A stretch of DNA of 64,000 bases, from positions 1 to 64,000 of the forward strand of contig DATKVV010000022.1 in assembly GCA_035529895.1 (NCBI GenBank). The letters run 5' to 3'. This document shows positions 1 through 64,000 of this stretch, one piece after another. The notes beneath the pieces were generated by a model, which did not search any database, was not told the DNA's origin, and worked only from the letters and a program-made list of their open reading frames with translations. The DNA comes from Sedimentisphaerales bacterium. Its GTDB lineage: Bacteria; Planctomycetota; Phycisphaerae; Sedimentisphaerales; Anaerobacaceae. The translations under genes and the position numbers were made by a program. Within the stretch, counting starts at the first letter, position 1. The number at the start of each line of letters is the position of its first letter.

Positions 1-90
1 GCGGACACATAGCTGGATGAACCGCTTTCGCCGCATATTGACGCGGTGGGAAAAGAAGCCTGAAAATTATTTGGCTCTGCTTCATCTTGT

Positions 91-888
91 TTGTGCCATA
101 ATTACGTTTCGTTGTTCCGGGTTATTCGGATAGGCTCTAAGCCGCATGCGGAGTTTTATAGGTGGCGCAGGAATGCCGATGGACGGGCGCCGTGGTGCAA
201 ACTTTGTATGCGCGCATACCGGCAGCATGAGCGGATGAGGAAAAAGGTATATGTTGAGGCGAGGCGCTGCAATACATGTAAAGAACTGAAGGGCCGCGAA
301 CACTTTTCAAAGGATATGCTCAACCGGGACGGATTGCGTAGGCAATGCAAGGCGTGTGCGTCACTAAGCCATCGTCGTTGGGCGGTTCGCCAGGCAGATA
401 ATGCTCCGACAGAAAAACAGTGTCGCAGGTGCGGTATAGTAAAGCCGCGAGAGCAATTTCGCCGCGACATGAGGCACGCCGATGGCCTGAGAAGTTATTG
501 CACAGAATGCAATCGCATACGCGGCGCCGCAGACTATGCGCTAGGGTCATTCCGCAAATCTGGCACGACTGGCGGGCCGTCCCTGGCGACGTGGGAACAG
601 GTCGGGCAGGCCGTAGAAGAAATAGCGGGATTACAGAAAATCATAAACCACGAGCGGAGCGCCTGTCTTAAAATCGTACAGGGCATCAAAACCGACCTGG
701 CGGCCAAGATAACCAAGCTGTTAATTCAACAGTCTCATCTCGAAAAGTTAATCGAGCGATTCATCAGAGGGACTCGCCGGAACGGGGAACGCATCGAGCG
801 AATATTTCCCTGTGGCAGAATAAGTTTTTATCGAGGCCGTTTGGAAATCGTCCCAAACCTTCCACATCTTCTTTATGTCGTGGGATAA
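91..888 (+). CDS. Basic multi-zinc-ribbon protein (cassette copy 1). It has at least 3 repeats of CxxC-x(5-6)-F-x-[KR]-D-x(5-7)-DGL-x(3)-CxxC, then a coiled-coil C-terminus. The start is uncertain: TTG at 91, and the N-terminus is shorter than in the paralog at 9215.
   Basis: ORF track. Repeated CxxC pairs are visible in the translation. It is 70-85% identical to the 9215..10045 product. It overlaps the downstream gene start by 14 nt, which suggests an operon. Confidence 0.5.
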   Translation: MCHNYVSLFRVIRIGSKPHAEFYRWRRNADGRAPWCKLCMRAYRQHERMRKKVYVEARRCNTCKELKGREHFSKDMLNRDGLRRQCKACASLSHRRWAVRQADNAPTEKQCRRCGIVKPREQFRRDMRHADGLRSYCTECNRIRGAADYALGSFRKSGTTGGPSLATWEQVGQAVEEIAGLQKIINHERSACLKIVQGIKTDLAAKITKLLIQQSHLEKLIERFIRGTRRNGERIERIFPCGRISFYRGRLEIVPNLPHLLYVVG

Positions 889-1690
889 AATGAGCACAGA
901 GGATATAAGCCGGAAGCAGCAGTTTTTCGACCAGCGGGCACGTAACGAGCGCCTTGCGCCGCCGCAGATTGTCCAGCCCGGCCACGTCGTCCGCCACCCT
1001 GTTTCCGGCAATGCAAAATTATTCGGGGTAATGTCGGCTGCCGACGGCGATGCTCTTTACACATGTCACGAACTCGTTATAGACGCAACAGCCTGGTCCG
1101 ACACTGGCGGCGATAAAAAACTTGTCGAGCTTAACGATACCGAGATTACCGTCCTTAATATCGCTGAATTTGACCCGGAACCTGAGTACGTCGCTCACCT
1201 GGCGTTCGGTGACGTGCTTGTCGGCGTATTTCGCGGAAAAGATGATGAGAACAATATCCGCTGGGCCGGTGTGCCGTTTCGCCGGCAGCATGGAGCGCAG
1301 GTTCGCCGGGCCTTCTGCAAGGCGGCAGCGGGTGACGCGGCCACGATTGATTGTTATCTCGATAAAGACGAGACGGGCACGGAGATTACCGTTAACTGCG
1401 ATATCATCGGCGGCTCGAAACTCAGTGAGGCTATCCCGTGCCTGGCTGATGGCACGCCGCTTGCGGTTTACAAGCTCGCGGACGGCAACTGGTACACTGA
1501 CACAGTATTTCAGACCTTCGATAAGGAAAAGGGCCTCGTAATCGAGTCCGGCAAGCTCGTAGTCAATATCGACGCGACGAAGGGTCTTGAATTTGATGAT
1601 GGTACCAAAAAACTGCAAGTACATATTAACGAGACTGAGCTGCGCTTCGACGGCGGTGAGCTTGAAACAAAAATTTCACCCTGTTCTTAA
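875..1690 (+). CDS. Tail-fibre-like structural protein (cassette copy 1).
   Basis: The C-terminal segment KLVVNIDATKGLEFDDGTKKLQVHINETELRFDGGELE resembles phage tail-fibre repeat motifs. It is about 85% identical to the paralog at 10046..10843. Genomic context is phage structural genes. Confidence 0.5.
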   Translation: MSWDKMSTEDISRKQQFFDQRARNERLAPPQIVQPGHVVRHPVSGNAKLFGVMSAADGDALYTCHELVIDATAWSDTGGDKKLVELNDTEITVLNIAEFDPEPEYVAHLAFGDVLVGVFRGKDDENNIRWAGVPFRRQHGAQVRRAFCKAAAGDAATIDCYLDKDETGTEITVNCDIIGGSKLSEAIPCLADGTPLAVYKLADGNWYTDTVFQTFDKEKGLVIESGKLVVNIDATKGLEFDDGTKKLQVHINETELRFDGGELETKISPCS

Positions 1691-1693
1691 TCT

Positions 1694-2452
1694 ATGGCGA
1701 ACGAAACGATTTACGGCTGTGTTGACTGGGCGACGGGCAAAATCAAGTTTGCACAGGACGCTTGTTATTACTACGGTTGTATAATATGGGAGGGCGTGCA
1801 TGCCGGGCAAGTCGCAGTTACTATTGATATGCCGAATTGCGACGATACTTATTATGGCTGCGTGAACTGGGCAACGGGCAAGTTTCAAGTTGTTGTGCCG
1901 GATAATTGCTGTGAATATCCTCCCTGTGAATATTGCGTGGATACGCCAAGCCAGGTAACTATCACATTTACCGGGTTAACCGAGTGCGAATGTCTGGTTG
2001 AGATGTATGGTTCTGCTAAATTTGTTGGTACAGCAGCCGCGATTAACGGCAATTCGTATGTATTGCCTGCCCGCCCGGATTTACCGTGTCTGTGGAAAAA
2101 GAAATTCACCGGTAATTTTGGTACTTGGAAATGTTATTATTTTACTGAATGTCAGACTTTCGACGACGAAGTGCCATTAACTTTCTTGGATATAGGTGTT
2201 AGGCGCTGCGTAGGCGAGGAGGGAGACGGTTTGCATATCGTGGCCAGGGTGGGAACCGGCTTCGACTTTTGCTGGGGTCCTTCCGTTGGACAAGTTGTAT
2301 ATTTCTATTCAACCAGCGAAGGTGGTTGTTTAGAAGCCGAGATTACAGGATGTGTCGGCGCTGTCGATTTGCCCAATCAAACAGGTTGTGATATTCCGGT
2401 AATTGGTGGCTACTTAATAAGTGGGACTGCTACGATTGTTGAAGGTGGTTGA
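1694..2452 (+). CDS. Cys-rich putative receptor-binding / fibre-tip protein (copy 1). The N-terminal roughly 85 aa are conserved and contain a YGCV[DN]WATGK internal repeat. The C-terminal half is unrelated to the paralog.
   Basis: ORF track. Alignment by eye to the 10850..11599 product shows about 75% identity over the first ~85 aa and none over the remainder. Confidence 0.5.
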   Translation: MANETIYGCVDWATGKIKFAQDACYYYGCIIWEGVHAGQVAVTIDMPNCDDTYYGCVNWATGKFQVVVPDNCCEYPPCEYCVDTPSQVTITFTGLTECECLVEMYGSAKFVGTAAAINGNSYVLPARPDLPCLWKKKFTGNFGTWKCYYFTECQTFDDEVPLTFLDIGVRRCVGEEGDGLHIVARVGTGFDFCWGPSVGQVVYFYSTSEGGCLEAEITGCVGAVDLPNQTGCDIPVIGGYLISGTATIVEGG

Positions 2453-2889
2453 TGTCTTGCAATCAAATTATTCCGCCCAAATTTACTGCCGAACAGACTA
2501 AGGAATGCTTGCACTGCAAAATGGCAAGCGCAAAGGTCCGTTGGTGCGGCCATTTCGGAGTATGGATTCAGGAACAAGGCAAAATTATAACACCACCGGA
2601 GAAAATCGCTTATCCTTCGATGCCCCGAATGGCGGCGAACTTTATGATAGCGGCAGGCAAACATATCGCATCGGGTTTCGCAAACAGAACGCCTGCCGAG
2701 CAGGAACAATGCCGGGTGATATGCGAGGCATGTCCCCACTATGTGCCGGATTCGAGATTAGGCCCGCGCTGCCGAAAATGTGGCTGTTGGGTTTCTCTTG
2801 CAAAACGCTGGGCAACAAAGCCTTGTCCTGAAGGCAAGTGGCCGGTTAACGCGGGTTTAACAGGTGTTGCAACTGTAGTTAAAACATAA
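2449..2889 (+). CDS. Small Cys-rich protein with CxxC, CEACP and CRKCGC motifs (copy 1). It may be a metal-binding fibre-assembly or accessory protein.
   Basis: ORF track. It is about 85% identical to the 11615..12061 product. It overlaps the upstream gene by 4 nt. Confidence 0.5.
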   Translation: MMSCNQIIPPKFTAEQTKECLHCKMASAKVRWCGHFGVWIQEQGKIITPPEKIAYPSMPRMAANFMIAAGKHIASGFANRTPAEQEQCRVICEACPHYVPDSRLGPRCRKCGCWVSLAKRWATKPCPEGKWPVNAGLTGVATVVKT

Positions 2890-2900
2890 GCAAAAGGCAG

Positions 2901-2988
2901 GTATCGCACATAACGCCGAGAGAAAATTGGGCGTTTTGGCTGCGATGTTTTTATGCGCTTCACCGATTCTGTTAAGATAGGCAGGATT
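2901..2988. repeat. Conserved ~88-bp non-coding box directly downstream of cassette copy 1. It contains a short hairpin aacgcc-N12-ggcgtt followed by a T-rich tract.
   Basis: Near-identical sequence (gtatcgcaca..ttaagataggcaggatt) is found at 12092..12180, downstream of cassette copy 2. Confidence 0.6.
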
Positions 2989-3030
2989 CGCCCCTTTTTT
3001 GTGTAATTACCCAACCCCCCTATCCTGTTA

Positions 3031-3100
3031 CCGCCATCTCGTGGGAATTTCCGCCAACATCCGCGCGAAACTACATGTAATCTCACACTAAAGATGGCGG
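3031..3100. repeat. 47-bp motif ccgccaTctcgtgGgaaTTtccgccaacatc...aactaca (single copy) plus its inverted partner agatggcgg. Candidate att, end or iteron site.
   Basis: Strong match to the two tandem 47-bp units at 12214..12310. An inverted repeat ccgccatct (3031-3039) / agatggcgg (3092-3100) is visible. Confidence 0.5.
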
Positions 3101-3621
3101 TGGGCGCGCACGTGCGGGAATACCTGAACATAGACGGCAAAAAGCGGGACGGCGCGCAGCAAACGCGGATTTTTGGGGGACGCGTGGTTAGATTATTAAA
3201 TTTTTTAATGATGGCATAAGTGGCAAAACAGCCAAAAATTCACAGCGAGTTGGCGGAGACTGAACTTTTAAGCGAGGCGCGTTTAAACCCGTTTAAAACA
3301 GCGCCAAATACCAGTTATAAGAAAATGCCCGGCTGGTTTTCTTGACAAAACGCGCGCACGTGGGCCTGCGCGCTTGCTCTTAGAAGTGCGCCTAACAATT
3401 AGGCTAATTAGATGAATAGTGAACAAAACTGGCGGTTTTGAGGCGATACGGCGGTTTTTGGGTGTGCGGGTGAAAACGATTGTGGAAGGATGTGTCGGTT
3501 TTCTTGACAAGGCAAAAAGTTACCCAAATTAACAAACGCTGGCGGGCGGCCAAAAAAATCTTTGAAAATGCAAAAATTTTTTTTCGGCGGGCCGCAAGCC
3601 CCCTGAGCCGTCAAAAAGACC

Positions 3622-3646
3622 AATCTGCAAACGAAGTTTGCAGATT
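3622..3646. promoter_or_regulatory. Perfect 11-bp-arm palindrome aatctgcaaac-gaa-gtttgcagatt. Candidate repressor or operator site in the element control region.
   Basis: Read directly from the sequence. It lies in a ~1-kb ORF-poor region upstream of the head gene block. Confidence 0.45.
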
Positions 3647-3770
3647 CAGGCGGAAGTGATAGGATAGCCGATGATGCAATGGGACGGGCGCTGCCCGGTA
3701 CCACGACGACAATATCATATATCACACAAGGCTATGACCAACGATGCGAAAATTTTTTGCGGGAAAAATA

Positions 3771-3799
3771 TTGACAGGCCGGGCCTGGCGGGGTACAAT
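3771..3799 (+). promoter_or_regulatory. Consensus sigma70 promoter TTGACA-17 nt-TACAAT.
   Basis: ttgaca (3771-3776), a 17-nt spacer, then tacaat (3794-3799). Both hexamers match consensus. Confidence 0.6.
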
Positions 3800-3805
3800 A
3801 CGGCA

Positions 3806-3937
3806 ATCATGGAACACAAAGCACAAAATCCGTTGACTCAAAATACTGTGCTGAACGAGCCTGGGGATTTTCGGAGTGGCAACGCCCGAACGGCTGCTTT
3901 GTGGCCGCATGAGTCCCCAGGCTCGTTCAGTCTTTTT
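3806..3937 (+). ncRNA. Candidate ~130-nt small RNA or leader/attenuator, running from the consensus promoter to a strong intrinsic terminator.
   Basis: The predicted TSS is about 7 nt after the -10. There is a 17-bp inverted repeat ctgaacgagcctgggga (3851-3867) / tccccaggctcgttcag (3914-3930), followed by tcttttt. No plausible ORF fits within it. A good SD (aaagggga) for the next gene follows at ~3957. Confidence 0.4.
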
Positions 3938-3969
3938 CTGCGCAGGCAGAAAATTGAAAGGGGACTAAC

Positions 3970-4317
3970 ATGAAACACAAAGATGGACAAACAGAAGGAT
4001 GCAACGGGCAGGGCAGGCGTGAACAGGTGCGGGGCGTGACCGCGCAGCTCGGCTCGCTCGCAGAACGGCTGCACGTGGAGTGCAGTGACAACAAACGGCT
4101 GGCGCTTGGCTGTATCACGGTCCTTATCGAGCTTGAGGACATATTGACCTCGGATGCCATTGACGGGCTGCGAGATGCGCAGCGATATTTACTGAACGAT
4201 GTTGAACGGGCCGAGAAAGCGGAAGCGTCACCGGACGATGAATCGCTCGAGCGCATACTGGGCACGGCAGAGGGAATCGCCGAGCAGCTTCAGGAAGCGG
4301 CGGGAATCACCTTATAA
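3970..4317 (+). CDS. Hypothetical acidic 115-aa protein, first gene of the head block.
   Basis: ORF track. Preceded by an SD. Immediately followed by the prohead protease, which has its own SD. Confidence 0.4.
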   Translation: MKHKDGQTEGCNGQGRREQVRGVTAQLGSLAERLHVECSDNKRLALGCITVLIELEDILTSDAIDGLRDAQRYLLNDVERAEKAEASPDDESLERILGTAEGIAEQLQEAAGITL

Positions 4318-4328
4318 GGAGATAGTCG

Positions 4329-5090
4329 ATGGACACGGATGTCGATTTTGCAGGGCTGGCTAAGGGGCAGCAATCACTTCTCGCAAAGACGGGGCCTGAC
4401 ACACGGACGTGCCAGGCCCTTGTCAAATCCATAGACAATACCCGAAAACGGATCACCGCAGTGGTCTCGGCGCCCGTTTTGGACAGGGACAACGAAATTA
4501 TAGAGGCTTCGGCGTTCGCCGAATCGCTGGCCGGTTTTATGAAAAACCCGGTTGTCCTGGCCTCTCACCAGCACAAATTATCCGACGGGCATTCCCCGGT
4601 TATAGCTAATGTCACCGCAGCAAAGACGACGCCGGGGGGCCTGGAGGTCGAGGTAGAATATCACGATGAAACCGAGCTTGCCCGCGAGTACTGGGGACTG
4701 TACTCGAAGAAGATTCAGCGGGCGTTCTCTGTGGGCTTCATACCGAAAGAGGGGGAATACAAAAACATAAAAGACTCGCGCGTGTGGTGTCACACAAAGG
4801 CGGAGCTTGTCGAGATATCGTGCGTGCCCGTGCCGTCGTGCCCGGAAGCGCTGTCGAGGTCCACACAAAAGAAGCTCGACTTCATAACTGCCAAGCGGAG
4901 CGAGCGGGAAGATGAGCAGTTCCTGGCGGAGCTGCGAAAAGAGGGCCTGGACCTGGATAAGCTGCGTGACGAGTTCGGGGACGTAATGCTGATGTCGGAC
5001 GATGACTGGGGCGTCGATGATTCGAAGGGGGCGGGCGGTGATGACGAATATGATTTTGTTGGCTTGGTTCGAGGTGTCGTAAGGCTATGA
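4329..5090 (+). CDS. Phage prohead (maturation) protease, HK97/S78-like.
   Basis: N-terminal motif ITAVVSAPVLDRDNEIIEASAF, then VLASHQH and ELVEISCVPVPSCPEA, which are typical of HK97-family prohead proteases. aaggag SD. It lies directly upstream of the capsid gene. Confidence 0.65.
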   Translation: MDTDVDFAGLAKGQQSLLAKTGPDTRTCQALVKSIDNTRKRITAVVSAPVLDRDNEIIEASAFAESLAGFMKNPVVLASHQHKLSDGHSPVIANVTAAKTTPGGLEVEVEYHDETELAREYWGLYSKKIQRAFSVGFIPKEGEYKNIKDSRVWCHTKAELVEISCVPVPSCPEALSRSTQKKLDFITAKRSEREDEQFLAELRKEGLDLDKLRDEFGDVMLMSDDDWGVDDSKGAGGDDEYDFVGLVRGVVRL

Positions 5091-5250
5091 GGATTCGCTT
5101 AGGAACAGATAATTGCCGGCGCTCCGCATGCTGCGATTATTTTGCTGGCGGGTCCGCTGCGGGTCATGGCTCAATCTCCAAAAGAGGGGGACGCGCAACC
5201 AGCGACGTCCCCCTGTTGTGCTGGGAGCTGGCAATCCGTGTTTATGAGGT

Positions 5251-6426
5251 ATGACAATGCCACTTATTGAAGAAAGAATCGCCGCAGGCTTCGAGGCCGC
5301 AGGCGAAAGAATGAATACGTTTGAGCAGAATCAAAAGGAGCTTCAAGAGAGCGTAAATATACTTACGAAGATGCTGCGTGAGTATGGCAGGGCGCTTAGC
5401 GCGGGCAATCCACCGTTCGACCAGGAAAGCAACCGGTTCTGGCGGACCGAAGAGGACGCAAGGCAGTTCGGTGAGCTGGTGCTCACGGCGATTGGCCGCA
5501 AGGCTATGGCCGAAGGTACGAACATCGGCGGCGGCGCGCTTGTCGATGCGACGCTGAGCGCCCAAGTGATTCAAAGACTCGGCAAATACGGCAAGCTGCG
5601 CGGCAACTGCACGGTTGTCCCCATAGGCTCGGCCGCGCAGCATTTTCCGAGGGTACAGTCTGACTTGACGGTATATTGTCCCGGCGAAGGGGGGACGATA
5701 AGCGAAAGCGACATGGGTTTTAACGTGGTCAAGATGATTCCGAAAACATTTGTCGCGCTGGCAGCCATATCGAACGAGCTTGACGACGATTCGATTGTCG
5801 GCTTGGGCGAGATTATCGGCATGTCGATGGCTCGGAGCATGGCAAAAAAAGAGGATGAAATCGGCTTTGTCGGGGACGGGACAGCGACTTTTTTCGGCAT
5901 GACCGGAATCTGCCAGGCCCTGCTTAACGTGGATGCCACAATTGCGAGCATTAAAGGCCTGGTAGTTGGCGCCGGGGATACGTATGCAGAGTTGACGCTC
6001 GGCGATTTTCGCAAGGTCGTGGGAATCCTGCCGGAGGATTGTGACGACACCGCCAAGTGGTACATGCACAAGCGATTTTATTATTCTGTCGTGTACCCGC
6101 TGGCGGAGACGGCGGGCGTCGCAAACATCTTTGAGATTTTAACAGACCGCAAGGGACGATTCCTTTTGGGCTACCCGGTCGAGTTCGTCCACTGTATGCC
6201 GTACACGGGAGCTGCTTCACAGATATGCGCGCTGCTCGGCGATTTACAGATGGGCTGTTATATCGCGGACCGCAAGATGCTGACTATCGAGCAGAGCAGC
6301 GAGGTCAAGTTCTTGACGAACCAAAAGGCAATCAGGGGCGTCGAGCGAATCGACATTAACGCCTTCGGCGTCGGAGATACGAGCGAGCCGGGGCCGATTG
6401 TCGGGCTGATAACTGCCGCTGCATAA
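5251..6426 (+). CDS. Major capsid protein, HK97 fold.
   Basis: 391 aa. It follows the prohead protease. The N-terminal delta-domain-like coiled segment and overall length are typical. Assigned from established gene order, not from a search. Confidence 0.6.
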   Translation: MTMPLIEERIAAGFEAAGERMNTFEQNQKELQESVNILTKMLREYGRALSAGNPPFDQESNRFWRTEEDARQFGELVLTAIGRKAMAEGTNIGGGALVDATLSAQVIQRLGKYGKLRGNCTVVPIGSAAQHFPRVQSDLTVYCPGEGGTISESDMGFNVVKMIPKTFVALAAISNELDDDSIVGLGEIIGMSMARSMAKKEDEIGFVGDGTATFFGMTGICQALLNVDATIASIKGLVVGAGDTYAELTLGDFRKVVGILPEDCDDTAKWYMHKRFYYSVVYPLAETAGVANIFEILTDRKGRFLLGYPVEFVHCMPYTGAASQICALLGDLQMGCYIADRKMLTIEQSSEVKFLTNQKAIRGVERIDINAFGVGDTSEPGPIVGLITAAA

Positions 6427-6510
6427 TGAGACAAGAGCGGGAGCGCGGGCGGCAAGCATCGCTTTGACCGCCCGCGTTCCCCGTGTTTACCAAAGTTAGG
6501 AGTATAAAAA

Positions 6511-6957
6511 ATGATTGAGATACAAGAGATGAAAATGATTATCGCCCTCAGGCCGCAGCTAAAGAACGCCGGGGCCTTCGCCAATAACGCATACTGGGAC
6601 CGTTCAAACTGGAACCACGAGCGGGTATTGTTCGTCGTGGGCGATACCGATGTTATTGTCGGTTCGACTGACACGAGTACTCCGCCGTTTGTCGAGGAGT
6701 GCGATACGGTCGGCGGCGGTTATACCGCCGTCACAGACGCTGCGCTTTCGGCGGTAATCGGGGCGCTCGACGATAACAAGCTGTTTGCTATCGACATCGA
6801 CCTGCGCAAGACGCATAAGCGGTATGGCCGGGTAAATGCGCCGACGGCGGGCGATTCAACAGGCGCAAATCTGGCTATCCTCGTGATTCTCAGCAAGGGC
6901 GAAATCGGGCCGAAGAACGCGGCGGGCCAGGGATTAGCCGAATTGGTGACGGCGTGA
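6511..6957 (+). CDS. Hypothetical 148-aa protein. It may be a head-decoration or head-tail connector protein.
   Basis: ORF track. aggag SD. Position between the capsid and the tape-measure-like gene. Confidence 0.35.
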   Translation: MIEIQEMKMIIALRPQLKNAGAFANNAYWDRSNWNHERVLFVVGDTDVIVGSTDTSTPPFVEECDTVGGGYTAVTDAALSAVIGALDDNKLFAIDIDLRKTHKRYGRVNAPTAGDSTGANLAILVILSKGEIGPKNAAGQGLAELVTA

Positions 6958-6975
6958 CACAGCGCGTAAAGTGAC

Positions 6976-8865
6976 ATGGCAAAAGACATTAACATACATC
7001 TAAAGACCACCGGGGCCGAGCAGACCAAAGAACAGCTCGACCAGACGGCGCGTTCTGCTGAGAAAATCGGCGAGTCCACACAGCAGGCGGGCAGACAGGC
7101 GGTCAAAGGCGCCGAGTGGGTCAAGAGCGCATTTAGCGCTATCGTCGGTCCTTTAGGTCTGGCGGCGCTTGCCGCCGCCGTCATTAACATCGTCCGCAAA
7201 ATACGCGCGGCGATTAACGACATGAAACAGGCTTCCTCAGAGGCCGTCAGCTCGCTGGCTGCGCTGCAGAAGGCGTCCGCCGATTACTTCGAGGCATTCG
7301 AGGCATATTCGCCCGAACAGAGGCAGGCGGCGCTTTTGCAGGCCCGGCAGTTTCAGGCAAAGACGGGACTGCCGATTGAGGCTTCACAAAAGCTGTTAGA
7401 GGCGTACAAGCGGACCTTCGGCAAATTGAATGAGGCGGCGGTCGAGCAGCTCGCGGGGTACTGGCAGTTGCACGGCCAGGAAGCGACGCTCGACCTGGTG
7501 CGATGGATGGGCGCCGAGCGAGTCACCACGCCGCAAAGACAGGGACAGATAACACGCATGGTCTCGGCGGTTGCCAGCGAGACCGGCCTCAGGGACGCGG
7601 AGATTATAAGCGCGCTGACGCGATACTCGACGGAGCTGCGCGGCCTGGGCTGGACGCCGGAAGAAACGATAATGAATATCGGCAAGGCCCTGGCGGGCAA
7701 ATCGCCGCTGGAGGCGCGCCGGGCGATGAGCTCGCTGGTGGACGGGATAAGGGCCTTCACCGAAGAAAAGGCGCTCGAGATGAAAGCGGCGGCGGAGATA
7801 GCTGCTTCAGAGAAAGAGCGGCTGGCCTGGGCGCGCCAGACAATGCTCAAGATGGAGCCGGAGGCGCGCCGCAAGTTCGCACGCCAGGCGTTCGGCGAAA
7901 CGGCTGCGCCGTATGTCACCGGGTGGCTTCTGGCTGAATATCCCGAAAAGACGCGGCGCGCGCTTGAGTACGCCCGCACACCGGATGCCGCCGAGCAGGA
8001 GCGCCAACGGGTCGAGGCCGTCAAACAAACAGCCGAAGCCGGGCGGGAAATAACCGAAGGCGGGGCCAAAAAATTGGAACTGCTCTTGGCCGAAGAAGAA
8101 AAACAGCGAGACGCGATACGGGAATACGGCAGGGTTTATCTTGAATATCTGCGCAGACGCGACCGGATACAATACGAGCTTATTAAAGCGCGTGCCGGGG
8201 ACAACGTGGAGCTGCAAAAAGAGGAGGCCGCCAAAGTATTGTTTGAGCTGAGCCGTCCGCCGCCAGCGCGTACGCGAAAAGAGCTTGCCAGCTTGGAATA
8301 CAGGCAAACCCGCGTAGAGCCGCCGGAGAAGATAGAATGGCAGGACATCCCGCTTGAAGAAAAAACAGAAGAACTGAAAAAGGCTATTAACAAGATTTAT
8401 GACCGGGAAGTGGAGAAAGAACGGCAGCGACGCGAGCAGCGGCAAAAGCAAAAAAAAGAGCCTGTCCTTGACCAGACCGCCGAAGAAGAGCCTTCACCGC
8501 CAACAGCAGCCGCCGAAACACGAGGCCCTAAGCGGATTACAAAAGAGCAGCCGCCAGCCGGAGAATTAGCGGGTCCGGAACTGCCGACCGAGACAGCGCC
8601 CACTCCGGCCAGGCGGGTAGCCGCCGAGATTCCGGAGCTGCCGACTGAGACAGCGCCCGCTCCGGCCAGGCGGGTAGCCGCCGAGATTCCGGAACCGGAG
8701 CTGCCGACTGAGACGGCGCCCGCTCTGGCCAGACAGGTAGCCGAAATTCCCGTCCTGGAGGCGCCGACGCACGTTGTGCACGTTACACATAACTATAACA
8801 ACAACCTACAATTTTTCCCTTCCGTCCATGAGGACGACAGGGGACCAAGGTTTGAGCAGGTATAA
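6976..8865 (+). CDS. Tape-measure-like or scaffold-like protein. It has a hydrophobic segment, long coiled-coil regions and a Pro/Glu-rich tandem-repeat C-terminus.
   Basis: The segment WVKSAFSAIVGPLGLAALAAAVINIV resembles tape-measure-protein N-terminal cores. Three 20-aa repeats PELPTETAP(T/A)PARRVAAEI are present. Confidence 0.4.
   Translation: MAKDINIHLKTTGAEQTKEQLDQTARSAEKIGESTQQAGRQAVKGAEWVKSAFSAIVGPLGLAALAAAVINIVRKIRAAINDMKQASSEAVSSLAALQKASADYFEAFEAYSPEQRQAALLQARQFQAKTGLPIEASQKLLEAYKRTFGKLNEAAVEQLAGYWQLHGQEATLDLVRWMGAERVTTPQRQGQITRMVSAVASETGLRDAEIISALTRYSTELRGLGWTPEETIMNIGKALAGKSPLEARRAMSSLVDGIRAFTEEKALEMKAAAEIAASEKERLAWARQTMLKMEPEARRKFARQAFGETAAPYVTGWLLAEYPEKTRRALEYARTPDAAEQERQRVEAVKQTAEAGREITEGGAKKLELLLAEEEKQRDAIREYGRVYLEYLRRRDRIQYELIKARAGDNVELQKEEAAKVLFELSRPPPARTRKELASLEYRQTRVEPPEKIEWQDIPLEEKTEELKKAINKIYDREVEKERQRREQRQKQKKEPVLDQTAEEEPSPPTAAAETRGPKRITKEQPPAGELAGPELPTETAPTPARRVAAEIPELPTETAPAPARRVAAEIPEPELPTETAPALARQVAEIPVLEAPTHVVHVTHNYNNNLQFFPSVHEDDRGPRFEQV
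8575..8755 (+). repeat. Three tandem ~60-bp in-frame repeats inside the 629-aa gene.
   Basis: ccggaactgccgaccgagacagcgcccactccggccaggcgggtagccgccgagatt recurs three times with point differences. Confidence 0.7.
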
Positions 8866-8881
8866 GAACAAAGGAGTCAAT

Positions 8882-9115
8882 ATGCAGATAGAGATAACGA
8901 ACGATTACAGAGGCCCGCTGGGGACATTCAAGCCGGGCGAGACATACGATTTTCCAAAGAAGGTGGTCCGGCGCCTTCCGACATCCTGTTATAAAGAAAT
9001 ACTTCCGCCTCAGGACGAAGGGCAAGTGCGGGTAATGGGCGGCAAAGAGACTTCCCCCAAGACTGATGTTGCGCGAGAGCCGACGTCTAATACGCCGAAA
9101 AAAACCGGACGCTAA
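8882..9115 (+). CDS. Hypothetical 78-aa protein, using the internal start MQIEITNDY.
   Basis: aaaggag SD, 7 nt before the ATG at 8882. The longer ORF from 8774 overlaps the upstream gene and lacks an SD. Confidence 0.35.
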   Translation: MQIEITNDYRGPLGTFKPGETYDFPKKVVRRLPTSCYKEILPPQDEGQVRVMGGKETSPKTDVAREPTSNTPKKTGR

Positions 9116-9214
9116 CTCAGTCAGCGGGTTGGTGATAGCACACGTGTTCGGGTCCGCGAGTCCCGAACGCGTGAAAATAATCAGGCTTATGCCTGCTGTT
9201 TATAGAGTGGTTAA

Positions 9215-10045
9215 ATGGGTTTTAACGAGATATTACAATCACATGGCGTAGTACCGAAGGTCGAGACGAAGGTCTGCGGCAAATGTCACCAGGCCAAGCC
9301 GCTCGAGGAGTTTTCTAAGAACGCAACACAATCACATGGCCGCGAAATCTACTGCAAACTCTGTAGGCGTGTATATCGACAACACCAAAAGGCCAGACAG
9401 AAGGTACATGTCAAAGAAAAGCGGTGCGGTAAATGCAGGGAAGTGAAGGGCCGCGAGCGCTTTTCAAAAGACGCGAGTACGCGAGACGGATTGCGCAGTC
9501 AATGCAAAGAGTGTGCGTCATTAAGTCACCGTCATTGGGCGGCTCACCAGGCAGTTAACGCGCCGACAGAAAAACGGTGTCGCAAATGCGGCATAGTAAA
9601 GCCGCGAGAGGAATTTCACCGGGACCCGAAACACCTCGACGGGCTGCGAAGTTATTGCATACAATGCAGGCGGTTGTTAAGTGCTGCGGATTACGCATTA
9701 CGGTCATCCAGGCAGTTCGCCGTAGCCGCCGGTCCGTCCCTGGGGACGTGGGAACAGGTCGAGCAGGCCGTAAAACAAATATCGGAATTACAGAAAATCA
9801 TAAACCACGAGCGGAGCGCCTGTCTTAAAATCGTACAGAGCGTCAAAACCGACCTGGCGGCCAAAGTAACGCGACTTCTTCTACGGCAAGTGGACCTTGA
9901 AGGACTAATCGAGCGATTCATAAAGAAGAACCGTCGAAACGGGGACCGTATCGAGCGGGTCTGTGCGCACGGGAGAATATCCTTTTTTAAGGGTCGTCTG
10001 GATGTTATACCAAACTTACCGACCCGTCTTGTTGTGGAGAGATAA
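9215..10045 (+). CDS. Basic multi-zinc-ribbon protein (cassette copy 2). It has 4 CxxC-pair repeats and a coiled-coil C-terminus.
   Basis: ORF track. Paralog of 91..888, with some stretches 100% identical at the DNA level (for example aaaatcataaaccacgagcggagcgcctgtcttaaaatcgtacag). Confidence 0.55.
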   Translation: MGFNEILQSHGVVPKVETKVCGKCHQAKPLEEFSKNATQSHGREIYCKLCRRVYRQHQKARQKVHVKEKRCGKCREVKGRERFSKDASTRDGLRSQCKECASLSHRHWAAHQAVNAPTEKRCRKCGIVKPREEFHRDPKHLDGLRSYCIQCRRLLSAADYALRSSRQFAVAAGPSLGTWEQVEQAVKQISELQKIINHERSACLKIVQSVKTDLAAKVTRLLLRQVDLEGLIERFIKKNRRNGDRIERVCAHGRISFFKGRLDVIPNLPTRLVVER

Positions 10046-10843
10046 ATGGGCAGTAAGGACATAGGCCGGAAGCAGGAGTTTTTCAACGAGCGTGCCCGCA
10101 ACGAGCGCCTTGTCGGTCCCGAAATAATCCAGCCCGGCAGGGCGGTCCGCTATCCCACTTCCGGCAACACGAAGCTGTTCGGGGTGGTAACTACCGCTGA
10201 GGGGGATGGTCTTTACATCTGCCATGAATTGGTCATAGATGCGGCGGCCTGGTCCGATACCGAAGGCGCGGTCAAATTTGTCCAGCTTAATGATACCGAG
10301 GTCACCGTCTTTAATATCGCCGAATTTGACCCTGAGTCCGAGTATGTCGCCCCGCTTGCCTTCGGCGATGTCCTGGTGGGCGTTTTTCACGGCAAAGACA
10401 ACGCGAATAATATCCGCTGGGCTGGCCTGCCTTTCCGGCGCCAGCATGGAGCGCAGATTCGGCGGGCCTTCTGCAAGGCGGCGGCCGGGGCGGCGGCAAC
10501 GATTGTCTGCTATCTCGATAAAGACGGCAGCGGCTTCGAAATTACCGTCAACTGCGACATCGTCGGCGGCTCGAAACTCAGCGAGGCTATCCCGTGTCTG
10601 GCGATTGGTACGCCGCTTGAAGTTTACAAATTGGCGGATGGTAATTGGTACACGCCTACTAAATTCCAGACCTTTGACAAAGAAAAGGGCCTGGTCATCG
10701 AGTCCGGTAAGCTCATCGTCAACATCGACGATACCAAGGGCCTTGAATTTGACGCGGGCGACCATAAACTTGCGGTGAATATCAATACTACGGAATTGCA
10801 GTTCGATAGCGGCGAAATTGAAACTAAACTTGACGCCTGTTGA
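10046..10843 (+). CDS. Tail-fibre-like structural protein (cassette copy 2).
   Basis: Paralog of 875..1690. The start abuts the upstream stop. Confidence 0.5.
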   Translation: MGSKDIGRKQEFFNERARNERLVGPEIIQPGRAVRYPTSGNTKLFGVVTTAEGDGLYICHELVIDAAAWSDTEGAVKFVQLNDTEVTVFNIAEFDPESEYVAPLAFGDVLVGVFHGKDNANNIRWAGLPFRRQHGAQIRRAFCKAAAGAAATIVCYLDKDGSGFEITVNCDIVGGSKLSEAIPCLAIGTPLEVYKLADGNWYTPTKFQTFDKEKGLVIESGKLIVNIDDTKGLEFDAGDHKLAVNINTTELQFDSGEIETKLDAC

Positions 10844-10849
10844 TAGATT

Positions 10850-11599
10850 ATGGCAAACGAAACGATTTACGGCTGTGTTGAATGGGCAACGGGCAAGGTC
10901 AAATTCACACAGGATAATTGTATTTACCGGGGCTGCATAGTCCGGGGCGGGGTTCACGACGGCCAAGTGGCCGTTACTATCAATACTCCAAATTGCAATG
11001 ATACTTATTACGGCTGCGTGAACTGGGGAACGGGCAAATTCGAAGTAAGTGTGCCGGATAATTGCTGTGCAACGACTGATTGTGAATGGTGCGAAGGCGC
11101 TCCGCCGGGGTGGATAGATGTAACTTTTACGGGCCTTAGCGATTATGGCTGCGATTGTTATTACGATGTTTATGGTTATCACAGTTATAAATCTGTTGGA
11201 ATTGATATGTATAATGGCACTTGGCGCGTTCCATATTACGGGGAATGCGCTTATCACAGATTTTCTTGGGACCCAGACCCATTACCCGTATGTTCAGAAT
11301 GTCAGGAATGGTGGACCAACCAGGACTGTTCCGGTATCTATGGCTTCAAACAACATATAAATCCATCTCTGTCGGTTTATTTAATCGAAAGTGGTGTTTA
11401 TATTCAGATGCATTCGTCGAATATAGGAGTAGCAATCTTTCAGGGCACAATAAATTATACCGGGGATGATTCTTGCGGTGATACAGAAAACTCCTGCAAT
11501 AACACCTATACTTTGCCGGGTGAGTGTTGGCAATACCCGCCCGACCCCTATGTACGTACTTTTTGCACTACTGGCAGCGCAACCGTGAGCATAGCATAA
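10850..11599 (+). CDS. Cys-rich putative receptor-binding protein (copy 2) with a divergent C-terminal half.
   Basis: Shares the N-terminal MANETIYGCVEWATGK..YYGCVNWGTGKF with copy 1. The C-terminal ~165 aa are unrelated. Confidence 0.5.
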   Translation: MANETIYGCVEWATGKVKFTQDNCIYRGCIVRGGVHDGQVAVTINTPNCNDTYYGCVNWGTGKFEVSVPDNCCATTDCEWCEGAPPGWIDVTFTGLSDYGCDCYYDVYGYHSYKSVGIDMYNGTWRVPYYGECAYHRFSWDPDPLPVCSECQEWWTNQDCSGIYGFKQHINPSLSVYLIESGVYIQMHSSNIGVAIFQGTINYTGDDSCGDTENSCNNTYTLPGECWQYPPDPYVRTFCTTGSATVSIA

Positions 11600-11614
11600 A
11601 TTTAATACTCATAA

Positions 11615-12061
11615 TTGATAATTATGATATGTAATCAAATCATCCCGCCCCAATTTACGGCGGAACAGATTAAAGAATGTTCTTGCTGTAAAATGGCCAG
11701 CGCGAGGGTTCGCTGGTGCGGACATTTCGGGGTGTGGATTCAGGAGCAAGGCAAAATCATAACGCCGCCCGAGAACATCGTTTATCCTTCGATGCTCCGA
11801 ATGGCGGGTAGTTTTGCTATGGCGGCGGCCAGGCATGTCGCGTCGGGTTTTCGGAATAGAACACCTGCCGAGCAGGCACAGTGCCGGGCGATATGCGAGG
11901 CGTGTCCCTATTACGTGCGGGATTCGAAATTAGGCCCGCGATGCCGCAAGTGCGGCTGCTGCGTGTCCCTTGCCAGACGGTGGGCAACCAAGCGATGTCC
12001 TGAAGGCAAATGGCCGATTAACGCGGGTTTAACGAGCGTTGCAACTGCGGTTAAAGCATAG
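11615..12061 (+). CDS. Small Cys-rich protein (copy 2).
   Basis: Paralog of 2449..2889. Confidence 0.5.
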   Translation: MIIMICNQIIPPQFTAEQIKECSCCKMASARVRWCGHFGVWIQEQGKIITPPENIVYPSMLRMAGSFAMAAARHVASGFRNRTPAEQAQCRAICEACPYYVRDSKLGPRCRKCGCCVSLARRWATKRCPEGKWPINAGLTSVATAVKA

Positions 12062-12091
12062 ATACAAAGTGGTAAAATGTAGGTAGTCGCA

Positions 12092-12180
12092 CACAACGCC
12101 GAGAGAAAAAGAGGCGTTTTGGCTGCGATGTTTTTATGCGCTCCACTGATTCTGTTAAGATAGGCAGGATTTTCGGCCTC
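12092..12180. repeat. Conserved ~88-bp non-coding box, copy 2.
   Basis: Matches 2901..2988. Confidence 0.6.
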
Positions 12181-12213
12181 ATCAGACAATTACCTATTTT
12201 GCCCAAATCCCAT

Positions 12214-12310
12214 CCGCCAACTCGTGTGAAAATCCGCCAACATCACTGTAAACCTACACCCGTCCGCCAACTCGTGTGAAAATCCGCCAACATCACTGTG
12301 AAACTACACC
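12214..12310. repeat. Two tandem 47-bp units (period 50 bp): ccgccaactcgtgtgaaaatccgccaacatcactgt(g)aaa(c)ctacacc.
   Basis: The tandem duplication is directly visible. Each unit contains two ccgccaa half-sites and matches the single unit at 3031..3077. Confidence 0.65.
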
Positions 12311-12421
12311 TACACTACAGGGAGTTATGTGTTGTAAAAAAATTGAAGATTTTTTTGGATTTTTGTTGCACCGTCGTGCATATTGTGTCATATTGTAACA
12401 TATTGATGAGGATGTTACATT

Positions 12422-13090
12422 ATGCAGTTAATTTCAATAGAAGATTTGGCGGTTTATTTGGGTGACTCCAAACGGACTATTTACAAGTATATTGCCAGCG
12501 GCGACTGCCCGCCGTATATCCGGATAAGCGCCAAGAATATCAAATTCGACCGGACGGATGTCGATGCCTGGCTGGAATCCAAGAAAGTAATGCCGGAGCC
12601 CAATTCAGAGTGTTGGCCGCGAGGTTCTCTGCCCTGGACGCCGCGTGCAAAGCGGGTTATGAAACTGGCGGAGGACATCAGCCGCCGATACAAGTTGGAC
12701 CGCGCGGGAACGGGGGAAATGCTGCTGGGTATCGTGGAAGTCAAAGACTGTCTCGGCGCAGGCATACTCAGAAACTTCGGCGTTGACCATCCAAAGGTCC
12801 GTGAGCTGTATGAACGGTTGTACGAGGAAACGAAGGCGGAAGTCAAAAACAAAGCGTCGGGCGAGAAGTCAAATCTTGCGAACGATGCACAAAAGGCAAT
12901 TCGATGTGCCCGTGAGCAAGCCGTACGGTGGGGCCACGAGTACGTTGGAGCAGAACACCTGCTGGTCGGTATCCTGCTTGCCGGTGAGGGACTGGGCCAC
13001 AGGATCTTGACCGAGCTTGGCATCACTCTCGATAAAGTGCGCGCGGAAACCGCAAAGCTGATTGTTTGCAGGCCCGGGCAGAAACAATAA
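12422..13090 (+). CDS. Fusion of an excisionase/AlpA-type helix-turn-helix DNA-binding domain to a Clp N-terminal (Clp_N) repeat domain.
   Basis: The N-terminal ~55 aa (DLAVYLGDSKRTIYKYIASGDCPPYIRISAKNIKFDRTDVDAWL) match the HTH_17/Xis pattern. The remainder has two ClpA/ClpC N-domain-like repeats (AKRVMKLAEDISRRY..GTGEMLLGIV and AQKAIRCAREQAVRWGHEYVGAEHLLVGILL). SD gaggatg. Confidence 0.55.
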   Translation: MQLISIEDLAVYLGDSKRTIYKYIASGDCPPYIRISAKNIKFDRTDVDAWLESKKVMPEPNSECWPRGSLPWTPRAKRVMKLAEDISRRYKLDRAGTGEMLLGIVEVKDCLGAGILRNFGVDHPKVRELYERLYEETKAEVKNKASGEKSNLANDAQKAIRCAREQAVRWGHEYVGAEHLLVGILLAGEGLGHRILTELGITLDKVRAETAKLIVCRPGQKQ

Positions 13091-13155
13091 TCCGTCGGAC
13101 CGTTTAAGAGACGAAAAGCAATGTAAGTTTGCAAACGTAAGGAAAGGAAGAAGAG

Positions 13156-13395
13156 ATGATTGGTGCTACATGCGCAAACACAGCAGGAGGGCTTGTAATT
13201 GTGCTGGTGGGCTTCGCGGCCTACGTATTCATAATTGCACTGGTTATTATCTGCCTGATCCGGGCCTCGAGATACTTTATGACAGCAGGCAAGGAACAAA
13301 AGCTGACGCGAATAGAACTGGGCAAGCTTGCTGAAGAGGTTCATCAATTGCGTCAGGATCTGAAAGGCGGCAGGGAAGATGATTCTTGCTCCTAA
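13156..13395 (+). CDS. Small membrane protein (79 aa): one TM helix followed by a charged amphipathic helix.
   Basis: Strong SD aaggaaagga. Paralog of the next ORF. Confidence 0.45.
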   Translation: MIGATCANTAGGLVIVLVGFAAYVFIIALVIICLIRASRYFMTAGKEQKLTRIELGKLAEEVHQLRQDLKGGREDDSCS

Positions 13396-13447
13396 CCAGT
13401 AGAGTGCTGTCAGAAAGAAATCAGCCCACAAAGAAAGGGGGCAGAAA

Positions 13448-13684
13448 ATGACAAGCGCGATTTTGATCCTTCGGACTTCCGGCACAACGGCAACGCTGGG
13501 CCTTCTTTTCGTTTTGGTCGTTGTGCTCCTTCTGCTTGTGGTATTTGTCATATATCTATCCCGAATCGGCAGGCAAAGGGAGAAATTTCGCCAGGAACTG
13601 GACAAGCTCGCCGATGAGCTGGAGCAGGTTCGAAAGCAGGCCGAGGGGCGCAAAAAAGACGAGCCTCCGCCTAAATCAGAGTGA
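13448..13684 (+). CDS. Small membrane protein (78 aa), paralog of 13156..13395.
   Basis: SD aaaggggg. Same TM plus ELxKLAxE(L/V)xQ(L/V)R architecture. Confidence 0.45.
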   Translation: MTSAILILRTSGTTATLGLLFVLVVVLLLLVVFVIYLSRIGRQREKFRQELDKLADELEQVRKQAEGRKKDEPPPKSE

Positions 13685-14554
13685 TGTTTTTTGCGCGGTA
13701 ACAATTCGGTCGTTGTTGTGGAAGTCCTTTTCAATTCTGACCTCACCAAAACAGTTTGTCTGTTCGAGCAGTTCCTTTATTGCCTGGCCCTGGGCATAGC
13801 CGATTTCGAGCATCAGTGCCGCGTCGGGTTTTAAGAATCGGTCAAGCTTCTCGAAAATTCTGCGGCAAATATCGAGGCCGTCTTCTCCCGCAAAAAGAGC
13901 AAGCTTAGGCTCGAAGTCTTTTACGTTTTTGTCGAGCTTTTCAAACTCGGCGGCGCTTACGTAAGGGGGGTTACAAACGACAAGATCGAATTTGCCGGCA
14001 TCGAGCTGCGGCACAACCGGGTCGAACAAATCGCCGCACAAGAGAGTGATTCGGTCTTTGAGCTGATGCTTTTCGACGTTTTGGGCGGCGATATTAAGGG
14101 CGGCGTCGCAGATATCGGTGGCGACTATGCGGGCGTCAGAAAAGTTTTTGGCTATTGCCACGGCGATGCAGCCGCAGCCGGTACACAAGTCGCAGGCAAA
14201 TTGGGCGCCCGTTCGAGTTCGCAGAAACTCTACCGCCCGCTCCACCAGCAGCTCCGTTTCCGGACGGGGAATCATACAATCAGGGGCAACCTTGAGCTCG
14301 AGGGAATAGAATTCGGTTCGGCCCGTCAGATATGCCACCGGCTCATTGTGCGCGGCCCGTTTGACCAAATCGCGCAGTCGGCCAAGCTGTTCCTCGGCGA
14401 CCGGCCTGTCGAATTGGGTGTATAACTCAATCCGCTTTAATTCGAGAACGTGGCTAAGCAGCAGTTCGGCGCTCAGCCGGGGCGAATCGATGCCCTTTTC
14501 AGTGAAATGCCGGGTAATCCAGTTTAAGAGCTTTTGTATTGTCCAGTTTTGCAT
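13676..14554 (-). CDS. prmC: Release-factor glutamine N5-methyltransferase PrmC/HemK. The start is taken at the internal MQNW; the annotated ORF extends to 14752.
   Basis: NPPY motif (VCNPPYVSAAEFE). SAM-binding motif DLCTGCGCIAVAIA. The N-terminal HemK helical domain is present. Confidence 0.8.
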   Translation of the reverse strand: MQNWTIQKLLNWITRHFTEKGIDSPRLSAELLLSHVLELKRIELYTQFDRPVAEEQLGRLRDLVKRAAHNEPVAYLTGRTEFYSLELKVAPDCMIPRPETELLVERAVEFLRTRTGAQFACDLCTGCGCIAVAIAKNFSDARIVATDICDAALNIAAQNVEKHQLKDRITLLCGDLFDPVVPQLDAGKFDLVVCNPPYVSAAEFEKLDKNVKDFEPKLALFAGEDGLDICRRIFEKLDRFLKPDAALMLEIGYAQGQAIKELLEQTNCFGEVRIEKDFHNNDRIVTAQKTSL

Positions 14555-14779
14555 TGGCAGATTATAGCCGGGGTGAAGAGAAGTGAAAAACAAAAAGGGC
14601 CTGGAGAGGCGACGGGTATGAAATTGGGTTTGATCCGGCTTCGCCAGCCCGGCTTCGTATGGGACTTCGCCGTGGCAAGCAGGCTCCGCCGCGATAAATT
14701 GGGTTTGTTTGGGTTTGTTTTCCCGGCACGTTTTTGGCGGTTTCATTTTCATAACCCTCTGTCACATAGACGGTTAGGT

Positions 14780-15262
14780 TCATATAGCTTTTCGGAAATT
14801 GGGTTTGTTTTGCATAAAAAGGCTGATTTGTAGAGGGTTCTCGACAAGTGTAGAGCGGGGATAGCAGGGAGCAGAAAATATGAAGGAGATGGACATAGGA
14901 TGGGGAGATTTGGGCATTCTGCCGGCTTTATGGTTGGCATTATTAACATGCTCCGCATTCAGGATTGAGTGTCTTAAGCTATTCAGTTTGAGGAGTATTA
15001 TACCCGATTTGGGGTCGGATGTAAAGTGAAAAGTTGTGTCAAGCATCTCATGGAACAGGGATTTCGATATGAGAACCTCTGCCATCTGAAACGTCACATA
15101 GCGGGCATGGCTTAGAAGCCTGGCTCCAATTTTGGCTAACTTTTCCCGAATGGTTGGAAGTGACCAATCTTTGATTTGCTTGGGCAACGCCAATGGTCTC
15201 AGGAAATTACCGATATTATAACGACATTTGTCATCATTAGGCACTGCAAGAGTGGTACCCAA
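14780..15262 (-). pseudogene. C-terminal fragment of an IS-family (IS4/IS1380-like DDE) transposase. No N-terminal catalytic region is present.
   Basis: Translation ..LPTIREKLAKIGARLLSHARYVTFQMAEV.ISKSLFHEMLD.. matches the characteristic C-terminal region of such transposases. Only 160 aa remain, and a stop lies upstream in frame. Confidence 0.5.
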
Positions 15263-15276
15263 TACTCAGATTGTGA

Positions 15277-16965
15277 CTACTCGGTTGGAGGCGAATACAG
15301 CCTGACATTGTCGATCCAGGCGCAATTCGAACCGCCGGGTGGAATACCGAAGCGGCCGCTAAAGTTTATATAATACCAACTGAAAGTGTGCTCACCGGGT
15401 GTAACTGTGTATGTCTCAAGAGCCCAATCATCCTCGCCGTCCCATTCACCTTGTTTTACATCGTCAATATAGAACCGCAGAGGATCCCAGCCTGAATTAC
15501 TGGAAACTTTGCGCCAAAAACTAATATGGTTGCAATCGGTATCCAAAGTAATCTCTAGTATGGTTACTTCAGAATTACAAGTATTGGCAGATCTTGCGGA
15601 ATAGCTACCTTCATACACAACATCAGACACAACATTCCAAAACAGGCCTAAAGCACTACCATCCATAACATCAAAAGAATTATGTTGCCAATAGTATTTG
15701 CTGAAATCTCCCGTCTCAAAATCTTCATAAATGCCCTCAAGCCAATGTTTTGCTAAAACAGACACATCATGAAAATCAACTACACAGTCTCCATTTGGCA
15801 ATGGTGCAACATCTACAAAGAACTCATCCTGTAACCAATAAGAGGCCAGTTTCGCAAAATCTTTGAAGTTCGTATTTCCATCTCCGGTAAGGTCTCCGGT
15901 GTGGCGACCGTCTTTAGCAATCGATGCAATCCAGGCTTCATATTGGCCGCTGGGATTAGTCCCATTACCCACAATCGTCAAACCATCAGCAGATATTCCT
16001 GTCGCAGAATTCAACGTCCAGCCAGTGAGGTTCAGACCAAATGTATTTTCCAACATGTCCTGAATACTCCGCCTGCCGTGACACTCATCCCAGATAAACG
16101 CTCCACTGCCAACTACAACCGAGCCGTCGGCTGAGACTGCCATAGCGCTGCCCCCACCTAAACTGACCATTCCTTCAGATTCTGTCCAGCGAAACGCTTC
16201 CGTATGCGAACTCATATGTGCGCGTCCCACCACAACCGAGCCATCCCGTGAGACTGCAAACGCTGTCGTGGCGATGCTCCCTGGCAAATCACCCAGTCCT
16301 ACCATACCACCGGATTCTGTCCAGCGGAAAGCTCCATCTGATGCGCCAGCGCTTCCTCCCACCACAACAGAACCATCGGCTGATATGCCATAGGCTTGAC
16401 TGTAGAATTCCCCGCCCGGTAAATCACCCAGTCCCACCATACCACCGGGTTCCGTCCAGCGGAAAGCTTCAAAGCCTGATGCGGACCAACTCGTTCCTAC
16501 CACGGCTGAGCCATCGGCTGAAACACCATAACCATAGCTTAGAAAAGGTCCACCCGCCAAGTCACCAAGGCCAACCATGCCAGCTGATTCGGTCCAGCGG
16601 AAAGCTTCAACGTCACCAGATCCGGTCTTTTGACTCCACCCCACCACGATCGAACCATTCGCTGAAACACCTGTAGCTTCAGTTGTGTTTTCCCCAGACA
16701 AATAGCCTAAATTCTGCATGCCATCTTCTGCCGTCCAGCGAAATGCTACTGTAAGAAAATGGGACCTGCTTATTCCCACTACAACCGAGCCATCAGCTGA
16801 TACAGCATAGGCTTGGCTAACCCAATCCCAACCCGGCACATAGCCCAGACCTTGAAAACTGGCTGCATCTGACCGTGAAAAACAGGTGAAACTCACAAAA
16901 ACAATTCCAAGCAACACCAGACGGGTTTTAGAACCATCAATCAATTTCACTTTCTTTTTACTCAT
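15277..16965 (-). CDS. Secreted HAF-repeat protein with dockerin-like Ca-binding repeats and a C-terminal beta-sandwich-like domain.
   Basis: Signal peptide. At least 8 repeats of the W(T/R)..xGMxxLG..xG...SxAxG(V/I)SADGSxVVG type (the HAF extracellular repeat). DLTGDGNTNFKDF and PNGDCVVDFHDVSVLAKHWL dockerin-like loops. Confidence 0.6.
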   Translation of the reverse strand: MSKKKVKLIDGSKTRLVLLGIVFVSFTCFSRSDAASFQGLGYVPGWDWVSQAYAVSADGSVVVGISRSHFLTVAFRWTAEDGMQNLGYLSGENTTEATGVSANGSIVVGWSQKTGSGDVEAFRWTESAGMVGLGDLAGGPFLSYGYGVSADGSAVVGTSWSASGFEAFRWTEPGGMVGLGDLPGGEFYSQAYGISADGSVVVGGSAGASDGAFRWTESGGMVGLGDLPGSIATTAFAVSRDGSVVVGRAHMSSHTEAFRWTESEGMVSLGGGSAMAVSADGSVVVGSGAFIWDECHGRRSIQDMLENTFGLNLTGWTLNSATGISADGLTIVGNGTNPSGQYEAWIASIAKDGRHTGDLTGDGNTNFKDFAKLASYWLQDEFFVDVAPLPNGDCVVDFHDVSVLAKHWLEGIYEDFETGDFSKYYWQHNSFDVMDGSALGLFWNVVSDVVYEGSYSARSANTCNSEVTILEITLDTDCNHISFWRKVSSNSGWDPLRFYIDDVKQGEWDGEDDWALETYTVTPGEHTFSWYYINFSGRFGIPPGGSNCAWIDNVRLYSPPTE

Positions 16966-17548
16966 TAAAAACTAAACTCACTTTCACCATCTTCCGCCAA
17001 AAAAAGCGAATAGTTCTCTTTCATCTTAAGTATTTATAATGATAACATTTATCGAAAATAAATTCAAGCCTTTTCTGGGACAATCGGCAACCAATGGTAA
17101 TCGACACAACCTGTCCTCCATTATACCGAGACAATACTGTAGCATCTCAGTCTCATACCACAAATCAACTCTGCGAGAGTTGTATCGTTCGCCACTGTAG
17201 TCTTTTTATCGTACTCGCAGAACTCTCACGGGTGTTTTGCTTGTTTATAAAGTTGGCTCTTCCACAGAATTTGTGGGTAAGTTCGTACATCGCCCTTCGA
17301 TTTCACTCAGGACTTCGCTCAGGGTAAACTTCTGCTTTTGGAATGACAATTCGCATTTCGCATGTTGTATTGCGTGGCTGGTATCGAGCTGGCGGGATGG
17401 GCAAGTTGTTTGGGGGTGTGGTGGGTTGCCGAGTTTGCCGGGGTTTTGTGAGACGGCGGCGGTCCCGGTGAGATAGCTGCCTTATGGGCAGGTAAGGTCA
17501 TCTCACGGGACAAATTTTGGGCTTCGGTAGGCATCTTGAGGTTCTCCG

Positions 17549-17616
17549 TGTTCAGGGTTGAGGTTTCAGGGTTCAAGGGTCCAAGGGTTCAGGTTCCAGG
17601 GTTCAGTATTCAGGTT
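17549..17616. repeat. Imperfect heptamer microsatellite, about 9 units of gttcagg-like sequence.
   Basis: ttcagggttgaggtttcagggttcaagggtccaagggttcaggttccagggttcagtattcagg. Confidence 0.6.
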
Positions 17617-17656
17617 TATTAGTTTGATATAGATTATACAAAAAGATATGTTAGCT

Positions 17657-17713
17657 GTCAAGTGAAAAATTCTCTCAAGGGTCTCATGGAACAGGGATTT
17701 CGATACGAGAATG
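17657..17713. mobile_element. Short relic matching the internal C-terminal coding sequence of the IS transposase fragment at 14780..15262 (24-bp identical core tctcatggaacagggatttcgata).
   Basis: Compare 15028..15066 with 17657..17713. Both are in the same orientation and flank the HAF-repeat gene. Confidence 0.45.
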
Positions 17714-17830
17714 ACTGTTTAAGTAAAGCTGGCAAACGGACTGTCTTGATGAGTTAGTGCTATTAAAAAAGCCCCCACCTGAAAATAAGTTGAGGGCTGG
17801 AGGTTTCAGTATCTATATCATAAATGTCAT

Positions 17831-19336
17831 TTATTTTTTCTCTGAAGCAGGCTCTTTGTCGAGCATACCCCTGAGAACAGTTCCCATCAGCGCATCGGTC
17901 ATACCTGCACCTGCACCGCCGACCATTACTTCCGGCGTAATCCTGATTTTCCCGGTCTCGACCAGTTTCATAATCTCGATAAGAGCGGCATTATTTGCGC
18001 CAATCACCTCGGAAATCTTCTTATAAGCCAGAGCCTTAGCCTCAGCGGTAACCTTAATTAATTCAGCCTCGGCCGTTGCGCCAATAATTTTTTTCAGCTT
18101 ATCCTGCTCGGCAATCTGAACGTTATACATAGCAGTTGCCAGCCGTTTTTCCTCTTCAGCCTCCTGCCTGGTCTTTGTGAGTTCCTTTTGTTTTTCCGCT
18201 GCACGCTGCTGTTCCTCGAACGTTGCCTGTTCCTGAAGGGCTATTTCACGGTCTGTCTGGGTCTTCAGAAGCAAACCCAGGCTCTTTTCGTCTCCGATAT
18301 CTCCGACACGCACAGCAAGAACGGTTACTCCGTATTTGGCGAGTTCCTCTTTGAGCATTGATGTACTTTGCGATTCCTGCTTGGAGCGGTTCTGAACATA
18401 TTCAAGCGCTTTGACCTTTTCAGCATTATTTCTAAATATTGCTCTGACTGCCGGCGTCACGAGCTTGGTCAGAACAAGTGCATCATCACCCACAGTGGCA
18501 ACCACTCGCGGCGCATCGTCGCTGTTTATCTTGTAGGTCATTCGAACGTCTACGGGAAACGTAAAGCCGTCCTTACTGCGAACAGTTATTGGCTTCATAG
18601 GCTGATACGCTTCGCCTTCACCTTGTTCTTTCTCGGCGGTGTAGCTGACCTTGACCTGCCGAATGCTGATAGGCGTCGCTTCATAAGCTTTCGTATGTAG
18701 TCTGTATTTTCCTTCTGTTAACGGCTTTTTCCATACCCCTTTCTGGCCTACCTCCACCAAGCGGTCTTCAGAGTCAACTGCTTCGCCCACGTTACTCTTA
18801 ATAACCACAACCGTGCCAACCTTAACATTTGTTATCGGCTCTGTTGTTATGGTAAACAGCTTGGTATTGATGCGGTACCTACCCGGCGAAAGTACTGAAA
18901 GCTGGGGGCCTTTGTAGCCTTTGCCTTGGGCCAGGAAATACTCTGCGTTGAGCATTTTTTCCGGGTCCTTCCATTCCGGCGCATAAATCGCGCCGGCAGG
19001 CAGGCTTTGCCCGTCCGCGGCCTGTATCAGGCCCACAAACCCGGTCTTTATCTCGGTCATCTTAATCTGGGTGACATTGTACTGCCATCTCCATTTGACA
19101 TGCCAGCCCGGCGCCAGAATCTGTGCCTGAACGCCGTTCTCTGCGTTTATCGCTAAAACCTTTCCCTCGGGAAGGCTTCCTCCGAAGAGTTTCTTCTCGA
19201 CGATCCCCACTTCATCGCCGTCAATTTTCACAATCGAGCTGGCAATTACGGCAATCAAAGCAATCAAAAACACCACAACAAGTATCAAAGTTGCCGTGAC
19301 CTTGTTTACAGGTATTCGTTCCCATCTAGCGTCCAT
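17831..19336 (-). CDS. Flotillin-like SPFH/band-7 domain protein.
   Basis: N-terminal TM segment. SPFH core. Long Ala/Glu-rich coiled-coil flotillin tail (EQQRAAEKQKELTKTRQEAEEEKRLA...). Confidence 0.7.
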   Translation of the reverse strand: MDARWERIPVNKVTATLILVVVFLIALIAVIASSIVKIDGDEVGIVEKKLFGGSLPEGKVLAINAENGVQAQILAPGWHVKWRWQYNVTQIKMTEIKTGFVGLIQAADGQSLPAGAIYAPEWKDPEKMLNAEYFLAQGKGYKGPQLSVLSPGRYRINTKLFTITTEPITNVKVGTVVVIKSNVGEAVDSEDRLVEVGQKGVWKKPLTEGKYRLHTKAYEATPISIRQVKVSYTAEKEQGEGEAYQPMKPITVRSKDGFTFPVDVRMTYKINSDDAPRVVATVGDDALVLTKLVTPAVRAIFRNNAEKVKALEYVQNRSKQESQSTSMLKEELAKYGVTVLAVRVGDIGDEKSLGLLLKTQTDREIALQEQATFEEQQRAAEKQKELTKTRQEAEEEKRLATAMYNVQIAEQDKLKKIIGATAEAELIKVTAEAKALAYKKISEVIGANNAALIEIMKLVETGKIRITPEVMVGGAGAGMTDALMGTVLRGMLDKEPASEKK

Positions 19337-19691
19337 AATAGTCCCTTTCCAAATAAACTGTCAAGAATACAGTTTCTTAAACACCCCGGCAATTATAATG
19401 CCAAAAGCCGTAGTTGTTTAGTGTGGGATTTCCCATATATACCTGCTCAGCTGCGCCGCTGAGTCTCATTTCTAATAGAATAGAATATAATATCAAGTCT
19501 ATTTTGAAAAATCAAGCTTTCTTGCCGCTACTCGAAGATTTTCCGGGCAGATACCAGGGCAGGCAAAATCGAGGCATCAAATGAGCTAAGCGGGTTTTCT
19601 TACAGCACGACCATTTCCGCCAGCTGACCAAGAGCCTCGGCCTGGGCGTCCGCGCAATCGACTGGATGCGATTGTTGTATGCCGCTTCCTT

Positions 19692-21275
19692 CTATTCATT
19701 GACGAACGCCGTCTTGTTTTTCTCCCACCATGCTCTTGCGTGCTGGACCAGAGGCTCGGGGTTCCATGGTCCCTGACGCTGTGGAAACCCAAAATCGATG
19801 CCCGCGAGATTCTCTATCGCACGTGCTGCCGCCTCCTGATCAGACAGCGATGCAGCATTAAGACGTTCGCCAAGAAAGGGCACGTCAGTGCGGTCGCCAA
19901 GGTCTCCGATGGCCTGAAGCACCCAGATGCGTGTCTGAGCGGACTTGTGATCGGCGAGTCGTTTCAGCAGAGGAACGGCTTCGCGCACGTTGAGGTATCG
20001 TAGCGCAAGTGAAGTCTGTTCAATAACGCCACCATCTGTTTCGGTTTTGATAAGTTCGAGAAGCGGCACTTCTGCTTCCTCGATTCTCATATCGCCAAGT
20101 GCTCTGGCGGCATTTGCCCTCACATACGCATTATCGTCTTTGAGACAGGCAATGAGGAGTGGGACAGCACGTTTGTAACGCAAATAACCTATCCCTCGAA
20201 CAGCCCGCCACTTTGCATCAACATCCTTTGTTTTCTCAACAATTTCTATGAACAGACGAGCTGCCCCATAATTGTCAACTTTTAGAGGAGGGAGTCGAGA
20301 TAAACCAGGTTTCTCAACGGCTTCACGGGCCCCAACTGGGTGGAATTCTCCAACTACCTTCCAGACGGGTGGACCGCCGATTAGCCCCTGGCAGTCCTCC
20401 TTCACTATCAGCTTCTTAAGCGACTTGGGGATGACATAGATGCCGTAGGGAGTAACTCTCTTGCCCTCTGGTCCGGTCTGGTAGAAGCGACCGCGCACGA
20501 ACAGTTCAATCGCATCCTCGCAGTCAAGAGCATGGCAAAGTGCGATACCATCACAGTTCCACCCCTTGCCGTGGAACACGCCCACAGCCATATCCTTGGT
20601 AAAATCGATCTCGGGCAATCCGTCGTTCTCTCCGGCGTGGCTCTTCCACAGCTTCTTCCACTCATCGCTGGAAGTAATCCGCACGCACCGCCGTTTCTTG
20701 ATCTTGCTGTCGTCTCCTGAAAGCCTCTTGCCTACGTCGAGCGGCTTGCCCCTGAGTTCCTTTTCCTTCTCATCCAATGCAACGAGGCCTTTGTCGTCTT
20801 CGGTTAAGTACTTCTCTTTGCCAGTCCTGATCTCGAAGAAACGCCCGGAGCCTTTCCTGCCGCCAACGCGAAGTAAGACCGCGCCCTCCCCCGTCTTGGA
20901 ATCCGTGGTCTGCACGAAAGAGAGGCTCTTGTACGAGGCACCGAGAGACTTGGCCCAGAGCGTCTCTTTTGTTGTCCCGTCAACGACAACGACGTCCGAC
21001 GTCAAGGACAGGTAGCCTTCGACACCGTGTCCCACAATGCCCACGTCCACAGCAACCTTGGCACCAGAGACGGAGATCCAGCGGCCACCGCTTCTTTTGG
21101 ACGCGTTGTAGCAGAGGCAGACGCCGTCGTTTTCCGGTTGGACAAGCACCGCGTCTGACTTAAAGGGACCCTCGACAGGATCTGCCGCAATCGCGGCTAG
21201 GGCTAGCACGGCGCAACAAGCAGCGGCCAACCAAGCCATCTTCCACATCTCTTGTCTCCTTTCAGGATCGCTCAA
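19692..21275 (-). CDS. Secreted protein with C-terminal HEAT/PBS-lyase-like repeats.
   Basis: Signal peptide MWKMAWLAAACCAVLALAAIAA. Repeats of the VPLLIACLKDDNAYVRANAARALG type are present. Confidence 0.5.
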   Translation of the reverse strand: MSDPERRQEMWKMAWLAAACCAVLALAAIAADPVEGPFKSDAVLVQPENDGVCLCYNASKRSGGRWISVSGAKVAVDVGIVGHGVEGYLSLTSDVVVVDGTTKETLWAKSLGASYKSLSFVQTTDSKTGEGAVLLRVGGRKGSGRFFEIRTGKEKYLTEDDKGLVALDEKEKELRGKPLDVGKRLSGDDSKIKKRRCVRITSSDEWKKLWKSHAGENDGLPEIDFTKDMAVGVFHGKGWNCDGIALCHALDCEDAIELFVRGRFYQTGPEGKRVTPYGIYVIPKSLKKLIVKEDCQGLIGGPPVWKVVGEFHPVGAREAVEKPGLSRLPPLKVDNYGAARLFIEIVEKTKDVDAKWRAVRGIGYLRYKRAVPLLIACLKDDNAYVRANAARALGDMRIEEAEVPLLELIKTETDGGVIEQTSLALRYLNVREAVPLLKRLADHKSAQTRIWVLQAIGDLGDRTDVPFLGERLNAASLSDQEAAARAIENLAGIDFGFPQRQGPWNPEPLVQHARAWWEKNKTAFVNE

Positions 21276-21431
21276 CGATGATTATATAGTGTGTATGAAA
21301 CGCCAAACATTTTGGCTCGTCCTCCGTAGAAGTTCCGCTTCGGAGGATGGATATCTCGTATTTCCCTTCAAGATGTGCGCATCCACGCCGTTAGCGACAG
21401 AAAATAACACGAAGGGAGGGAAGAAGCAAGA

Positions 21432-21464
21432 AAAAAACCTGTTAATCCGCCTGAGGCGGATTAA
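21432..21464 (-). terminator. Intrinsic terminator on the minus strand: hairpin taatccgcc-tga-ggcggatta followed by a 7-nt U tract.
   Basis: Sequence aaaaaaacctgttaatccgcctgaggcggatta on the plus strand. It insulates the HEAT-repeat gene from the REP/RAYT region. Confidence 0.4.
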
Positions 21465-21515
21465 AGTGCGAACTGCAAAACTCTGGAGTGCGTGCATTCG
21501 GCTGCGCTCAGGAGT

Positions 21516-21890
21516 TCAGTGAATAAGAACGGTGGGGCAAGCCCCACCCCACGAAAGAATAAGAACGGTCGAGCAAACCCCACCCTACAAAAGTAAAAGA
21601 AGGATTCTACGGCCGAGTGAACGATTTCGAACAAATTACAAACACGAGTACAGAGGGCTTCGGTGAATAAGGACGGTGGAGCAAGCCCTACCTTACAAAA
21701 GAATAAGAACGGTCGAGCACGCCCCACCCTACAAAAGTAAAAGAAGGATTCTACGGCCGAGTGAACAATTTCGAACAAATTACAAACATGAGCACAGAGG
21801 GCTTCGGTGAATAAGGACGGTGGGGCAAGCCCCACCCTACAAAAGAATAAGGACGGTGGGGCAAGCCCCACCTTACGATTTTGGTTGTTT
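21516..21890. repeat. REP/BIME-like array. It contains GGTGGGGCAAGCCCCACC palindromic REP units interleaved with two extra copies (21594..21671 and 21738..21815) of the last 78 bp of the downstream RAYT gene.
   Basis: Direct inspection. An identical 78-bp segment gtaaaagaaggattctacggccgagtgaac.atttcgaacaaattacaaaca.gag.acagagggcttcggtgaataa occurs 3 times (the third is the true 3' end at 22433..22510). Confidence 0.75.
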
Positions 21891-21922
21891 GTCGCGTATT
21901 TTCCAGTTTTGCAGGGTAGGTC

Positions 21923-22510
21923 TTGCCCGGCCATAATAATGTCGATAATATATTTTCCATGCCGAACTATATACGCGCCAGGTTTGAGGGAGGGTATTAT
22001 TTTTTCACGGTCGTCACATACCAACGCATAAAACTATTTGGTACGGAACTTGCTCGCCGTTGTCTGAGAGAAGCGATCGAGAAAACGCAATCACGGCGAC
22101 CATTTGAGACCATTGCGTTTTGTCTTTTGTTCGACCATTTGCATTACATCTGGAAGCTTCCCGAAGATGATACGGATTATTCAAAACGCTGGTCTTCGAT
22201 AAAAGGCCAATTCAGTAAAGAATATTTGAAATTAAGCGGTCAACGCAAACGGGTTTCACCATCACGAGCGCGCAAAGGAGAGGTTTGCATTTGGCAGCGG
22301 CGATTCTGGGAACATCAAATACGTGATGAAAATGACCTTCAGCGCCACGTTGATTATGTTCATTATAACCCGGTCAAACATGGATTCGTTCAGCACGTTG
22401 AAGAGTGGCCTTGGTCAACCTATCACAAATACGTAAAAGAAGGATTCTACGGCCGAGTGAACGATTTCGAACAAATTACAAACACGAGTACAGAGGGCTT
22501 CGGTGAATAA
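21923..22510 (+). CDS. REP-associated tyrosine transposase (RAYT; IS200/IS605-like Y1 HUH transposase).
   Basis: HuH motif HLHYIW. Catalytic-Tyr region WSTYHKY. FFTVVTYQR N-terminal beta-strand. Flanked on both sides by REP hairpins. Confidence 0.75.
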   Translation: MPGHNNVDNIFSMPNYIRARFEGGYYFFTVVTYQRIKLFGTELARRCLREAIEKTQSRRPFETIAFCLLFDHLHYIWKLPEDDTDYSKRWSSIKGQFSKEYLKLSGQRKRVSPSRARKGEVCIWQRRFWEHQIRDENDLQRHVDYVHYNPVKHGFVQHVEEWPWSTYHKYVKEGFYGRVNDFEQITNTSTEGFGE

Positions 22511-22545
22511 GGACGGTGGGGCAAGCCCTACCTTACAGTAGCTGT
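22511..22545. repeat. REP hairpin (ggacggtggggcaagccctacc) immediately 3' of the RAYT gene. It probably doubles as a terminator for convergent asnS.
   Basis: Same palindrome family as the upstream array. Confidence 0.6.
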
Positions 22546-22612
22546 TGGCGTCTCGATTTGGCATTTACGATTTTGGATTCGGCAGCCTGTGAGCAGGTCG
22601 AGGGCAGGCACG

Positions 22613-24124
22613 TCAGATATAGACTTTGTCCATGAGGCGGGGGAAGGCGATGCACTGGCGGATGTGCTTTTCGCCGGTAATCCAGGCGACGGTTCTTTCG
22701 ACGCCGAGGCCGAAGCCGCCGTGGGGCACCGAGCCGTACTTGCGGAGGTCCAGGTACCAACCGTAATTTTCGGGATTGAGGCCCTGTTCGTTGATACGCG
22801 CAAGCAGGCGGTCGTGGTCATCTTCGCGCACTGAGCCGCCGATGATTTCGCCGAAACCAGCAGGGGCCAGACAATCGAAATTCAAAACCACCTTCTCGTC
22901 GTCCCTGTCGGTCTTCATATAAAAGGCCTTTGCCGCCTTGGGATAGTGGGTGACGAAGACGGGCTTGTCGTGCATCTGTGAGATGATGGTCTCATCCGAA
23001 CCGCCGAGGTCCTTGCCCCACTGAAACTCGGCGGCCAGTTGCGCGTGTTTTGGGTTGTTTTCAATCCTGGTGTCGGTTTCGACAAGCTCGCTGCGCAAAT
23101 CGATTAATTCGGCGGCGATTTTGTCCTGCTGCCACTGCTTCAACTGTCCTTTTTGTTTTTCTTCGAGTTCGGCAATTCTCGTCTCAATCTCGCGCTTTTG
23201 GTTCTTAAAATCTTCCAACTGCCGCGCGAGAAAGTCTTTGGTCTTTTGGCCGGTCAGAATATCCACGGCCTCGGTGTAGGTCAATCGGTAAAAAGGCGGC
23301 TTGATTTTTTCCAGCGAGGCAATGTCGGCGCCGAGCGTTTCGAGGTGCGCCCGGTTCTTTTGCAAAACCTGAGCGACGATGAAGGATACGAAATTCTCGC
23401 CCAATTCGAGCAGGCCGTTCAGGTCGATAAAGGCCACCTCCGGCTCGACCATCCAGAATTCGGTGAGGTGGCGGCGGGTCTTGCTCTTTTCGGCCCTGAA
23501 GGTGGGCCCGAAGCAATAGACCTTGCCGAAGCTCATCGCGGCCGATTCGAGATGCAATTGGCCGGTCTGGGTCAGGTACAGGGGCGTGCCAAAATAATCC
23601 ACTTCAAAGAGCGTCTGTTCCTCTTCGCCGGCGGCTGCGCTGAAGATGGGCGTATCAATCAGCGTAAAGCCGTTGTCGTTGAAGAATCTGCGGATGGCGT
23701 CAATGACGGTATGGCGGATTTTGCCGATGCACCACGGGCGCTGCGAGCGAAGGTGCAGGTGGCGGTTCTTGAGCAGAAAATCGACGCCGTGGGACTTTGG
23801 CGTGATGGGATAATCGGTTGCGGGCGATACGATTTGGGCGTTTGTTACGGCCAATTCATAGCCGCCGACGCTTCTGTCGTCGGCGCGGACGGCGCCGGTA
23901 ACGGTGAGGGACGATTCCTGGCCGAGGCGTCTTAGCTGGTCGAACAGCTCGTCGGGCACATTGCCCTTTTCCACCACGCACTGGCAGAGGCCGGTGCCGT
24001 CCCTGAGGATCAAGAACTGTATCTTGCCGCTGGCCCTGCTGTTATAGAGCCAGCCGGCGAGAGTGACCTCCTGTCCGACATTGTTCTTTAATTCTGATAC
24101 GCAAGTTGTCTCGTTATTCGACAT
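22613..24124 (-). CDS. asnS: Asparaginyl-tRNA synthetase (class IIb) with an internal coiled-coil insertion.
   Basis: FRAE and EFWMVEPE motif (AsnRS-specific; LysRS has FRNEG and AspRS has FRDED). N-terminal OB anticodon-binding domain. Class II motif 3 region [10 protein letters not shown]. Confidence 0.8.
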
Positions 24125-24134
24125 TCACCTTCTC

Positions 24135-25265
24135 CTATTTCACTTTTCGACCTCTCACCGGCCAGATAAGCCAATCATCGGCGACGCCTTTGCGGCTTCC
24201 ATCTTCATCGATATTGTTTTGCCCCTTGCTGTAGAGGGTGAAGCCGTTTTCGTTGAGTTTATAGACGAAGGCGCCGCCGTTAATTGGGTCAACCAGGATT
24301 TCCTGTTGAACTGATTCTCGCAGGACGCCGAGGTCCTGTGGCCAGCGGCCGTGCGCATCCTTGTATCGTCTCAGACCTGCCAGGATATGAATGGCGCGGC
24401 GCTCCGCAAGGATGCGAAGGTAGATTTGGCGAGCGCGTTCAAGGAGCTTGCGGTCTGTCGAGAGAAGTATTTTTTTCAAACGGGCAAGTAAGGTCAAGTG
24501 TGTTCTTTCGATCAATTTCTGAACCTCAATTACCGGTGCCATGTCCTGGTCCCACGTGTCCTTAATGTTGGATACCGCTGCTTGGATCATGGCCAGGTCT
24601 TCGTTGCTGACATCGGCCTGGAGAATAAGTCTCTTGAGGTGCCCCAGGGCAAGGGCCTCAATGGCGGTACCCACCAAAAGCTTCGTCATATCCGGCTGCT
24701 CGCGAAAGTGTGCGCCCATTCGAATCAGGCAAAGGTATTTTTGCAGGGCCGCGTCGGTGCGCCCATCGGCCATGTCGTTATTCGCGGCCGAAACGAGCAA
24801 TTGCGCCCATTGGCGCACGGCCTGGAGGAGGTTCATTTCCTGGGTCCTGCCTGCGGTTTCAATGGGTATGGGAAAGCGACACTTTTGTTTTCGGGAGGCC
24901 TCAACTATTCTGCTTATTTGGCTTTGATGAGCCTGCAGCCACTCGGCGGCCTCGGGGTGGTCCTCGGAAAGCCACGGGCCGCGCATCCCATCCATACCGA
25001 GGAAAGACGGCTGCCCGGACACCAAATCTGTATTCGCCAGGACTTCGTTGTAAATCACTGCGGCGTTTTCGGAGTCGGGGATGGCTCGTGCGGCCTCGAT
25101 GGCGGCGAGCTGCTGCTCGGCCGATTGCAGGGTGAGTCGGTCGCTGAGCCAGAGAAGGGCGAGGACCGCGGCCGCAACCAGCAGGGTAACGCCGGCCCAG
25201 CGGCGCAGGCGGGGTGCGCGCCTTTTTGTTTGGGCCTGCTGCTGCTCGGTTTCGTTCTCTGCCAT
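24135..25265 (-). CDS. Membrane-anchored hypothetical protein (one N-terminal TM, large extracytoplasmic domain).
   Basis: ORF track. The internal start MAENETEQ is preceded by a ggaggg SD. Confidence 0.45.
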   Translation of the reverse strand: MAENETEQQQAQTKRRAPRLRRWAGVTLLVAAAVLALLWLSDRLTLQSAEQQLAAIEAARAIPDSENAAVIYNEVLANTDLVSGQPSFLGMDGMRGPWLSEDHPEAAEWLQAHQSQISRIVEASRKQKCRFPIPIETAGRTQEMNLLQAVRQWAQLLVSAANNDMADGRTDAALQKYLCLIRMGAHFREQPDMTKLLVGTAIEALALGHLKRLILQADVSNEDLAMIQAAVSNIKDTWDQDMAPVIEVQKLIERTHLTLLARLKKILLSTDRKLLERARQIYLRILAERRAIHILAGLRRYKDAHGRWPQDLGVLRESVQQEILVDPINGGAFVYKLNENGFTLYSKGQNNIDEDGSRKGVADDWLIWPVRGRKVK

Positions 25266-25296
25266 CGTGCTCCCTCCACGCCGCGGCAGCACCTGC

Positions 25297-25752
25297 CTAT
25301 TTCCTGACTTTCACCACGAGCTTATGGACGTTGGACTTGCCGTCGTGGTAGTCGTAGCAGGGCTTGTGCGCATCGTCGGGGTAGAATATCGCGAACATGC
25401 CTTTTGCCAGTTTGACCTCGGTGAACATCTGCGGGTCTGCGTATTTGGCGACGTCAGGCTTGTACGGCTGAACCACATCCTTGAGCGTCTCGGTCAGCGC
25501 GTATCCTATCGTCTCTTCGCCGTCTATGATTGCCTGGATATCGATATAGTCCTTGTGGGCCTCGAACAGGGCGTCGGCCTTGTTCTTGGTCGGGTATCGC
25601 TGAATCATGTAGAACAGGTTGTCGCCGTCCACTTCGTATTTGCCGTTTTCCCGGTCGGTGACGCTGGCATCTGTCAGAAGTTCCAGACCTTTGGCAATGC
25701 CGTCAGAGAGCCCCTTGTAAAGCTGGGCGTTTTCGATTTTGTCAACGATCAT
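25297..25752 (-). CDS. YhcH/YjgK/YiaL family protein (DUF386).
   Basis: The MIVDKIENAQLY start is typical of the family. ggagg SD. The start codon is 1 nt after the glyQS stop, indicating translational coupling. Confidence 0.6.
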   Translation of the reverse strand: MIVDKIENAQLYKGLSDGIAKGLELLTDASVTDRENGKYEVDGDNLFYMIQRYPTKNKADALFEAHKDYIDIQAIIDGEETIGYALTETLKDVVQPYKPDVAKYADPQMFTEVKLAKGMFAIFYPDDAHKPCYDYHDGKSNVHKLVVKVRK

Positions 25753-25753
25753 T

Positions 25754-27220
25754 TCAGACCTCCAATCTTTCACGAATATGGGTTAGTAAGCTGTCGGTTG
25801 ACACTCTGACCTGCTCCATCGAGTCGCGCTGCCGCACGGTAACGGTGGTATCCTGTTTAGTCTGGCCGTCGACGGTGACGCAGAAGGGAGTGCCGGCTTC
25901 GTCCTGCCTGCGATACCGCCGGCCGACCGCGCCTTTTTCGTCGTAGAAGCAGTTGAAATACTTTTTCAAATTATTGTAAATGTTGCGGGCTATTTCGGGC
26001 ATGCCGTCCTTTTTGACCAGCGGGAAGACGCCTACCTTTATGGGGGCCAGGTCGGGGTGGAATCGCAGCAGGTTTCTGGTTTCGCCGCGGACCTCTTCTT
26101 CGTCGTAGGCATCGACAAGGAAGGCAAGCGCGCTTCGGTCTATGCCGGCACTCGGCTCAATCACATACGGTATGTAACGCCTTTTCTGCTGTTCGTCGAA
26201 GTAAGAGAGCGGGCCCGACTGGTAATCGGCGGCTTCGGACGCCAGCTCGATTTTTGTCACGTCGCGGTCGTTTTCGAACCATTGGTTGAGGGTTCTGATT
26301 CCGCGCTGGTGCTGTCGGAGGTCGTAGTCGGTGCGGTTGGCAATGCCCTCAAGCTCCTGCCAGTCGCCGGAGCCGAAGGGGAACCTGTACTCGACATCGA
26401 CGCAGGCCTTGGCGTAGTGGGCCAGCTCATCGCCGGTGTGCTGGCGCATACGCAGGTTGTCTTTTTTTATACCCAGGTCGATGTACCAGTTGAAGCGAAG
26501 CTCTTTCCACGTGTTCCACCACTGCTCATCGGTGCCCGGCTCACAGAAGAACTCAAGCTCGGCCTGCTCGAATTCGCGAGTACGAAAGATGAAGGCCTTG
26601 GTGGTGACCTCGTTTCTAAAGCTTTTTCCTATCTGGGCGATGCCGAAGGGGATTTTGACCCTGGTTGTGTTAAGAACATTCGCGAAATTGGCAAAGATTC
26701 CCTGGGCGGTTTCGGGGCGAAGATAGAGCGTCATCGAATCATCGACGTTGGCGCCCATTTGGGTCTCGAACATGAGCTTAAAGGGCATCGGCTCGGTAAA
26801 TTGTCCGACGGTGCGGCAGTTGGGACAGACTTTATTGCTCAGGTCGCCGAGGGCGGCTACGGCCGAGTCAAGCGAGATGTGGGCGGTGTGCTCTTCGACG
26901 TGGTCGGTGAGATGGTCGACCCTGGTCCTTACGTTGCATTTTCTGCATTCGGCTATCAGGTCGGCGAATTTGTCGGTGTGGCCGGAGGCCTTCCAGACCA
27001 AGGGGTGCATCAGGATGCTGCAGTCGAGACCGACGACGTCGTCGCGCATCTGGACGACGCTGCGCCACCAGGCCTTTTTTACGTTGTTCTTTAATTCGAC
27101 GCCGAGCGGTCCGTAGTCGTAGCAGCTTGCCAGGCCGCCGTAGATTTCGCTGGACTGAAATATGAAGCCCCGCCGCTTGCACAGCGACACGATATCATCA
27201 AGTTTGGTAATTCTACTCAT
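25754..27220 (-). CDS. glyQS: Glycyl-tRNA synthetase, alpha2 dimeric type.
   Basis: The N-terminus MSRITKLDDIVSLCKRRGFIFQSSEIYGGL is diagnostic of GlyQS. Class II aaRS core. Zn-binding insertion CRKC..CPNC. Confidence 0.85.
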   Translation of the reverse strand: MSRITKLDDIVSLCKRRGFIFQSSEIYGGLASCYDYGPLGVELKNNVKKAWWRSVVQMRDDVVGLDCSILMHPLVWKASGHTDKFADLIAECRKCNVRTRVDHLTDHVEEHTAHISLDSAVAALGDLSNKVCPNCRTVGQFTEPMPFKLMFETQMGANVDDSMTLYLRPETAQGIFANFANVLNTTRVKIPFGIAQIGKSFRNEVTTKAFIFRTREFEQAELEFFCEPGTDEQWWNTWKELRFNWYIDLGIKKDNLRMRQHTGDELAHYAKACVDVEYRFPFGSGDWQELEGIANRTDYDLRQHQRGIRTLNQWFENDRDVTKIELASEAADYQSGPLSYFDEQQKRRYIPYVIEPSAGIDRSALAFLVDAYDEEEVRGETRNLLRFHPDLAPIKVGVFPLVKKDGMPEIARNIYNNLKKYFNCFYDEKGAVGRRYRRQDEAGTPFCVTVDGQTKQDTTVTVRQRDSMEQVRVSTDSLLTHIRERLEV

Positions 27221-27291
27221 AACCTGCCTATCATTTGGGAAGCGTTAACCCTGGTATTTGCCTTTCTGCACTGACCGCAGAGGACATATTT

Positions 27292-27936
27292 CTATTTCTG
27301 ACCGGCACCGGCTGTCCACAGGCGAACTCCGTACAGCAAACTCATCAGCACCATCACGGCGCCGACGGTCCAGATAATTGTGACAGTGCCCATATAGGCG
27401 ATGAGGTAATACCCCGCGGCAAAAGTTCCAAAAATGCTGCCCGCGGCGCCCCACGCGTAAATATCGCCGACGGTTCTGCCGGTCGGCAAGCCTCTTTCCA
27501 AAGCCATTTTAGCCACCACGGGACTTATGGTTCCCAGAAGTGTTGAGGGCAACAAGAAGACAAGCGATACGTGCAGGAAGGTGCGCATGGGCCAACTGAA
27601 TTGCCACAGCCATGTCCATCGGCCGACGAGGTTGTTCAAGACTATGCTTGTGACACAGGTTACCGCAGAAACGGCGAAAAAAACGGCCAGGGCTTTTCCG
27701 GGCTTGAAGCGGTCTGCTATCCGCCCGCCCAGATAGTTACCGAGAGTAATTCCTGCGAGCACCACGCCGATAACAGCGGTCCAAGTGTACAGTGATGAAC
27801 CGAGGTAACGCGCGATTATGCGTCCGGCGACAAGCTCAATGACCATGATACAGAAACTCGAAATGAATACCGTGGCACAGGGAATAATGAGCGATTTTGA
27901 AGCTCCGGACTTTGCCATTACTTGTTCGGCTTCCAT
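27292..27936 (-). CDS. Polytopic membrane protein (about 6 TM), resembling the membrane domain of spermidine-synthase-like fusion proteins.
   Basis: Hydrophobicity pattern. ORF track. Confidence 0.45.
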   Translation of the reverse strand: MEAEQVMAKSGASKSLIIPCATVFISSFCIMVIELVAGRIIARYLGSSLYTWTAVIGVVLAGITLGNYLGGRIADRFKPGKALAVFFAVSAVTCVTSIVLNNLVGRWTWLWQFSWPMRTFLHVSLVFLLPSTLLGTISPVVAKMALERGLPTGRTVGDIYAWGAAGSIFGTFAAGYYLIAYMGTVTIIWTVGAVMVLMSLLYGVRLWTAGAGQK

Positions 27937-28071
27937 CGTTTATAATCCTTTCTGAAGCTGTGTTTTTTGAGTAATTTCGGTTTATCGTAAAATCAATCGG
28001 TTCATTATATAAAGAAAATCGCTTATTACAAGCACGGAAAGATTAGGCAGAAGTCGGGAGTCTGTGTCATA

Positions 28072-29310
28072 ATGGGGACGAAGGTTTGCATAATCGGTGC
28101 AGGTCCGGCCGGGTTAATGGCGGCGATTTTCGCCGCCGGGGCAAACACCGAAACTACGGTGGTAGAGGCCAACACCACAGCGGGGCGAAAGCTGCTTCGA
28201 ACGGGAGGCGGGCGGTGTAATCTTACGCATTGTGATAGTATAGACGATTTCATTAGAGCTTTGGGTTCGGGCATGAGATTTATTCGGTACTGCCTGCACG
28301 AATTTTCGCCTCAGGCCGTTATGAAGTTTTTCGCAGATAAAGGACTTGAAACGAGAATCGAGAGAGACGGCTGCGTATTTCCGGCCAGCGACCGGGCGAG
28401 CGATGTCAGGGACGTTCTTTTGGCCGAAGCGAGAAGACTTGGAGTGCGATTTCTATATGACAGGCGGGCTGAGAGCGTTTCCAAGGGCAGTGATGGTTTT
28501 TTCGAAGTGAGGACTGTCAGGGAAACTGTGCGAGCGGAAAAGGTAATTGTCGCTACGGGCGGCGTCAGCTGGCCCGAGACCGGCTCGGCGGGGTCCGGCT
28601 ATGTATTTGCGCGAGAGCTGGGTCATACCATAATCGAGCCGAGAGGAGCACTTTTGCCGCTTTTGACGAGCGAAAGATGGGTGAGTGAACTGGCAGGGAC
28701 AGCTTTGGAAAAGGTCAGGATATCGACGAGGGCTGGTAAGAGCAAAATCACGGTTGGCGGCGCGATGCTTTTTACGCAGGATGGTATCGGAGGCCCTGCG
28801 GCGCTTGACCTGAGCAGGCTTATCGCCGATTATCTGCCGAGCTACGAGAGGCCAATTGAAATTGCGGTTGATATGGTGGTCGACCTCGACCAGCGCGCTG
28901 TTGAGAAGAGCGTCGTGCAGGCTTGTGCGGAAAATCCCAAAAAGACGCCGACAAACATTTTGTCGGGGTTTGTGCCACGGCGGGTGGCGGCGGTTTTGTG
29001 CAGGCAGCTTAATACAGACGGCAATTTGACCTGCGGCCAGCTCAAGAAAGATGAACGCAAGAGGCTGGTGGTGCTCCTGAAGGCCCTGCCTCTTTCGGTT
29101 AGGAACAGCCGGCCGATTACAGAGGCGATGGTGACGCGTGGAGGGGTGAGCACGGAAGAGATAAATGCCAAAACTATGGAGTCGAAGATTTGTCCGGGTC
29201 TTTTTTTTGCCGGTGAGGTCATAAATGTCGACGGGCCGTGCGGGGGATATAATCTGCAGATATGCTGGTCGACCGGTGGGTTGGCGGGCCGGTCGGCGGC
29301 GTGTGGGTAA
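28072..29310 (+). CDS. BaiN/HI0933 (YhiN)-family FAD-dependent oxidoreductase.
   Basis: N-terminal GAGPAG dinucleotide-binding motif, then GGGRCN and a C-terminal GGYNL-like region typical of the HI0933 family. Confidence 0.7.
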   Translation: MGTKVCIIGAGPAGLMAAIFAAGANTETTVVEANTTAGRKLLRTGGGRCNLTHCDSIDDFIRALGSGMRFIRYCLHEFSPQAVMKFFADKGLETRIERDGCVFPASDRASDVRDVLLAEARRLGVRFLYDRRAESVSKGSDGFFEVRTVRETVRAEKVIVATGGVSWPETGSAGSGYVFARELGHTIIEPRGALLPLLTSERWVSELAGTALEKVRISTRAGKSKITVGGAMLFTQDGIGGPAALDLSRLIADYLPSYERPIEIAVDMVVDLDQRAVEKSVVQACAENPKKTPTNILSGFVPRRVAAVLCRQLNTDGNLTCGQLKKDERKRLVVLLKALPLSVRNSRPITEAMVTRGGVSTEEINAKTMESKICPGLFFAGEVINVDGPCGGYNLQICWSTGGLAGRSAACG

Positions 29311-29520
29311 GGCTGCCCGACCACACGCCCTATAAGTTTGGGATAAAGGACCGTTGTTGTTGACTGTTTGAAAATTGCTGTATTGTCAAGAAACCTCTTA
29401 TATATTATGGACGATAAATAGTATTGGGATGAGTTTCTATACGAGTCATTGCCGTACCTGAGCCAAGATTCGAGTCCGTAGGACCTGTGCGCGGCAATGC
29501 GGCCCACAAAGGGGAGGCCC

Positions 29521-30552
29521 ATGACGAGAGCGGCAAAAGTCAAAGACTGGGAAGGACTTTCGGACGAGGAAATCCTGCAGATGCGGGTTCGAGACCTCGG
29601 GGTTCAAATCGCCGGGTCTGCTCTCGAACCGCTCATTCAGAAACTCTATGAGGAGCTGGATGCAAAAGGGATAAGCTTTCATCCTGCGTGCTATCTGGCG
29701 GACGAGTGGCTGTGCCCCGACAAGGTGCCAATTATCGGGATTCCTTTCTGCCTGGCGCACCCGCGGCTGAAGCACATCGAGCAGAAGATGATGTTCGAAG
29801 TCGAAGGGGGAACGGAAGAATTATGTATCGGGCTGCTGCGTCATGAATGCGGGCACGCGTTGAACTACGCGTACGAGCTTTACAAGAAGACGCGATGGCG
29901 CGAGCTGTTCGGGCCCTTTTCTGCAAGATACTCGGACAGCTATTACTTTAGGCCCTATTCGCGACGGTACGTTGTACACTTGGAAGATTATTACGCCCAG
30001 GCGCACCCGGACGAAGACTTCGCGGAGACGTTCGCGGTCTGGCTCAAGCCGGACAGTCGGTGGGAACAGAAGTACCGCGGATGGCCGGTCATTAAGAAAC
30101 TGCTGTACGTTGACGGTCTAATGAAGAAGATAGGGAGCCAGCCGGCGGTGAAAACGGTCCAGGAGCAGCCCCCGTGGTCGGCATCCCGTATGACCTCCAC
30201 ACTGGCGGCGCACTACGAGCGGAAACGCAGGGCGCTGGGAAGTGAGTTTCAGGGTTTTTACGACGACAGCCTCAAAATTTTGTTTACGGCCAAGCACGAC
30301 GGGCCGTCAGAGCTGAAGGCGTCAAAACTTCTGCGTCATCACCGCCGAGGCCTTGTCAACAGCGTTACGCGGTGGACGGGGCACCGCAAATATGATATTT
30401 ATCAGTTAGTCGATAATTTGATTACGCGATGTGAAGCCCTTGAGCTTTACGTCAGGTCGGGCGAGGCAGACAATGTTATGGGAGTCACCGCTCTGGTGGC
30501 GGCCATCGCAAGTAATACTCTTCGAAGTATCCGGAGGCACGGAGGCAAATGA
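29521..30552 (+). CDS. Putative zinc metallopeptidase (HExxH: HECGH).
   Basis: LRHECGHALNYAYEL motif. SD aaagggga before the internal ATG. Overlaps the downstream ATP-grasp gene (ATGA). Confidence 0.5.
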   Translation: MTRAAKVKDWEGLSDEEILQMRVRDLGVQIAGSALEPLIQKLYEELDAKGISFHPACYLADEWLCPDKVPIIGIPFCLAHPRLKHIEQKMMFEVEGGTEELCIGLLRHECGHALNYAYELYKKTRWRELFGPFSARYSDSYYFRPYSRRYVVHLEDYYAQAHPDEDFAETFAVWLKPDSRWEQKYRGWPVIKKLLYVDGLMKKIGSQPAVKTVQEQPPWSASRMTSTLAAHYERKRRALGSEFQGFYDDSLKILFTAKHDGPSELKASKLLRHHRRGLVNSVTRWTGHRKYDIYQLVDNLITRCEALELYVRSGEADNVMGVTALVAAIASNTLRSIRRHGGK

Positions 30553-31553
30553 GTCGAAGACTGAGAATCACGGTTCTGGTTGACACGGCCGCCATACCCG
30601 GCAACGACCCCGAATTCACTGCGGCTGAGCATGAACCGAGCACCGAATACGAGGTTATCGGCGCGCTGCGCAATTTGGGGTATAAGGCGTCGGTGCTCGG
30701 AGCGGGGGGCGATATCGGCACACTGGTCAGCAGCCTCAAGGGGCAGCGGCCACAAATCGTTTTCAACCTTACGGAGGAGTTTAGCGGCGACCGCCGACTG
30801 GACAAAAACATTGCCGGTCTTCTGGAGATGCTCGGGATTCCGTTCACGGGGACGGGGCCTGCGGGGCTGATGCTGTGCCGGGACAAGCTATTGTGCAAGC
30901 AGCTTCTGAGCCTGCACAGAATACGCGTGCCGGGCTTCGTCTCTCTGGCCGGAAACAGGGTGTTTCGCGTCCCGAAGACGCTTCGCTATCCGCTTGTGGT
31001 CAAGCCGGAGTTCGAAGACGGCTCGGAGGGCATCTCCAACGCCTCGCTGGTGGGCAATGAGGCGGAGCTGAAAGAGCGGGTGCAGTTTGTTCACGAGCGG
31101 TGGAAGCAGCCTGTGATTGCCGAAGAATACGTGGAAGGGCGGGAGCTTTATGTCAGCATTCTGGGCAACAGCCGGCTGGTTGCGCTGCCGGTTCGGGAGT
31201 GTATTTTCGACGTTAACGGAGAGGGACCGCAGATTGCGACCTACCGCGTTAAATGGAATAAGGAATACCGGGAAAAGTGGAACATCAAATTCGGATTCGC
31301 CAAGCTCGATGCGCCGATAGTCAAGAGAATCTGGCGCGTCTGCAGGAAGGTCTACCGTCTTTTGCAGATGCACGACTATGGGCGAATCGACATCAGGCTG
31401 GCCCCCGACAACAAAGTCATTATCATCGAGGCCAACTCCAACCCGGACATTGCTTACGGCGAGGAAGTGGCCGAGGCCGCCGAAAAAGCCGGCATCTCTT
31501 ACGAAAAACTCATTGACCGCATTTTGAAGCTCGCGCGGCGGCGATACAAGTGA
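30549..31553 (+). CDS. ATP-grasp enzyme (D-Ala-D-Ala ligase / RimK-like fold).
   Basis: Central LVVKPEFEDGSEGIS and EEYVEGRELYVSILGN motifs. Pre-ATP-grasp N-terminal domain. Confidence 0.6.
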   Translation: MSRRLRITVLVDTAAIPGNDPEFTAAEHEPSTEYEVIGALRNLGYKASVLGAGGDIGTLVSSLKGQRPQIVFNLTEEFSGDRRLDKNIAGLLEMLGIPFTGTGPAGLMLCRDKLLCKQLLSLHRIRVPGFVSLAGNRVFRVPKTLRYPLVVKPEFEDGSEGISNASLVGNEAELKERVQFVHERWKQPVIAEEYVEGRELYVSILGNSRLVALPVRECIFDVNGEGPQIATYRVKWNKEYREKWNIKFGFAKLDAPIVKRIWRVCRKVYRLLQMHDYGRIDIRLAPDNKVIIIEANSNPDIAYGEEVAEAAEKAGISYEKLIDRILKLARRRYK

Positions 31554-31605
31554 GGCCGGCGGAAGAGGCCGCGGGCCCCTGACAATTCGACAGCAAGTCA
31601 TTTGC

Positions 31606-32418
31606 CTATTGGGGTCGGTAGTACTGCATGGCCTCGGGGATAAGTTCTTGGATGTTTCGGATTCTGGTGGAGTCGGCCGGGTGGGTGCTCAATATCTCGG
31701 GCGGTCGAGGGCCTTTTTGTGAAGCTGACATTCGCTGCCAGAAAGAGACGGCCTCGTTAGGATTGTAGCCGGCCATCGCCATGAATATAAGTCCCAGCCG
31801 GTCGGCTTCAGACTCCTGCACCCTGCTGTAGGGAAGCAGAATGCCGACCTGGGTTCCTATGCCGTAGGAGCGCATGAACAGGTCCTTGGTACCCGTGGGG
31901 CTTTTTGCGAGGGCCTGGGACAAGGCCATGCCTCCAAACTCGACGAGCAGGCCCTGGCTCATTCTTTCGGCACCGTGTTTTGCGAAAGCGTGGGCGATTT
32001 CGTGGCCGAGCACAACAGACAGGCCCGCATCATTCTGAGCTACTGGAAGCAGGCCTGTATAGACGACGACCTTGCCGCCCGGCATGGCCCAGGCATTTAC
32101 GTTGGGGTCTTCGACGAGGTTGAAGTCCCACTGGTAGCCCTGCAACAAGTGCGAGAGGTTATTTGCGGCGGAATACTGCTCGACAGCCTTTTGAATCCTT
32201 GTGCCGACCTGTCTGACCATCTGCGTTTGCCGGGCATCGGCACTCAGTTTGCTCTGGGAGAGAAATTCGGCGTAGGACTGGAAACTCATGGAATTCATGA
32301 CCGAATCGGGCACAAGATTCAGTTGTTGCCGGCCGGTAATTGCGACCTGCGAGCAGGCGGACAGGAACAGCAGAAGACTACACATAACAAGCACTTTTGA
32401 TTTCGGCATTGTTTTCAT
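31606..32418 (-). CDS. M48-family zinc metallopeptidase lipoprotein.
   Basis: HEIAHAFAKH (HExxH), then the downstream E. Lipobox LLLFLSAC. Confidence 0.7.
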   Translation of the reverse strand: MKTMPKSKVLVMCSLLLFLSACSQVAITGRQQLNLVPDSVMNSMSFQSYAEFLSQSKLSADARQTQMVRQVGTRIQKAVEQYSAANNLSHLLQGYQWDFNLVEDPNVNAWAMPGGKVVVYTGLLPVAQNDAGLSVVLGHEIAHAFAKHGAERMSQGLLVEFGGMALSQALAKSPTGTKDLFMRSYGIGTQVGILLPYSRVQESEADRLGLIFMAMAGYNPNEAVSFWQRMSASQKGPRPPEILSTHPADSTRIRNIQELIPEAMQYYRPQ

Positions 32419-32823
32419 GGCATTTCCCCCTTTTCAGATAAACGCAACTTTATTGATTTTTGAAGACGGCGCCCCCAAAACACACGTTGGTAATTTTGCC
32501 GCATAGTCAGCCTTATATATTAAGGGGTCGGGGCGGCGCTTTTGCAAGCTTTTTTTTTGGTTTTTCGGCAGAAGGAGGCCAATTTTTTGTTGCGGTTTTC
32601 TTGCGTGGTCAGCGGGTTCAAAAGGCCGGCAGGAACCTTAAGCGGCGATTTTTTATGGCCAGTTGAGGTAAGCACAGCGGAGCAAATCCGGCGTGAAGAA
32701 TATTCAGCGTATGGCAAGAGGGCCGGACTTTCGGTTATAATTGAGCGTGCTAAAACCAATTCAACCGGGGTGCATTGAATAGCTGTGTAGAGTGCTTGTA
32801 ATAGATGAAAAGGAGGCGCTGAA

Positions 32824-33462
32824 ATGGAAAAGCTTTTGTTGGCGGCGGCGGTCATGTCCTTTTTCCTTCAGGGCTGCGCCAGAACGTGCACGGTTCGTGT
32901 CAACGGTTTTTTGGAGGCCGGCAAAGCTATTCGCGACGGGGCCGCAATATATGTGGCGGCAGACGCAAACTCGCCCAATCCTATCTTCGAGAAAGAAATC
33001 AAGGGCAAGATTGAGCAGATGCTGAGCCAGCGGGGGTACTCAGTTGCGGCCGGAGAGGAGCTCGCGGACTATCGGCTCGGCTTCGATTTCGGCGTACACC
33101 GGCGCGAGGTGTGGGGCGTTCAAAGTTATTACGGGCCCGATTGGTTCGGCTACGGGGGATACAGAGGGAGTCATTATTACGGCTGGTACGGAGCGCACAT
33201 ACCTTACACAGAGGTTTACCATGACCAGTGGCTGAGCATAAGGGTTTCGGATACGGGGCGCGAGAATGCTGCGGCAAAGGGCGCTGTGATTTGGGTGGGT
33301 GAAGCGGTGACAACAAGATTCAGCGCAGATATGAGGGAGACGATTAACTATTTGCTGGCGGCAGTCTTTGAGTATTTCGGACGGGATACAAAGAAGCGGA
33401 CAAGGGTCAAAATAGAGCAGAGCGACCCGAGGATAACAGAGCTTACGAGGTACGGCTACTGA
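32824..33462 (+). CDS. Lipoprotein of unknown function.
   Basis: Lipobox FFLQGC. aaaggagg SD. Confidence 0.45.
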   Translation: MEKLLLAAAVMSFFLQGCARTCTVRVNGFLEAGKAIRDGAAIYVAADANSPNPIFEKEIKGKIEQMLSQRGYSVAAGEELADYRLGFDFGVHRREVWGVQSYYGPDWFGYGGYRGSHYYGWYGAHIPYTEVYHDQWLSIRVSDTGRENAAAKGAVIWVGEAVTTRFSADMRETINYLLAAVFEYFGRDTKKRTRVKIEQSDPRITELTRYGY

Positions 33463-33478
33463 CAAGCTGCGTCGCCCA

Positions 33479-36106
<2,628 letters not shown>

Positions 36107-36115
36107 ATCGCAAGA

Positions 36116-37297
36116 TTATACATCCAAGCGGCCGTTTAACAACTCTGTTATGAGTGAGGCCGCCTGCTCTTTGGATTTTGCGCTGCGCAATTTCTTAAGT
36201 AAATTCTCCTGTCGGCCGGTAAAACAAACGGCGGTGCGCAAGTTAAAATCGGCCGCGGCAGAGGTCTGCGGGATTTTTGCCACGAGCTTTTCGATGCCGG
36301 TCCCAAACTTCGCACTTATTTGCACGGTGTCTGCCAATACTTCGGGCAATTTACGGGCATCGAACCTGGCAGGCAAATCGGATTTATTGAGGACCGTCAG
36401 GACTTTTTTGCCCGCGATTTTTTTGACCATCTCTTCATCAAGCTGGTCGGCAGTTTCGCTGTTATCCAAAACGAGCAGGACCACGTCGGCAATTTCCAGA
36501 ATCTCGATTGTTTTCTGCTGAGCCGCTTTTTCGACGGTCTGAGGCGCTTGGGCGAGCTTTTCATCCAATCCTGCGGTATCGACAAGCTCCACGGAAAGAG
36601 GGCCGATTTTGCAGCGGGCGCTGACCCAGTCTCGCGTTGTCCCTTTTACGTCGGTGACAATTGCCTTTTGCCTGCCGGAAAGGCAGTTCAGCAGCGTACT
36701 TTTGCCCGTATTTGGCGGCCCAATTATGGCGGCGGTGCAGCCGGCAATAATAAGTTTCGCGCTCCGGCTGTCTTCAATTACCTGCGCGGCCTCGGCGCGC
36801 ATTTGTTCGAGCGACAGCGATTTGATATCCTGCAGCCATCGTGTCGCCTTTTTGTTCAATCCCGCCTCAATTTGGTTGAGAATTATTTTCGTTCCTTCGA
36901 GCGTCACAGCCTTTGCCTGGGCAAGTCGGGCTTCAAGGGCAATTGTGCCGGTCGTTTCTTTCGCAACGAGGACTTCAGCCAGAAGTTCTTCCGGCGTTAC
37001 GAGCTTCGCTCCGCACCTGTGGAGCAGTTCCATTATCATCTCGACAACGAGAGGGTTGCCATGACAGTTTATAGCAAAGTCGTTGGCTCCTTCACAGCCG
37101 ACAATGGCCTGGTCGATGGTTTCGGCGCCGTCGGTGATTGTACCGAGGAGGATTTTGCCCGGTTTGAGGGTTGCCGGCTTATTATCGGCGGGTTTAAAGA
37201 TTTCCTTTATGAGCGCCTCGGCTGAATCGCCGAAAACCTCAATCGTCGATATAGCGCCGGCGCCTCTGCCGGTCATTAGTGCGGCCAATGTGCCCAT
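36116..37297 (-). CDS. MnmE/TrmE-like GTPase lacking the usual C-terminal C(I/L)GK motif.
   Basis: N-terminal domain GAISTIEVFG. G1 GPPNTGKSTLLN, G2 GTTRD, G3 DTAG, G4 NKSD. 393 aa, ending ..ELLNGRLDV. Confidence 0.55.
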   Translation of the reverse strand: MGTLAALMTGRGAGAISTIEVFGDSAEALIKEIFKPADNKPATLKPGKILLGTITDGAETIDQAIVGCEGANDFAINCHGNPLVVEMIMELLHRCGAKLVTPEELLAEVLVAKETTGTIALEARLAQAKAVTLEGTKIILNQIEAGLNKKATRWLQDIKSLSLEQMRAEAAQVIEDSRSAKLIIAGCTAAIIGPPNTGKSTLLNCLSGRQKAIVTDVKGTTRDWVSARCKIGPLSVELVDTAGLDEKLAQAPQTVEKAAQQKTIEILEIADVVLLVLDNSETADQLDEEMVKKIAGKKVLTVLNKSDLPARFDARKLPEVLADTVQISAKFGTGIEKLVAKIPQTSAAADFNLRTAVCFTGRQENLLKKLRSAKSKEQAASLITELLNGRLDV

Positions 37298-37441
37298 TGA
37301 CTAATCCCAAAAATAATAATACAGGGTGGTTTTCGCGGAAGATTATAACTCAAAATATCAGGGCGTGCCAGCGCCGCTCCTGCAAGAAAGGTGATGGTCT
37401 ATGAGCACGCCGCCAGCTTCGAAGACGCAAACAACATGGGG

Positions 37442-38770
37442 TCATTTCCTGTTGGGTACCACCGGCTGAACCCACGCCGCTTCAAAGTCGCGGACGCCAG
37501 AGGAAGTGTTTCCGGGCCTGGTTGAAGTGACTTTGGCGCGCACGTAAATCTCGTTTCCGGTCAGGGTATAACGGGCCAGTGTGCCTTTTACCTCAGCCAG
37601 AACTTTGCCGATGTCGTCGCTGTAAATGCGTGTGGTTTGAATCTCGACGCCGTTTGCGTCCAGCACGGGTCTGCTCGTCGGGTCGAAGGCTTTGAGGGTG
37701 CCGATGAACCGGGTGGTATAGGAGACGCCGATTTGAGGCCTGATTGCAACTTTCAGCGTTCTGCCGTCAAACTGAACGTCTTTAAGGACGACGCCTGTCG
37801 AGGCGTAAAAATCACCGGCCTCCATTGCTTTGATTATCGATTCAGGGGTCAGATGGGCGGCCCGCACGATGACCCAGCCGCGGCCGGGATTGGCGGACTG
37901 CGGCCCCCATTCGTTATATTTGTGCGCGTCATCTGTCGCGGTGCCGTAAATAATGGGCAGGTTCAGCTCGGCCAGTCTCTTTGTCAGGATAATATCCCAC
38001 ATCCGCTCAGTGCCGGCGCGCTGCCTGTCGCCCGAGTTACGAACCGCTGGGTGGCAGTTGGCGACCTCGAAAAACTTCGCGCCCTCGACCTGCATAATAT
38101 CTTCAGCCCGCAACGCCCAGCGAAAGTTCGGATGGTTAATCTGGGCAAACATCATTCGCCCCGCAGCCTTACTCTGAGCCATAACCCTGTTTATGCAACT
38201 TCGCATTGCTTCCAACGCGCTGTCTGCTTCGTACGGCGGGATGACTTCACGCAGATTGATAGCATTGACGTGGGCCTTTTTCTGGGTAATCTCCTCAGCC
38301 TCAAGCAGGAGAAACCGGCCCGGCTCTTCGAAGAGGCAGCGGAATTCGTTCAATGGTTTCAGGCGCACCTGCAGTTTTCCATCGACTGTTCGCCAGTCGA
38401 CCCATTTGTCGCCGAAGCGTTCAAGGTACCTATTGAAGACTTTTCCTCCTCCCCGCTTATCTGTGACATCAATCCACTTTTGTCCCTGCGAGAGAATGTT
38501 GTGGTCCGACAGAGCCAGGAAGTTGTAGCGGTGCTTTTTGTACCACTCGACAACCATCTCGGGATAATCTCCGCCGTCGCTCCACAACGTGTGCGTGTGC
38601 AGGTTGCCTTTCCACCAGCGAGCAACAGGCTGTGCTTCGCGTCGCCCCATCTGTGCGCAACCTGCAAGAGTCAAGAAAGTCAGCACAGACACTATTACAG
38701 GGGCGCGCGCCGACCGGCGCCGGAACATGCGCCAATTGGCGATAGAAGATAAGGGCCGATACAGGTACAA
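37442..38770 (-). CDS. Secreted PHP-domain (polymerase/histidinol-phosphatase) metal-dependent phosphoesterase.
   Basis: HTHTLWSDG and LSDHN motifs. N-terminal lipoprotein-like signal. Confidence 0.5.
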   Translation of the reverse strand: MYLYRPLSSIANWRMFRRRSARAPVIVSVLTFLTLAGCAQMGRREAQPVARWWKGNLHTHTLWSDGGDYPEMVVEWYKKHRYNFLALSDHNILSQGQKWIDVTDKRGGGKVFNRYLERFGDKWVDWRTVDGKLQVRLKPLNEFRCLFEEPGRFLLLEAEEITQKKAHVNAINLREVIPPYEADSALEAMRSCINRVMAQSKAAGRMMFAQINHPNFRWALRAEDIMQVEGAKFFEVANCHPAVRNSGDRQRAGTERMWDIILTKRLAELNLPIIYGTATDDAHKYNEWGPQSANPGRGWVIVRAAHLTPESIIKAMEAGDFYASTGVVLKDVQFDGRTLKVAIRPQIGVSYTTRFIGTLKAFDPTSRPVLDANGVEIQTTRIYSDDIGKVLAEVKGTLARYTLTGNEIYVRAKVTSTRPGNTSSGVRDFEAAWVQPVVPNRK

Positions 38771-38774
38771 GAGT

Positions 38775-39560
38775 TTATCCCTTTTCTGTGATATATTTCT
38801 GGTAGGCCAGGACGATGCCCTTTACGACCAGGTTGGGGACGTAGGAATCAATGAACTCGCAGTCGTCCTTTATCAGCGCCGCGGCCGAGCCGGTAAGCAC
38901 CGTATGAGGCCATTTGCCGATTTTTTCCGCGTAACGCCTGATGACCTCCTGCAATGTCGAGATGGCCGAGTAATACAAGCCGCAGTTTATGGCATCTGTG
39001 GTGTTCTTGCCATACGGGGCCTCCGGCCTGGCGACTTTGACTTTCGGCAGCTGGGCGGTATTGCTGTGCAGGGCCTCGGCACTTATTTCGAAACCGGGGC
39101 AGATGACGCCGCCCTGGAAGATGCCGTGCTCATCGACAAGGTCTATGGTAACGGCGGTTCCGAAATCGGCAACGACCACCGCATCCTCGACAACGGCATA
39201 AGCCGCGGCCGCCGAGACCGCCCTGTCGGTGCCGACTTTCTCAGGCTCATCCACCCATAAAGTAATCGGCAAGGGTATATTCCCGCCTATGATGCAGAGC
39301 TTTTCGCCGAGGTGCTCGTCGACAATCTGTTCGACAAGCTCTGTCCAGGCGGGTCTGACACTGCTGACAACTATAACGCCATCGCGTTTTTTTTCTTTTG
39401 AACTTTTTGCGACCGGGACCTGCGTCCAGGCGGACCTGAACAACTCAGTCAGTTTTGGGCGGTCCTGGCCTGGGACGGATTGAATGAATTTTTCTTCACC
39501 TTCGAGAAAGAGGCCGATGGTGATATTCGTATTGCCGATATCCACGGCGATTATATTCAT
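38775..39560 (-). CDS. coaX: Type III pantothenate kinase.
   Basis: N-terminal IIAVDIGNTNI. ASKHA-fold length and motifs. Confidence 0.8.
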   Translation of the reverse strand: MNIIAVDIGNTNITIGLFLEGEEKFIQSVPGQDRPKLTELFRSAWTQVPVAKSSKEKKRDGVIVVSSVRPAWTELVEQIVDEHLGEKLCIIGGNIPLPITLWVDEPEKVGTDRAVSAAAAYAVVEDAVVVADFGTAVTIDLVDEHGIFQGGVICPGFEISAEALHSNTAQLPKVKVARPEAPYGKNTTDAINCGLYYSAISTLQEVIRRYAEKIGKWPHTVLTGSAAALIKDDCEFIDSYVPNLVVKGIVLAYQKYITEKG

Positions 39561-39563
39561 GCT

Positions 39564-40571
39564 TTATTTCCCCGCCGGCTCTTTACTCTCTTTAACCTTC
39601 TGCCAGAGCAGCTCGGTTAATTCCTTTATCCCCGCGCCCGTCACAGCCGAGACCGGGTAAATCTTTTCGCTGAGCGTTTTTCGAAGCTGCTCAACAATCT
39701 TGCCGTCCGGGCTGAGGTCTATCTTGTTGGCGACAATCACTTCGGCCTTCTGCGCCAGCGCTTTGCTGTATTGTTCGAGCTCGCTGCGGACGGCTTTGTA
39801 GTTGTCCACAGGGTCAGAGCCGTCAAGCGGCATTATATCAAGAAGGTGGACAATAATTCGAGTCCTTTCTATATGTCTGAGGAATTCGAAGCCCAGTCCC
39901 GCTCCTTCGTGTGCGCCTTCAATGAGTCCCGGGATGTCGGCCATAACGAACCGCCTGAAATCGCTCAACTCGACTATGCCGAGGACAGGCTCAAGCGTAG
40001 TGAACGGATAAGCGGCGATTTTCGGCCTTGCGGCGGAGCAGCGAGAAATCAGGGTGCTCTTGCCGGCATTGGGCATGCCGACCAGCCCGACGTCGGCTAT
40101 GAGTTTCAACTCCAGCCTGATGTTTCTTTCCTGGCCTGTTTTGCCAGGCTCAGCGTACCTTGGCGTTTGATTGGTCGGCGTTGCGAAGGCCTTGTTGCCT
40201 TTGCCCCCCCTGCCGCCCAGGCAAACGCGGACCTTCATTCCAACCTGGTTAAGGTCCTTGAGCAACAGGTCCAAATCCGTGTCGTAAATGAGGGTGCCCG
40301 GGGGGACTTTGACAGTAAGGTCGTCGCCGTCGGCGCCGTGTCTGTTATTTCCGGAGCCGGGCCAGCCGCTCTGAGCACGCCAGTGATGCTTGCCGGCAAA
40401 ATCCAACAGCGTATCGAGGTTTTCCACGGTCTGGAAATAAACGTTGCCGCCTTTTCCGCCATTACCCCCGTCGGGGCCGCCTTTGGGGATGAATTTTTCC
40501 CGGCGAAAGCATACGCATCCATCGCCGCCGTCCCCGGCCTTGACCCAGATTTTCGCCTCGTCGATAAACAT
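39564..40571 (-). CDS. obg: GTPase Obg/CgtA.
   Basis: Gly-rich Obg fold (GGDGG..GGNGGKGG). G domain GLVGMPNAGKST. Confidence 0.9.
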   Translation of the reverse strand: MFIDEAKIWVKAGDGGDGCVCFRREKFIPKGGPDGGNGGKGGNVYFQTVENLDTLLDFAGKHHWRAQSGWPGSGNNRHGADGDDLTVKVPPGTLIYDTDLDLLLKDLNQVGMKVRVCLGGRGGKGNKAFATPTNQTPRYAEPGKTGQERNIRLELKLIADVGLVGMPNAGKSTLISRCSAARPKIAAYPFTTLEPVLGIVELSDFRRFVMADIPGLIEGAHEGAGLGFEFLRHIERTRIIVHLLDIMPLDGSDPVDNYKAVRSELEQYSKALAQKAEVIVANKIDLSPDGKIVEQLRKTLSEKIYPVSAVTGAGIKELTELLWQKVKESKEPAGK

Positions 40572-40604
40572 TATTTGTCAACGGTTATAAAAAGAACTGT
40601 GACC

Positions 40605-42575
40605 TTACAGCGCCAATGCCCGCTGGGCGATGTGCTCGGCGGTCAAACCGAATTTTCTCAAGAGCTGCCAGGACGGCGCCGATTGTCCGAAACGGTCGTC
40701 AACACCGAGCATGTCGATTTTAAGCGGCTCATCGAACTGTTTTTCAGTGCAGGCTGCGGCGGCGACGATGGAACCGAAGCCTCCCGTTTGGTGCTCCTCG
40801 ACGGTGATAATCCGGCCTATGTCTGTGACGGCAGCTTTTATGGCCGCACGGTCGAGCGGCTTGATGGTGTGCATATCGATTACCCGCACTTGCAGGTCGT
40901 GTTCGGTTTTGAGAATGTACGCTGCGCGCATGGCCTCGGCTACCATAGGCCCGCAGGCGATAATGGCGATATTCTCGCTTTCGTTCGCATATTGGGTTGA
41001 AAGGACTGTTTCAAACGCGTCGATGAACCTCGGTTTTCGACCGCGGTATCGTATGATGTTCGCAACGCCCCATCTGTATGGTGTATCATCGGTGGTCACA
41101 ATCGGCGTCGCCTCACGCCCAAAGCGAATGTAACCGGGCCCGACAACATCGAGAATGATGGCTTTGGCGGCTTTTCGGGTCTCCACTGAGTCAGCGGGAA
41201 CCGCAACGTGCATGTTAGGCAGAATATTCACGAGCGTTATATCTTCCAGCGCCTGGTGGGTGGCGCCGTCCGGCCCGACCGAGATGCCGCCGTGCGCACC
41301 GGCCATTTTTATATTGAGATTGCTGTAGCACGCTGTTGTGCGTAACTGGTCCCAGCATCTGCCGGCCGCGAAAACACCGTAGGTTCCGCCTATAGGAATC
41401 CGCCCGTTGCGTGCCAGGCCGCAAGCGACGCCAACCATATTTTGCTCGGCGATACCCACACTGTACACGCGCGATTTGCGCTGCGGATGCCCGGCCTCAA
41501 AATCGGTCATCCTTATGCTTCCGGAGATGTCGGCGTGCAACGTACACAACCGCTGGTCATCGCCAATCTCGTCAAGTGCGCGGCCAAATCCCATCCGAGT
41601 GGAATCCATTTGCACCTTCATCTGCTCTTCGCTGTTCCACCAGAAGTTGCGGGAGAACTTCGGAAGTAAATCCCTTGTTTTCTCTTCATTGACTCGATTA
41701 GCTTGCTCGGAAAGAGCGAGCATCCTGTCAACGAATTCTTTGGTGACTTCTTCGGCGCCGATATCCGCCAGGGCCTGGTCAAGCTGGTCCCGGCCCTTGG
41801 TCGCCACACCGTGCCAGCCCGCTTCATTTTCCATGAATGAGACGCCCTTGCCCTTTATCGTTCTGGCTATGATGCACGTCGGTTTGCCTCTGTTCTTTTT
41901 TGCCTGGTTCAGGGCGTCAAGTATCTGTTTCATATCGTGGCCGTCAATCGTAATGACGTGCCAATTGAACGCCTCATACTTCTTGTCAAGGGGGTCGATA
42001 TCCATTACCTGCCGGGTAGGGCCATCAATCTGCAGGCCGTTTTTGTCGACAATAGCGACGAGGTTGTCCAGTCGGAAGTGACCGGCGGCCATGATTGCTT
42101 CCCACACACTGCCCTCGTCGTGCTCGCCGTCGCCGAGTATACAGTAGGTGGTGTAATCGAGGTTGCGTTCTTTGGCGTCGAGGGCCTGCCCGACGGCGAA
42201 GCCGAGGCCCTGGCCGAGTGAGCCGGTTGAGACCTCAATACCGGGCAGCTTAAGCCAATGCGGGTGACCTTCAAAGGGACTGTCCAGCTTCCTCAGTTGT
42301 GTAATCACATCCTCCATCCTGCAGTAACCGGCTGCCGCCAGAGCCACGTACAAAGCAGGGGCCTTGTGACCTGCTGACCATATACAGCGGTCGCGCTGCG
42401 GCCAATCGGGGTCGTCGGGATTGTGTTTCATTACCTCGAGATAGAGCGCGGCGGCTATGTCCATAATCGAAAGGGTCCCGCCCGGATGGCCCGAACCGGC
42501 ACAATGAATGGCCAGGATGTTACAGGCACGCATCCGACGTGCCGCGGACTCAAGTTGTTTGACATCCATCCTCAA
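40605..42575 (-). CDS. tkt: Transketolase.
   Basis: GSGHPGGTLS TPP-binding motif. Length 656 aa. Pyr and C-terminal domains present. Confidence 0.75.
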   Translation of the reverse strand: MRMDVKQLESAARRMRACNILAIHCAGSGHPGGTLSIMDIAAALYLEVMKHNPDDPDWPQRDRCIWSAGHKAPALYVALAAAGYCRMEDVITQLRKLDSPFEGHPHWLKLPGIEVSTGSLGQGLGFAVGQALDAKERNLDYTTYCILGDGEHDEGSVWEAIMAAGHFRLDNLVAIVDKNGLQIDGPTRQVMDIDPLDKKYEAFNWHVITIDGHDMKQILDALNQAKKNRGKPTCIIARTIKGKGVSFMENEAGWHGVATKGRDQLDQALADIGAEEVTKEFVDRMLALSEQANRVNEEKTRDLLPKFSRNFWWNSEEQMKVQMDSTRMGFGRALDEIGDDQRLCTLHADISGSIRMTDFEAGHPQRKSRVYSVGIAEQNMVGVACGLARNGRIPIGGTYGVFAAGRCWDQLRTTACYSNLNIKMAGAHGGISVGPDGATHQALEDITLVNILPNMHVAVPADSVETRKAAKAIILDVVGPGYIRFGREATPIVTTDDTPYRWGVANIIRYRGRKPRFIDAFETVLSTQYANESENIAIIACGPMVAEAMRAAYILKTEHDLQVRVIDMHTIKPLDRAAIKAAVTDIGRIITVEEHQTGGFGSIVAAAACTEKQFDEPLKIDMLGVDDRFGQSAPSWQLLRKFGLTAEHIAQRALAL

Positions 42576-42691
42576 AAATTTCCCAAAAGTATACTGAACT
42601 GTCGCTGCCGCTGGTGTTCGTTCCAGAAGTCATCCTCCTGCTCACATTGGAAATAACGTTTTGAACCGATATAATCGCCAGGCTCTCTGTT

Positions 42692-43927
42692 CTAACTTTC
42701 AATCCATTGTTTGAACCTGTTTAGTCCTTCTTCGATATCATCAACGTCGATGCCTGAGTAGGCAAAGCGGATGTATAGCCGCGACTCGCCCGGCAAAGGT
42801 CTGCCGAAGTGCCGCCGGGTGCAGAAAGAAACACCCGTTTGCTGCAGGGCAGCCTTGCGAAACTGTTCATAATCACCGGGGTCCCCAAACGCCGTATTTT
42901 GCGTTTGGGGGGGGCCGCCGAAGCCTTTGCGCTTCATTGCCTCGGTTACGTTCGGGAAGAGATAGAAGGTCGCGTTGGGCCTGAAACATCTGATACCGTC
43001 GATGGAATTGAGCATTGAGACAGCCATGTCCCGCCGCGCAGCCAGTGTTTTGACAACTTGGTCCGCCCCGGATTGGTCGCCGGTCAGTCCTTCTATGGCA
43101 CCGTATTGGATGAAATGATTGGAGCAGGATTCATCATTGACATTAAGCTTTGCTATCACGTCAACCACTTCCCTGGGGCCTATGCTGGCGCCGAGCCGCC
43201 AGCCTGTCATCGCGAATTTCTTGGAGAACGTGTACAAGAGTAAACATCTTTCCGCCATGCCGGGCAAAGACGCCAGCGAAAGGGATTTGCCTTCATACCG
43301 GATGTCAAAATAGGCCTCGTCGCAAAGTACGAAAAGATTGTGTCGCCTGATTACATCGGCCAGCGCCTCCAGTTCCTGCCGCGATGCCTCGGCGCCTGTG
43401 GGGTTCTGAAGGTCGTTTACCACGATTAACTTCGTGCGCGGCGTGATTTTCTTCTCGATCTGGTCTATATCCAGCTCGAAGTTTTCCTTTCCTTCGTGAT
43501 AAGTATAGGGCAGCCCTATGCCGCCTTGAAACTCAATCTGTGACTCGTAGATGGGATAGCCGGGGTTGGGATAAAGGACCTCATCGCCGGCGTTCATCAT
43601 CGCCATAAAAAACTTGCTTATCGTCGGCTTGCCGCCCGGCTGAATGGCCACGTTGTCTATCGTGTAATCGGTTCCGTGGCTTCGATTGATGTCCTCGGCA
43701 AGAAGCTCCCTTAACCTGGGGATGCCGTAATTAGGACAATATCCCGTCTTGCCATCTTTCATTGCCCTGTAAGTGGCTTCAATAATATTGTCGGGAGTCT
43801 TGATATTCATATCTCCGAGGTGGAAAGGATAGACCCTGTTGCCCTGGGCGACATGTTTTGCCGCCTCGGCGGAAACGGCAAAAGCCGTTTCGGTTCCAAG
43901 CTTCGACACACGTTTCGCTAACTCCAT
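42692..43927 (-). CDS. Class I/II PLP-dependent aminotransferase. The start is taken at the internal MELAKRV.
   Basis: NPTG, DEAY and SKKF(A) PLP-lysine region motifs. SD ggag before the internal ATG. Confidence 0.7.
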   Translation of the reverse strand: MELAKRVSKLGTETAFAVSAEAAKHVAQGNRVYPFHLGDMNIKTPDNIIEATYRAMKDGKTGYCPNYGIPRLRELLAEDINRSHGTDYTIDNVAIQPGGKPTISKFFMAMMNAGDEVLYPNPGYPIYESQIEFQGGIGLPYTYHEGKENFELDIDQIEKKITPRTKLIVVNDLQNPTGAEASRQELEALADVIRRHNLFVLCDEAYFDIRYEGKSLSLASLPGMAERCLLLYTFSKKFAMTGWRLGASIGPREVVDVIAKLNVNDESCSNHFIQYGAIEGLTGDQSGADQVVKTLAARRDMAVSMLNSIDGIRCFRPNATFYLFPNVTEAMKRKGFGGPPQTQNTAFGDPGDYEQFRKAALQQTGVSFCTRRHFGRPLPGESRLYIRFAYSGIDVDDIEEGLNRFKQWIES

Positions 43928-43967
43928 AATCGACTCCTCGAAAAATCCTTCACGTCGGTTCCGCAGG

Positions 43968-44783
43968 TCACAGTGTAACCTCACGTCCTTTCTCCCGGAC
44001 CGGCTTGTCCCCGAGAGCTTGGCGAATCTCGGCCAGGTCCTCATCCAGCGCGCGCCTGAAAAGCGTCATATCCGCCCGGCGCAGAATCATATTCAGCCCG
44101 GCTTTGCCCCACTTGATTTCCTGGTCCACCCGAGGCAGATTGTGACAGCCCACCCCGACGTTCCTGGCCCGGGCCTTGTCGATTATCGTCTGCATCGCCT
44201 CGGCAAAGAGCGGATGGTCGAACTGCCCCGGAACACCGAGGCTGCATGACAGGTCGCTGGGCCCAACCATCAGACCGTCCACCCCCGGCACGGCCAGAAT
44301 CTCATCCAGCGCCTCAATCGCAGGCACGCTTTCAATATTCACCAGCAGGACCTGGCCTTCGTTCTTTTTTGCAACGTGCTTCGCAAGGTCGCCTTCGAGC
44401 TTGCTTTTGCCCGAGAGTATGGCCTCGAGGCTCTTACCCTTGATTGGGCGAAGCTTGAGCGCGCTGCGCAGTTGATTCACCTGGTCGGCGGTTTCCATGT
44501 AGGCCGCGACAACCCCCACCCCTCCCATATCCAGCACCCGGCACGCCTCGAACGGGTCCGGCCGGGGGATGCGCACTATCGGCGCCATCCCCAAACCTCT
44601 AAAGGTATGGCACATCCATCCGAGCTTGTCCCAATCCATCGGGATATGCTCGGTATCGATGAACACGCAATCGATATCCAAATCCCGCATCACTTCGACC
44701 CATTTGGGCGACGTCGAAATAATCAACGTGCCGTAAATCCGTTTGCCGCTGTGCAGCGCTTCTGCCAGTTCTTTGCCATTCAT
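43968..44783 (-). CDS. HpcH/HpaI-family 2-keto-3-deoxy-sugar-acid aldolase.
   Basis: The FIDTEH motif and overall similarity to the family. Confidence 0.65.
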   Translation of the reverse strand: MNGKELAEALHSGKRIYGTLIISTSPKWVEVMRDLDIDCVFIDTEHIPMDWDKLGWMCHTFRGLGMAPIVRIPRPDPFEACRVLDMGGVGVVAAYMETADQVNQLRSALKLRPIKGKSLEAILSGKSKLEGDLAKHVAKKNEGQVLLVNIESVPAIEALDEILAVPGVDGLMVGPSDLSCSLGVPGQFDHPLFAEAMQTIIDKARARNVGVGCHNLPRVDQEIKWGKAGLNMILRRADMTLFRRALDEDLAEIRQALGDKPVREKGREVTL

Positions 44784-45049
44784 CAGGTTAAATCCTCACT
44801 TTCTCAATGCAACCAACATTTTTGCGGGACCAACTCGACCCAGTCACCTCGCTGAGAATCAATTTCAATAAAATACCACACAGACGCCGCAATTGCCACC
44901 ATCTTTGCGTTCCTTTTCCGCGAGTTTTCAGACTGAATCCAAAAAACCAAGGCCCTGACGTCAGGTCTGTTACAGTGAAAAGGCGCTTCTTCTTTATAAT
45001 GCGGTTCCAAGCCTGTTGGTGGCGTGTCCTTAATTTGACGCAGCGACGG

Positions 45050-46171
45050 TCAGACAAGATACTGCTTTACAAGTCTTTCCGCCGCCGAGCGCAAAAGGCT
45101 ACGGCTGTTTCCAAGTGCTTTGTCGAGGGACATATTCTCCGGCTTGCAGGCGATAGCGGCAAGGATTCCCGCCCTTTGATACTCGGCCTGCGACAAATCC
45201 ACCTGGCCCGCTATGACGACGGCGGCGGTATTGAACCGGGCGGCAATCTCGGCTATCCCAGAGACAACCTTGCCGTAGAGGCTTTGACGGTCAAAACGGC
45301 CTTCGCCTGTAATAACCCAGTCGGCATCGGCAAGCTCGGCCTCGAGATTGGTGAAATTAATTATGGTCTTTATGCCGGATACGAGTGTGGCGTTCATAAA
45401 GGCCACGGCGCCCGCGGCCAGTCCCCCGGCCGCCCCGCCGCCGGCAATGCCTTCTATTTCGCAATTCAGTTGCGTGCGGACGACCGCAGCCAGGTTAGCG
45501 AGGCCGGCTTCCAGCGCATCGACCATTTGCGGCGTTGCCCCCTTCTGCGGACCGTAGACCCTGGCGGCGCCTTCGTTGCCGCAAAGAGGGTTTGTGACAT
45601 CACAGATGACTTCAACGGCGGCCGGTGAGGGCAGGGCCGGTTTCGCAATTGCGGAGATTTGCGCCAACCCTTCACCGCCGGGCGGAACCTGCATACCTTT
45701 GTTGTCGAGGAACTTCCACCCAAGCGCCGCGGCCGCACCGATACCGCCATCTACCGTTGCGCTGCCGCCTACCGCCAGCAGAACCTTACGTGGATTGTAT
45801 TCGAGGGAGGCTTTTATAAGCTGGCCCGTACCGTAGGTGGTTGTTTTCATAGGATTGTATTGGTCGGGCGAAAGCAGTTGCAGCCCACTGGCGGAAGCCA
45901 TTTCAACCAATGCGGTACGGGTGCTGTCGAACCACGCAAAGCCGGCTGCGACGCTCATTTCGGGTAATGGTCCTGTCACCGTGGCCGGCACCCACCGGCC
46001 GCGGGCCGATTTAAGCATAGCCCGGGCAGTGCCTTCGCCGCCATCGGCCATAGGTTTTATCGAAAGCTGCGCATCGGGCAAGAATTCGGCGATAACTTCC
46101 GCAATTATCCGACATGCTTCGCAGGCGGGGATAGTACCCTTGAACGAGTCCATTGCAACAACGATTTTCAT
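45050..46171 (-). CDS. Glycerate kinase.
   Basis: N-terminal MKIVVAMDSFKGT is diagnostic of the GlxK/GarK family. Confidence 0.8.
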   Translation of the reverse strand: MKIVVAMDSFKGTIPACEACRIIAEVIAEFLPDAQLSIKPMADGGEGTARAMLKSARGRWVPATVTGPLPEMSVAAGFAWFDSTRTALVEMASASGLQLLSPDQYNPMKTTTYGTGQLIKASLEYNPRKVLLAVGGSATVDGGIGAAAALGWKFLDNKGMQVPPGGEGLAQISAIAKPALPSPAAVEVICDVTNPLCGNEGAARVYGPQKGATPQMVDALEAGLANLAAVVRTQLNCEIEGIAGGGAAGGLAAGAVAFMNATLVSGIKTIINFTNLEAELADADWVITGEGRFDRQSLYGKVVSGIAEIAARFNTAAVVIAGQVDLSQAEYQRAGILAAIACKPENMSLDKALGNSRSLLRSAAERLVKQYLV

Positions 46172-46258
46172 AGCGGCTGCCGAAACACGCCGAAAATAAC
46201 CGCAGAATTCCGTGAGGTCTGAACGGTCTAAAGCACAGGGACGCCTTTCGGGTCCAAC

Positions 46259-48691
46259 TTATCTGTTATGCCTGATAAGCCAGATTTCGCTAACTTGTGA
46301 ACCGCGCTGGCCTTCGCCGCAGGTCCATATCAATACGAGCCGGCCGTCTGCGGTGGCCTCCTGCGGAATCAGAAATTCCCGAATCGGCGGTTTTCCCGCC
46401 TCGATTAAATCATGAACCATATACACGTCATCCGCGAAAAGGCGCACCATTTTGCCCCTCTTTCCGGTGTAAGCTACCCTCACCGAGTAAGCGGCGTCGG
46501 GGTCAAGGTTTTCATAATATAGCCGCAAGGGGGTCTCGTAGATTGTCCCGACCTGATTCTTCCAGGCCATAGGTATGTCACGATCTTCGGGGCTATCGAC
46601 TATGTAATAGAAGGCAATCCTTGGAGATTTGAGGGTCCCCGGGTCGTCCTCCCAGGGCACGGTATTTAATATGCGCTTCATACTCGAAGGCGAACCCATG
46701 TTGTCGTAGAATCCTCCGGGGCCCGGGTTTGTGCGGTTGACTACGCGGTCTATTGCCTCCCGTCTTGCGGGCTCATCTTTGATGTCGCGGATTTGCCTGA
46801 ATTGTGAAAACAGCCAGCCGACATTATTCAGCGGCTCGTCGATGCCATCCATAAAAGCACCGCGGGTGCGATGTTGCCCCCCGTGCTTCTCCACCGTAAG
46901 CTGACTGCCGATATTCTCGAAAAGCGAATCGGCCAACTGCTCACACTTTTTCTTGTAATCCGCCGCAACCGGTTGAGTTTTTGCTCTTTGCAGAATCTCT
47001 TCCGCCTTATCAATAGCCAGCAGCGAGCCTGTCTCCGGCGGCGCCCTTAACGCCTCCAGCGCTTCCTGCTCCAGCTCGGTTTCATGTATCAGCCGGCGCT
47101 TGATATATGCATCGTAGTAGGCCCGCATCAGGCCCATCTGGAATCTGTAATTATCTTTTACCTTCTGAGGAACTCTATTTTCCAAGTCCCGCCATTGTGC
47201 CAGGGTGACGTCCACCTGGTCATTTACCGCCAGCGGTCCCTCCCAGTTTCTTTCCTGCGCCATAAAGCCCTGTGCAAGCTCTTCACTGAACTGTGGGCTG
47301 ATGAACAACCTGCTGTAATCCCGGAGCGTCTCGATGACGGACGTCCGGGGGTCCCAATCCTGGTCGCCCCAGATGAACTTGTTAATGTCGTCGTTAATTC
47401 CTTCCGAATAGGTCAGCGAGCCGCACGCGTACTCGTCAAGGGCGTTGTGAATCTTTTTCATAGCGACCGGCCGGGGATTGAAACATTCGCGATGAAGGGT
47501 CAACGCCAGAGCGAGGTCCCAGTCTTTCACCGGATACTGGCACGCAACATTATGCGTAATATCCGGATAGCGCCGAATTTTGATGGCTTTATCAACAGTC
47601 TTTCGCATCTCCGGCAGCGGCGTTTTCACCCACGGCGCAAAGGCCACGCCGCCAAGCCACTTTGGCCTGCGATTCACATGCTTATAGAAAGAGTCAAGCC
47701 ATTCTCTCGTGGGCTGCATTGCCTGCGGCGACACCCAAATCTTTGCCCTCGGATGGTACCTGTTCAAAACGTCCGCCACCTTGTCCATCCAGGGGAAGAA
47801 GACGTCGGGATGGAGGCGGCCGGGGTCGCCGCCGGGGACCAATATGTGGTCGATGCGTTTTAGTTTTTTGAATACTTCTTCACGCTCGGCCAATTCCTTC
47901 TTTATCCCATCGGCGCTGGTGTAATCCTTGCCCACATTCGGATACCAAATCCACACATCCAAGCCGTACGAATCACATATATCCGACATTCGTATCATCA
48001 TCTCCATCGCCGGGACCTTCATGTGCCGGCTCGTCGGGTCATCGTCGCTGTGCGGCGGAATAAGCTCTATGCTGTTGGTGCCGAAAAGCGCCATCTCACG
48101 AATGTACTGGTCGAACTGCGCCGCCGACCACGCATCATAGGCGTTCGTCTTGGGACGGTAGCCTAACTGATGTCCCCGCAGCGGATACTTTGGCGCAGTC
48201 ACAATATTGAGGCCATCGGGCGCCAATACGGAGCCTTGCGTAAGATGCATTTTCCGCAGCAGCCGTCCAATGCCGTAAAGCATACCGCGGGAATCTTTGC
48301 CGCAAATGATGACTGCGGGTCGAGGTTCGGTCCTGGCAACCAGACAAAATCCTTCGGCGCCCGGGACAACAGCGCCTTTCACATCAGCAAAGAAAGGTCC
48401 TGCAAACCGTTTTGCCTGTGATTGCAGGCCGACGGCAATAACGGGCCTGTCCCCGTCGGGCCAGTCGTGCCTCACGCTCAATTCGACTCCGGTCCTTTTC
48501 TGAATTTCTTCCTGCAGAACCGTTATGGCCTTTTGTTCGGCGATTGCGGGTTTGTCGACAGTGACAATTACACCAGCGGAAAAGTCCAGCATGTCTTGTC
48601 CGGCGAGACTCGATGAGGTAACGCCAAAAAGGAACAGGCAGACGGCCGCAACAACCTTTGGAACCTCTGTTACGCACGAATTTTTGTCCAT
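46259..48691 (-). CDS. Secreted TIM-barrel glycoside-hydrolase-like protein. The family was not resolved.
   Basis: Signal peptide. Long ORF. ggag SD before the internal ATG (MDKNS). Confidence 0.45.
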   Translation of the reverse strand: MDKNSCVTEVPKVVAAVCLFLFGVTSSSLAGQDMLDFSAGVIVTVDKPAIAEQKAITVLQEEIQKRTGVELSVRHDWPDGDRPVIAVGLQSQAKRFAGPFFADVKGAVVPGAEGFCLVARTEPRPAVIICGKDSRGMLYGIGRLLRKMHLTQGSVLAPDGLNIVTAPKYPLRGHQLGYRPKTNAYDAWSAAQFDQYIREMALFGTNSIELIPPHSDDDPTSRHMKVPAMEMMIRMSDICDSYGLDVWIWYPNVGKDYTSADGIKKELAEREEVFKKLKRIDHILVPGGDPGRLHPDVFFPWMDKVADVLNRYHPRAKIWVSPQAMQPTREWLDSFYKHVNRRPKWLGGVAFAPWVKTPLPEMRKTVDKAIKIRRYPDITHNVACQYPVKDWDLALALTLHRECFNPRPVAMKKIHNALDEYACGSLTYSEGINDDINKFIWGDQDWDPRTSVIETLRDYSRLFISPQFSEELAQGFMAQERNWEGPLAVNDQVDVTLAQWRDLENRVPQKVKDNYRFQMGLMRAYYDAYIKRRLIHETELEQEALEALRAPPETGSLLAIDKAEEILQRAKTQPVAADYKKKCEQLADSLFENIGSQLTVEKHGGQHRTRGAFMDGIDEPLNNVGWLFSQFRQIRDIKDEPARREAIDRVVNRTNPGPGGFYDNMGSPSSMKRILNTVPWEDDPGTLKSPRIAFYYIVDSPEDRDIPMAWKNQVGTIYETPLRLYYENLDPDAAYSVRVAYTGKRGKMVRLFADDVYMVHDLIEAGKPPIREFLIPQEATADGRLVLIWTCGEGQRGSQVSEIWLIRHNR

Positions 48692-48790
48692 TGTAAACTC
48701 CTCATTAGAATTAAACTGCCGCCACAATTATCTATTTCGCGTCAAGCATCTTTCACCAAAACACGGCACCGTCACACGTCAAGCGTAATT

Positions 48791-50266
48791 TCAAGTAACC
48801 GCTTCGATGCCATAAAGCTGACAGAAGGCCCGAAGCTGTTTGGCGCAGTTGCCGTAGAATATAATCTGGTGCATACCCTTGACATTGCACACGTCATCGA
48901 GCTCATTGATGGTCATCTCTATATTCGAGCGGCAGCCGCCGGCGGGGGGAATAGGCGGGCAGTCCACCACCCTGCCGGAGTAAATCAGCATACGCGGCTT
49001 TTCGCCGACCTGGTATTCGGTCAAAGTGACATCCTGTCCCTTAGAGAAAAGGACCCTCGGTACGCAGCCCCAGCCGGCTTCGGCGTGATTTCTGAGAATG
49101 TACGGCTCGGCAGGCGAATTCAGCCCGTTCATCTTCGAGGGGCTGGTGCAGTGTGCGCCGAAATAAAGGTTCTTTTCCGTCTCCATAGAGGCATTCTGCT
49201 GAAAACCCGGCTTGTCGAAGAGCTGCTGCACGAGCATCAGGGTAAGCGTGGCGTCCAGGTCGGATTGACAGCCGGCAGGGACGCCTTCGTCCCTCAAACT
49301 CATAAAGCCCATGCAGGGCGGGACGTGCTGATGCGGCCTTTTCAGTCCGGGCAGACAGTTCATCATAATCGCATCGGCCTGTTCGGCCTCGATGACCCGC
49401 TTGAGGGCGAAGTAACACCTGGCCGCTTCAAGAATATCGGCTTTGGAAGGCTCCACCACCTCGCGTGCGTTTTTCAGATATGCGTCGGCGAGCTTCCTGA
49501 CCTCCGCCGTCGCCTCGGTTCGCCGGAATTCCTCGTAAAACCTCTCGTGCGGGACGGTCCGGATTTGCGTGCCAAGAACGGGCACGTATTCTTCTTTTAC
49601 CTCCGGGCCTGTAATATTGACAATGCGGGCCTCTTTCATCCAGCGCGCGGTTCGAATCATTTTCATCCCGTACTCAACCGCCTCGAGATTATCGAGCGAG
49701 CTAATCATATACACGCCTGATTTTGTGTGCAGTTGATTGATATGGTCAACAAGAAGAACGCCTAATGTGGCAAGCACGACTGTTGGGATTTGCGTTTCTT
49801 CAATGATACGGGTAACGTGTACCCAATGACCTTTCTTGAACGGGATAAGAAGCAGTCCGTCGGGCGGGGAGGTCTTTACTTCGCTGATGAACCGCGTCAC
49901 GCCGGTCTCATCATCGAGAGGCTTGTCGTCCATCGAGATGCGCATCTGCAGACTGCTTTCAATTTTTCTGATTTTGCGCGAGTACTGTTTCTGGCGCCCT
50001 TCGGCGTCGAAGGTTGAGCCGGGCCAGCTATAATAGCCGGCTTTCCTGAGCGACTCGGTGGGCGGATACAAAAAAGCCCCTCGCACCGCGGCGATTTTCT
50101 TTTTGGGATGGCCTGTCCGGGCGGCGGCGCCGGCGGCCAGCAGGTCCTTTGTGCTCAGAGAAATACCCGCGGCGGTCACACCGAGGGTCTGCAGAAAATC
50201 CCGCCGAGACATCGGGCACGCCTTTTGTGATTCCGATTTTTCCACTTCAACTCCTTTCCTGTCCAA
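48791..50266 (-). CDS. Tat-signal periplasmic protein of unknown function. The alternative start at 50212 gives an MSRRDFLQ twin-arginine N-terminus.
   Basis: SRRDFLQTLGVTAAGISLS Tat motif. Confidence 0.5.
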   Translation of the reverse strand: MDRKGVEVEKSESQKACPMSRRDFLQTLGVTAAGISLSTKDLLAAGAAARTGHPKKKIAAVRGAFLYPPTESLRKAGYYSWPGSTFDAEGRQKQYSRKIRKIESSLQMRISMDDKPLDDETGVTRFISEVKTSPPDGLLLIPFKKGHWVHVTRIIEETQIPTVVLATLGVLLVDHINQLHTKSGVYMISSLDNLEAVEYGMKMIRTARWMKEARIVNITGPEVKEEYVPVLGTQIRTVPHERFYEEFRRTEATAEVRKLADAYLKNAREVVEPSKADILEAARCYFALKRVIEAEQADAIMMNCLPGLKRPHQHVPPCMGFMSLRDEGVPAGCQSDLDATLTLMLVQQLFDKPGFQQNASMETEKNLYFGAHCTSPSKMNGLNSPAEPYILRNHAEAGWGCVPRVLFSKGQDVTLTEYQVGEKPRMLIYSGRVVDCPPIPPAGGCRSNIEMTINELDDVCNVKGMHQIIFYGNCAKQLRAFCQLYGIEAVT

Positions 50267-50607
50267 TCAGTCTGTTGCCAACTTTTTATCTACCGGTATT
50301 TCGAGGGTAATCTCCACTGGAATCGCGGCGAGCCGCAGCAGAGATTGCCCACGGTGATAATACAGGAATCAGCAATCTAATTCCACCCCATTTTGACAAT
50401 CAGGGACGGGCTATAATCGGCGTGGTCCTGACCTTGGGCGGATGGGCGGGGATTCGATGCCGGGCAAGTCAGCGTGGGGCAGGGCCAAAATCCCATCTTT
50501 GCCGCGGAACGGACAGGCTCGTTTTAATCGTGCGGCTTATGACAGAAAACACTCTCTTTGCGTTAAATGACCGGCTGCAGAAAGGTATCGTTTGTGCTTC
50601 ATTGCCC

Positions 50608-50645
50608 TTTGGCACTAAAAAAAGGGATGGCGCACTTACCATCCC
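50608..50645 (-). terminator. Intrinsic terminator of rpmA: agggatgg-taagtgcg-ccatccct followed by a 7-nt U tract. It is bidirectional, with an A tract on the other side.
   Basis: Read directly from the sequence, 25 nt after the rpmA stop. Confidence 0.6.
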
Positions 50646-50671
50646 TTTTGTATCTGTTGCTATTGTCGTTC

Positions 50672-50908
50672 TTATTGAACGACGTTAATTCTTCGGCCCT
50701 TAAAATGCACCGTTCCGTCGGCGGTGGCAAACAGTGTGTAGTCTCTGCCCATACCCACATTGAAGCCGGGGAAGAATCTCGTTCCGCACTGGCGGACGAT
50801 GATAGAGCCGGCTGTAACCGACTGGCCGGCATACAGCTTGACGCCCCTGAACTGCGGATTGCTGTCTCTGCCGTTCCTTGTGGAGCCTTGACCCTTTTTA
50901 TGTGCCAT
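50672..50908 (-). CDS. rpmA: 50S ribosomal protein L27.
   Basis: [24 protein letters not shown] is near-universal L27 sequence. Confidence 0.9.
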
Positions 50909-51015
50909 AGCTAAGCGCCTCTAAAATTAGCCTATCAACTCATTTACGCCATAATTGTAGGCGGCGTTTGCGGCTTTGTCCAGAAAAATTCAGAAATCCG
51001 TCGTTATTTGCCGGC

Positions 51016-51804
51016 TTACGGCCACTCTGCCTGCAATATGGCCTTCATATAGCCCAGCGTCAATAAACCGGAGGTGGCCAGCTTGATTCTCCCTTCGGGG
51101 TTGATAAAGAAACTCGAAGGGATGCCTTCTATAGCGTTATACGGGGCCGGCATGGTCCTGTCATCGGTAGAAAAAACCGTATAGTTTATTCTTTCATTCT
51201 CCTGCACGAAGCTCCTGACCATCTCAGCAGTGTTAATAGGGCTTATGTAAGATACGGCCAGGATTGCCAGCTTGTCCTTGCCCATTACGTTCTGCAGTGC
51301 AATCAGGTGCGGGATTTCTATTAAACAGGGCCTGCACCAGGTCGCCCAGAAGACAAGCATAACGTTCTTGCCGCGATAATCGCTAAGTTTGTGCTGTTTT
51401 CCGGTAATATCGGTCAGGGTAAAGTCCGGAGCTGGTTTACCGTACCAGGCCTGATAAATCGGCCCCCAGCCTCTGGCGGCTCTGATGACATCGCTCAGAC
51501 TCAGCCTGGGAGCGCTCGCGGGTTCGGCATCTGTTTTTTTCGGTTTTGTCGGTTCGCCGGCGTTAACGGCCGGTCCATTCGGCTCCGGCGGCTCGGTGGT
51601 CTTTATGGTTATCGGTTCATTTGGCTTTGCCGGTGCGCCGACTGTCCAGGAGACATCCGGCGCAACATTGCTGTCATTTTGGTTTGGAATCGCCTGTTGT
51701 ACAGGTTTCTTTTTGCATCCGGCATCTATTGTCGCTGCGGCGAGCAAAACGGCGCAAACAGCCACTGCAAGCCAATTGCCGGTTTGTTTGTTATGCTCGA
51801 CCAT
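51016..51804 (-). CDS. TlpA-like periplasmic thiol:disulfide oxidoreductase with a Pro-rich linker.
   Basis: WATWCRPC thioredoxin motif. N-terminal membrane anchor. Confidence 0.65.
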   Translation of the reverse strand: MVEHNKQTGNWLAVAVCAVLLAAATIDAGCKKKPVQQAIPNQNDSNVAPDVSWTVGAPAKPNEPITIKTTEPPEPNGPAVNAGEPTKPKKTDAEPASAPRLSLSDVIRAARGWGPIYQAWYGKPAPDFTLTDITGKQHKLSDYRGKNVMLVFWATWCRPCLIEIPHLIALQNVMGKDKLAILAVSYISPINTAEMVRSFVQENERINYTVFSTDDRTMPAPYNAIEGIPSSFFINPEGRIKLATSGLLTLGYMKAILQAEWP

Positions 51805-52188
51805 CCAATTTTTCTCCTGATTGGTAATTGCCGTTTCAGGTCACAGTATACGTTATTCGTGCAAACAGCACCACAATAAACTTGGCGAAATTGCGCCTTT
51901 CAGACAAGGCAGGAGGTTCAGAACATGGCTTATTTATCAATCTTATCGGCTCAGGACCGATTTTACCGTGATGCACTTACGGTTAACCGCGCGGGCAAGT
52001 TGCGGCCAAAATCGCGGCAAGTTAGTCTTGACCTTTTGGAGTTTAGCAAATATTATCTGCTCTTCAGGCGCCTTGACGCAGATACGCTGATTCGAGAAAA
52101 ACAGAAAAGTGTTTCAGTTGGGAGCCGGCCAAGAATGCCGGTTTTGTGTTTCTACCACTGTATTCTGTGAACTTAAGGAGTTGAGAAG

Positions 52189-53751
52189 ATGAGTTACAGA
52201 AGAAATGGCGTCAGTAAATCAACCGTTTTCACACTTTCTCTGGTTTTGGTTCTGACGCATACCGGGGCAACTTTTGCCGACGTCAGGCTGCCGGCAGTCA
52301 TAGGCAACAATATGGTTATTCAGGAGGGAATAGAGGTTCCGGTCTGGGGATGGGCTGAGCCCGGCGAGAAAGTCAGGGTCAAACTCGACCAGCAAAAGGC
52401 TCGCGCGGCCGCCGACGGCAAAGGAAAATGGATGGTCAAGATTGGGCCGTTCAAAGCCGGCGGGCCGTTCGAAATGACCATCAAAGGCAAGAATACGATA
52501 ACAGTTCGGAACATCATGGTCGGCGAGGTGTGGATATGCTCCGGCCAGTCCAATATGCAGTGGTCTTTGGATCGGGCAGCCGATGCCGAGCAGGAGATTG
52601 CGGCTGCTAATTATCCGAGCGTCAGGTTGTTTACGGTCGAGCGCAATGTAGCGGGAAATCCGGCGGATGATTGTGTTGGAAGCTGGTCTGAGTGCAGTCC
52701 GGATACAGCAGCCAAGTTCAGCGCTGTGGCCTACTTTTTCGGCCGGTACCTCCACAAGGAACTAAATGTGCCCGTAGGGCTGATTAACACTTCCTGGGGC
52801 GGCACCCGTATCGAGCCGTGGACACCTCCGGTCGGATTCGCTTCGGTTCCAAGCCTCAGGGAGATTCGCAAGAAGGTGGAAGAAGCGGACGATGAATACC
52901 GCAAGAACGTCACCCAGTCGCTGGACAGCATCGAAGCATGGGTCAAAGACGCCCGGAAGGCTTTAGCGGCGAACGAGCCTGTTCCGTCGACGCCGGTCTG
53001 GCCTGCACACCCGCTGAGCAACAACAGGCAGCCGACCGGTCTTTACAATGCGATGGTGCACCCGCTTGCACCTTATGGAATCCGGGGCGCAATCTGGTAT
53101 CAGGGCGAGTCCAACCGTGAAGACGGACTGCTCTACTATGATAAGATGAAAGCGCTCATCGGCGGCTGGCGAAAGGTTTGGAACCAGGGAGATTTCCCGT
53201 TTTACTACGTGCAACTGGCGCCTTTCCGCTATGGGGGCGACCCGTTGGTGCTGCCTCAGATATGGGAAGCTCAAAAGTCCGCACTGGCAATACGTAACTG
53301 CGGAATGGCCGTTATTACCGACATTGGCAATCTGGGCAATATTCATCCCACGAACAAGCAGGACGTGGGCAAACGGCTTGCGCTGTGGGCACTGGCCAAG
53401 ACGTACGGGCGCAAGGACCTCGTATATTCCGGGCCCTTATATAAATCGATGTCGGTGGAGGGCGGCAAGATTCGCATCCGATTTGACCACGTGGGCGGAG
53501 GGCTCGCTTCACGTGACGGAAATCCTCTGACGTGGTTTACGATTGCCGCGGCGGACAGGAATTTCGTCGACGCCAAGGCCGAAATCGACGGCGCGACGGT
53601 TCTGGTCTGGAGCGATACAATAAGCCGTCCCGCAGCGGTAAGGTTCGGCTGGCACCAGGAGGCCGAACCAAATCTGATTAACAAGGAAGGATTGCCGGCC
53701 TCTGCGTTTCGCACCGACGACTGGGCCGTTGGTACGACCGACAAAAAATAA
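52189..53751 (+). CDS. Sialate O-acetylesterase (SASA/DUF303 family SGNH hydrolase).
   Basis: Signal peptide. The GEVWICSGQSNMQ motif is typical of SASA. Confidence 0.7.
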   Translation: MSYRRNGVSKSTVFTLSLVLVLTHTGATFADVRLPAVIGNNMVIQEGIEVPVWGWAEPGEKVRVKLDQQKARAAADGKGKWMVKIGPFKAGGPFEMTIKGKNTITVRNIMVGEVWICSGQSNMQWSLDRAADAEQEIAAANYPSVRLFTVERNVAGNPADDCVGSWSECSPDTAAKFSAVAYFFGRYLHKELNVPVGLINTSWGGTRIEPWTPPVGFASVPSLREIRKKVEEADDEYRKNVTQSLDSIEAWVKDARKALAANEPVPSTPVWPAHPLSNNRQPTGLYNAMVHPLAPYGIRGAIWYQGESNREDGLLYYDKMKALIGGWRKVWNQGDFPFYYVQLAPFRYGGDPLVLPQIWEAQKSALAIRNCGMAVITDIGNLGNIHPTNKQDVGKRLALWALAKTYGRKDLVYSGPLYKSMSVEGGKIRIRFDHVGGGLASRDGNPLTWFTIAAADRNFVDAKAEIDGATVLVWSDTISRPAAVRFGWHQEAEPNLINKEGLPASAFRTDDWAVGTTDKK

Positions 53752-53912
53752 GACCGGCGAACGGACTCGGCTGCCGGCATTTGCCTGCTGAGAGCCGACG
53801 GCCGGCAGAAGCTGCCACCGGGCTTTCAGAGGCGGAAAAAATCTTTTGACAAGACTAAATTCCGGATTAGCATAAGTTCCTTCGAAACAGGCGTCAGGCA
53901 CATCTGCATAAA

Positions 53913-55670
53913 GTGTTTGTCTTTTTCTCGTGGAAGGTGATGTCGGTTGTTGTTTCTTTGGGAAACACAATGGTACGTGGTTTGTTGAACAGCATTTCAG
54001 CATCCGGCGAAGGTCTAAGCATTATCCTGCTGATAGGTCTTGCCATTTTTTGCGGCACGGTGGGGGCCAGGATATTCCAGCGACTTCACATTCCGCAAAT
54101 AGTAGGGTTTGTCGCCATGGGAATAATTTTGGGGCCCGTGCTGAACATCATTCCTCAGAAGGCCGTCCAGTCGCTGGAGCTGTTCAATCTGGTTGCGCTG
54201 GGAATTATCGGCTTTCTGGTCGGCGGTGAGCTCAAGCGTGAAATATTCGTCAAGTTCGGCAAACAGGTCCCCATCGTCCTGTTGTACGAGGGGGTGACGG
54301 CATTTCTGCTGGTGGGATTTTTCAGTTTTCTGGCAATGTGGTACTTTTCCGACTGGCAGACGGCGCTGGCGGTGGGCGTAGTCTTTGGCGCCATCTGTTC
54401 AGCTACGGACCCTGCTTCAACAATAGCGGTTCTTTGGGAGTATAAAGCGAGGGGGCCGCTCACTTCGATGTTAACGGCAATTGTCACCCTTGACGACGCA
54501 CTTGCGCTGGTTCTGTACGCAATCAGCGTAAGCGTGGCAGGATTAGTAACGGGGCATCAGGAATCGGGGTTTTTAACTGCACTGGCCGGCGTGTTTTACG
54601 AGATGTTCGGGTCGGTGGCGATAGGCGTGGTATCGGGCGTAGTGTTGAATAGCGTTTTGAAACGGGTCGATGACTCGGAAAAAATGCTGCTTTTCACGAT
54701 TAGTCTGGTGTTGCTGATTATCGGCGCGGCGATTACTCTGGGCCTGGATGTTATCCTTTCGGCGATGGCTTTAGGTGTAACGCTGGTGAATATCAAGGCG
54801 AGAAAAGCCCAGGCAGCCATGGAGGTTCTCCACAAGTTTTCCGCGCCCATCTATGTTTTGTTCTTCGTACTGGTTGGCGCGAGGGTGAAATTCTCCCAGG
54901 TTAACACAATGATCTGGGTGCTGGTTGCCGCTTATGTTACCGGCAGCGTTGCGGGCAAGACACTTGGCTCATATTTGGGCGGTGTTTTTTCCGGCGCTGT
55001 AAGGACGGTCAAAAATTACCTCGGGTTTTGCCTGTACCCGCAGGGGGGGATTGCCGTGGGCCTGTTGATAATGGCAAGTCACAGGTTCGAAAGCAATATA
55101 AGCTCCATAATGCTTTTGGTCGTAATCATAGGCGCGTTTATACTTCAGATGATTGGTCCGATAGGAGTTAAGGTAGGGGCGGGCAAGGCCGGCGAACTGG
55201 GCCTTAATGTCACGGAAGAAGACCTTGTCAAGGCATACAGCGTCGGCGATGTGCTGGACGCAACCATTCCTTCTGTCCCCGCAGGGGCGTCCTTGAGCGA
55301 GGTCATTAGAATAGTCGGCGCCACGGACAGTTTCTATTATCCGGTTGTAGACAATGAAAAGAAGCTGATTGGCGCCGTTACGATGGACGGCATAAGAAAT
55401 ACTTTTGCCACGACCGGATTGAACGATTGGCTTGTGGCCCTTGATGTTATGGAACCGGTAGTTGCCAAGTTAACGCCGAACAGCACCTTGTCGGGAGCTT
55501 TTGAGAAGATGAAGCAGCTTGACATAGAATACCTGCCCGTCACGGCGTCCGAGCGGGATGACGGATTCATCGGTGTGTTAAACGCTCGTGCAGTCCATCG
55601 CAAACTCAGCGCCGACGTTCTGGCCAAACAAAAAGAAGCGGACAGAATGTACGGACTTAAACCCGCCTAA
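53913..55670 (+). CDS. Cation:proton antiporter (CPA/NhaP-like) fused to a C-terminal CBS-domain pair.
   Basis: About 11 TM segments, then two CBS-like repeats. Paralog of the next gene. Confidence 0.65.
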   Translation: MFVFFSWKVMSVVVSLGNTMVRGLLNSISASGEGLSIILLIGLAIFCGTVGARIFQRLHIPQIVGFVAMGIILGPVLNIIPQKAVQSLELFNLVALGIIGFLVGGELKREIFVKFGKQVPIVLLYEGVTAFLLVGFFSFLAMWYFSDWQTALAVGVVFGAICSATDPASTIAVLWEYKARGPLTSMLTAIVTLDDALALVLYAISVSVAGLVTGHQESGFLTALAGVFYEMFGSVAIGVVSGVVLNSVLKRVDDSEKMLLFTISLVLLIIGAAITLGLDVILSAMALGVTLVNIKARKAQAAMEVLHKFSAPIYVLFFVLVGARVKFSQVNTMIWVLVAAYVTGSVAGKTLGSYLGGVFSGAVRTVKNYLGFCLYPQGGIAVGLLIMASHRFESNISSIMLLVVIIGAFILQMIGPIGVKVGAGKAGELGLNVTEEDLVKAYSVGDVLDATIPSVPAGASLSEVIRIVGATDSFYYPVVDNEKKLIGAVTMDGIRNTFATTGLNDWLVALDVMEPVVAKLTPNSTLSGAFEKMKQLDIEYLPVTASERDDGFIGVLNARAVHRKLSADVLAKQKEADRMYGLKPA

Positions 55671-55676
55671 GGGAGA

Positions 55677-57410
55677 TTGCGGCGGTCACCACCGCGGTTT
55701 TTTGGAAGAGCTATGCATAGTACGACATTGGTTGGTTCTGTCGGCCGATTGGATTTGCTGCTCGTTGTGGGTATAGCAGTCTTCTGCGGGACCATCGGCG
55801 CAAGGGTGTTCCAGAAACTGCGCATCCCACAGGTGGTTGGTTATATTGTGGTCGGTATTGTGACGGGCGGCTCGGTTCTCAATCTTATAAACCTCGAATT
55901 AATCAGGTCTCTTGTGCCCTTTAACCTGTTTGCCCTTGGGATAATCGGTTTCATGATAGGGGGAGAGCTTAAGTATGAAATTTTCAAGCAGTACGGCAAG
56001 CAGTTTATCACGATTCTGCTCACCGAGGGACTGTTTGCCTTCTTCATAGTGACAGTCTGTACAACATTGGCGGCCCGGCTGCTGCATTGCAACTGGCATA
56101 ATTCGCTCGCTTTGGGACTGGTGCTTGGGGCGATTTCCTCGGCAACGGCCCCTGCCGCGACCGTTGACGTACTCTGGGAATACAAGACCCGAGGAATCCT
56201 TACGCGAACGATTCTGGCAATAGTAGCGCTTGATGACGGACTTGCGCTGCTGCTTTACGGTTTTGCCAGCACCGTATCCGGAGCGCTGCTCGGCAGAGGG
56301 CAAGACAGCCTGTTGTCGAGCATAGTTGTTCCGCTTTGGGAGATTTGCGGGGCGGCCGGTGTGGGTATTTCAGTCGGATTAACGCTTGTTTTCATTCTCA
56401 AGTACATTAAAGCTCAGGATAAGATTCTGGCTTTCAGCATAGCCTCGATACTGCTGGTTATGGGCCTGTCGGCGGTTTTGAAGGTTGAATCAATCCTGGC
56501 AGCAATGATTTTCGGGGCCACTCTTGTCAATCTTCGGCCAAGGCGGAGTCAGAGCATCTTCAAACTTGTGGAGTCGTTTTCGCCGCCGGTCTACGTTCTG
56601 TTTTTTGTTCTGGTTGGGGCCAGGCTGCAGGTTTCCGGCATACAGAAATGGATACTGATTTTGGCGGTAATTTATGTTCTTGGCAGAAGCGTGGGCAAAA
56701 TCAGCGGCAGCTGGTTTGGGGCCGCTATTTCGAACTCGCCGGGCACCATACGCAAATACCTTGGAATCTGCCTTTTCAGCCAGGCGGGCGTTGCTATCGG
56801 CCTGTCGATTCTTGCCAGTGAACGGTTTGGCGGCGATATCGGAGAAGCGATCATAGTGATAATTACGGCCACAACTTTCCTGGTGCAAATCATCGGTCCG
56901 CCGCTTGTCAAATTAGGCGTCAAAAAGGCCGGTGAAGTCGGGCTCAATGTTACCGAAGACGAACTTATCGCCAGTTACAACGTCCGGGACGTTATGGACA
57001 CAAAAGCGCCTGTGCTTTACGCAGGCACAGCTTTAGGCGAGCTGATCAGCCTGGTCGGAAGCACCGAGAATTTCTACTATCCTGTTGTCGACAATGATAA
57101 TAATCTGATAGGGGCCGTCACCATAGCAGGCATCAGAAAAACATTTACCAACGAGGAATTAAACGATTGGCTTGTAGCACTTGATATTATGGAGCCGGTT
57201 GCAGCAAAAATACCGCCGGATACGGCATTATCAGACGCCTTCGAGCAGGCAAAGCGGCTCGACACAGAATATCTGCCGGTCGTAGCCTCGATCGAAGACA
57301 ACAGGCTCGTTGGTATTCTGGATTGCCGTGCTGTTCGCCGGTCGCTCAGTGCCGAGGCGCTGGCTCGTCAGCAAAAAGCCGACAGCTTAATGAGCGGCCA
57401 ATACGTGTAA
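55677..57410 (+). CDS. Cation:proton antiporter with C-terminal CBS pair, tandem paralog of the previous gene.
   Basis: About 45% identity to the 53913..55670 product over the full length, judged by eye. Confidence 0.65.
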   Translation: MRRSPPRFFGRAMHSTTLVGSVGRLDLLLVVGIAVFCGTIGARVFQKLRIPQVVGYIVVGIVTGGSVLNLINLELIRSLVPFNLFALGIIGFMIGGELKYEIFKQYGKQFITILLTEGLFAFFIVTVCTTLAARLLHCNWHNSLALGLVLGAISSATAPAATVDVLWEYKTRGILTRTILAIVALDDGLALLLYGFASTVSGALLGRGQDSLLSSIVVPLWEICGAAGVGISVGLTLVFILKYIKAQDKILAFSIASILLVMGLSAVLKVESILAAMIFGATLVNLRPRRSQSIFKLVESFSPPVYVLFFVLVGARLQVSGIQKWILILAVIYVLGRSVGKISGSWFGAAISNSPGTIRKYLGICLFSQAGVAIGLSILASERFGGDIGEAIIVIITATTFLVQIIGPPLVKLGVKKAGEVGLNVTEDELIASYNVRDVMDTKAPVLYAGTALGELISLVGSTENFYYPVVDNDNNLIGAVTIAGIRKTFTNEELNDWLVALDIMEPVAAKIPPDTALSDAFEQAKRLDTEYLPVVASIEDNRLVGILDCRAVRRSLSAEALARQQKADSLMSGQYV

Positions 57411-57646
57411 TTCGCACAGACCGTAGTTGCGCAAAACGTTCGCGAAACAGCCACGCAATAAGTTCCACACAACGGACCGCGACGCTTCATACATTCGGCA
57501 ATACAGGCCTTAAGGTTAAATTACTGTCTTTTTGCGTGTTTGGCCGATATTATATAGCAGGGCAAAGGACTATATTTGAGCGTGGCACAAGGAATTCGGA
57601 GCCGGCAGAACCTGTCTGCAATAAGACAAATGATTGTGGCGAAACT

Positions 57647-58087
57647 TTGAAGCGATTATCTTTTCCGAAAACAAAGAGACTTGTCAGCAACGGGCAATTC
57701 AAGGCCGTTTTGAGCCGCAAACTGCGCATAAGCAATGGTTTGCTCACGCTGTTTATGGCGGAAAACGATTGCGGCTACCCGCGACTGGGCGTCTCCATCG
57801 CCAAGTCCTGCGGCAGCGCGATTGTGCGCAATCGACTGAAGCGGCTGCTGAGAGAAGCCTTTCGGCAAAGTCAGGACCAAATTCCGTGCGGCTTCGATTA
57901 CTTGGTGATGATGTCGAGTCAACGGTCAGAAAAACCGGCAAAAACCAAGAAGGCCGCTGCGGGGACCGCCAAAAATGCGGGCTGCCGGCGGTTGTCGTTC
58001 GAACAGTTAAGGGACTCGTTCCTGACTCTGGTAAGCGGTTTAAGCGAGAGACAACACACAGGGCCGAACGAGCGTCGAACTAAATAA
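57647..58087 (+). CDS. rnpA: RNase P protein component. It has a TTG start and a long basic C-terminal tail.
   Basis: LKRLSFPKTKRL..FKAVL..GYPRLGVSIAKSCGSAIVRNRLKRLLREAFR matches the RnpA signature. There is no in-frame ATG. Confidence 0.55.
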   Translation: MKRLSFPKTKRLVSNGQFKAVLSRKLRISNGLLTLFMAENDCGYPRLGVSIAKSCGSAIVRNRLKRLLREAFRQSQDQIPCGFDYLVMMSSQRSEKPAKTKKAAAGTAKNAGCRRLSFEQLRDSFLTLVSGLSERQHTGPNERRTK

Positions 58088-58095
58088 GGGTATCT

Positions 58096-58383
58096 TTGAC
58101 CGATAGCCCGAAGAGGTACAGCTTGAGCAAAAAAAGTAAATTAGACCCGATAGGCTCGGCTGCAAAAAAAGCTGGCGTTTCGCGGCAATCTCTGCAATAT
58201 TACCTGATGGTGGGTCTGCTCGAGCCGACGGAGATTACGCCGACGGGCAGACGGCTTTTCGACCAAAAGTGTATCGCACGGATTAGACTGATAAGAAAAC
58301 TCAGTGACAGCGGCTACCCGCTGCGGGCCATAAGGGAATTGTTTCTGGAAGGCAGGACCGATTTGAAAGGAAGCCAGAGGTGA
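58096..58383 (+). CDS. Short MerR-family HTH transcriptional regulator.
   Basis: AAKKAGVSRQSLQYYLMVGLLEP..TGRRLF matches the MerR HTH pattern. Overlaps the mlaD-like start. Confidence 0.5.
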   Translation: MTDSPKRYSLSKKSKLDPIGSAAKKAGVSRQSLQYYLMVGLLEPTEITPTGRRLFDQKCIARIRLIRKLSDSGYPLRAIRELFLEGRTDLKGSQR

Positions 58384-59336
58384 GCGATTACGAAACAGCC
58401 CAGCAAAGGCGCAATATAATTGTGGGGGTCTTTGTAATATTGGCCCTGTGCGCACTTGGAGTAATGATATATAAGTTTGGAGAACTGCCGACAAGCGTCA
58501 GCAAGTTCGGCTCTTTTCAGATTTTTGTTCAGTTTCCTTCAGCACCGGGAGTAGAAAAGGACACACCTGTGCGCTTTTGCGGTTATCAAATCGGCAGAGT
58601 GACAAGGGTTATGGCTCCCGAGATACGCACGGATTTAAACACCGGCTCGAAGTACCATCAAACGGTGGTCGTTCTTAGTATTGATAAAAGGTATGTCAAC
58701 ATTCCTTCCAATGTCGAGGTGAAATTGATGACACGTGGCCTGGGCAGCAGTTATATCGAATTTAAAGTTGACCCCAGTTTGCCTCTTACTGCCAGGGACC
58801 CAAACCTGCCGGAGACAAAATTCCTGGTAAAGGATATGGTGCTGCAGGGTTCAACGGGCATGACCAGCGAGTTCTTCCCAGAGGAAAGCCAGAAGAAACT
58901 GGAAGAACTTGTCAACGGCATCAAAACTTTTGTCGACAACGCCAACAGCATTATTGGCGACCCGAACAACAAGCAGAATCTCAAAACAACCCTGGCCAAT
59001 CTGTCCGAGGCGACGGAGCAGGCTACAAAGACGCTCAAAGAGTTTCAGGACTTTTCCGCCGCCGGGACCGCAACTGTGAAAAGCGCCGACGCCAAAATGG
59101 AGAAGGTTGTCGCCGCTCTGGTTGATACGAGCGAACAACTAAGTAAGACGACAGTGGAACTGCGACTGATTCTCGAGAAGATAAACAGAGGCGAGGGTAC
59201 CGCCGCCAGACTTGTTAAGGATGGGCGGTTTTATGAAAACCTGCTTGAGAACACCGAACAGTTACAAGCACTGTTGAAGAAGCTGGAGTCGCTGATAGAC
59301 AAGGCAAACGAAAAAGGGCTGCACAGCATCTGGTAG
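58380..59336 (+). CDS. MlaD/MCE-domain protein.
   Basis: N-terminal TM. MCE core FxxxxGLxxGxxVxxxGxxIGxV. C-terminal coiled-coil. Confidence 0.6.
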   Translation: MSDYETAQQRRNIIVGVFVILALCALGVMIYKFGELPTSVSKFGSFQIFVQFPSAPGVEKDTPVRFCGYQIGRVTRVMAPEIRTDLNTGSKYHQTVVVLSIDKRYVNIPSNVEVKLMTRGLGSSYIEFKVDPSLPLTARDPNLPETKFLVKDMVLQGSTGMTSEFFPEESQKKLEELVNGIKTFVDNANSIIGDPNNKQNLKTTLANLSEATEQATKTLKEFQDFSAAGTATVKSADAKMEKVVAALVDTSEQLSKTTVELRLILEKINRGEGTAARLVKDGRFYENLLENTEQLQALLKKLESLIDKANEKGLHSIW

Positions 59337-59415
59337 CAGAGCCGTTGAGGGTCTTGTAGCCGGCGCGGCACCAAAAAGACGCTGCGGGGCGGCAGTAGCC
59401 AAATAATAGGCGGGT

Positions 59416-59655
59416 TTACAGCAGCGAAGTGGCAGACGTTCGGAGGTCCGTGAACTCTGATTCAGAACAAGCGGCTATCATCCTCTCAGCCGCTTTTACA
59501 TGCCTGGCCTGCGACGGGCAGACCACGATAACAGCATCGTTGAGACAGACTTCTTTCAAGGCCACCCTCTCGTTGATGAATTGGCTGCAACCGGAGCAAA
59601 ACAATATGGACACAGCCAACAGTGTCACCCACCTCGGAATACTTAAGTTATGCAT
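59416..59655 (-). CDS. Possible small lipoprotein (79 aa).
   Basis: Lipobox LFCSGC. Weak evidence otherwise. Confidence 0.2.
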   Translation of the reverse strand: MHNLSIPRWVTLLAVSILFCSGCSQFINERVALKEVCLNDAVIVVCPSQARHVKAAERMIAACSESEFTDLRTSATSLL

Positions 59656-60025
59656 AGCTTCGCCTCACTACAAATTTTGCGGGTCCATCAAACAGGCAGT
59701 ACCCCCCCGTGACCGACAGCAGGCATCTACGTCATTTTTATTGTCAGTAATTGTACGCACAGAGGCCTGCCAGTCAAGGCTCAACACCAGCTTGGTCTGC
59801 CGGAACGCTGGTTTGCCTGCTGTGACGGATTTATCTTGACTATTCTCTCATCACAAGCTTTAATGCCGCCGGGTCGTCTGGGGATGGTCGGTTCGAGCTG
59901 TCTTGGATGCCTGCTTTTTATGAAAAAAACTGTCTCTTGAATAAAAACACCATTGTTCTGCGTCCCTGAATAGACAACAAATTATTACTGCGGCTTTGCG
60001 TGCCGCCGAGGAGTTTAAGGAGTGC

Positions 60026-62539
60026 TCTATGTACCAACGACACAATTATGTGTTCTCAGTGTTCGTTGTGTTGGTCTGGCTGCCTTTAATTATCGCCGGT
60101 GTGCGGGGGGCAGACGACTTTTTCCCGTCGTTTGCCGACGAGCATATCGTCGGTTTGTGGCTGTTCGATGAGACCGACTATCCCTACACGACGCTGACCG
60201 ACGCGGGGCGGCACGAGTATGACCTGCGCCTGATGAAGGGCGGCAAGCTTGTACCCGGCAGATTCGGAAACTGTCTCAAGTTCACGCCAGGTCTCGATTA
60301 TGCCGTCAGTTACGCGGCCTGGAAGGGCGCGGTGGGATTCAACCACATGCGTGAGATGAGCGGCAGGCCGGGCAGCGGGCTTTTCGGACCAACAATTGCG
60401 CCGGAGCAAATCGCAAGGACTTTTGCCGAGCGGGACTTTACCTGCGAGTTCTGGCTGCTGCTGATGTCCAACCCTATCCAAGACGTGGTTCTTGTCGACC
60501 TCGGCGACACGTTCGAACCGGGCTTCAAAGTAACTCTCAAGACCGGCGCAAAAGGCTTCGTAATCGAAAATGCCTATGCCGGTTTCAGAGCCGAATGCCC
60601 AACCATACTTCAGCAAATCTGGGGCCGGGCGTGGCATCATATCGCTTTCACCTACTCGGCCGGAAGTGACCAGCTCAAATACTACATCGATGGCAAAGCC
60701 AGCGAGCCGGTAAAACTTTCCAGAATTGCGAAATCACAGGTCCCCGCCTCCGTTCGGCCTGAATCCATAGCGGACACCACCTACGGTATTTTTGAGAAGG
60801 AGGACCGGCGAAGCCTGCCCGACTACGAAAAACGAATCCAGCACCGGTTCAACTTCGCTTTGGGTCACGACCGCCGCGGCGAACATGACTTCAACGGCAA
60901 CCTTGACGAGCTACGATTCTCCGACGTCGTTCGTTACCAGGCGAATTTCCCTTTGCCCGACAGTTTCAGTCGCAACTACCGCAAGGACGCCCCCGCGCCG
61001 GCCGTCGTCAACGGCCTGCCGCTTTTGTTCGGGCCTGACAAGAGTTACTTACCCAACGAACCTGTGATGCTCGGCTCGCGAAAGCATGTCTTTATTGATG
61101 AAGTGATGGTGGATAAGAAAGAGAACGTCAAACTTACGCTGAACCCCCCGACCAAAGGAGTCAAGCTCAACATAAACGCGGCGTGGGATGCATCCTTCTT
61201 CGAGCACGAAGGCAGGATATACACCATCAAGTCCGAAGGCTATGAAGGGGATGAAGGACCCATAGAATTGTTCGTTTCAGATGACGGCGTGAATTTCGAG
61301 GCGCCCAGCCTCGGTCTTATCGAGCATAGCGGCTCAAAGGAAAACAACCTGGTTATGCTCAGTCTGCCGAGCTGGGGCAAATACTTCAAGGACACGAATC
61401 CTGCCTGTCCGCCGGAGGAGCTGTTCAAGGCGACGCTTTGGGTGGGCCAGCGGGGCATTTACCTTTACTTCTCACCCGACGCAATCCACTGGAGGCGCAA
61501 TGAAACGTGTATGCTTCCTCTTGTCAGCGGCGGCGGATGCGAGACGTTCTGGGACGACCAGCAGGGGATGTATTTCAACTATATAAAGCGTGACGGCAGC
61601 TACAACAGCGGCGAATACCCCAACTACGGAAGAAGCACGACCATGTTCAAGAGCCGCGAAATCAACAAGGCCTGGCCTTTCAATCCCGTGCCCAATCCTT
61701 ATTATGAAGGCTGGCCCTTCCCTGCCGTGACCGGTGAGGGAATAACCGTTCTGGGCCCGGATATCTTTGACCCGGATAATGGCCAGATTTTCCGGACTCG
61801 TCCGCAGAAGTACGAATGGGCGCCCGATACGTACGTGGCGTTTATGTTCCGCTCCGTCTGCGACATGGCCGTAAGCCGGGACGCAGTGAACTGGAAGATC
61901 CGCCCCGAACTGGGATTTTACATGCCGCCCGGCAGATTCATGAACCAGCCTGACTGGCAGCCGGAGTCGTATGGCAAAGCGAGGCATAAGTCAAAGAAAA
62001 CTAAACAAGACGACCGAGAAAAGCCGGGACTGAACGGGCAGGCCAAGACTGTTGACAGCGCTGATTTTACCAGCGGTGACATAGCCAATGGCATCATACG
62101 GCGGGGTGATGAACTCTGGCAGTACGCAAATTGTAGGATGACACGCGGCGGCCTCGCCACGGTTCGATTCACCCAGCGCCTCGACGGTTTCCTCTCGCTC
62201 GACGCTGGCGACAAGCCTGGAATCTTCATCACACGTCCATTCGTTTTTGATGGCCATAAGCTCCTCTTGAACGTCGCGGCAAGAGGCTCGGTCAAGGTCG
62301 GAATCACAAACCTGCCCGGAATGCAGGTGACGGGCTTTAACATAGGGCTGACCAATCCGCCGAAGAAGGCGGTACGAGGCTATGGGATTAATGATTGCGA
62401 CCCCATACGGACGGATTCGGTGCGGCAGGTCGTTACATGGAAGGGCGACCCTGATGTCGGCAACCTGGCCGGGCAGGTGGTGCGATTGCGCTTCGAGATG
62501 CAGAACGCCAAGCTGTATAGTTTTCAATTTGAGCAATAG
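60026..62539 (+). CDS. Large secreted protein of unknown function, using the internal start MYQRH.
   Basis: Signal peptide VFVVLVWLPLIIAGVRG. Long uninterrupted ORF. Confidence 0.5.
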   Translation, partial: SMYQRHNYVFSVFVVLVWLPLIIAGVRGADDFFPSFADEHIVGLWLFDETDYPYTTLTDAGRHEYDLRLMKGGKLVPGRFGNCLKFTPGLDYAVSYAAWKGAVGFNHMREMSGRPGSGLFGPTIAPEQIARTFAERDFTCEFWLLLMSNPIQDVVLVDLGDTFEPGFKVTLKTGAKGFVIENAYAGFRAECPTILQQIWGRAWHHIAFTYSAGSDQLKYYIDGKASEPVKLSRIAKSQVPASVRPESIADTTYGIFEKEDRRSLPDYEKRIQHRFNFALGHDRRGEHDFNGNLDELRFSDVVRYQANFPLPDSFSRNYRKDAPAPAVVNGLPLLFGPDKSYLPNEPVMLGSRKHVFIDEVMVDKKENVKLTLNPPTKGVKLNINAAWDASFFEHEGRIYTIKSEGYEGDEGPIELFVSDDGVNFEAPSLGLIEHSGSKENNLVMLSLPSWGKYFKDTNPACPPEELFKATLWVGQRGIYLYFSPDAIHWRRNETCMLPLVSGGGCETFWDDQQGMYFNYIKRDGSYNSGEYPNYGRSTTMFKSREINKAWPFNPVPNPYYEGWPFPAVTGEGITVLGPDIFDPDNGQIFRTRPQKYEWAPDTYVAFMFRSVCDMAVSRDAVNWKIRPELGFYMPPGRFMNQPDWQPESYGKARHKSKKTKQDDREKPGLNGQAKTVDSADFTSGDIANGIIRRGDELWQYANCRMTRGGLATVRFTQRLDGFLSLDAGDKPGIFITRPFVFDGHKLLLNVAARGSVKVGITNLPGMQVTGFNIGLTNPPKKAVRGYGINDCDPIRTDSVRQVVTWKGDPDVGNLAGQVVRLRFEMQNAKLYSFQFEQ

Positions 62540-62565
62540 CGAATTTGTCACTGAGGAGCTTTGAA

Positions 62566-64000
62566 GTGCTTGTTGCTTCTTACCGTTTTTCGAAGGCACG
62601 CTGTTTACTGCAGCTTGCGTGTGTATTTACTCTGTTTGTCTGTGTTGCGATTCTGTCATGTAGGTCCACGGCGAAAGGTGAAACCGGGTCAGTTATCTGG
62701 CTGGAGGCCGAGCAGTTTCACAAGACCGGCGGATGGTCAAATGACTGTCAGTTTGTGGACCTGATGGGCTCGCCATATCTGCTGGCGGGCGGTCTCGGCA
62801 AGCCGGTCGAGGACGCGGTTACTTTCGCCCAGGTCACAAAGGGGGGAGAATATCGTTTGTGGGTAAGGTGCAAGGACTGGCTCCCCACCCACTCGCCGGG
62901 CAGGTTCGAGGTGCGGATCGGGGACAAAGCTTCGGCAGTCACATTCGGCAAGGCCGAGACGGACGCGTGGCAGTGGGTGGACGGCGGGGTCTTTGAACTC
63001 GAACCGGGCCGGCTGCAAATTCGACTGTGTGACCTGACCGGCTGGTGGGGACGCTGCGATGCTCTGGTCCTTGCCTGCGATGGCTTCAGACCGTCGGACG
63101 ATCCGGCCGCGCTGGCGAGGCAGCGCGAAAAATACGGAGGTGTAAGTCCTGAAATCCGCGACATGGGTGATTTTGATGTTGTGGTGGTGGGCGGAGGTTC
63201 CGCCGGCTGCGGCGCGGCCGTAGCCGCCGCCCGGCACGGCTGCAAGGTCGCATTCATACAGGACAGGCCCGTCCTCGGCGGAAATGCCTCGTCGGAAATC
63301 TCAATCCCGCCGATGGGCTACACCGGCAGCCCGCCGGACAAGGTCAATGTGACCGGGCTGGCGGAGGAATTTTTCCCCCGACAGGACTGGCGGAACTTTG
63401 CAGACTCTAAGAAAATTGAATCCGTTGTCCGCGCCGAACGGAACATCTGTGTTTTTCTAAACACCCGGGCCACCGGCGTCGAGAAGGCCTCCGAAGACCG
63501 CATCAAATCAGTAGTGGCGCTGGATGTTAACGCCGGTCGGCGGATGAGGTTCTGTGCCCCACTGTTTATCGACTGCACGGGGCACGGGTGGGTCGGCTAT
63601 TACGCGGGCGCGGAATATCGGATGGGCCAGGAAGCCCGGCGCGAATTCAACGAATCGCTTGCACCTGTCAAACCCGGCAGCCGCACCATGGGTAATAACC
63701 TCTACAACAGCGCATTCAAAACACACGACAAACCCGTACCGTTCGAAAGTCCGAACTGGGCTTACAAATGGACCGGGCCCAATGACTTCGAGGCGTTGAA
63801 TTCACATAAGCGTCTGGATGAAGTTGTGCGTCCTGCGAACTTCGATGTTCCCTCTCGCGGCCAAGGTCGCAACCCCGGCAGCGATAGAAATGGGGGTGTT
63901 TATCGCACCTGGTGGGTCGAATACGGCGGCGTACTTAACATAATTGAAGATGCGGAGAAAATACGCGATGAGCTGTTTCGGATAAACATCGGCCTGTGGA
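62566..64000 (+). CDS. FAD-dependent oxidoreductase with an N-terminal beta-sandwich (CBM-like) domain. Partial: it continues beyond the window. The start is uncertain (GTG at 62566 or TTG at 62545).
   Basis: Open reading frame with no stop to the window end. Signal-like N-terminus. DVVVVGGGSAGCGAAVAAARHG..GGNASSE dinucleotide-binding motif. Confidence 0.55.
   Translation, partial: MLVASYRFSKARCLLQLACVFTLFVCVAILSCRSTAKGETGSVIWLEAEQFHKTGGWSNDCQFVDLMGSPYLLAGGLGKPVEDAVTFAQVTKGGEYRLWVRCKDWLPTHSPGRFEVRIGDKASAVTFGKAETDAWQWVDGGVFELEPGRLQIRLCDLTGWWGRCDALVLACDGFRPSDDPAALARQREKYGGVSPEIRDMGDFDVVVVGGGSAGCGAAVAAARHGCKVAFIQDRPVLGGNASSEISIPPMGYTGSPPDKVNVTGLAEEFFPRQDWRNFADSKKIESVVRAERNICVFLNTRATGVEKASEDRIKSVVALDVNAGRRMRFCAPLFIDCTGHGWVGYYAGAEYRMGQEARREFNESLAPVKPGSRTMGNNLYNSAFKTHDKPVPFESPNWAYKWTGPNDFEALNSHKRLDEVVRPANFDVPSRGQGRNPGSDRNGGVYRTWWVEYGGVLNIIEDAEKIRDELFRINIGLW

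What the first reader, a model, noticed from the sequence alone, without database searches (positions are those of the whole stretch)
3771..3937. Textbook sigma70 promoter followed after ~130 nt by a 17-bp-stem intrinsic terminator: candidate element-encoded sRNA or antitermination-controlled leader
TTGACA-17-TACAAT at 3771..3799 is a perfect consensus. A 17-bp perfect inverted repeat followed by TCTTTTT at 3851..3937 would terminate most transcripts just before the SD of the first head-block gene (3970). No ORF fits inside. Two explanations fit: an abundant small RNA encoded in the control region of the element, or a Q-like or processive-antitermination switch controlling head-gene expression.
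Basis: seen in the sequence. Interest (0 to 1): 0.55.

Follow-up and report, generated by a model that had tools for sequence, protein, structure and literature searches.

The report
c4-type immunity RNA before capsid genes
The "promoter plus long hairpin" is the gene for a small regulatory RNA built like the c4 immunity RNA of phage P1; one of its loops matches the start of the capsid-gene operon of a mobile element in a planctomycete, so it most likely keeps those genes switched off.

Summary
TTGACA-17-TACAAT lies at 3771-3799, and a 17-nt perfect inverted repeat (3851-3867 / 3914-3930) is followed by a U-run.

The "hairpin" is not a plain terminator. It is a three-helix RNA:
- P1: a 21-bp closing stem.
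- P2: a hairpin with a GNRA tetraloop.
- P3: a 4-bp stem with a 9-nt loop.

The RNA occurs in 9 distinct related elements, and 24 of its 32 base pairs covary. Its layout matches phage P1 c4 RNA. Rfam's c4-2 model is the only sub-threshold hit (31-36 bits against a cut-off of 41).

In all nine elements the P3 loop (b') is complementary to two sites. One lies at the 5' end of the transcript. The other covers codons 3-5 of the first gene of the protease/capsid operon. The junction triplet (a') is CAU where the start codon is ATG and CAC where it is GTG. Loop and targets change together, even between otherwise identical elements.

Best reading: a c4/CI-type antisense "immunity" RNA that blocks translation initiation of the capsid operon. 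A Q-like antitermination switch is not supported.

One unexpected feature: an ORF starting at the upstream target site runs open through the RNA in 9/9 elements, and also in P1.

It is a new variant of a known kind.

The parts
3771..3799 (+). Sigma-70-type promoter: -35 TTGACA 3771-3776, 17-nt spacer, -10 TACAAT 3794-3799. The predicted transcription start is about 3806.
   Evidence: 11 of 12 consensus positions. The -35/-10 pair is conserved at the same distance from the upstream site in all 9 loci.
3807..3823 (+). Upstream target site (a1/b1-like) at the 5' end of the transcript. UCAUG 3807-3811 (a1) includes ATG 3809-3811; GAA follows; CACAAAGCA 3815-3823 (b1) is the exact complement of the P3 loop.
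   Evidence: The b':b1 helix is 87.7% paired over 9 loci, 8 of 9 pairs change on both sides, and 0 of 500 shuffles reach the covariation score.
3809..3973 (+). Near-leaderless 54-codon ORF that starts at the upstream site and reads through the whole RNA. Its stop, TGA 3971-3973, overlaps ATG 3970 (ATGA).
   Evidence: The frame has 0 stops in 9 of 9 loci, against a mean of 2.3 stops in the other frames. The peptide sequence is not conserved.
3850..3931 (+). c4-type structured RNA: P1 3850-3870 pairs with 3911-3931 (21 bp); P2 3871-3889, with GNRA loop GCAA 3879-3882; P3 stem 3891-3894 pairs with 3904-3907.
   Evidence: 94.4% of cells paired; 24 of 32 pairs covary. Sub-threshold Rfam c4-2 hit at 3857-3926, 30.8 bits.
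3895..3903 (+). b' : the 9-nt P3 loop UGCUUUGUG, the antisense specificity determinant.
   Evidence: P1 c4 has its b' in the same place.
3908..3912 (+). a' : the single-stranded junction J3/1, CAU(GA), complementary to the start codon and its 5' neighbour.
   Evidence: The triplet is CAU in the 5 loci with ATG and CAC in the 4 loci with GTG, at both target sites. P1 c4 has its a' (CUGUCAA) at the same junction.
3932..3938 (+). U-rich tract directly after P1 (CUUUUUC). Together with P1 it forms a terminator-like 3' end.
   Evidence: It is conserved in 7 of 9 loci and absent in L009 and L026.
3937..3950 (+). Small conserved hairpin UCUGC-GCAG-GCAGA between the RNA and the Shine-Dalgarno sequence.
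   Evidence: It is present in all 9 loci with compensatory changes, for example UGUGC..GCACA in L013. This was read; no formal pair count was made.
3957..3964 (+). Shine-Dalgarno-like AAAGGGGA of ORF1.
   Evidence: Read from the sequence.
3969..3982 (+). Downstream target site (a2/b2-like). CAUG 3969-3972 includes the ORF1 start ATG 3970-3972; AAA follows; CACAAAG 3976-3982 covers codons 3-5.
   Evidence: The b':b2 helix is 79% paired and 7 of 9 pairs change on both sides.
3970..4317 (+). ORF1 (115 aa): function unknown, poorly conserved, no database match. It is the first gene of the regulated operon.
4329..6426 (+). Downstream operon genes: S78 prohead protease (4329-5090) and HK97-type major capsid protein (5251-6426).

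Best explanation
Region 3771-3982 encodes a c4/CI-type antisense 'immunity' RNA together with its two target sites. All of these lie on one transcript, at the head of the capsid operon of an integrated mobile element in a Sedimentisphaerales (Planctomycetota) genome.

Shown here:
- A conserved sigma-70 promoter.
- A roughly 82-nt three-helix RNA (P1, P2 with a GNRA loop, P3 with a 9-nt loop), supported by covariation.
- The P3 loop (b') and the junction triplet (a') are complementary to a site at the 5' end of the transcript.
- They are also complementary to the start codon plus codons 3-5 of ORF1.
- These three elements co-vary in nine independent relatives.

Inferred:
- The RNA is released from the leader, either by termination at the P1/U-run or by processing, as for P1 c4.
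- It base-pairs with the ORF1 initiation region, in trans and possibly in cis, and blocks 30S binding.
- Through loss of translation (coupling or polarity), it keeps ORF1, the protease and the capsid genes silent while the element is resident.
- The loop/target sequence acts as a specificity code that distinguishes self from related co-resident elements, as in P1/P7 heteroimmunity.
- The upstream copy of the site is a second target or competitor, as with a1/b1 in P1 and seqA in P4.
For: Structure:
- 9 distinct loci carry the RNA. 94.4% of cells are paired, and 24 of 32 pairs change on both sides. No shuffle reaches these values (0 of 500), and the slide controls are 3- to 10-fold lower.
- RNAalifold on an independent MAFFT alignment recovers P1, P2 and P3.
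- Strand: the + strand scores 95-108 bits against 27-33 bits for the - strand.

Same topology as P1 c4. P1 c4 folds as a 17-bp P1, a P2 with a UUCG loop, and a P3 with a 9-nt loop that holds b'. Its J3/1 junction CUGUCAA is a'. Annotated a1/b1 sites lie upstream and a2/b2 sites downstream, in front of icd.

Rfam: c4-2 is the only hit. It scores 30.8 bits (E = 2.4e-4) in the window and 35.8 bits in L012.

Antisense pairing:
- Cognate contiguous complementarity is 7-9 nt upstream and 6-9 nt downstream, at fixed positions next to RTG-RRA. Non-cognate pairs mostly give 4-6 nt, with one chance 8.
- RNAduplex gives -17.0 kcal/mol for cognate pairs and -8.5 +/- 2.8 for non-cognate pairs. One of 100,000 permutations is as good.
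- Pair counts: the upstream interaction (a'/b' with a1/b1) is 90.7% paired, and the downstream one (with a2/b2) 84.3%. Their covariation scores are 0.82 and 0.68, against 0.20 for shuffles.

Specificity swapping: the window and L005 are about 100% identical from about 3990 onward and 93% identical in the promoter. They are only 47-73% identical across the RNA and its sites.

Literature: c4 is processed from a longer transcript, and its a' and b' loops occlude the ribosome binding site (PMC5320573). P4 CI RNA pairs with seqA upstream and seqC downstream (PMC4825925, PMC3632133).
Against: - No expression, processing or repression data exist. The organism is an uncultured metagenome-assembled genome.
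- Rfam scores stay below the gathering cut-off. My own model R2 aligns to the c4 genes of P7, SJ46, D6 and ECO95 (P1-type c4 genes) at only 8-11 bits. Homology with c4, as opposed to convergence, is therefore not shown.
- The regulated genes are not icd/ant, and ORF1 has no known function.
- The a' segment is short (3-6 nt), and its covariation amounts to one event between two clades.
- Both targets are on the same molecule as the RNA, so purely cis action is not excluded.
- The RNA is absent from many loci with related capsid genes.
Confidence: 0.72

Rival explanations
1. It is a cis-acting leader switch only. The P3 loop pairs within the same molecule, either with the 5' site (ORF1 start free, operon ON) or with the ORF1 start (OFF). 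Alternatively, the P1 stem plus U-run is an attenuator whose formation is prevented by ribosomes translating the leaderless ORF 3809-3973. No diffusible RNA would be needed.
For: - Both complementary sites lie on the same transcript as the loop.
- A U-rich tract follows P1 in 7 of 9 loci.
- The ORF from the 5' site is open through the RNA in 9 of 9 loci. It ends in an ATGA/GTGA overlap, runs 44-47 nt past the ORF1 start, or is in frame with ORF1.
- The -10 hexamer lies 6-9 nt from that start codon, giving a leaderless or near-leaderless mRNA.
Against: - A purely cis device has no need to diversify. Here the loop and both sites are replaced together between otherwise identical elements, and all nine specificities differ. 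That is what trans discrimination predicts.
- The layout is that of c4, which is known to act in trans (PMC5320573).
- The U-tract is missing in 2 of 9 loci.
Confidence: 0.17
2. It is a plain intrinsic terminator or insulator at the end of an upstream unit, plus an unrelated promoter. The internal hairpins would be incidental.
For: A GC-rich 17-21 bp stem is followed by UCUUUUU in the window.
Against: - The insert between the arms is conserved, and P2 and P3 covary.
- The loop matches two flanking sites in 9 of 9 loci.
- The promoter directly upstream is conserved with the RNA as one unit.
- The U-tract is lost in L009 and L026.
Confidence: 0.03
3. The conserved feature is a small protein (54 aa, 3809-3973), or three copies of a DNA operator half-site (b1, b', b2) bound by an element-specific repressor. 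In this reading it is not an RNA-RNA interaction.
For: - The frame is open in all loci.
- Third-position bias is seen in the window/L007 pair, with 7 synonymous against 7 non-synonymous single-difference codons.
- b1 and b2 are direct repeats and b' is their inverse.
Against: - The peptide is not conserved. L009/L012 show 0 synonymous against 12 non-synonymous changes, and the stem arms change amino acids freely while keeping base pairs.
- G-U pairs in P1, and in the L026 b':b1 helix, fit only the + strand RNA.
- b' sits exactly in the apical loop of a covarying hairpin, and a' sits in its junction, as in c4.
Confidence: 0.05
4. It is a Q-like or put-like processive antitermination element that modifies RNA polymerase so that it reads into the head genes.
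For: Only its position: it lies between a strong promoter and the structural genes.
Against: - No Rfam match other than c4-2.
- No Q-family hit among the 10 neighbouring ORFs scanned.
- This model gives no reason for the loop to be complementary to the start of ORF1 and to a 5' copy of it.
Confidence: 0.02

Closest known systems
c4 antisense RNA of phages P1/P7 (immI operon; Rfam C4 RF01695, clan CL00128)
   Same: - The layout is promoter, then upstream target copy (a1/b1), then the structured RNA, then the downstream target (a2/b2) at the translation start region of the next gene.
- The RNA has a long P1, a P2 hairpin capped by a stable tetraloop, and a P3 with a 9-nt loop that is b'. The single-stranded J3/1 junction is a'.
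- Specificity differs between relatives through co-variation of a'/b' and the targets. I saw this for P1, P7, D6, SJ46 and ECO95.
- An ORF runs from the upstream site through the RNA.
   Different: - The host phylum is Planctomycetota, not Proteobacteria.
- No significant sequence or covariance-model similarity to P1-type c4 genes (8-11 bits against P7, SJ46, D6 and ECO95).
- a is only 3-6 nt long and is the start codon itself. b covers codons 3-5 rather than the Shine-Dalgarno sequence, and the a-b spacing is 3 nt.
- P2 has a GNRA loop, not UUCG.
- A U-run follows P1 in most members.
- The downstream genes are ORF1, protease and capsid, not icd/ant.
- RNase P processing is unknown, and there is no CCA-like 3' tail.
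c4-2 RNA motif (Rfam RF02944; Weinberg et al. 2017, PMC5737381)
   Same: It is the only Rfam model that matches. The match is full length (model positions 1-79) and has the same helices: a GNRA-capped P2, a P3 with a 4-bp stem and 9-nt loop, and a purine-rich J3/1.
   Different: Scores of 30.8 and 35.8 bits are below the 41-bit gathering cut-off. Seven of the nine members give no hit at all. P1 here is a continuous 21 bp, without the internal loop of the c4-2 consensus.
CI RNA / seqA-seqC immunity of satellite phage P4 (and the IsrK-C4 pair of P4-like and lambdoid prophages)
   Same: An RNA taken from the leader of the element's own operon pairs with complementary sequences upstream and downstream of itself to shut off downstream genes. 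It serves as the immunity factor of a small mobile element (PMC4825925 discussion; PMC3632133).
   Different: P4 acts through premature transcription termination. Its upstream partner (seqA/IsrK-like) is itself a structured RNA. Neither point was tested here. No sequence similarity was found.
IsrK of the Gifsy-1 prophage (dual small/messenger RNA; PMC4825925)
   Same: - An sRNA with its own terminator, where read-through yields the mRNA.
- An upstream ORF whose stop overlaps the next start (AUGA). Its nucleotide sequence, but not its peptide, is conserved, and it couples translation downstream.
   Different: IsrK activates translation by remodelling the long isoform. Its upstream ORF lies downstream of the sRNA, not across it. 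Here the pairing covers the start codon, which predicts repression.

Membership tests
c4 antisense RNA clan (Rfam CL00128: C4, c4-2) | Score at or above the Rfam gathering cut-off for a clan member. | tested here: not met
   c4-2 scores 30.8 bits in the window and 35.8 bits in L012, against a cut-off of 41. There was no hit in gathering mode, and none for the other 7 members.
c4 antisense RNA clan (Rfam CL00128: C4, c4-2) | Three-helix fold: a long closing stem P1, a P2 hairpin with a stable tetraloop, a P3 hairpin with a loop of about 9 nt, and a single-stranded J3/1 junction. | tested here: met
   for the window family. One search gives the fold of P1 c4 for comparison.
c4 antisense RNA clan (Rfam CL00128: C4, c4-2) | b' (P3 loop) and a' (J3/1) are complementary to a2/b2 in the translation initiation region of the next gene on the same transcript. 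| tested here: met
   The sites cover the start codon and codons 3-5, rather than the Shine-Dalgarno sequence as in P1.
c4 antisense RNA clan (Rfam CL00128: C4, c4-2) | A second copy of the target (a1/b1) lies upstream of the RNA. | tested here: met
   It lies at the extreme 5' end of the predicted transcript.
c4 antisense RNA clan (Rfam CL00128: C4, c4-2) | Relatives differ in specificity through co-variation of a'/b' with the targets (P1/P7 heteroimmunity). | tested here: met
   There are nine different loop/target sets. The cassette is swapped between near-identical elements. The same pattern is seen in P1-like phages.
c4 antisense RNA clan (Rfam CL00128: C4, c4-2) | The mature RNA of about 77 nt is cut from a precursor by RNase P. 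| not testable with these tools
   No transcript data are available. No CCA-like tail follows P1. The paper by Hartmann et al. 1995 is not in the library.
c4 antisense RNA clan (Rfam CL00128: C4, c4-2) | It represses translation of the downstream ORF and, by polarity, transcription of distal genes. | not testable with these tools
   This is inferred only from pairing over the start codon.
P1 immI operon | The regulated genes are icd and the antirepressor ant. | tested here: not met
   ORF1 has no Pfam or PHROG hit and only one near-identical homologue. The next genes are the S78 protease and the HK97 capsid protein.
Intrinsic (Rho-independent) terminator | A GC-rich stem immediately followed by a U-tract, conserved among homologues. 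| tested here: inconclusive
   It is present in the window. A U-rich tract is found in 7 of 9 loci and is absent in L009 and L026.
Q / put-type processive antitermination | A Q-like protein gene or a put-like RNA next to the late promoter. | tested here: not met
   No such Rfam match. No antiterminator family among the neighbouring ORFs.
IsrK-type dual small/messenger RNA | Terminator read-through produces the mRNA, and an upstream ORF is translationally coupled (AUGA) to the next gene. | tested here: inconclusive
   An ATGA/GTGA overlap between the leader ORF and ORF1 occurs in 4 of 9 loci. In the others the leader ORF is in frame with ORF1 or overlaps it. Read-through and coupling were not measured.

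The most novel reading that the evidence does not exclude
The leader may be a translated, leaderless ORF that contains the regulatory RNA, forming a self-reinforcing two-state switch.

- OFF state: free RNA pairs with the 5' site (a1/b1, which is the leader ORF start) and with the ORF1 start. The leader stays untranslated, P1 plus the U-run folds, and more RNA is released.
- ON state: ribosomes start at the 5'-terminal AUG/GUG and unwind the RNA. This stops both termination and production of the regulator. The ribosomes are then delivered to the overlapping ORF1 start.

P1, P7, D6, SJ46 and ECO95 also keep an open frame from b1 through c4 (the historical 'c4 CDS'). This could therefore be an overlooked general property of c4/CI-type immunity systems, and it could explain the unexplained a1/b1 (seqA) sites.
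Probability: 0.28. Interest if true: 0.72.

Novelty: new variant of a known kind. Interest (0 to 1): 0.5.

Why it matters
RNA-based immunity of the c4/CI type has so far been described for enterobacterial phages, satellites and Proteobacteria (PMC2864571, PMC3632133, PMC5320573). Four things follow from finding it here.

- **Wider distribution.** The same layout and logic occur in Planctomycetota, in a small element that carries capsid genes. The mechanism is therefore either far more widespread or recurrently invented.
- **A detection gap.** Current Rfam thresholds miss it.
- **A ready experiment.** The family offers a natural set of nine orthogonal loop/target codes, including a cassette swap between otherwise identical elements. 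This is material for testing how RNA immunity specificities evolve.
- **Practical annotation.** The pairing over the start codon marks which start codon and which operon are under control in an uncultured organism.

The open frame through the RNA, shared with P1, raises a testable question about the role of the upstream target copy.

Tried and rejected
- BLASTN of 3300-4400 against 50,697 phage records found no match.
- The capsid protein alone against viral contigs found no relatives. The genome-contig scan gave 4 distant loci, and only L001 carries the RNA.
- The core pattern CCCGRACGGC-N(8-10)-GCCGCATGAG in viral contigs gave one chance hit inside a coding region (L011).
- A longer pattern in metagenome contigs gave only 3 loci. 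Two were already known; L018 is a partial chance match at 23 bits.
- Model R2, built from 9 sequences, found no further members in 76 loci with capsid relatives. Some, such as L020, have tightly packed genes and no leader at that position.
- R2 against P1-like c4 genes gave nothing with filters on (which included P1 itself). With filters off, against P7, D6, SJ46 and ECO95, it gave 8-11 bits, co-located with c4. This is suggestive of shared architecture, not evidence of homology.
- ORF1 has only one near-identical homologue and no Pfam or PHROG family in eight family members. Its function remains unknown.
- Coding selection on the leader peptide gave inconsistent results, so I rejected a conserved small protein.
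- No tRNA or tmRNA is present.
- I tried to see an upstream tandem copy of the element, but all contigs end at window position 1.
- Hartmann et al. 1995 and the supplement of Weinberg et al. 2017 are not in the library.
- No conserved 5' hairpin presenting b1 was found.

Full report
**1. The observation.**
The sequence contains TTGACA (3771-3776), a 17-nt spacer and TACAAT (3794-3799), which is 11 of 12 consensus positions. CTGAACGAGCCTGGGGA at 3851-3867 has its exact reverse complement at 3914-3930 and is followed by TCTTTTTCT. As RNA, 3806-3940 folds at -59.7 kcal/mol with z = -6.7.

The fold is not a simple hairpin.
- P1: a 21-bp closing stem, 3850-3870 paired with 3911-3931.
- P2: a hairpin at 3871-3889, capped by the GNRA tetraloop GCAA.
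- P3: a 4-bp stem (3891-3894 / 3904-3907) with the 9-nt loop UGCUUUGUG.
- A single-stranded junction, CAU (3908-3910).

There is no tRNA or tmRNA, and no Rfam family reaches its gathering score. In E-value mode the only relevant hit is c4-2 (RF02944, c4 antisense clan). It is a full-length match at 3857-3926, scoring 30.8 bits against a cut-off of 41, with E = 2.4e-4.

**2. Context.**
- ORF1 at 3970-4317 (115 aa) has no family match.
- It is followed by an S78 prohead protease (4329-5090) and an HK97-type major capsid protein (5251-6426).
- Next come a 148-aa protein and a 629-aa protein; homologues of the latter hit PhageMin_Tail.
- Then comes a four-gene cassette that includes a zinc-finger/Gam-like protein, and after it an HTH_17+Clp_N protein.
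- The host gene prmC lies at 13676-14752 on the minus strand.

The capsid protein is 100% identical to one annotated from a Sedimentisphaerales metagenome-assembled genome. In relatives, the same island lies between a host phosphoribosyltransferase gene and prmC.

**3. Conservation.**
I fetched loci through capsid-protein homologues and built a covariance model from three sequences. The model finds the RNA just upstream of the first gene of the protease/capsid block in nine distinct loci: the window, L007, L005, L009, L012, L013, L021, L001 and L026.

- 94.4% of cells are paired.
- 24 of 32 pairs change on both sides.
- No shuffle (0 of 500) reaches the observed values, and sliding the partners drops pairing to 33-43%.
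- RNAalifold on an independent MAFFT alignment recovers the same three helices.
- The + strand scores about 70 bits higher than the - strand, and G-U pairs agree with that orientation.

The promoter is conserved in all nine loci. A small hairpin (3937-3950) between the RNA and the Shine-Dalgarno sequence is also conserved, with compensatory changes. The U-run after P1 is present in 7 of 9 loci and absent in L009 and L026. Termination is therefore not the invariant feature.

**4. The key result: a loop that matches two sites.**
In every locus the P3 loop is the reverse complement of two sequences.
- One follows a start-codon-like RTG-RRA at the 5' end of the transcript. In the window this is CACAAAGCA at 3815-3823.
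- The other follows the real start codon of ORF1. In the window this is CACAAAG at 3976-3982, covering codons 3-5.

Cognate contiguous complementarity is 7-9 nt upstream and 6-9 nt downstream, always in the same register. Non-cognate combinations mostly give 4-6 nt. Duplex energies are -17.0 kcal/mol for cognate pairs and -8.5 +/- 2.8 for non-cognate pairs. Only one of 100,000 permutations of RNAs among loci does as well.

Formal pair counts on alignment A4:

| Interaction | Whole interaction paired | b helix alone paired | b helix pairs changing on both sides | Covariation score (shuffles 0.20; slides at most 0.19) |
|---|---|---|---|---|
| Upstream (a'/b' with a1/b1) | 90.7% | 87.7% | 8 of 9 | 0.82 |
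| Downstream (a'/b' with a2/b2) | 84.3% | 79% | 7 of 9 | 0.68 |

The junction triplet is CAU in the five loci whose start codons are ATG. It is CAC in the four loci whose start codons are GTG, at both sites. Extended, CAUGA pairs with UCAUG and CACA with UGUG.

The window and L005 are about 100% identical from about 3990 onward and 93% identical in the promoter. They are only 47-73% identical across 3804-3953. The RNA and its sites have been exchanged as a cassette, and the N-terminal codons of ORF1 changed with them.

**5. Comparison with P1.**
The annotated P1 genome gives these coordinates:
- promoters P2c4 and P1c4
- a1: 48255-48261
- b1: 48269-48276
- c4: 48343-48419
- a2: 48423-48429
- b2: 48452-48459
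- icd start: 48470

P1 c4 folds into a 17-bp P1, a P2 with a UUCG loop, and a P3 with the 9-nt loop UUCACUAAC, which contains b'. Its J3/1 junction CUGUCAA is a'. This is the topology found here: b' in the P3 loop, a' in J3/1, and targets in the order 5'-a-b-3' both upstream and downstream of the RNA.

P1-like phages show the same style of loop/target co-variation. The literature describes c4 as processed from a longer transcript, with a' and b' binding the mRNA and b' occluding the ribosome binding site (PMC5320573). P4 CI RNA pairs with seqA upstream and seqC downstream (PMC4825925), and P1, P7, N15 and P4 share this system (PMC3632133). c4-2 is described as a likely distant homologue of c4 (PMC5737381).

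Differences here:
- The a segment is short and is the start codon itself.
- b lies in codons 3-5 rather than over the Shine-Dalgarno sequence.
- P2 has a GNRA loop.
- A U-run follows P1 in most members.
- The downstream genes are ORF1, protease and capsid rather than icd/ant.
- The host phylum differs.

My model R2 aligns to the c4 genes of P7, D6, SJ46 and ECO95 only weakly (8-11 bits, filters off). Common descent is therefore not demonstrated.

**6. Mechanism.**
Shown: the promoter, the fold, the complementarity and the three-way co-variation.

Inferred:
- The RNA is liberated by termination at P1/U-run or by processing.
- It pairs through a' and b' with the ORF1 start region, which lies within the ribosome footprint, and prevents initiation.
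- Lack of translation silences the operon.
- The variable loop/target code gives element-specific immunity.

I put 0.72 on this reading, 0.17 on a purely cis switch or attenuator, and small values on the remaining rivals.

**7. An unexpected feature.**
The frame that starts at the upstream site (ATG 3809) contains no stop codon up to the ORF1 start in 9 of 9 loci. The other two frames carry 0-4 stops each, with a mean of 2.3.

How the leader ORF ends:
- In four loci, including the window (TGA 3971-3973), it ends in an ATGA/GTGA overlap with the ORF1 start.
- In two loci it ends 44-47 nt past the ORF1 start.
- In three loci it is in frame with ORF1.

The chance of an open frame is 0.09-0.32 per sequence under dinucleotide shuffling. 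For five or six effectively independent lineages, that is roughly 1e-3 to 1e-5; this is my rough estimate. The peptide itself is not conserved. The -10 hexamer lies 9 nt (ATG clade) or 6-7 nt (GTG clade) before that codon, so the mRNA would be leaderless or nearly so.

There is a caveat. An upstream site that must mimic a2 will look like a start codon in any case. P1 has the same property. ATG 48267 overlaps b1 and opens a 66-codon frame through c4 that stops 3 nt before icd. This is the historical 'c4 CDS' of record X15639. An open stretch through c4 is also present in P7, D6, SJ46 and ECO95. This supports the more novel reading, that translation of the leader competes with formation of the regulator, but it does not prove it.

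**8. Verdict.**
- The 'small RNA' interpretation is right and can be sharpened to a c4/CI-type immunity RNA with its two targets.
- The antitermination interpretation is not supported.
- It is a new variant of a known kind, of moderate interest.

Noticed in passing
window 91-2889 and 9215-12061: A four-gene cassette is present twice, about 9.16 kb apart, at 73-80% nucleotide identity. It holds a Lar/EndoVII-type zinc-finger plus Mu Gam-like protein, a 265-271 aa protein, a Cys-rich 249-252 aa protein, and a 146-148 aa phrog_13558 protein. This suggests tandem element copies. All public contigs end at window position 1, so the upstream copy cannot be seen.
   Followed up: partly
window about 2890-13400; L009 3460-12420; L015: The island encodes a prohead protease, an HK97 capsid protein, a PhageMin_Tail-like protein, a Gam-like protein and an AlpA/HTH protein. 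None of the scanned or called genes matched a portal, terminase, tail or integrase family. It sits between the same host genes (phosphoribosyltransferase and prmC) in genomes whose capsid proteins are only 68% identical. One relative (L015) carries MuA/MuB-like transposase genes. It could be a satellite-like or domesticated capsid element.
   Followed up: partly
window 12214-12291, 3051-3058, 3249-3256; L007 3754-3922: A clustered short motif, CCGCCAAC (GTTGGCGG), occurs four times at the right end of the element. It also occurs once in each orientation in the 1-kb non-coding left region. There are 12 copies in the window against 3.6 expected. L007 has TGGCCAAAAA three times in the equivalent region. 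These are possible binding sites for a transposase, recombinase or repressor.
   Followed up: partly
window 3440-3515; L007 4100-4175: A conserved non-coding block lies about 300 nt upstream of the RNA promoter. It includes 'cggttttcTTGACAag'. It may be a second promoter or an operator.
   Followed up: no
L086 (phage P1 AF234172) 48267-48467; L087-L090: In P1, an ORF starts at an ATG that overlaps the b1 site. It runs through the whole c4 RNA and stops 3 nt before icd. An open stretch through c4 is kept in P7, D6, SJ46 and ECO95 despite indels. The planctomycete family has the same feature.
   Followed up: partly
window 3804-3953 compared with L005 168-317: There is a sharp mosaic boundary. 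The flanks are 93-100% identical, but the RNA and its target cassette are only 47-73% identical. This indicates recombinational exchange of the specificity module among co-occurring elements from the same sampling project.
   Followed up: yes
window 21510-21876 and 16277-16610: Tandem direct repeats with a period of about 144 nt (three copies, 86-90% identical) and of about 135-138 nt (three copies, 80-85% identical) lie in the chromosomal part of the window. The second set lies inside the 562-aa ORF 15277-16965, which has no Pfam hit.
   Followed up: no
window 14780-15262 (- strand): A 160-aa ORF matches only the C-terminal end of a DDE_Tnp_1_4 transposase (profile positions 367-428 of 435). 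It is a transposase remnant next to prmC.
   Followed up: no

What the first reader, a model, noticed from the sequence alone, without database searches (positions are those of the whole stretch)
12330..13090. Excisionase-type HTH fused to Clp N-domain repeats, preceded by triple CATATTG direct repeats
The fusion joins an AlpA/Xis-like HTH_17 (residues 1-55) to two Clp_N repeats (about residues 70-215). It sits at the extreme right end of the phage-like element. Clp_N domains are the adaptor-docking modules of ClpA/ClpC, so a DNA-binding protein carrying one could couple excision or regulation to Clp-dependent proteolysis, or act as a decoy. Its own promoter region contains gcatattgtgtcatattgtaacatattga (three CATATTG repeats). 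Those repeats are a candidate autoregulatory site.
Basis: partly seen in the sequence, partly recalled or inferred. Interest (0 to 1): 0.6.

Follow-up and report, generated by a model that had tools for sequence, protein, structure and literature searches.

The report
Host repressor with ClpC-like sensor domain
The gene is not a phage excisionase but a conserved chromosomal regulator of Sedimentisphaerales bacteria, probably self-repressing, that joins a small DNA-binding domain to a copy of the ClpC protease's N-terminal domain; its layout resembles mycobacterial ClpC2, but it is built from a different DNA-binding domain.

Summary
ORF 12422-13090 (+) encodes 222 aa with HTH_17 (aa 4-54) and a complete two-repeat, ClpC-type N-domain (aa 73-215). 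Three exact CATATTG copies lie at 12379, 12389 and 12399, period 10.

The phage reading does not hold. More than 100 full-length homologues (55-78% identical) sit in a conserved chromosomal block: sigma factor, hpt, a variable insert, this gene, 1-3 small membrane proteins, and convergent prmC. No phage genes were seen there, and IMG/VR holds no relative. The phage-like DNA fills the variable slot and ends about 12308.

The repeats are conserved in 81 loci from several phyla. They form 3-4 phased units over a conserved promoter: -35 TTGCAT, 17 nt, -10 CATATT (the middle repeat), then 27 nt to the ATG. They accompany a 56-aa Xis/BldC-type winged helix that is usually stand-alone (62-73 aa). That protein is 79-96% identical across phyla although third codon positions have diverged.

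Best model: a self-repressing regulator of an operon encoding itself and small membrane proteins. In this lineage it gained a ClpC N-domain, probably as a signal-sensing or oligomerisation module. Mycobacterial ClpC2 is the closest analogue. The N-domain fold and operator type differ, so it is not a ClpC2 family member. DNA binding and the sensed signal are inferred, not shown.

The parts
12330..12365 (+). A/T-rich stretch upstream of the promoter (possible UP element); conservation with homologous loci starts here
   Evidence: In the 81-locus upstream alignment, columns become conserved from about 12330 (consensus AAAAAAAT.AAAAtTTTTTtAGAATTTT). Nothing upstream of that is conserved.
12366..12371 (+). 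Inferred -35 hexamer TTGCAC (family consensus TTGCAT; TTGACA in Colwellia, Cellvibrionaceae and Verrucomicrobiae loci). It overlaps a degenerate fourth repeat unit at 12369-12374.
   Evidence: 72 of 81 loci have TTG[ACT][ACT]N, 16-18 nt, NAT[AT][ATC]T within 100 nt of the start; 68 have a 17-nt spacer. Shuffled controls gave a mean of 7.5 and a maximum of 15. The generic consensus scan did not call it, so this is an inference from conservation.
12379..12385 (+). CATATTG repeat 1, lying in the promoter spacer
   Evidence: It is among the best-conserved columns even though it lies in the spacer, which argues for a protein-binding site rather than a promoter element.
12389..12395 (+). CATATTG repeat 2. 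Its first six bases are the inferred -10 hexamer CATATT, preceded by TGT (extended -10 type).
   Evidence: It lies 17 nt after the -35. The -10 hexamers in the family are CATATT (27 loci), TATATT (27), TATAAT (6) and CATAAT (6). In 44 loci 27 nt separate the -10 from the ATG, as here.
12399..12405 (+). CATATTG repeat 3, over the inferred transcription start region
12408..12412 (+). Ribosome-binding site GAGGA, 9 nt before the ATG
   Evidence: Read directly from the sequence. It is conserved as tGAGGAt in the 81-locus alignment.
12422..13090 (+). CDS of 222 aa: winged-helix HTH_17 (aa 1-55), a low-confidence linker (aa 56-70), and a ClpC-type N-domain of two Clp_N repeats (aa 73-140 and 153-215)
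13156..13395 (+). Small single-pass membrane protein 1 (79 aa; the gene caller uses a later start giving 64 aa): one TM helix followed by the conserved cytoplasmic helix RIELGKLAEEVHQLRQDL
   Evidence: A member of this small-protein family follows the HTH gene in at least 61 of 80 loci, including loci from other phyla. It matches no Pfam family. GenBank HUW18381.1, 'hypothetical protein'.
13448..13684 (+). Small single-pass membrane protein 2 (78 aa), a paralogue of the first; its end overlaps the 3' end of convergent prmC
   Evidence: GenBank HUW18382.1.
13676..14752 (-). prmC (release-factor glutamine methyltransferase), the conserved convergent neighbour that marks the host backbone
   Evidence: Pfam PrmC_N plus MTS. 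A homologue lies within 3.5 kb in 44 of 80 loci: 25 with the fused gene and 19 with the stand-alone HTH.
12209..12308 (+). Two tandem 50-bp repeats (94% identical), each holding two (A/G)TCCGCCAAC units. They belong to the phage-like element, not to the gene.
   Evidence: The same sequence type follows the first copy of the element's 2.9-kb internal duplication (196-3061 versus 9353-12244, 75-79% identical). It is absent upstream of homologous genes.

Best explanation
This is a chromosomal transcription factor of a Sedimentisphaerales bacterium and is probably self-repressing. Its N-terminal Xis/BldC-type winged helix is proposed to bind, as a head-to-tail multimer, the 3-4 CATATT(G) units phased 10 bp apart. 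Those units cover the spacer, the -10 hexamer and the start region of its own promoter, with a degenerate fourth unit over the -35. Binding there would block RNA polymerase and hold down an operon that encodes the regulator and two small single-pass membrane proteins. This winged helix, its operator and the small membrane proteins form an old, very conserved module found in several phyla. In this lineage the winged helix has gained a complete ClpC-type N-domain. By analogy with mycobacterial ClpC2, that domain probably makes oligomerisation and DNA binding respond to a proteostasis signal, such as phosphoarginine-marked or unfolded proteins, an adaptor, or a ClpC-directed ligand. Shown: the domains and folds, the conserved synteny, the conserved operator and promoter geometry, the purifying selection, and the absence from phage contexts. 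Inferred: DNA binding to the repeats, repression rather than activation, and everything about what the Clp_N domain senses.
For: Domains and folds. HTH_17 and two Clp_N stretches pass Pfam cut-offs. The ClpC N-domain aligns end to end at E 2e-27. Foldseek gives target-normalised TM 0.83-0.86 to ClpC and ClpC1 N-domains and also hits the ClpC2 C-terminal domain 8b9o. The HTH-only model (pLDDT 83.9) is closest to the excisionases 8c3t, 8dgl and 4j2n and to BldC-DNA complexes 6ama and 6amk (target-normalised TM 0.67-0.78).

Host gene. 491 homologues were found, and the best 120 all have HTH_17 plus Clp_N. Synteny is conserved and phage genes are absent. No relative exists in IMG/VR.

Operator. 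In 81 loci the consensus is GTTGCATtTTAgTGCATATTGTGtCATATTgCTaCATATTAaTGAGGAT, with 80-99% column conservation that includes the promoter spacer. The promoter geometry (-35, 17 nt, -10 as a repeat unit, 27 nt to the ATG) holds in 72 of 81 loci, against about 7.5 in shuffles. In Colwellia, Cellvibrionaceae and Verrucomicrobiae the -35 becomes canonical TTGACA while the repeat units remain, though some are degenerate there, so the repeats follow the HTH and not the host polymerase. Of 59 strict triple sites in 757 kb of loci, 58 lie within 90 nt upstream of the HTH start. Twelve of 21 exact operator matches in the metagenome collection sit immediately upstream of such a gene. Of the other nine, at least four are tandem satellite repeats and the rest AT-rich DNA with no HTH gene.

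Selection. The HTH is 79-96% identical across phyla while third codon positions are only 36-64% identical.

Precedents. BldC, a lone MerR-like winged helix, binds 9-bp direct repeats head to tail as 2-4 protomers (PMC5859096). ClpC2 is an autorepressor with a ClpC1-N-domain-like C-terminal domain; its operator overlaps its own -35 and -10, and it is released from DNA by cyclomarin A or phosphoarginine (PMC10030653 and PMC13345244).

Phosphoarginine pocket 2 is largely kept in the family: the E106 equivalent is E in 112 of 112 sequences, and the T81 equivalent is T or S in 92 of 112.
Against: No experiment shows DNA binding. The repeat units resemble -10 hexamers, so part of their conservation could be promoter function alone. 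The generic sigma-70 scan did not call this promoter. In the window protein each phosphoarginine pocket has one substitution: the E32 equivalent is G98 and the T81 equivalent is A153, so phosphoarginine sensing by this particular protein is doubtful. Whether Sedimentisphaerales have an arginine kinase was not determined. The stand-alone HTH works without any Clp_N domain in most lineages, so the added domain could be a plain oligomerisation module or could serve an unrelated partner. The function of the small membrane proteins is unknown.
Confidence: 0.55

Rival explanations
1. One reading: an excisionase or recombination directionality factor of the adjacent phage-like element. The Clp_N domain would tie excision to Clp proteolysis, and the repeats would be its binding site at the element's end.
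For: The HTH belongs to the excisionase-type winged-helix class: TIGR01764 passes its cut-off, PHROG 66 'excisionase and transcriptional regulator' matches at 2.7e-10, and the nearest solved folds are excisionases. The gene directly abuts phage-like DNA.
Against: Homologues occupy the same chromosomal slot without phage genes or integrases in the loci inspected. IMG/VR holds no relative. The repeats and promoter are conserved in genomes that lack the element. The element's own terminal sequences end about 12308, before the conserved promoter begins. Strong purifying selection across phyla is unlike phage accessory genes.
Confidence: 0.03
2. The protein acts mainly on the Clp machinery. Its free ClpC N-domain would work as a sponge or competitor for adaptors, phosphoarginine substrates or ClpC-targeting natural products, as described for ClpC2, or as a ClpP-associated accessory protein like plant ClpT. 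The HTH would serve only to set the protein's own level.
For: The C-terminal domain is a complete ClpC-type N-domain, closer to ClpC than to ClpA or ClpB. Free Clp_N proteins with such roles exist: ClpC2 and ClpT1/ClpT2, which are hits 4y0b and 4y0c.
Against: The HTH, not the Clp_N part, is the most constrained region; it is nearly invariant, while the Clp_N part varies much more. The operon partners are membrane proteins rather than Clp components. No clp gene was seen among the ORFs examined by profile search in the window. This rival overlaps with the best explanation and does not exclude it.
Confidence: 0.15
3. The CATATT units are only promoter elements (overlapping -10-like hexamers, or alternative promoters), and the protein regulates other targets or is not autoregulatory.
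For: CATATT, TATATT and TATAAT are -10-like, and one unit sits exactly 17 nt from a -35.
Against: The unit in the spacer and the bases flanking each hexamer (TG-CATATT-GTG) are as conserved as the -10 itself. The strict 10-bp phasing of 3-4 units is not a promoter requirement. The motif stays with the HTH across phyla while the -35 adapts to the host. Only 1 of 59 strict sites in 757 kb lies anywhere other than upstream of this gene.
Confidence: 0.1
4. A toxin-antitoxin-like addiction module. The small hydrophobic proteins would be membrane toxins, and the HTH protein a DNA-binding, self-repressing antitoxin whose Clp_N domain governs its turnover by Clp proteases.
For: The layout fits: an autoregulated promoter, an upstream small DNA-binding protein, and downstream 60-85-aa membrane proteins, separated by a median of 19 nt.
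Against: The locus appeared once per genome in a species-level scan, in fixed synteny, with extreme cross-phylum sequence conservation. There are 1-3 tandem paralogous small proteins. PADLOC gives no hit beyond the generic HTH. The module is absent from viral contigs. All of this is unusual for TA systems.
Confidence: 0.07

Closest known systems
Mycobacterial/actinobacterial ClpC2 (Rv2667 family; PDB 8ADA, 8AD9, 8B9O)
   Same: Both are small non-ATPase proteins whose C-terminal domain is a ClpC N-domain homologue (8b9o is a Foldseek hit; ClpC2 entries are profile hits). Both have an N-terminal domain that mediates oligomerisation and/or DNA binding. In both, conserved sites overlap the -35 and -10 of the gene's own promoter, with a very short or absent leader. 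ClpC2 is a proven autorepressor released from DNA by cyclomarin A or phosphoarginine.
   Different: The ClpC2 N-domain is a four-helix-bundle dimer; here it is a beta-alpha-alpha-beta-beta-alpha winged helix of the Xis/BldC type. The ClpC2 operator is the pseudopalindrome CGTCAAC-n5-GTTGACG; here there are 3-4 direct repeats with 10-bp phasing. ClpC2 is actinobacterial; this protein is from Planctomycetota (Phycisphaerae). This gene heads an operon with small membrane proteins, and its DNA-binding half exists alone in many phyla. The resemblance looks like convergence, not orthology.
BldC (Streptomyces) and the BldC family of lone MerR-like winged-helix regulators
   Same: Both have a single roughly 55-65-aa winged helix with no coiled-coil dimerisation domain. 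The fold matches at target-normalised TM 0.69-0.78 to 6ama and 6amk. The target DNA consists of several AT-rich direct repeats on one face of the helix: 9 bp AATTxxxxC for BldC and 10 bp CATATTGxxx here.
   Different: Sequence identity is only 15-18%. BldC has a large developmental regulon, whereas this operator was found almost only at its own promoter. BldC has no Clp_N fusion, and binding is untested here.
Excisionases / recombination directionality factors (lambda Xis class, Pukovnik Xis 4j2n, GIsul2 Xis 8c3t, RdfS 8dgl) and AlpA
   Same: These are the best structural and profile matches for the HTH. Several of them also oligomerise on repeated sites and regulate their own promoter, for example RdfS.
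   Different: There is no partner integrase, no att context and no mobile-element linkage. The protein is conserved as a core chromosomal gene under strong purifying selection.
ClpC/ClpC1 N-terminal domain (Hsp100 AAA+ unfoldases) and free Clp_N proteins (plant ClpT1/ClpT2)
   Same: The eight-helix, two-repeat fold aligns end to end. The invariant GxEHLL motif of repeat 2 contains the phosphoarginine-pocket-2 glutamate.
   Different: There are no AAA+ modules, since the protein is only 222 aa. Phosphoarginine pocket 1 is degenerate in half of the family and in the window protein. The family has its own conserved cysteines C110, C162 and C216.

Membership tests
Pfam HTH_17 / TIGR01764 excisionase-family DNA-binding domain (structural class) | Profile match above the curated cut-off and a winged-helix beta-alpha-alpha-beta-beta-alpha fold | tested here: met
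   HTH_17 scores 44.6 bits against a cut-off of 27. TIGR01764 scores 30.8 against 28.8. The model has E3-5, H6-13, H17-26, E32-34, E40-43 and H44-53, and its best PDB matches are excisionases and BldC.
Functional excisionase / recombination directionality factor | Encoded within a mobile element beside its integrase, with homologues that travel with such elements | tested here: not met
   Homologue loci L001, L004 and L007 and 80 genome loci show host synteny with no integrase or phage genes in the loci inspected. IMG/VR gave no hit.
Functional excisionase / recombination directionality factor | Binding sites lie in the att region of the element | tested here: not met
   The repeats lie in the gene's own conserved promoter, which is present in genomes lacking the element. 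The element's sequences end about 12308. Actual att sites could not be mapped because the contig ends at window position 1.
Clp_N / ClpC-type N-terminal domain | Two Clp_N repeats forming the eight-helix pseudo-dimeric domain | tested here: met
   Pfam finds two stretches. Residues 74-215 align to ClpC 7-142 at E 2e-27. The model has eight helices, and target-normalised TM is 0.83-0.86.
Hsp100/Clp AAA+ unfoldase (ClpC, ClpA, ClpB) | AAA+ ATPase modules after the N-domain | tested here: not met
   The protein ends at residue 222. NCBIfam ClpB, ClpA, ClpK and ClpG hits cover only the N-domain and fall far below cut-off.
ClpC2 family (Actinomycetota) | C-terminal domain homologous to the ClpC1 N-domain | tested here: met
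   (9p2p, 8b9o and 8ad9 are hits).
ClpC2 family (Actinomycetota) | N-terminal four-helix-bundle dimerisation domain (PDB 8ADA) | tested here: not met
   The N-domain here is a winged helix. 8ADA is not among the profile hits at E<=1, nor among the 50 best-listed fold matches of the HTH model. The ClpC2 N-domain fold is described in PMC10030653.
ClpC2 family (Actinomycetota) | Pseudopalindromic operator CGTCAAC-n5-GTTGACG overlapping the gene's own -35 and -10 | tested here: not met
   Overlap with the gene's own promoter is present by inference. The sites, however, are direct CATATT repeats and not that palindrome.
ClpC2 family (Actinomycetota) | Conserved phosphoarginine-binding pocket in the Clp_N domain | tested here: inconclusive
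   Pocket 2: E in 112 of 112 sequences, and T or S in 92 of 112, but A153 in the window protein. Pocket 1: T in 101 of 112, and E in only 53 of 112, with G98 in the window protein. Binding itself cannot be tested with these tools.
BldC family | A lone MerR-like winged helix without a coiled-coil or effector domain | tested here: inconclusive
   The fold matches BldC at TM 0.69-0.78 with 15-18% identity. The stand-alone 62-73-aa relatives fit this definition. The window protein does not, because it carries a Clp_N domain.
BldC family | Cooperative head-to-tail binding to direct repeats | not testable with these tools
   Only the substrate is seen: 3-4 phased direct repeats. An EMSA or footprint is needed.
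Classical MerR regulators | C-terminal coiled-coil dimerisation helix with an effector site, acting on promoters with 19-20-bp spacers | tested here: not met
   No coiled coil follows the HTH; a linker and the Clp_N domain do. The spacer is 17 nt in 68 of 72 loci.

The most novel reading that the evidence does not exclude
A nearly invariant winged-helix protein, its phased-repeat operator and 1-3 small single-pass membrane proteins form an undescribed regulatory circuit shared by Planctomycetota, Hydrogenedentota, Verrucomicrobiota, Acidobacteriota and some Gammaproteobacteria, possibly for envelope or proteostasis stress. In Sedimentisphaerales this circuit independently captured a ClpC N-domain as its signal input. 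That would be a convergent re-invention of the ClpC2 design. The Clp_N pockets might dock either phosphoarginine or unfolded proteins, or the acidic cytoplasmic helices (GKLAEE) of the co-encoded membrane proteins, so that the repressor would be titrated at the membrane.
Probability: 0.25. Interest if true: 0.75.

Novelty: new variant of a known kind. Interest (0 to 1): 0.55.

Why it matters
ClpC2 showed that a free ClpC N-domain can act as the ligand-sensing half of a transcriptional repressor. So far that design is described only in Actinomycetota. Finding the same logic in Planctomycetota, built on an unrelated DNA-binding domain and a different operator type, suggests the Clp N-domain is a reusable sensor module. 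That would link proteostasis signals to transcription more widely than thought.

The work also reveals an uncharacterised module under very strong constraint: a 56-aa winged helix, its operator, and small membrane proteins that have no family assignment. This module can be studied in a cultured isolate, Colwellia sp. 75C3.

There is a practical lesson too. 'Excisionase family' labels on genes next to prophage-like DNA can mislead island and prophage boundary calls.

Tried and rejected
1. RNA hairpin across the RBS and start codon (arms 12389-12401 and 12412-12424). The fold is no better than shuffles (-12 kcal/mol, z -0.35), and the left arm lies upstream of the inferred transcription start. 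Rejected.

2. Sigma-54 promoter (TTGGA-N-TTGCA). The GG-GC spacing is one base short, and the GG is absent from homologous loci. Rejected on reading the sequence.

3. The generic sigma-70 scan found nothing on the + strand here. The promoter call therefore rests on conservation.

4. The 50-bp tandem repeats (12209-12308) as part of the gene's control region. They are absent from homologues and are shared with the element's internal duplicate. Assigned to the phage-like element.

5. Search for a regulon. The window has no second site, and 1 of 59 strict sites in 757 kb of loci lies elsewhere. In the metagenome scan, 9 of 21 exact matches are not at an HTH gene, but at least four of those are period-10 satellite repeats and most of the others are AT-rich non-coding DNA. 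One (L108) lies 74-116 nt upstream of a response-regulator-like ORF and was not followed up.

6. Left end of the phage-like element, integrase and att sites. This was impossible because the contig ends at window position 1.

7. AFDB fold search for other full-length architectures. The library was unavailable.

8. Literature searches for an HTH_17 plus Clp_N fusion, and for McsB in Planctomycetes, found nothing useful.

9. PADLOC gave only the generic mad1 HTH match.
Full report
OBSERVATION. The ORF at 12422-13090 (+) starts with ATG and encodes 222 aa. Pfam finds HTH_17 at aa 4-54 (E 1.7e-11) and two Clp_N stretches (E 9.9e-18), both above their curated cut-offs. NCBIfam's excisionase-family domain TIGR01764 also passes its cut-off. 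A profile of 112 family members aligns aa 74-215 end to end with the B. subtilis ClpC N-domain (2y1q, E 2e-27). ClpC and ClpC1 score far better than ClpA or ClpB. The AlphaFold model has mean pLDDT 79.8, with 89-98 over the Clp_N part and a low-confidence linker at aa 56-70. It has the eight helices of a ClpC N-domain and superposes on ClpC and ClpC1 N-domains with target-normalised TM 0.83-0.86. An HTH-only model (pLDDT 83.9) has the beta-alpha-alpha-beta-beta-alpha winged-helix fold. Its nearest solved structures are the excisionases 8c3t, 8dgl and 4j2n and the BldC-DNA complexes 6ama and 6amk. CATATTG occurs exactly three times, at 12379, 12389 and 12399, with a 10-bp period. ATATT-N5-ATATT occurs nowhere else in the window, against 0.08 matches expected by chance.

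NOT A PHAGE GENE. The protein has 491 detectable homologues, and the best 120 all carry HTH_17 plus Clp_N. They are 201-240 aa long (one 189-aa fragment) and 55-78% identical, apart from the identical record of the window protein itself. They come from Sedimentisphaerales, Phycisphaerae and other Planctomycetota metagenome-assembled genomes. In three homologue contexts the order is: sigma-70-type factor, a 175-aa phosphoribosyltransferase (hpt), a variable insert (a weak TIR_2-domain protein and unannotated genes, or a PEP-CTERM protein, or a pectate-lyase-like protein), the HTH-Clp_N gene, three roughly 80-aa proteins, and convergent prmC. None has phage genes or an integrase. Across 80 species-level genome loci, prmC lies within 3.5 kb in 44 and hpt in 17. 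A scan of 2.9 million IMG/VR viral contigs found no relative. In the window the variable slot is filled by phage-like DNA: an S78 protease, an HK97-type capsid, and two copies of a four-gene cassette. That DNA is cut off by the contig end at window position 1. Its last recognisable sequences are a hairpin terminator and (A/G)TCCGCCAAC repeats, tandemly duplicated at 12209-12308. The same sequences occur after the internal copy of the cassette (196-3061 versus 9353-12244, 75-79% identical), so they belong to the element. Conservation with homologous promoters begins only at about 12330.

THE REPEATS ARE A CONSERVED CIS ELEMENT TIED TO THE HTH. The genome scan gave an unexpected result. Twenty-nine loci carry the fused gene. 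About 50 others carry a stand-alone 62-73-aa protein that is 69-93% identical to residues 1-59 over the matched segment. These occur in other Planctomycetota, often in the same prmC/hpt synteny. They also occur in Hydrogenedentota, Verrucomicrobiae, Acidobacteriota, Gemmatimonadales-labelled MAGs, Kangiella, Colwellia and Cellvibrionaceae. An exhaustive phmmer search of 1.84 billion representative proteins shows a sharply bounded subfamily. About 21 clusters score below 1e-10, and scores then drop to generic HTH_17. One variant has the HTH and a single Clp_N repeat (P0125). Across phyla the first 56 residues are 79-96% identical, while third codon positions are only 36-64% identical. This indicates strong purifying selection rather than recent transfer.

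Upstream of nearly all these genes lies the same sequence, with consensus GTTGCATtTTAgTGCATATTGTGtCATATTgCTaCATATTAaTGAGGAT. That is up to four 10-bp-phased CATATT-like units followed by the ribosome-binding site. In 72 of 81 loci a TTGCAT-type -35 lies 16-18 nt (17 nt in 68) before one repeat unit that reads CATATT, TATATT or TATAAT. Modally, 27 nt follow to the ATG. Shuffled controls give about 7.5 such loci. In the window these elements are: -35 TTGCAC at 12366-12371, repeat 1 in the spacer, repeat 2 as the -10 (12389-12394, preceded by TGT), and repeat 3 over the start region. The leader would be about 20 nt. In Colwellia, Cellvibrionaceae and Verrucomicrobiae the -35 is canonical TTGACA while the repeat units persist, though some are degenerate there. 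The spacer unit is as conserved as the -10 unit. Both facts argue that the units are protein-binding sites and not only promoter elements. With a strict definition (three phased hexamers, at most one mismatch each and two in total), 58 of 59 sites in 757 kb of loci lie within 90 nt upstream of the HTH start. Twelve of 21 exact matches in the metagenome collection sit immediately upstream of an HTH gene of this family. At least four of the others are period-10 satellite repeats, and most of the remainder are AT-rich non-coding DNA.

THE OPERON. One to three small proteins follow the HTH gene in at least 61 of 80 loci, at a median distance of 19 nt, including in the other phyla. Each has one TM helix, then basic residues, then a conserved cytoplasmic helix with consensus RlEvGKLAeEveqLRkel. 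The window has two such proteins (13156-13395 and 13448-13684). They match no Pfam family and are annotated as hypothetical.

MECHANISM. This section is inference, except where marked. Single winged helices of this class bind phased direct repeats head to tail. BldC does so on 9-bp AATTxxxxC repeats with 2-4 protomers (PMC5859096), and RdfS oligomerises on DNA and regulates its own promoter. A multimer sitting on units that span the spacer, the -10 and the start of a promoter with optimal 17-nt spacing would exclude RNA polymerase. I therefore propose negative autoregulation of the operon.

The closest known analogue for the Clp_N half is mycobacterial ClpC2. It is a non-ATPase protein with a ClpC1-N-domain-like C-terminal domain. 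It represses its own promoter through operators that overlap the -35 and -10. It needs higher-order oligomers for tight binding, and it is released by cyclomarin A, rufomycin or phosphoarginine binding to the Clp_N domain (PMC10030653 and PMC13345244). By analogy, the added domain here probably couples oligomerisation and DNA binding to a proteostasis signal.

The phosphoarginine-pocket residues are T7 and E32, and T81 and E106, in ClpC numbering. T7, E32 and E106 are supported by PMC12583610; T81 comes from my own recollection of the ClpC N-domain literature. In this family they are only partly kept. Pocket 2 has E in 112 of 112 sequences and T or S in 92 of 112. Pocket 1 has T in 101 of 112 but E in only 53 of 112. 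The window protein has G98 and A153 at two of these positions. Phosphoarginine is therefore one candidate signal and not a conclusion. Family-specific cysteines suggest a possible redox or metal input, which is untested: C29 in 112 of 112 (also present in the stand-alone HTHs), C110 in 110, C162 in 95 and C216 in 86.

COMPARISON AND MEMBERSHIP. The protein works like ClpC2 but is not a member of that family. The ClpC2 N-domain is a four-helix-bundle dimer, and its operator is a pseudopalindrome. Here the N-domain is a winged helix and the sites are direct repeats. The ClpC2 N-domain structure 8ADA does not appear among the profile hits or the 50 best-listed fold matches. The protein is structurally in the excisionase/AlpA/BldC class, but it fails the functional criteria for an excisionase. 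It is not an Hsp100 unfoldase, because it has no AAA+ modules. It is not a classical MerR regulator, because it lacks the coiled coil and its promoter has a 17-nt spacer.

NOVELTY AND VERDICT. Literature searches found no description of an HTH_17 plus Clp_N fusion, of this HTH subfamily, or of the small proteins. I rate it a new variant of a known kind: a ClpC2-like 'Clp N-domain repressor' assembled convergently from different parts. It sits on top of an uncharacterised, deeply conserved regulatory module. Confidence is high (about 0.8) that this is a host-encoded, autoregulated transcription factor and not a phage excisionase. Confidence is moderate to low (about 0.4) in the ClpC2-like sensing role of the Clp_N domain. 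Overall interest is 0.55.

Noticed in passing
window 12422-12598, and loci L038, L040-L089: A stand-alone 62-73-aa winged-helix protein, 69-93% identical to residues 1-59 of the window protein over the matched segment, occurs in several phyla, including Kangiella, Colwellia sp. 75C3, Verrucomicrobiae, Acidobacteriota and Hydrogenedentota. It has the same phased CATATT operator/promoter. Third codon positions are only 36-64% identical, so the identity reflects purifying selection. Neither NCBIfam nor Pfam has a dedicated family for it.
   Followed up: partly
window 13156-13395 and 13448-13684; for example L076:6200-6400 and L071:6198-6383: A family of small single-pass membrane proteins with a conserved cytoplasmic helix (RlEvGKLAeEveqLRkel) follows the HTH gene in 1-3 tandem copies in at least 61 of 80 loci across phyla. 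It has no Pfam family and is annotated as hypothetical. Its function is unknown.
   Followed up: partly
window 196-3061 versus 9353-12244: The phage-like region contains a 2.9-kb direct duplication (75-79% identical). Each copy holds a four-gene cassette: a Zn-ribbon/HNH-like protein of 265-276 aa, two unknown proteins of about 250-270 aa, and a Cys-rich 146-148-aa protein matching phrog_13558. Each copy ends in a hairpin terminator and (A/G)TCCGCCAAC repeats. The two copies flank the protease and capsid genes.
   Followed up: partly
window 12209-12308: Two tandem 50-bp repeats (94% identical) lie at the right end of the phage-like element. A Logan contig of the same organism (L092) begins inside them, at window position 12270. 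That suggests an assembly break or an insertion polymorphism at this point.
   Followed up: partly
protein P0125 (from the representative search; not in the window): A 143-aa relative has the same HTH fused to only one Clp_N repeat. It may be an intermediate or a degenerate form of the fusion.
   Followed up: partly
window 12506-12508, 12749-12751, 12905-12907 and 13067-13069 (codons for C29, C110, C162 and C216): Four cysteines are conserved in the fused family (112, 110, 95 and 86 of 112 sequences). The B. subtilis ClpC N-domain used for comparison has no cysteine at all. C29, in the motif GDCPPY, is also present in nearly all stand-alone HTHs. This may be a redox or metal switch.
   Followed up: no
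L108:5712-5738 (- strand): One exact operator-like match, GCATATTGTATCATATTGGTACATATT, lies 74-116 nt upstream of a 436-450-aa response-regulator-like ORF instead of an HTH gene. It could be chance or a second target.
   Followed up: no
window 21923-22510: An ORF with a weak IS200-type Y1 transposase match lies about 9 kb downstream. A 501-aa Band_7/SPFH protein (17831-19336) and a HEAT-repeat protein (19692-21275) lie between it and prmC.
   Followed up: no

Follow-up and report, generated by a model that had tools for sequence, protein, structure and literature searches.

A planctomycete REPtron with copies of its own right terminus arrayed outside its left end

The window (the whole 64-kb stretch of DNA analysed, from a bacterium of the Sedimentisphaerales) contains a REPtron, a gene for a Y1/HUH transposase of the RAYT (TnpA_REP) type with a GTAG-headed hairpin (REP) on either side (Table 1). 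The gene is intact and encodes 183 amino acids counted from the ATG, with a TTG at 21923 as an alternative start. The protein scores 185 bits against NCBIfam NF047646 (REP_Tyr_transpos; cut-off 80), which together with the GTAG-headed REPs bears out the call of a RAYT with palindromic REPs made in an earlier note on this DNA. It also passes Pfam Y1_Tnp (26 against a cut-off of 23) and matches E. coli TnpA_REP (PDB 4er8) with E=2.4e-34. The alignment to 4er8, which extends only through E. coli residue 147, pairs HLH (the HUH motif) with HMH and the D-Y of the catalytic tyrosine with D114-Y115. The C-terminal FGE lies beyond the aligned part and would correspond to E. coli G160/E161. The E. coli residue numbers used here (D114-Y115, 147, G160/E161) follow our own count along the E. 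coli sequence, and the native gene tail (T0) presumably aligns to V141-E161. FGE forms the C-terminus in most of the 120 homologues listed, and more than 100 homologues retain both the tail and the length of 183 aa. A foreign origin of the tail, gained from a repeat, was rejected because of this conservation, and is also countered by the alignment of the tail start to E. coli TnpA_REP.

The gene shows dN/dS values of 0.07-0.14 against its relatives. Its product has the HUH motif, single catalytic tyrosine and C-terminal G-E extension of RAYTs, and inverted cognate REPs lie near its start (R') and stop (R7). Both flanking REPs are degenerate here and perfect at L002, L004, L005, L008, L209 and L210; R' reads TTTTGCAG-GGTAGGTCTTGCCCGGCC against TTTTGTAG-GGTGGGGCTTGCCCCACC in L209, a difference of 5 substitutions. 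Domesticated RAYTs of groups 2 and 3 are present as a single copy per genome, inherited vertically at a fixed locus, and in group 2 a C-terminal extension ending in G-E contacts the GTAG. In E. coli TnpA_REP the C-terminal extension contacts GTAG and modulates activity (PMC8266576). Promoter-like hexamers (TTTGCA and CATAAT, separated by 18 nt, 21908-21937) straddle R'.

REPs are palindromes of 20-40 nt with a GT(A/G)G head, and the short palindromes at this locus have that form, GTAG plus GGTGGGGCTTGCCCCACC, with intact copies folding at -7.6 kcal/mol. Allowing up to 3 mismatches, the REP GGTGGGGCAAGCCCCACC occurs at 7 sites, all within 21531-22532, where chance would give 0.11 per 64 kb; no copy lies outside the RAYT locus within the 64-kb window. 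The gene is surrounded by seven 36-nt REP units in the same orientation, the REP proper (GTAG and hairpin) reading on the minus strand, and by one decayed inverted REP. The earlier description of a RAYT embedded in a REP array does not fit this layout, as six units (R1-R6) stand upstream and only R7 downstream, all in one orientation. Nor is the array a BIME with alternating and regularly spaced REPs, since R1-R6 share one orientation and the only inverted pair is R6/R'; a REPIN, in which two inverted REPs form one long hairpin, is likewise not what is found, the array units being direct repeats.

All seven 36-nt units open with GAATAAG(G/A)AC, the last codon of the RAYT gene, its stop codon and a 4-nt spacer, hence the array consists of copies of the right terminus of the REPtron. 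This shared start and the inverted REP at 21907-21932 had escaped the earlier note. The copies are either short (10 nt of the gene side, the six 36-nt units) or long (82 nt, including the last 24 codons, two units). On the REP strand they extend from 4 nt 5' of GTAG, through the hairpin and into the gene, and they are arranged head-to-tail just outside the left end of the REPtron. A repeating unit of gene end plus REP with a length of 144 nt, as previously proposed, was recovered by TRF (period 144, 2.5 copies, 90% matches, 21515-21876). The three copies of the 78-nt gene tail are likewise real, two of them starting one position before the 21594 and 21738 first given: 21593-21670 (0 mismatches), 21737-21814 (3 mismatches) and, as noted then, the gene end itself at 22433-22510, with 0 expected by chance. 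A coding role of the tail copies was rejected, the tail frame having no start codon and every unit ending in a stop, and so was a role as RNA, for which Rfam gave one sub-threshold chance match.

Table 1. Features of the REPtron and its array, with positions in the window
Feature	Position	Strand	Description
Hairpin	21442..21464	-	intrinsic-terminator-like, TTAATCCGCCTCAGGCGGATTAA then T run; outer left array edge
X0	21497..21520	+	oldest, diverged gene-end-like stretch TTCGGCTGCGCTCAGGAGTTCAGT before R1
R1	21521..21556	-	GAAC subtype; hairpin intact, -7.6 kcal/mol; head GTGG
R2	21557..21592	-	GAAC subtype; hairpin destroyed GGTCGAGCAAACCCCACC
T1	21593..21664	+	copy of last 24 RAYT codons, 72 nt before GAATAA
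R3	21665..21700	-	GGAC subtype; R7's private changes CCCTACCTTAC and one more; hairpin lost
R4	21701..21736	-	GAAC subtype; hairpin destroyed; duplicate of R2
T2	21737..21808	+	older gene-tail copy; 3 transitions relative to gene
R5	21809..21844	-	only fully canonical unit, TTTTGTAG plus perfect hairpin, -7.6 kcal/mol
R6	21845..21884	-	perfect hairpin; head GTAA; then GATTTTGG
12-mer TTACGATTTTGG	21873..21884 and 22565..22576	+	two copies, 692 nt apart; strand as for the second
R'	21907..21932	+	REPtron's own left-end REP, inverted relative to R1-R7; decayed; just upstream of ATG
RAYT/TnpA_REP gene	21959..22510	+	HUH, catalytic Tyr and C-terminal FGE conserved
T0	22433..22504	+	native gene tail VKEGFYGRVNDFEQITNTSTEGFG; final Glu codon and stop fall in R7
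R7	22505..22540	-	own right-end unit including last codon and stop; one stem mismatch; head GTAA; -3.5 kcal/mol

The hairpin at the outer left edge is likely the end point of leftward transcription from the AsnRS side. Inside it, base differences place the units in layers of different age, which follow the gene end through its successive states. R1 matches the right end of L210, an 88%-identical relative, at 35 of 36 positions, and the GAAC subtype as a whole (R1, R2 and R4) equals the gene end of that relative. T2-R5 retains ancestral bases, with T2 keeping the base of L002, L005 and L210 at two of its three differing sites. T1-R3 has the derived bases of the present gene together with the private changes of R7, so that T1 is a late copy or a product of gene conversion; it equals T0-R7 except for one base, while the flanking R2 and R4 are untouched. 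R2 and R4 have in common a hairpin-destroying lesion, TCGAG, so duplication of the 144-nt block came later than the loss of the hairpin from that REP. Homologous recombination appears to lie behind both this duplication and the identity between T1-R3 and the gene end.

Divergence between array units is about 10%, and the hairpin is lost in 4 of the 7 direct units and in the inverted REP. No variation in array copy number was found among the assemblies compared (at least three). For these reasons the array is a mostly old, decaying structure with one recent re-copy or conversion, and the earlier view of an in-situ snapshot of array growth was not sustained. Stretches of 16 kb, 9.5 kb and 7.7 kb that include the array recur, 99.99-100% identical and without gaps, in contigs from other samples (L001, JGI 3300031669; L205, ERZ27256847; L206, ERZ27256808). 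This bears on an expansion or collapse during assembly, which had been named as the finding that would undo the original observation. All of these contigs are short-read metagenome assemblies, and T1 and T0 are identical over 78 nt, a setting in which such an artefact could arise. However, the same structure was obtained from at least three samples and assemblers, and the roughly 10% differences let the units be told apart, each repeat copy having unique neighbours. An identical array in three or more assemblies is not an artefact, and we regard this explanation as extremely improbable.

Eight relatives (73-88% amino acid identity) have a simple element with one near-perfect REP on each side, in the order GTAG-hairpin, about 27 nt, ATG ... 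GAATAA, 4-6 nt, hairpin-CTAC, and homology between them and the window ends precisely at 21909 and 22537. In relatives the 629-nt REPtron unit stands in unrelated neighbourhoods, a pattern in favour of its moving as one piece. In L210 a full REPtron lies beside a HAD-hydrolase gene; the homologous site in L190, with 88% flank identity, has only two tail-plus-REP units. Comparison of the two sites shows L190 to be the RAYT-less counterpart of the L210 site, the RAYT having been lost and the end repeats retained. At the locus itself the HEAT gene is not kept downstream of the AsnRS relatives L207 and L208 (92% and 90% identity), so that the ancestral, empty intergenic site is not recoverable.

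No second copy of the 3' tail is present within any of the 84 other RAYT loci. The check proposed in the earlier note, for the same unit beside other RAYTs, thus came back negative, and tail duplication as a general trait of this RAYT clade was rejected. Direct REP tandems are present at several of these loci, and in L027 the left REP and the opening ~95 nt of the ORF make up a tandem 154-nt repeat. In other genomes the 22-nt REP of the window is dispersed over at least 119 stretches, with a RAYT nearby in 1 among the matches listed, and several MAGs among those matches have it on multiple separate contigs. In other Planctomycetota many of the dispersed copies form inverted pairs resembling REPINs. 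A TTATTC-type stop remnant was found among 147 dispersed copies only at the three of L190, at a true RAYT end (L196) and possibly at L185, further matches in L115 belonging to another repeat; such rarity indicates that dispersed REPs are generally without a gene end. Searches for orphan tail-plus-REP arrays gave only an ordinary RAYT 3' end when a protein search was run with the antisense ORF spanning the array, and only L190 in a pattern scan over all fetched loci. A scan for the stop-codon and REP motif in viral contigs found nothing.

The junctions between units are of two types, which read ...CTACAAAA|GAATAAG and ...CTACAAAA|GTAAAAG on the plus strand, corresponding to ...TTATTC|TTTTGTAG and ...TTTTAC|TTTTGTAG on the REP strand. 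Both break 4 nt 5' of GTAG at C|T, and this breakpoint coincides, within about 1 nt, with the terminus of the element as set independently by the host-flank homology of L210 and L190. Local alignment of the REP|REP joint context to the gene site of the REP|tail breakpoint gave a score of 16 against a shuffle mean of 17.7, with the best match elsewhere in the gene, and a REP|tail joint driven by homeology was rejected. A fixed breakpoint at the element terminus, C|T and the lack of homology at the breakpoint make the joints look transposase-made. E. coli TnpA_REP cuts single-stranded DNA at C|T dinucleotides that flank a REP and can be as much as several hundred nt from it, and carries out strand transfer (PMC3333891), and the Marinomonas enzyme also accepts C|A (PMC8266576).

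We infer on these grounds that the RAYT was the catalyst of the joints. The reading that we favour, tentatively and as something short of probable, is that the joints arose by RAYT-catalysed strand transfer and that the array was then reshaped by homologous recombination. The RAYT would bind a REP on single-stranded DNA and cut at C|N on both the 5' and the 3' side of the hairpin, in one case at a 3' site inside its own coding sequence. It would then link the 3'-OH to the 5'-phosphotyrosine end, along the lines of the excision/integration or rolling-circle-like BIME amplification that Ton-Hoang et al. 2012 put forward. Homologous recombination would afterwards have doubled the 144-nt block (REP-tail-REP), with one REP in it already decayed, and later one tail plus REP would have been overwritten from the gene end. 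The two alternatives of the earlier note, REP-mediated recombination or RAYT acting on its own 3' end, are both still live, and the mixture of joints that look transposase-made with a block and a T1-R3 copy that look recombination-like suggests that both contributed.

Observations that sit less easily with RAYT-made joints concern the donor sites, the position of the array and the host flank. The E. coli and Stenotrophomonas enzymes require C|T, whereas the donor sites in the RAYT gene are C|A for the short unit (TTATTC|A) and C|G for the long one (TTTTAC|G). A local rolling-circle process predicts downstream copies that adjoin the gene end, so an upstream array calls for an extra step, in which an excised unit would integrate beside an upstream REP or the REPtron would be duplicated in tandem. 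Terminus-specific cleavage leaves the 8-12 nt of host flank in R6 (TTACGATTTTGG) unexplained. The lesion shared by R2 and R4 also implies that this duplication, at any rate, did not depend on recognition of that unit as a REP. The constant copy number of the array among the assemblies compared weighs the same way.

The main rival explanation dispenses with transposase chemistry. Hairpin slippage or template switching, unequal sister-chromatid exchange or ectopic conversion between direct REPs would have duplicated a REP and its neighbour, included 72 nt of coding sequence by accident, and then expanded and homogenised the units. We consider this a possible but doubtful account. In its favour, the 144-nt block was doubled after hairpin loss, and T1-R3, equal to T0-R7 bar one base between an unchanged R2 and R4, has the pattern of a short conversion tract. 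Micro-duplications bearing no enzyme signature are also found at the RAYT loci L014 (half a REP), L027 and L190 (CTTCGG repeats), and both joint types here have a one-nt G microhomology. However, the REP|REP context has no significant homology to the start site of the long unit, so the founding REP|tail joint was illegitimate and not homologous. Both joint classes fall at the element terminus, a 1-in-36 coincidence for random re-joining, and the three temporal layers all derive from the gene end, not from neighbouring units. C|T marks the joints here and recurs in several other genomes: a C|T placement on the REP strand is possible for direct tandem REP duplications of the unrelated genomes L090, L120 and L048, and for that of L101 in one of five placements. 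Those of L033 (C|A), L049 (T|C) and L008 (T|T) fall elsewhere and L027 also misfits, the tally covers about ten junctions placed by hand, and T is in any case enriched 5' of GTAG, points that count against RAYT-made joints.

The second copy of TTACGATTTTGG hints at one larger duplication that took in host flank. On this basis the array could be the remnant of one or more extra tandem copies of the whole REPtron, with a period of about 692 nt and a few host-flank bases, from which the left REP and gene body were deleted and tail plus REP left behind. The 12-nt sequence stands directly after R6 and again 33 nt after R7, and the scenario accounts for right-end copies lying upstream of the left end in the orientation of the gene. 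Loss of the RAYT with the end repeats kept has a parallel in L190 and L210, and strains of E. coli have lost tnpA_REP and kept the flanking BIMEs (PMC3333891). It would need several further events, however, namely duplication of 36 nt, a deletion whose end falls precisely on a unit boundary, and a block duplication. After R4 comes AAAA, where a copy boundary should show GATTTTGG. Nothing after R6 corresponds to the 32 nt that separate R7 from the second 12-mer, and a search showed no other trace of a second gene body. We judge this explanation distinctly unlikely.

The array may also be viewed from the side of the mobile unit. Over 62 nt, X0 together with R1 shares 85% identity with the orphan units of L190. 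Those units belong to another Phycisphaerae genome and stand there at an unrelated locus, and the sequence in common takes in a non-RAYT stretch, TTCGGCTnnGCTCAGG. It is conceivable, if unlikely, that a REP and its 3' flank (the RAYT stop region or last 24 codons) are a RAYT-mobilised unit, a form of flank transduction, which would be excised and integrated beside other REPs, at unlinked loci too. Direct tail repeats would then prime deletion of the RAYT and leave orphan tail-plus-REP arrays. The likeness of X0 and R1 to L190, and L190 as a RAYT-less L210 site, are hints in this direction.

Arrays of this kind have been described before, and the locus is not unusual in the way that had been supposed. 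In Nunvar et al. 2010 (BMC Genomics 11:44, PMC2817692, Additional file 4) tandem BIME units incorporating the RAYT 3' terminus are recorded at four loci, in P. putida W619, P. fluorescens SBW25, S. maltophilia K279a and Mannheimia succiniciproducens, and the authors concluded that the mechanism that builds BIMEs also acts on rayt genes. As in those arrays, the RAYT 3' end, stop codon and stop-to-REP spacer are repeated here in tandem with the REP, T1 and T2 each being REP-flanked with a period of 144. The repeated coding stretch in the published cases is apparently tens of nt to roughly 100 nt, as read off Additional file 4 (PMC2817692). In those cases the copies are downstream of the gene and contiguous with it, whereas this array is neither, being upstream of the left REP with only R7 downstream. 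BIME REPs alternate in orientation, whereas the REPs of this array are all direct; short (10-nt) and long (82-nt) gene-side extensions coexist here; and the earlier hosts were proteobacteria, whereas this one is a planctomycete.

The REPtron of E. coli (Ton-Hoang et al. 2012; Messing et al. 2012, PDB 4ER8; Corneloup et al. 2021) has a homologous enzyme (E=2e-34) and GTAG-headed REPs flanking the gene, and shares with this locus the C-terminal extension, ending here in ..FGE, and C|T, seen here at the joints. Its published models also predict tandem addition of units through two cleavages and strand transfer. The REP here is a short, perfect palindrome with an 8-bp stem and no bulge, whereas group 2 enzymes need a bulge; and the REPtron seems to occur in relatives as a discrete 629-nt unit in differing contexts, whereas E. 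coli REPtrons apparently do not move as units. REPs concentrated by the gene, as found here within 64 kb, are known from Marinomonas MWYL1 Ma/Mb, marine gammaproteobacteria and Thauera (Nunvar 2010), and are read in the literature as local multiplication after arrival. Unlike in those systems, other genomes have this 22-nt REP scattered widely, over at least 119 stretches. REPIN-RAYT systems (Bertels and Rainey 2011) likewise combine a RAYT with cognate REPs, although REPINs are inverted doublets, whereas the units here are direct and the only inverted pair, R6/R', includes a decayed member. With IS200/IS605 elements (IS608, ISDra2) the REPtron shares a Y1 HUH transposase, subterminal hairpins, a guide-like tetranucleotide 5' of the hairpin and single-strand chemistry. 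In those elements the end hairpins are on the same strand, whereas the RAYT clade has inverted ones and a GTAG-contacting C-terminal tail, and NCBIfam places this protein in REP_Tyr_transpos, not among IS200 transposases.

The locus is a well-resolved, added example of a phenomenon noted in 2010, and it leaves the overall picture unchanged. What is inferred about the multiplication of REPs and BIMEs still comes mostly from three enzymes studied in vitro. Copied units that drag along datable, non-repetitive sequence, here the RAYT coding tail, record breakpoints and the order of events, and the locus offers concrete candidate cleavage sites in C|TTTTGTAG, TTATTC|A and TTTTAC|G. To our knowledge there has been no prior study of RAYTs in Planctomycetota. 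In this REPtron the gene's own flanking REPs have decayed and the gene is still under purifying selection.

The 18-nt palindrome GGTGGGGCAAGCCCCACC, allowing at most 3 mismatches, occurs at seven sites in the window, every one at the RAYT locus and against a chance expectation of 0.11, which bears out the palindromic REPs that the earlier note had placed beside this gene. The repeated unit is 36 nt long and has the form GAATAAG(G/A)AC-hairpin-CTACAAAA, six units (R1-R6) lying upstream of the gene and one (R7) forming its right end; since CTAC follows the hairpin on the + strand, the canonical REP (GTAG plus hairpin) is on the minus strand. Bases 1-10 of the unit are the final codon of the gene (GAA), its stop codon (TAA) and a 4-nt spacer, so a fragment of the gene end is present in all the units and is not confined to the two long ones. 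The 78-bp gene tail does stand in three places, as had been claimed, well above chance, and the described ~144-bp repeat of gene end plus REP is recovered as a period of 144 nt (TRF; 2.5 copies, 90% matches). The whole array is 99.99-100% identical, without gaps, in contigs of three other samples (L001, L205 and L206), and is therefore not an assembly artefact.

Coordinates of REP units, gene-tail copies and other features of the window
Feature	Position	Remarks
R1-R6, 36-nt units	starts 21521, 21557, 21665, 21701, 21809, 21845	read on +
R7, 36-nt unit	start 22505	read on +
78-nt tail, T1	21593	0 mismatches
78-nt tail, T2	21737	3 mismatches
78-nt tail, T0	22433	the gene itself
R', eighth REP	21907-21932	inverted, degenerate; 26 nt before ATG
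RAYT ORF	21959-22510	+ strand
12-nt direct repeat TTACGATTTTGG	21873-21884; 22565-22576	exact; first copy abuts R6, second lies 33 nt past R7; 692 nt apart
Promoter-like hexamers	21908-21937	straddle left REP
Terminator-like hairpin, intrinsic type	21442-21464	minus strand; strong; between array and HEAT-repeat gene
Repeat resembling TTCGRCTNYGCTCAGGRCAGG	21497-21512	
Tandem repeats unrelated to array	8574-8743; 12209-12310; 17536-17614	57 nt x 2.9; 50 nt x 2.0; 22 nt x 3.6

The ORF encodes a protein of 183 aa, a length shared by most of its closest homologues, which scores 185 bits against NCBIfam REP_Tyr_transpos (cut-off 80), also clears the Pfam Y1_Tnp threshold and aligns with E. coli TnpA_REP (PDB 4er8; E=2.4e-34) at the HUH histidines (HLH) and the D-Y catalytic tyrosine. 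There are more than 4,600 homologues, the closest being named Planctomycetota, Sedimentisphaerales or Phycisphaerae, and most of the best 120 of them end in FGE, which by our own residue count presumably corresponds to G160/E161 of E. coli TnpA_REP. A dN/dS of 0.07-0.14 against six relatives places the gene under purifying selection. An NCBI Sedimentisphaerales MAG encodes a protein with 100% identity to the adjoining AsnRS. Damaged RAYT copies occur in relatives: that of L005 (1683-2234) contains an in-frame TGA despite having two perfect REPs, the ORF of L012 contains a REP (983-1004), and P0077 continues, after a frameshift, into the REP sequence. The left REP is straddled by promoter-like hexamers in the window and at the left ends of L002, L005, L010 and L209, with a -35-like box overlapping TT+GTAG, the hairpin as spacer and then an ATAAT-type box; this arrangement suggests that RAYT transcription may be coupled to REP structure.

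Eight relatives with 73-88% aa identity (L002, L004-L008, L209 and L210) show the normal state of the element. In each, one near-perfect REP stands on either side of the gene, inverted and with GTAG distal, in the layout (TT)GTAG-hairpin, ~27 nt, ATG ... GAATAA, 4-6 nt, hairpin-CTAC(AA). Homology to the window (blastn; L002 and L004-L008) begins at 21909-21913 and ends at 22536-22537, the outer edges of both REPs, and the flanks of these loci are unrelated to one another, so RAYT plus two REPs behaves as a discrete unit of 629 nt. This sharp unit (21909-22537 in the window), found in unrelated gene neighbourhoods, looks IS-like, unlike E. coli REPtrons (the gene with an inverted REP on each side), which reportedly do not travel as units. 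Despite saturation at synonymous sites (dS ~1 or more), the relatives have flanking REPs that are identical or almost identical. In contrast to the relatives, both gene-flanking REPs of the window are degenerate: R7 has a GTAA head and one stem mismatch, and R' differs by 5 substitutions from the left REP of L209, in which the 29 nt downstream are otherwise identical. R5 is the sole fully canonical unit among the window's REPs. R1, R5 and R6 have computed fold energies of -7.6 to -7.7 kcal/mol, whereas R2, R3, R4, R7 and R' reach only -1.2 to -3.6 kcal/mol. Within the single REPtron of L209 the left REP belongs to the GGTGGGG...CCCCACC type and the right one to the GGCGGGG...CCCCGCC type, a compensatory change in the stem; REPs of either type are found dispersed in genomes.

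The 22-mer of GTAG plus hairpin is a true dispersed repeat in other genomes. At least 119 stretches were matched in species-representative genomes, those listed including Pirellulales, Sedimentisphaerales, Phycisphaerae, Cardiobacterium, Rhodobacteraceae and others, with several MAGs matched on multiple separate contigs and a RAYT within 8 kb of only 1 of the 119 listed. Flanks outside GTAG plus hairpin are not conserved and many copies form inverted pairs; within the window's 64 kb there is no REP copy away from RAYT. A REPIN-like composite, TTTTGACGAGCAAGTTCGGTAATGT-REP-GCTTTYCTTGGGTCCGGCTTCCCG-inverted REP, recurs with conserved flanks on several contigs of Planctomycetota MAG VGYL01 (L105, L154, L174 and L176). 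A second widespread short repeat, with a consensus of about TTCGRCTNYGCTCAGGRCAGG and often with CC just before it, occurs at many Planctomycetota loci, sometimes beside REPs (the window, L004, L006, L026, L044, L103, L129, L138, L142, L170, L177 and others).

The units record an order of events. GAAC precedes the hairpin in R1, R2 and R4, and GGAC in R3, R5, R6 and R7; the right end of L210, an 88% relative, is GAATAAGAAC-hairpin-CTACGAAA, with which R1 agrees at 35 of 36 positions, so GAAC represents the earlier state of the gene end. Three transitions separate T2 from the gene; at two of them T2 has the base of L002, L005 and L210, and it must therefore have been copied before the gene changed; T2-R5 is also nearer to the relatives than T1-R3. 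T1 is identical to the gene and the adjoining R3 has the private changes of R7 (CCCTACCTTAC), making T1-R3 either a late copy or a ~105-nt conversion tract. R2 and R4 have in common a TCGAG change that destroys the hairpin, which dates the duplication of the 144-nt block (REP-tail-REP) to a time after the decay of that REP. Unit subtypes and tail states thus give at least three temporal layers drawn from the right end of the gene, plus one block duplication.

Both classes of joint share their left side on the + strand, ...CTACAAAA|GAATAAG between units and ...CTACAAAA|GTAAAAG between unit and tail. Read on the REP strand they are ...CCTTATTC|TTTTGTAG and ...CTTTTAC|TTTTGTAG, that is C|T, 4 nt 5' of GTAG, and the native gene sites are TTATTC|A and TTTTAC|G. 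Within ~1 base, this shared breakpoint falls on the element terminus, as set independently by the point at which the host flanks of L210 and L190 become homologous. The E. coli enzyme binds GTAG-REP on ssDNA, cuts at C|T on both sides across distances of hundreds of nt and transfers strands, and excision/integration and rolling-circle-like schemes have been proposed for tandem BIME growth (PMC3333891); the Marinomonas enzyme, guided by GTAG, cuts both CT and CA (PMC8266576). The joints here agree with this chemistry in their C|T and in the -1 base of either donor; in their +1 base the donors do not suit an E. coli-like enzyme. The most likely reading, which we hold tentatively, is that RAYT would have made the joints and homologous recombination would then have reshaped the array. 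A serious rival, to which we give a real but lesser chance, is that slippage or unequal exchange built it without the enzyme. With a score of 16 against a shuffle mean of 17.7, the joint context does not significantly resemble the gene site at which the long unit starts, and misalignment between homologous sequences therefore fails to account for the founding joint. Among direct tandem REP duplications at the other loci examined, a small sample with junctions placed by hand, a REP-strand C|T is possible in L090, L120, L048 and L101 (1/5 placements) and impossible in L033, L049, L008 and L027, and this comparison is suggestive only. At the RAYT of L027 a 154-nt tandem repeat (2944-3249; 2.0 copies, 93% match) comprises the left REP with the promoter region and the opening ~95 nt of the ORF, a mirror image at the 5' end of the window's 3'-end array.

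Other processes are indicated by the host flank and by the position of the array. The 12-mer after R6 recurs beyond R7, so at least one duplication probably carried host flank; the repeat may be left over from a larger duplication or from insertion at TTAC. Purely local amplification at R7 would place copies downstream, but the array is on the upstream side of the left REP. Tandem duplication of the REPtron followed by deletion may have contributed, although we consider this improbable. The REPtron and array may lie between the AsnRS stop codon and the original AsnRS terminator. The structure could not be reduced to one simple series of events, and the earlier note's choice between REP-mediated unequal recombination and RAYT mobilisation of its own 3' end is supported in part, both having a place in the reading preferred here.

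The occurrence of rayt 3' ends within REP arrays is already published, and this locus is a further example. Integration of the rayt 3' end and the stop-to-REP spacer into a BIME was described in four cases (P. putida W619, P. fluorescens SBW25, S. maltophilia K279a and M. succiniciproducens; Additional file 4), the authors concluding that rayt genes, too, are targets of the mechanism that forms BIMEs (Nunvar et al. 2010; PMC2817692). In those cases the copies are downstream of the gene, whereas here the array is upstream, its REPs are all direct, and short (10 nt) and long (82 nt) gene-side extensions coexist.

A second locus of this kind is L190, from a Phycisphaerae MAG, where a putative HAD-family hydrolase gene and an unannotated ORF, at a guess ArsR-like, flank two 85-nt tandem units and part of a third (end: ...AGGGCTTCGGTGAATAAGAAC-hairpin-CTACC), with no RAYT within 8 kb of the units. 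L210 has a complete REPtron abutting the end of the homologous putative HAD gene (88% identity, 50 nt), so that L190 (2431-2608) and L210 (635-732) appear as the same locus in two relatives; a third REP of L190, at 295-332, is preceded by GAATAA. Given the full REPtron at the homologous site, L190 would most simply be a REPtron that lost RAYT and retained and duplicated tail plus REP. The window's oldest unit, R1 with the diverged gene-end-like stretch before it (X0), matches the L190 units at 85% identity over 62 nt (E=1e-13), and the match takes in a non-RAYT stretch, TTCGGCTnnGCTCAGG, itself similar to a separate widespread repeat; the likeness may reflect either mobility of tail-plus-REP units or a shared older gene end. 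E. coli strains have lost tnpA_REP and kept their BIMEs (PMC3333891), and the window's direct tail copies, at distances of 696 and 840 nt from that of the gene, would permit the same kind of gene deletion as is proposed for L190.
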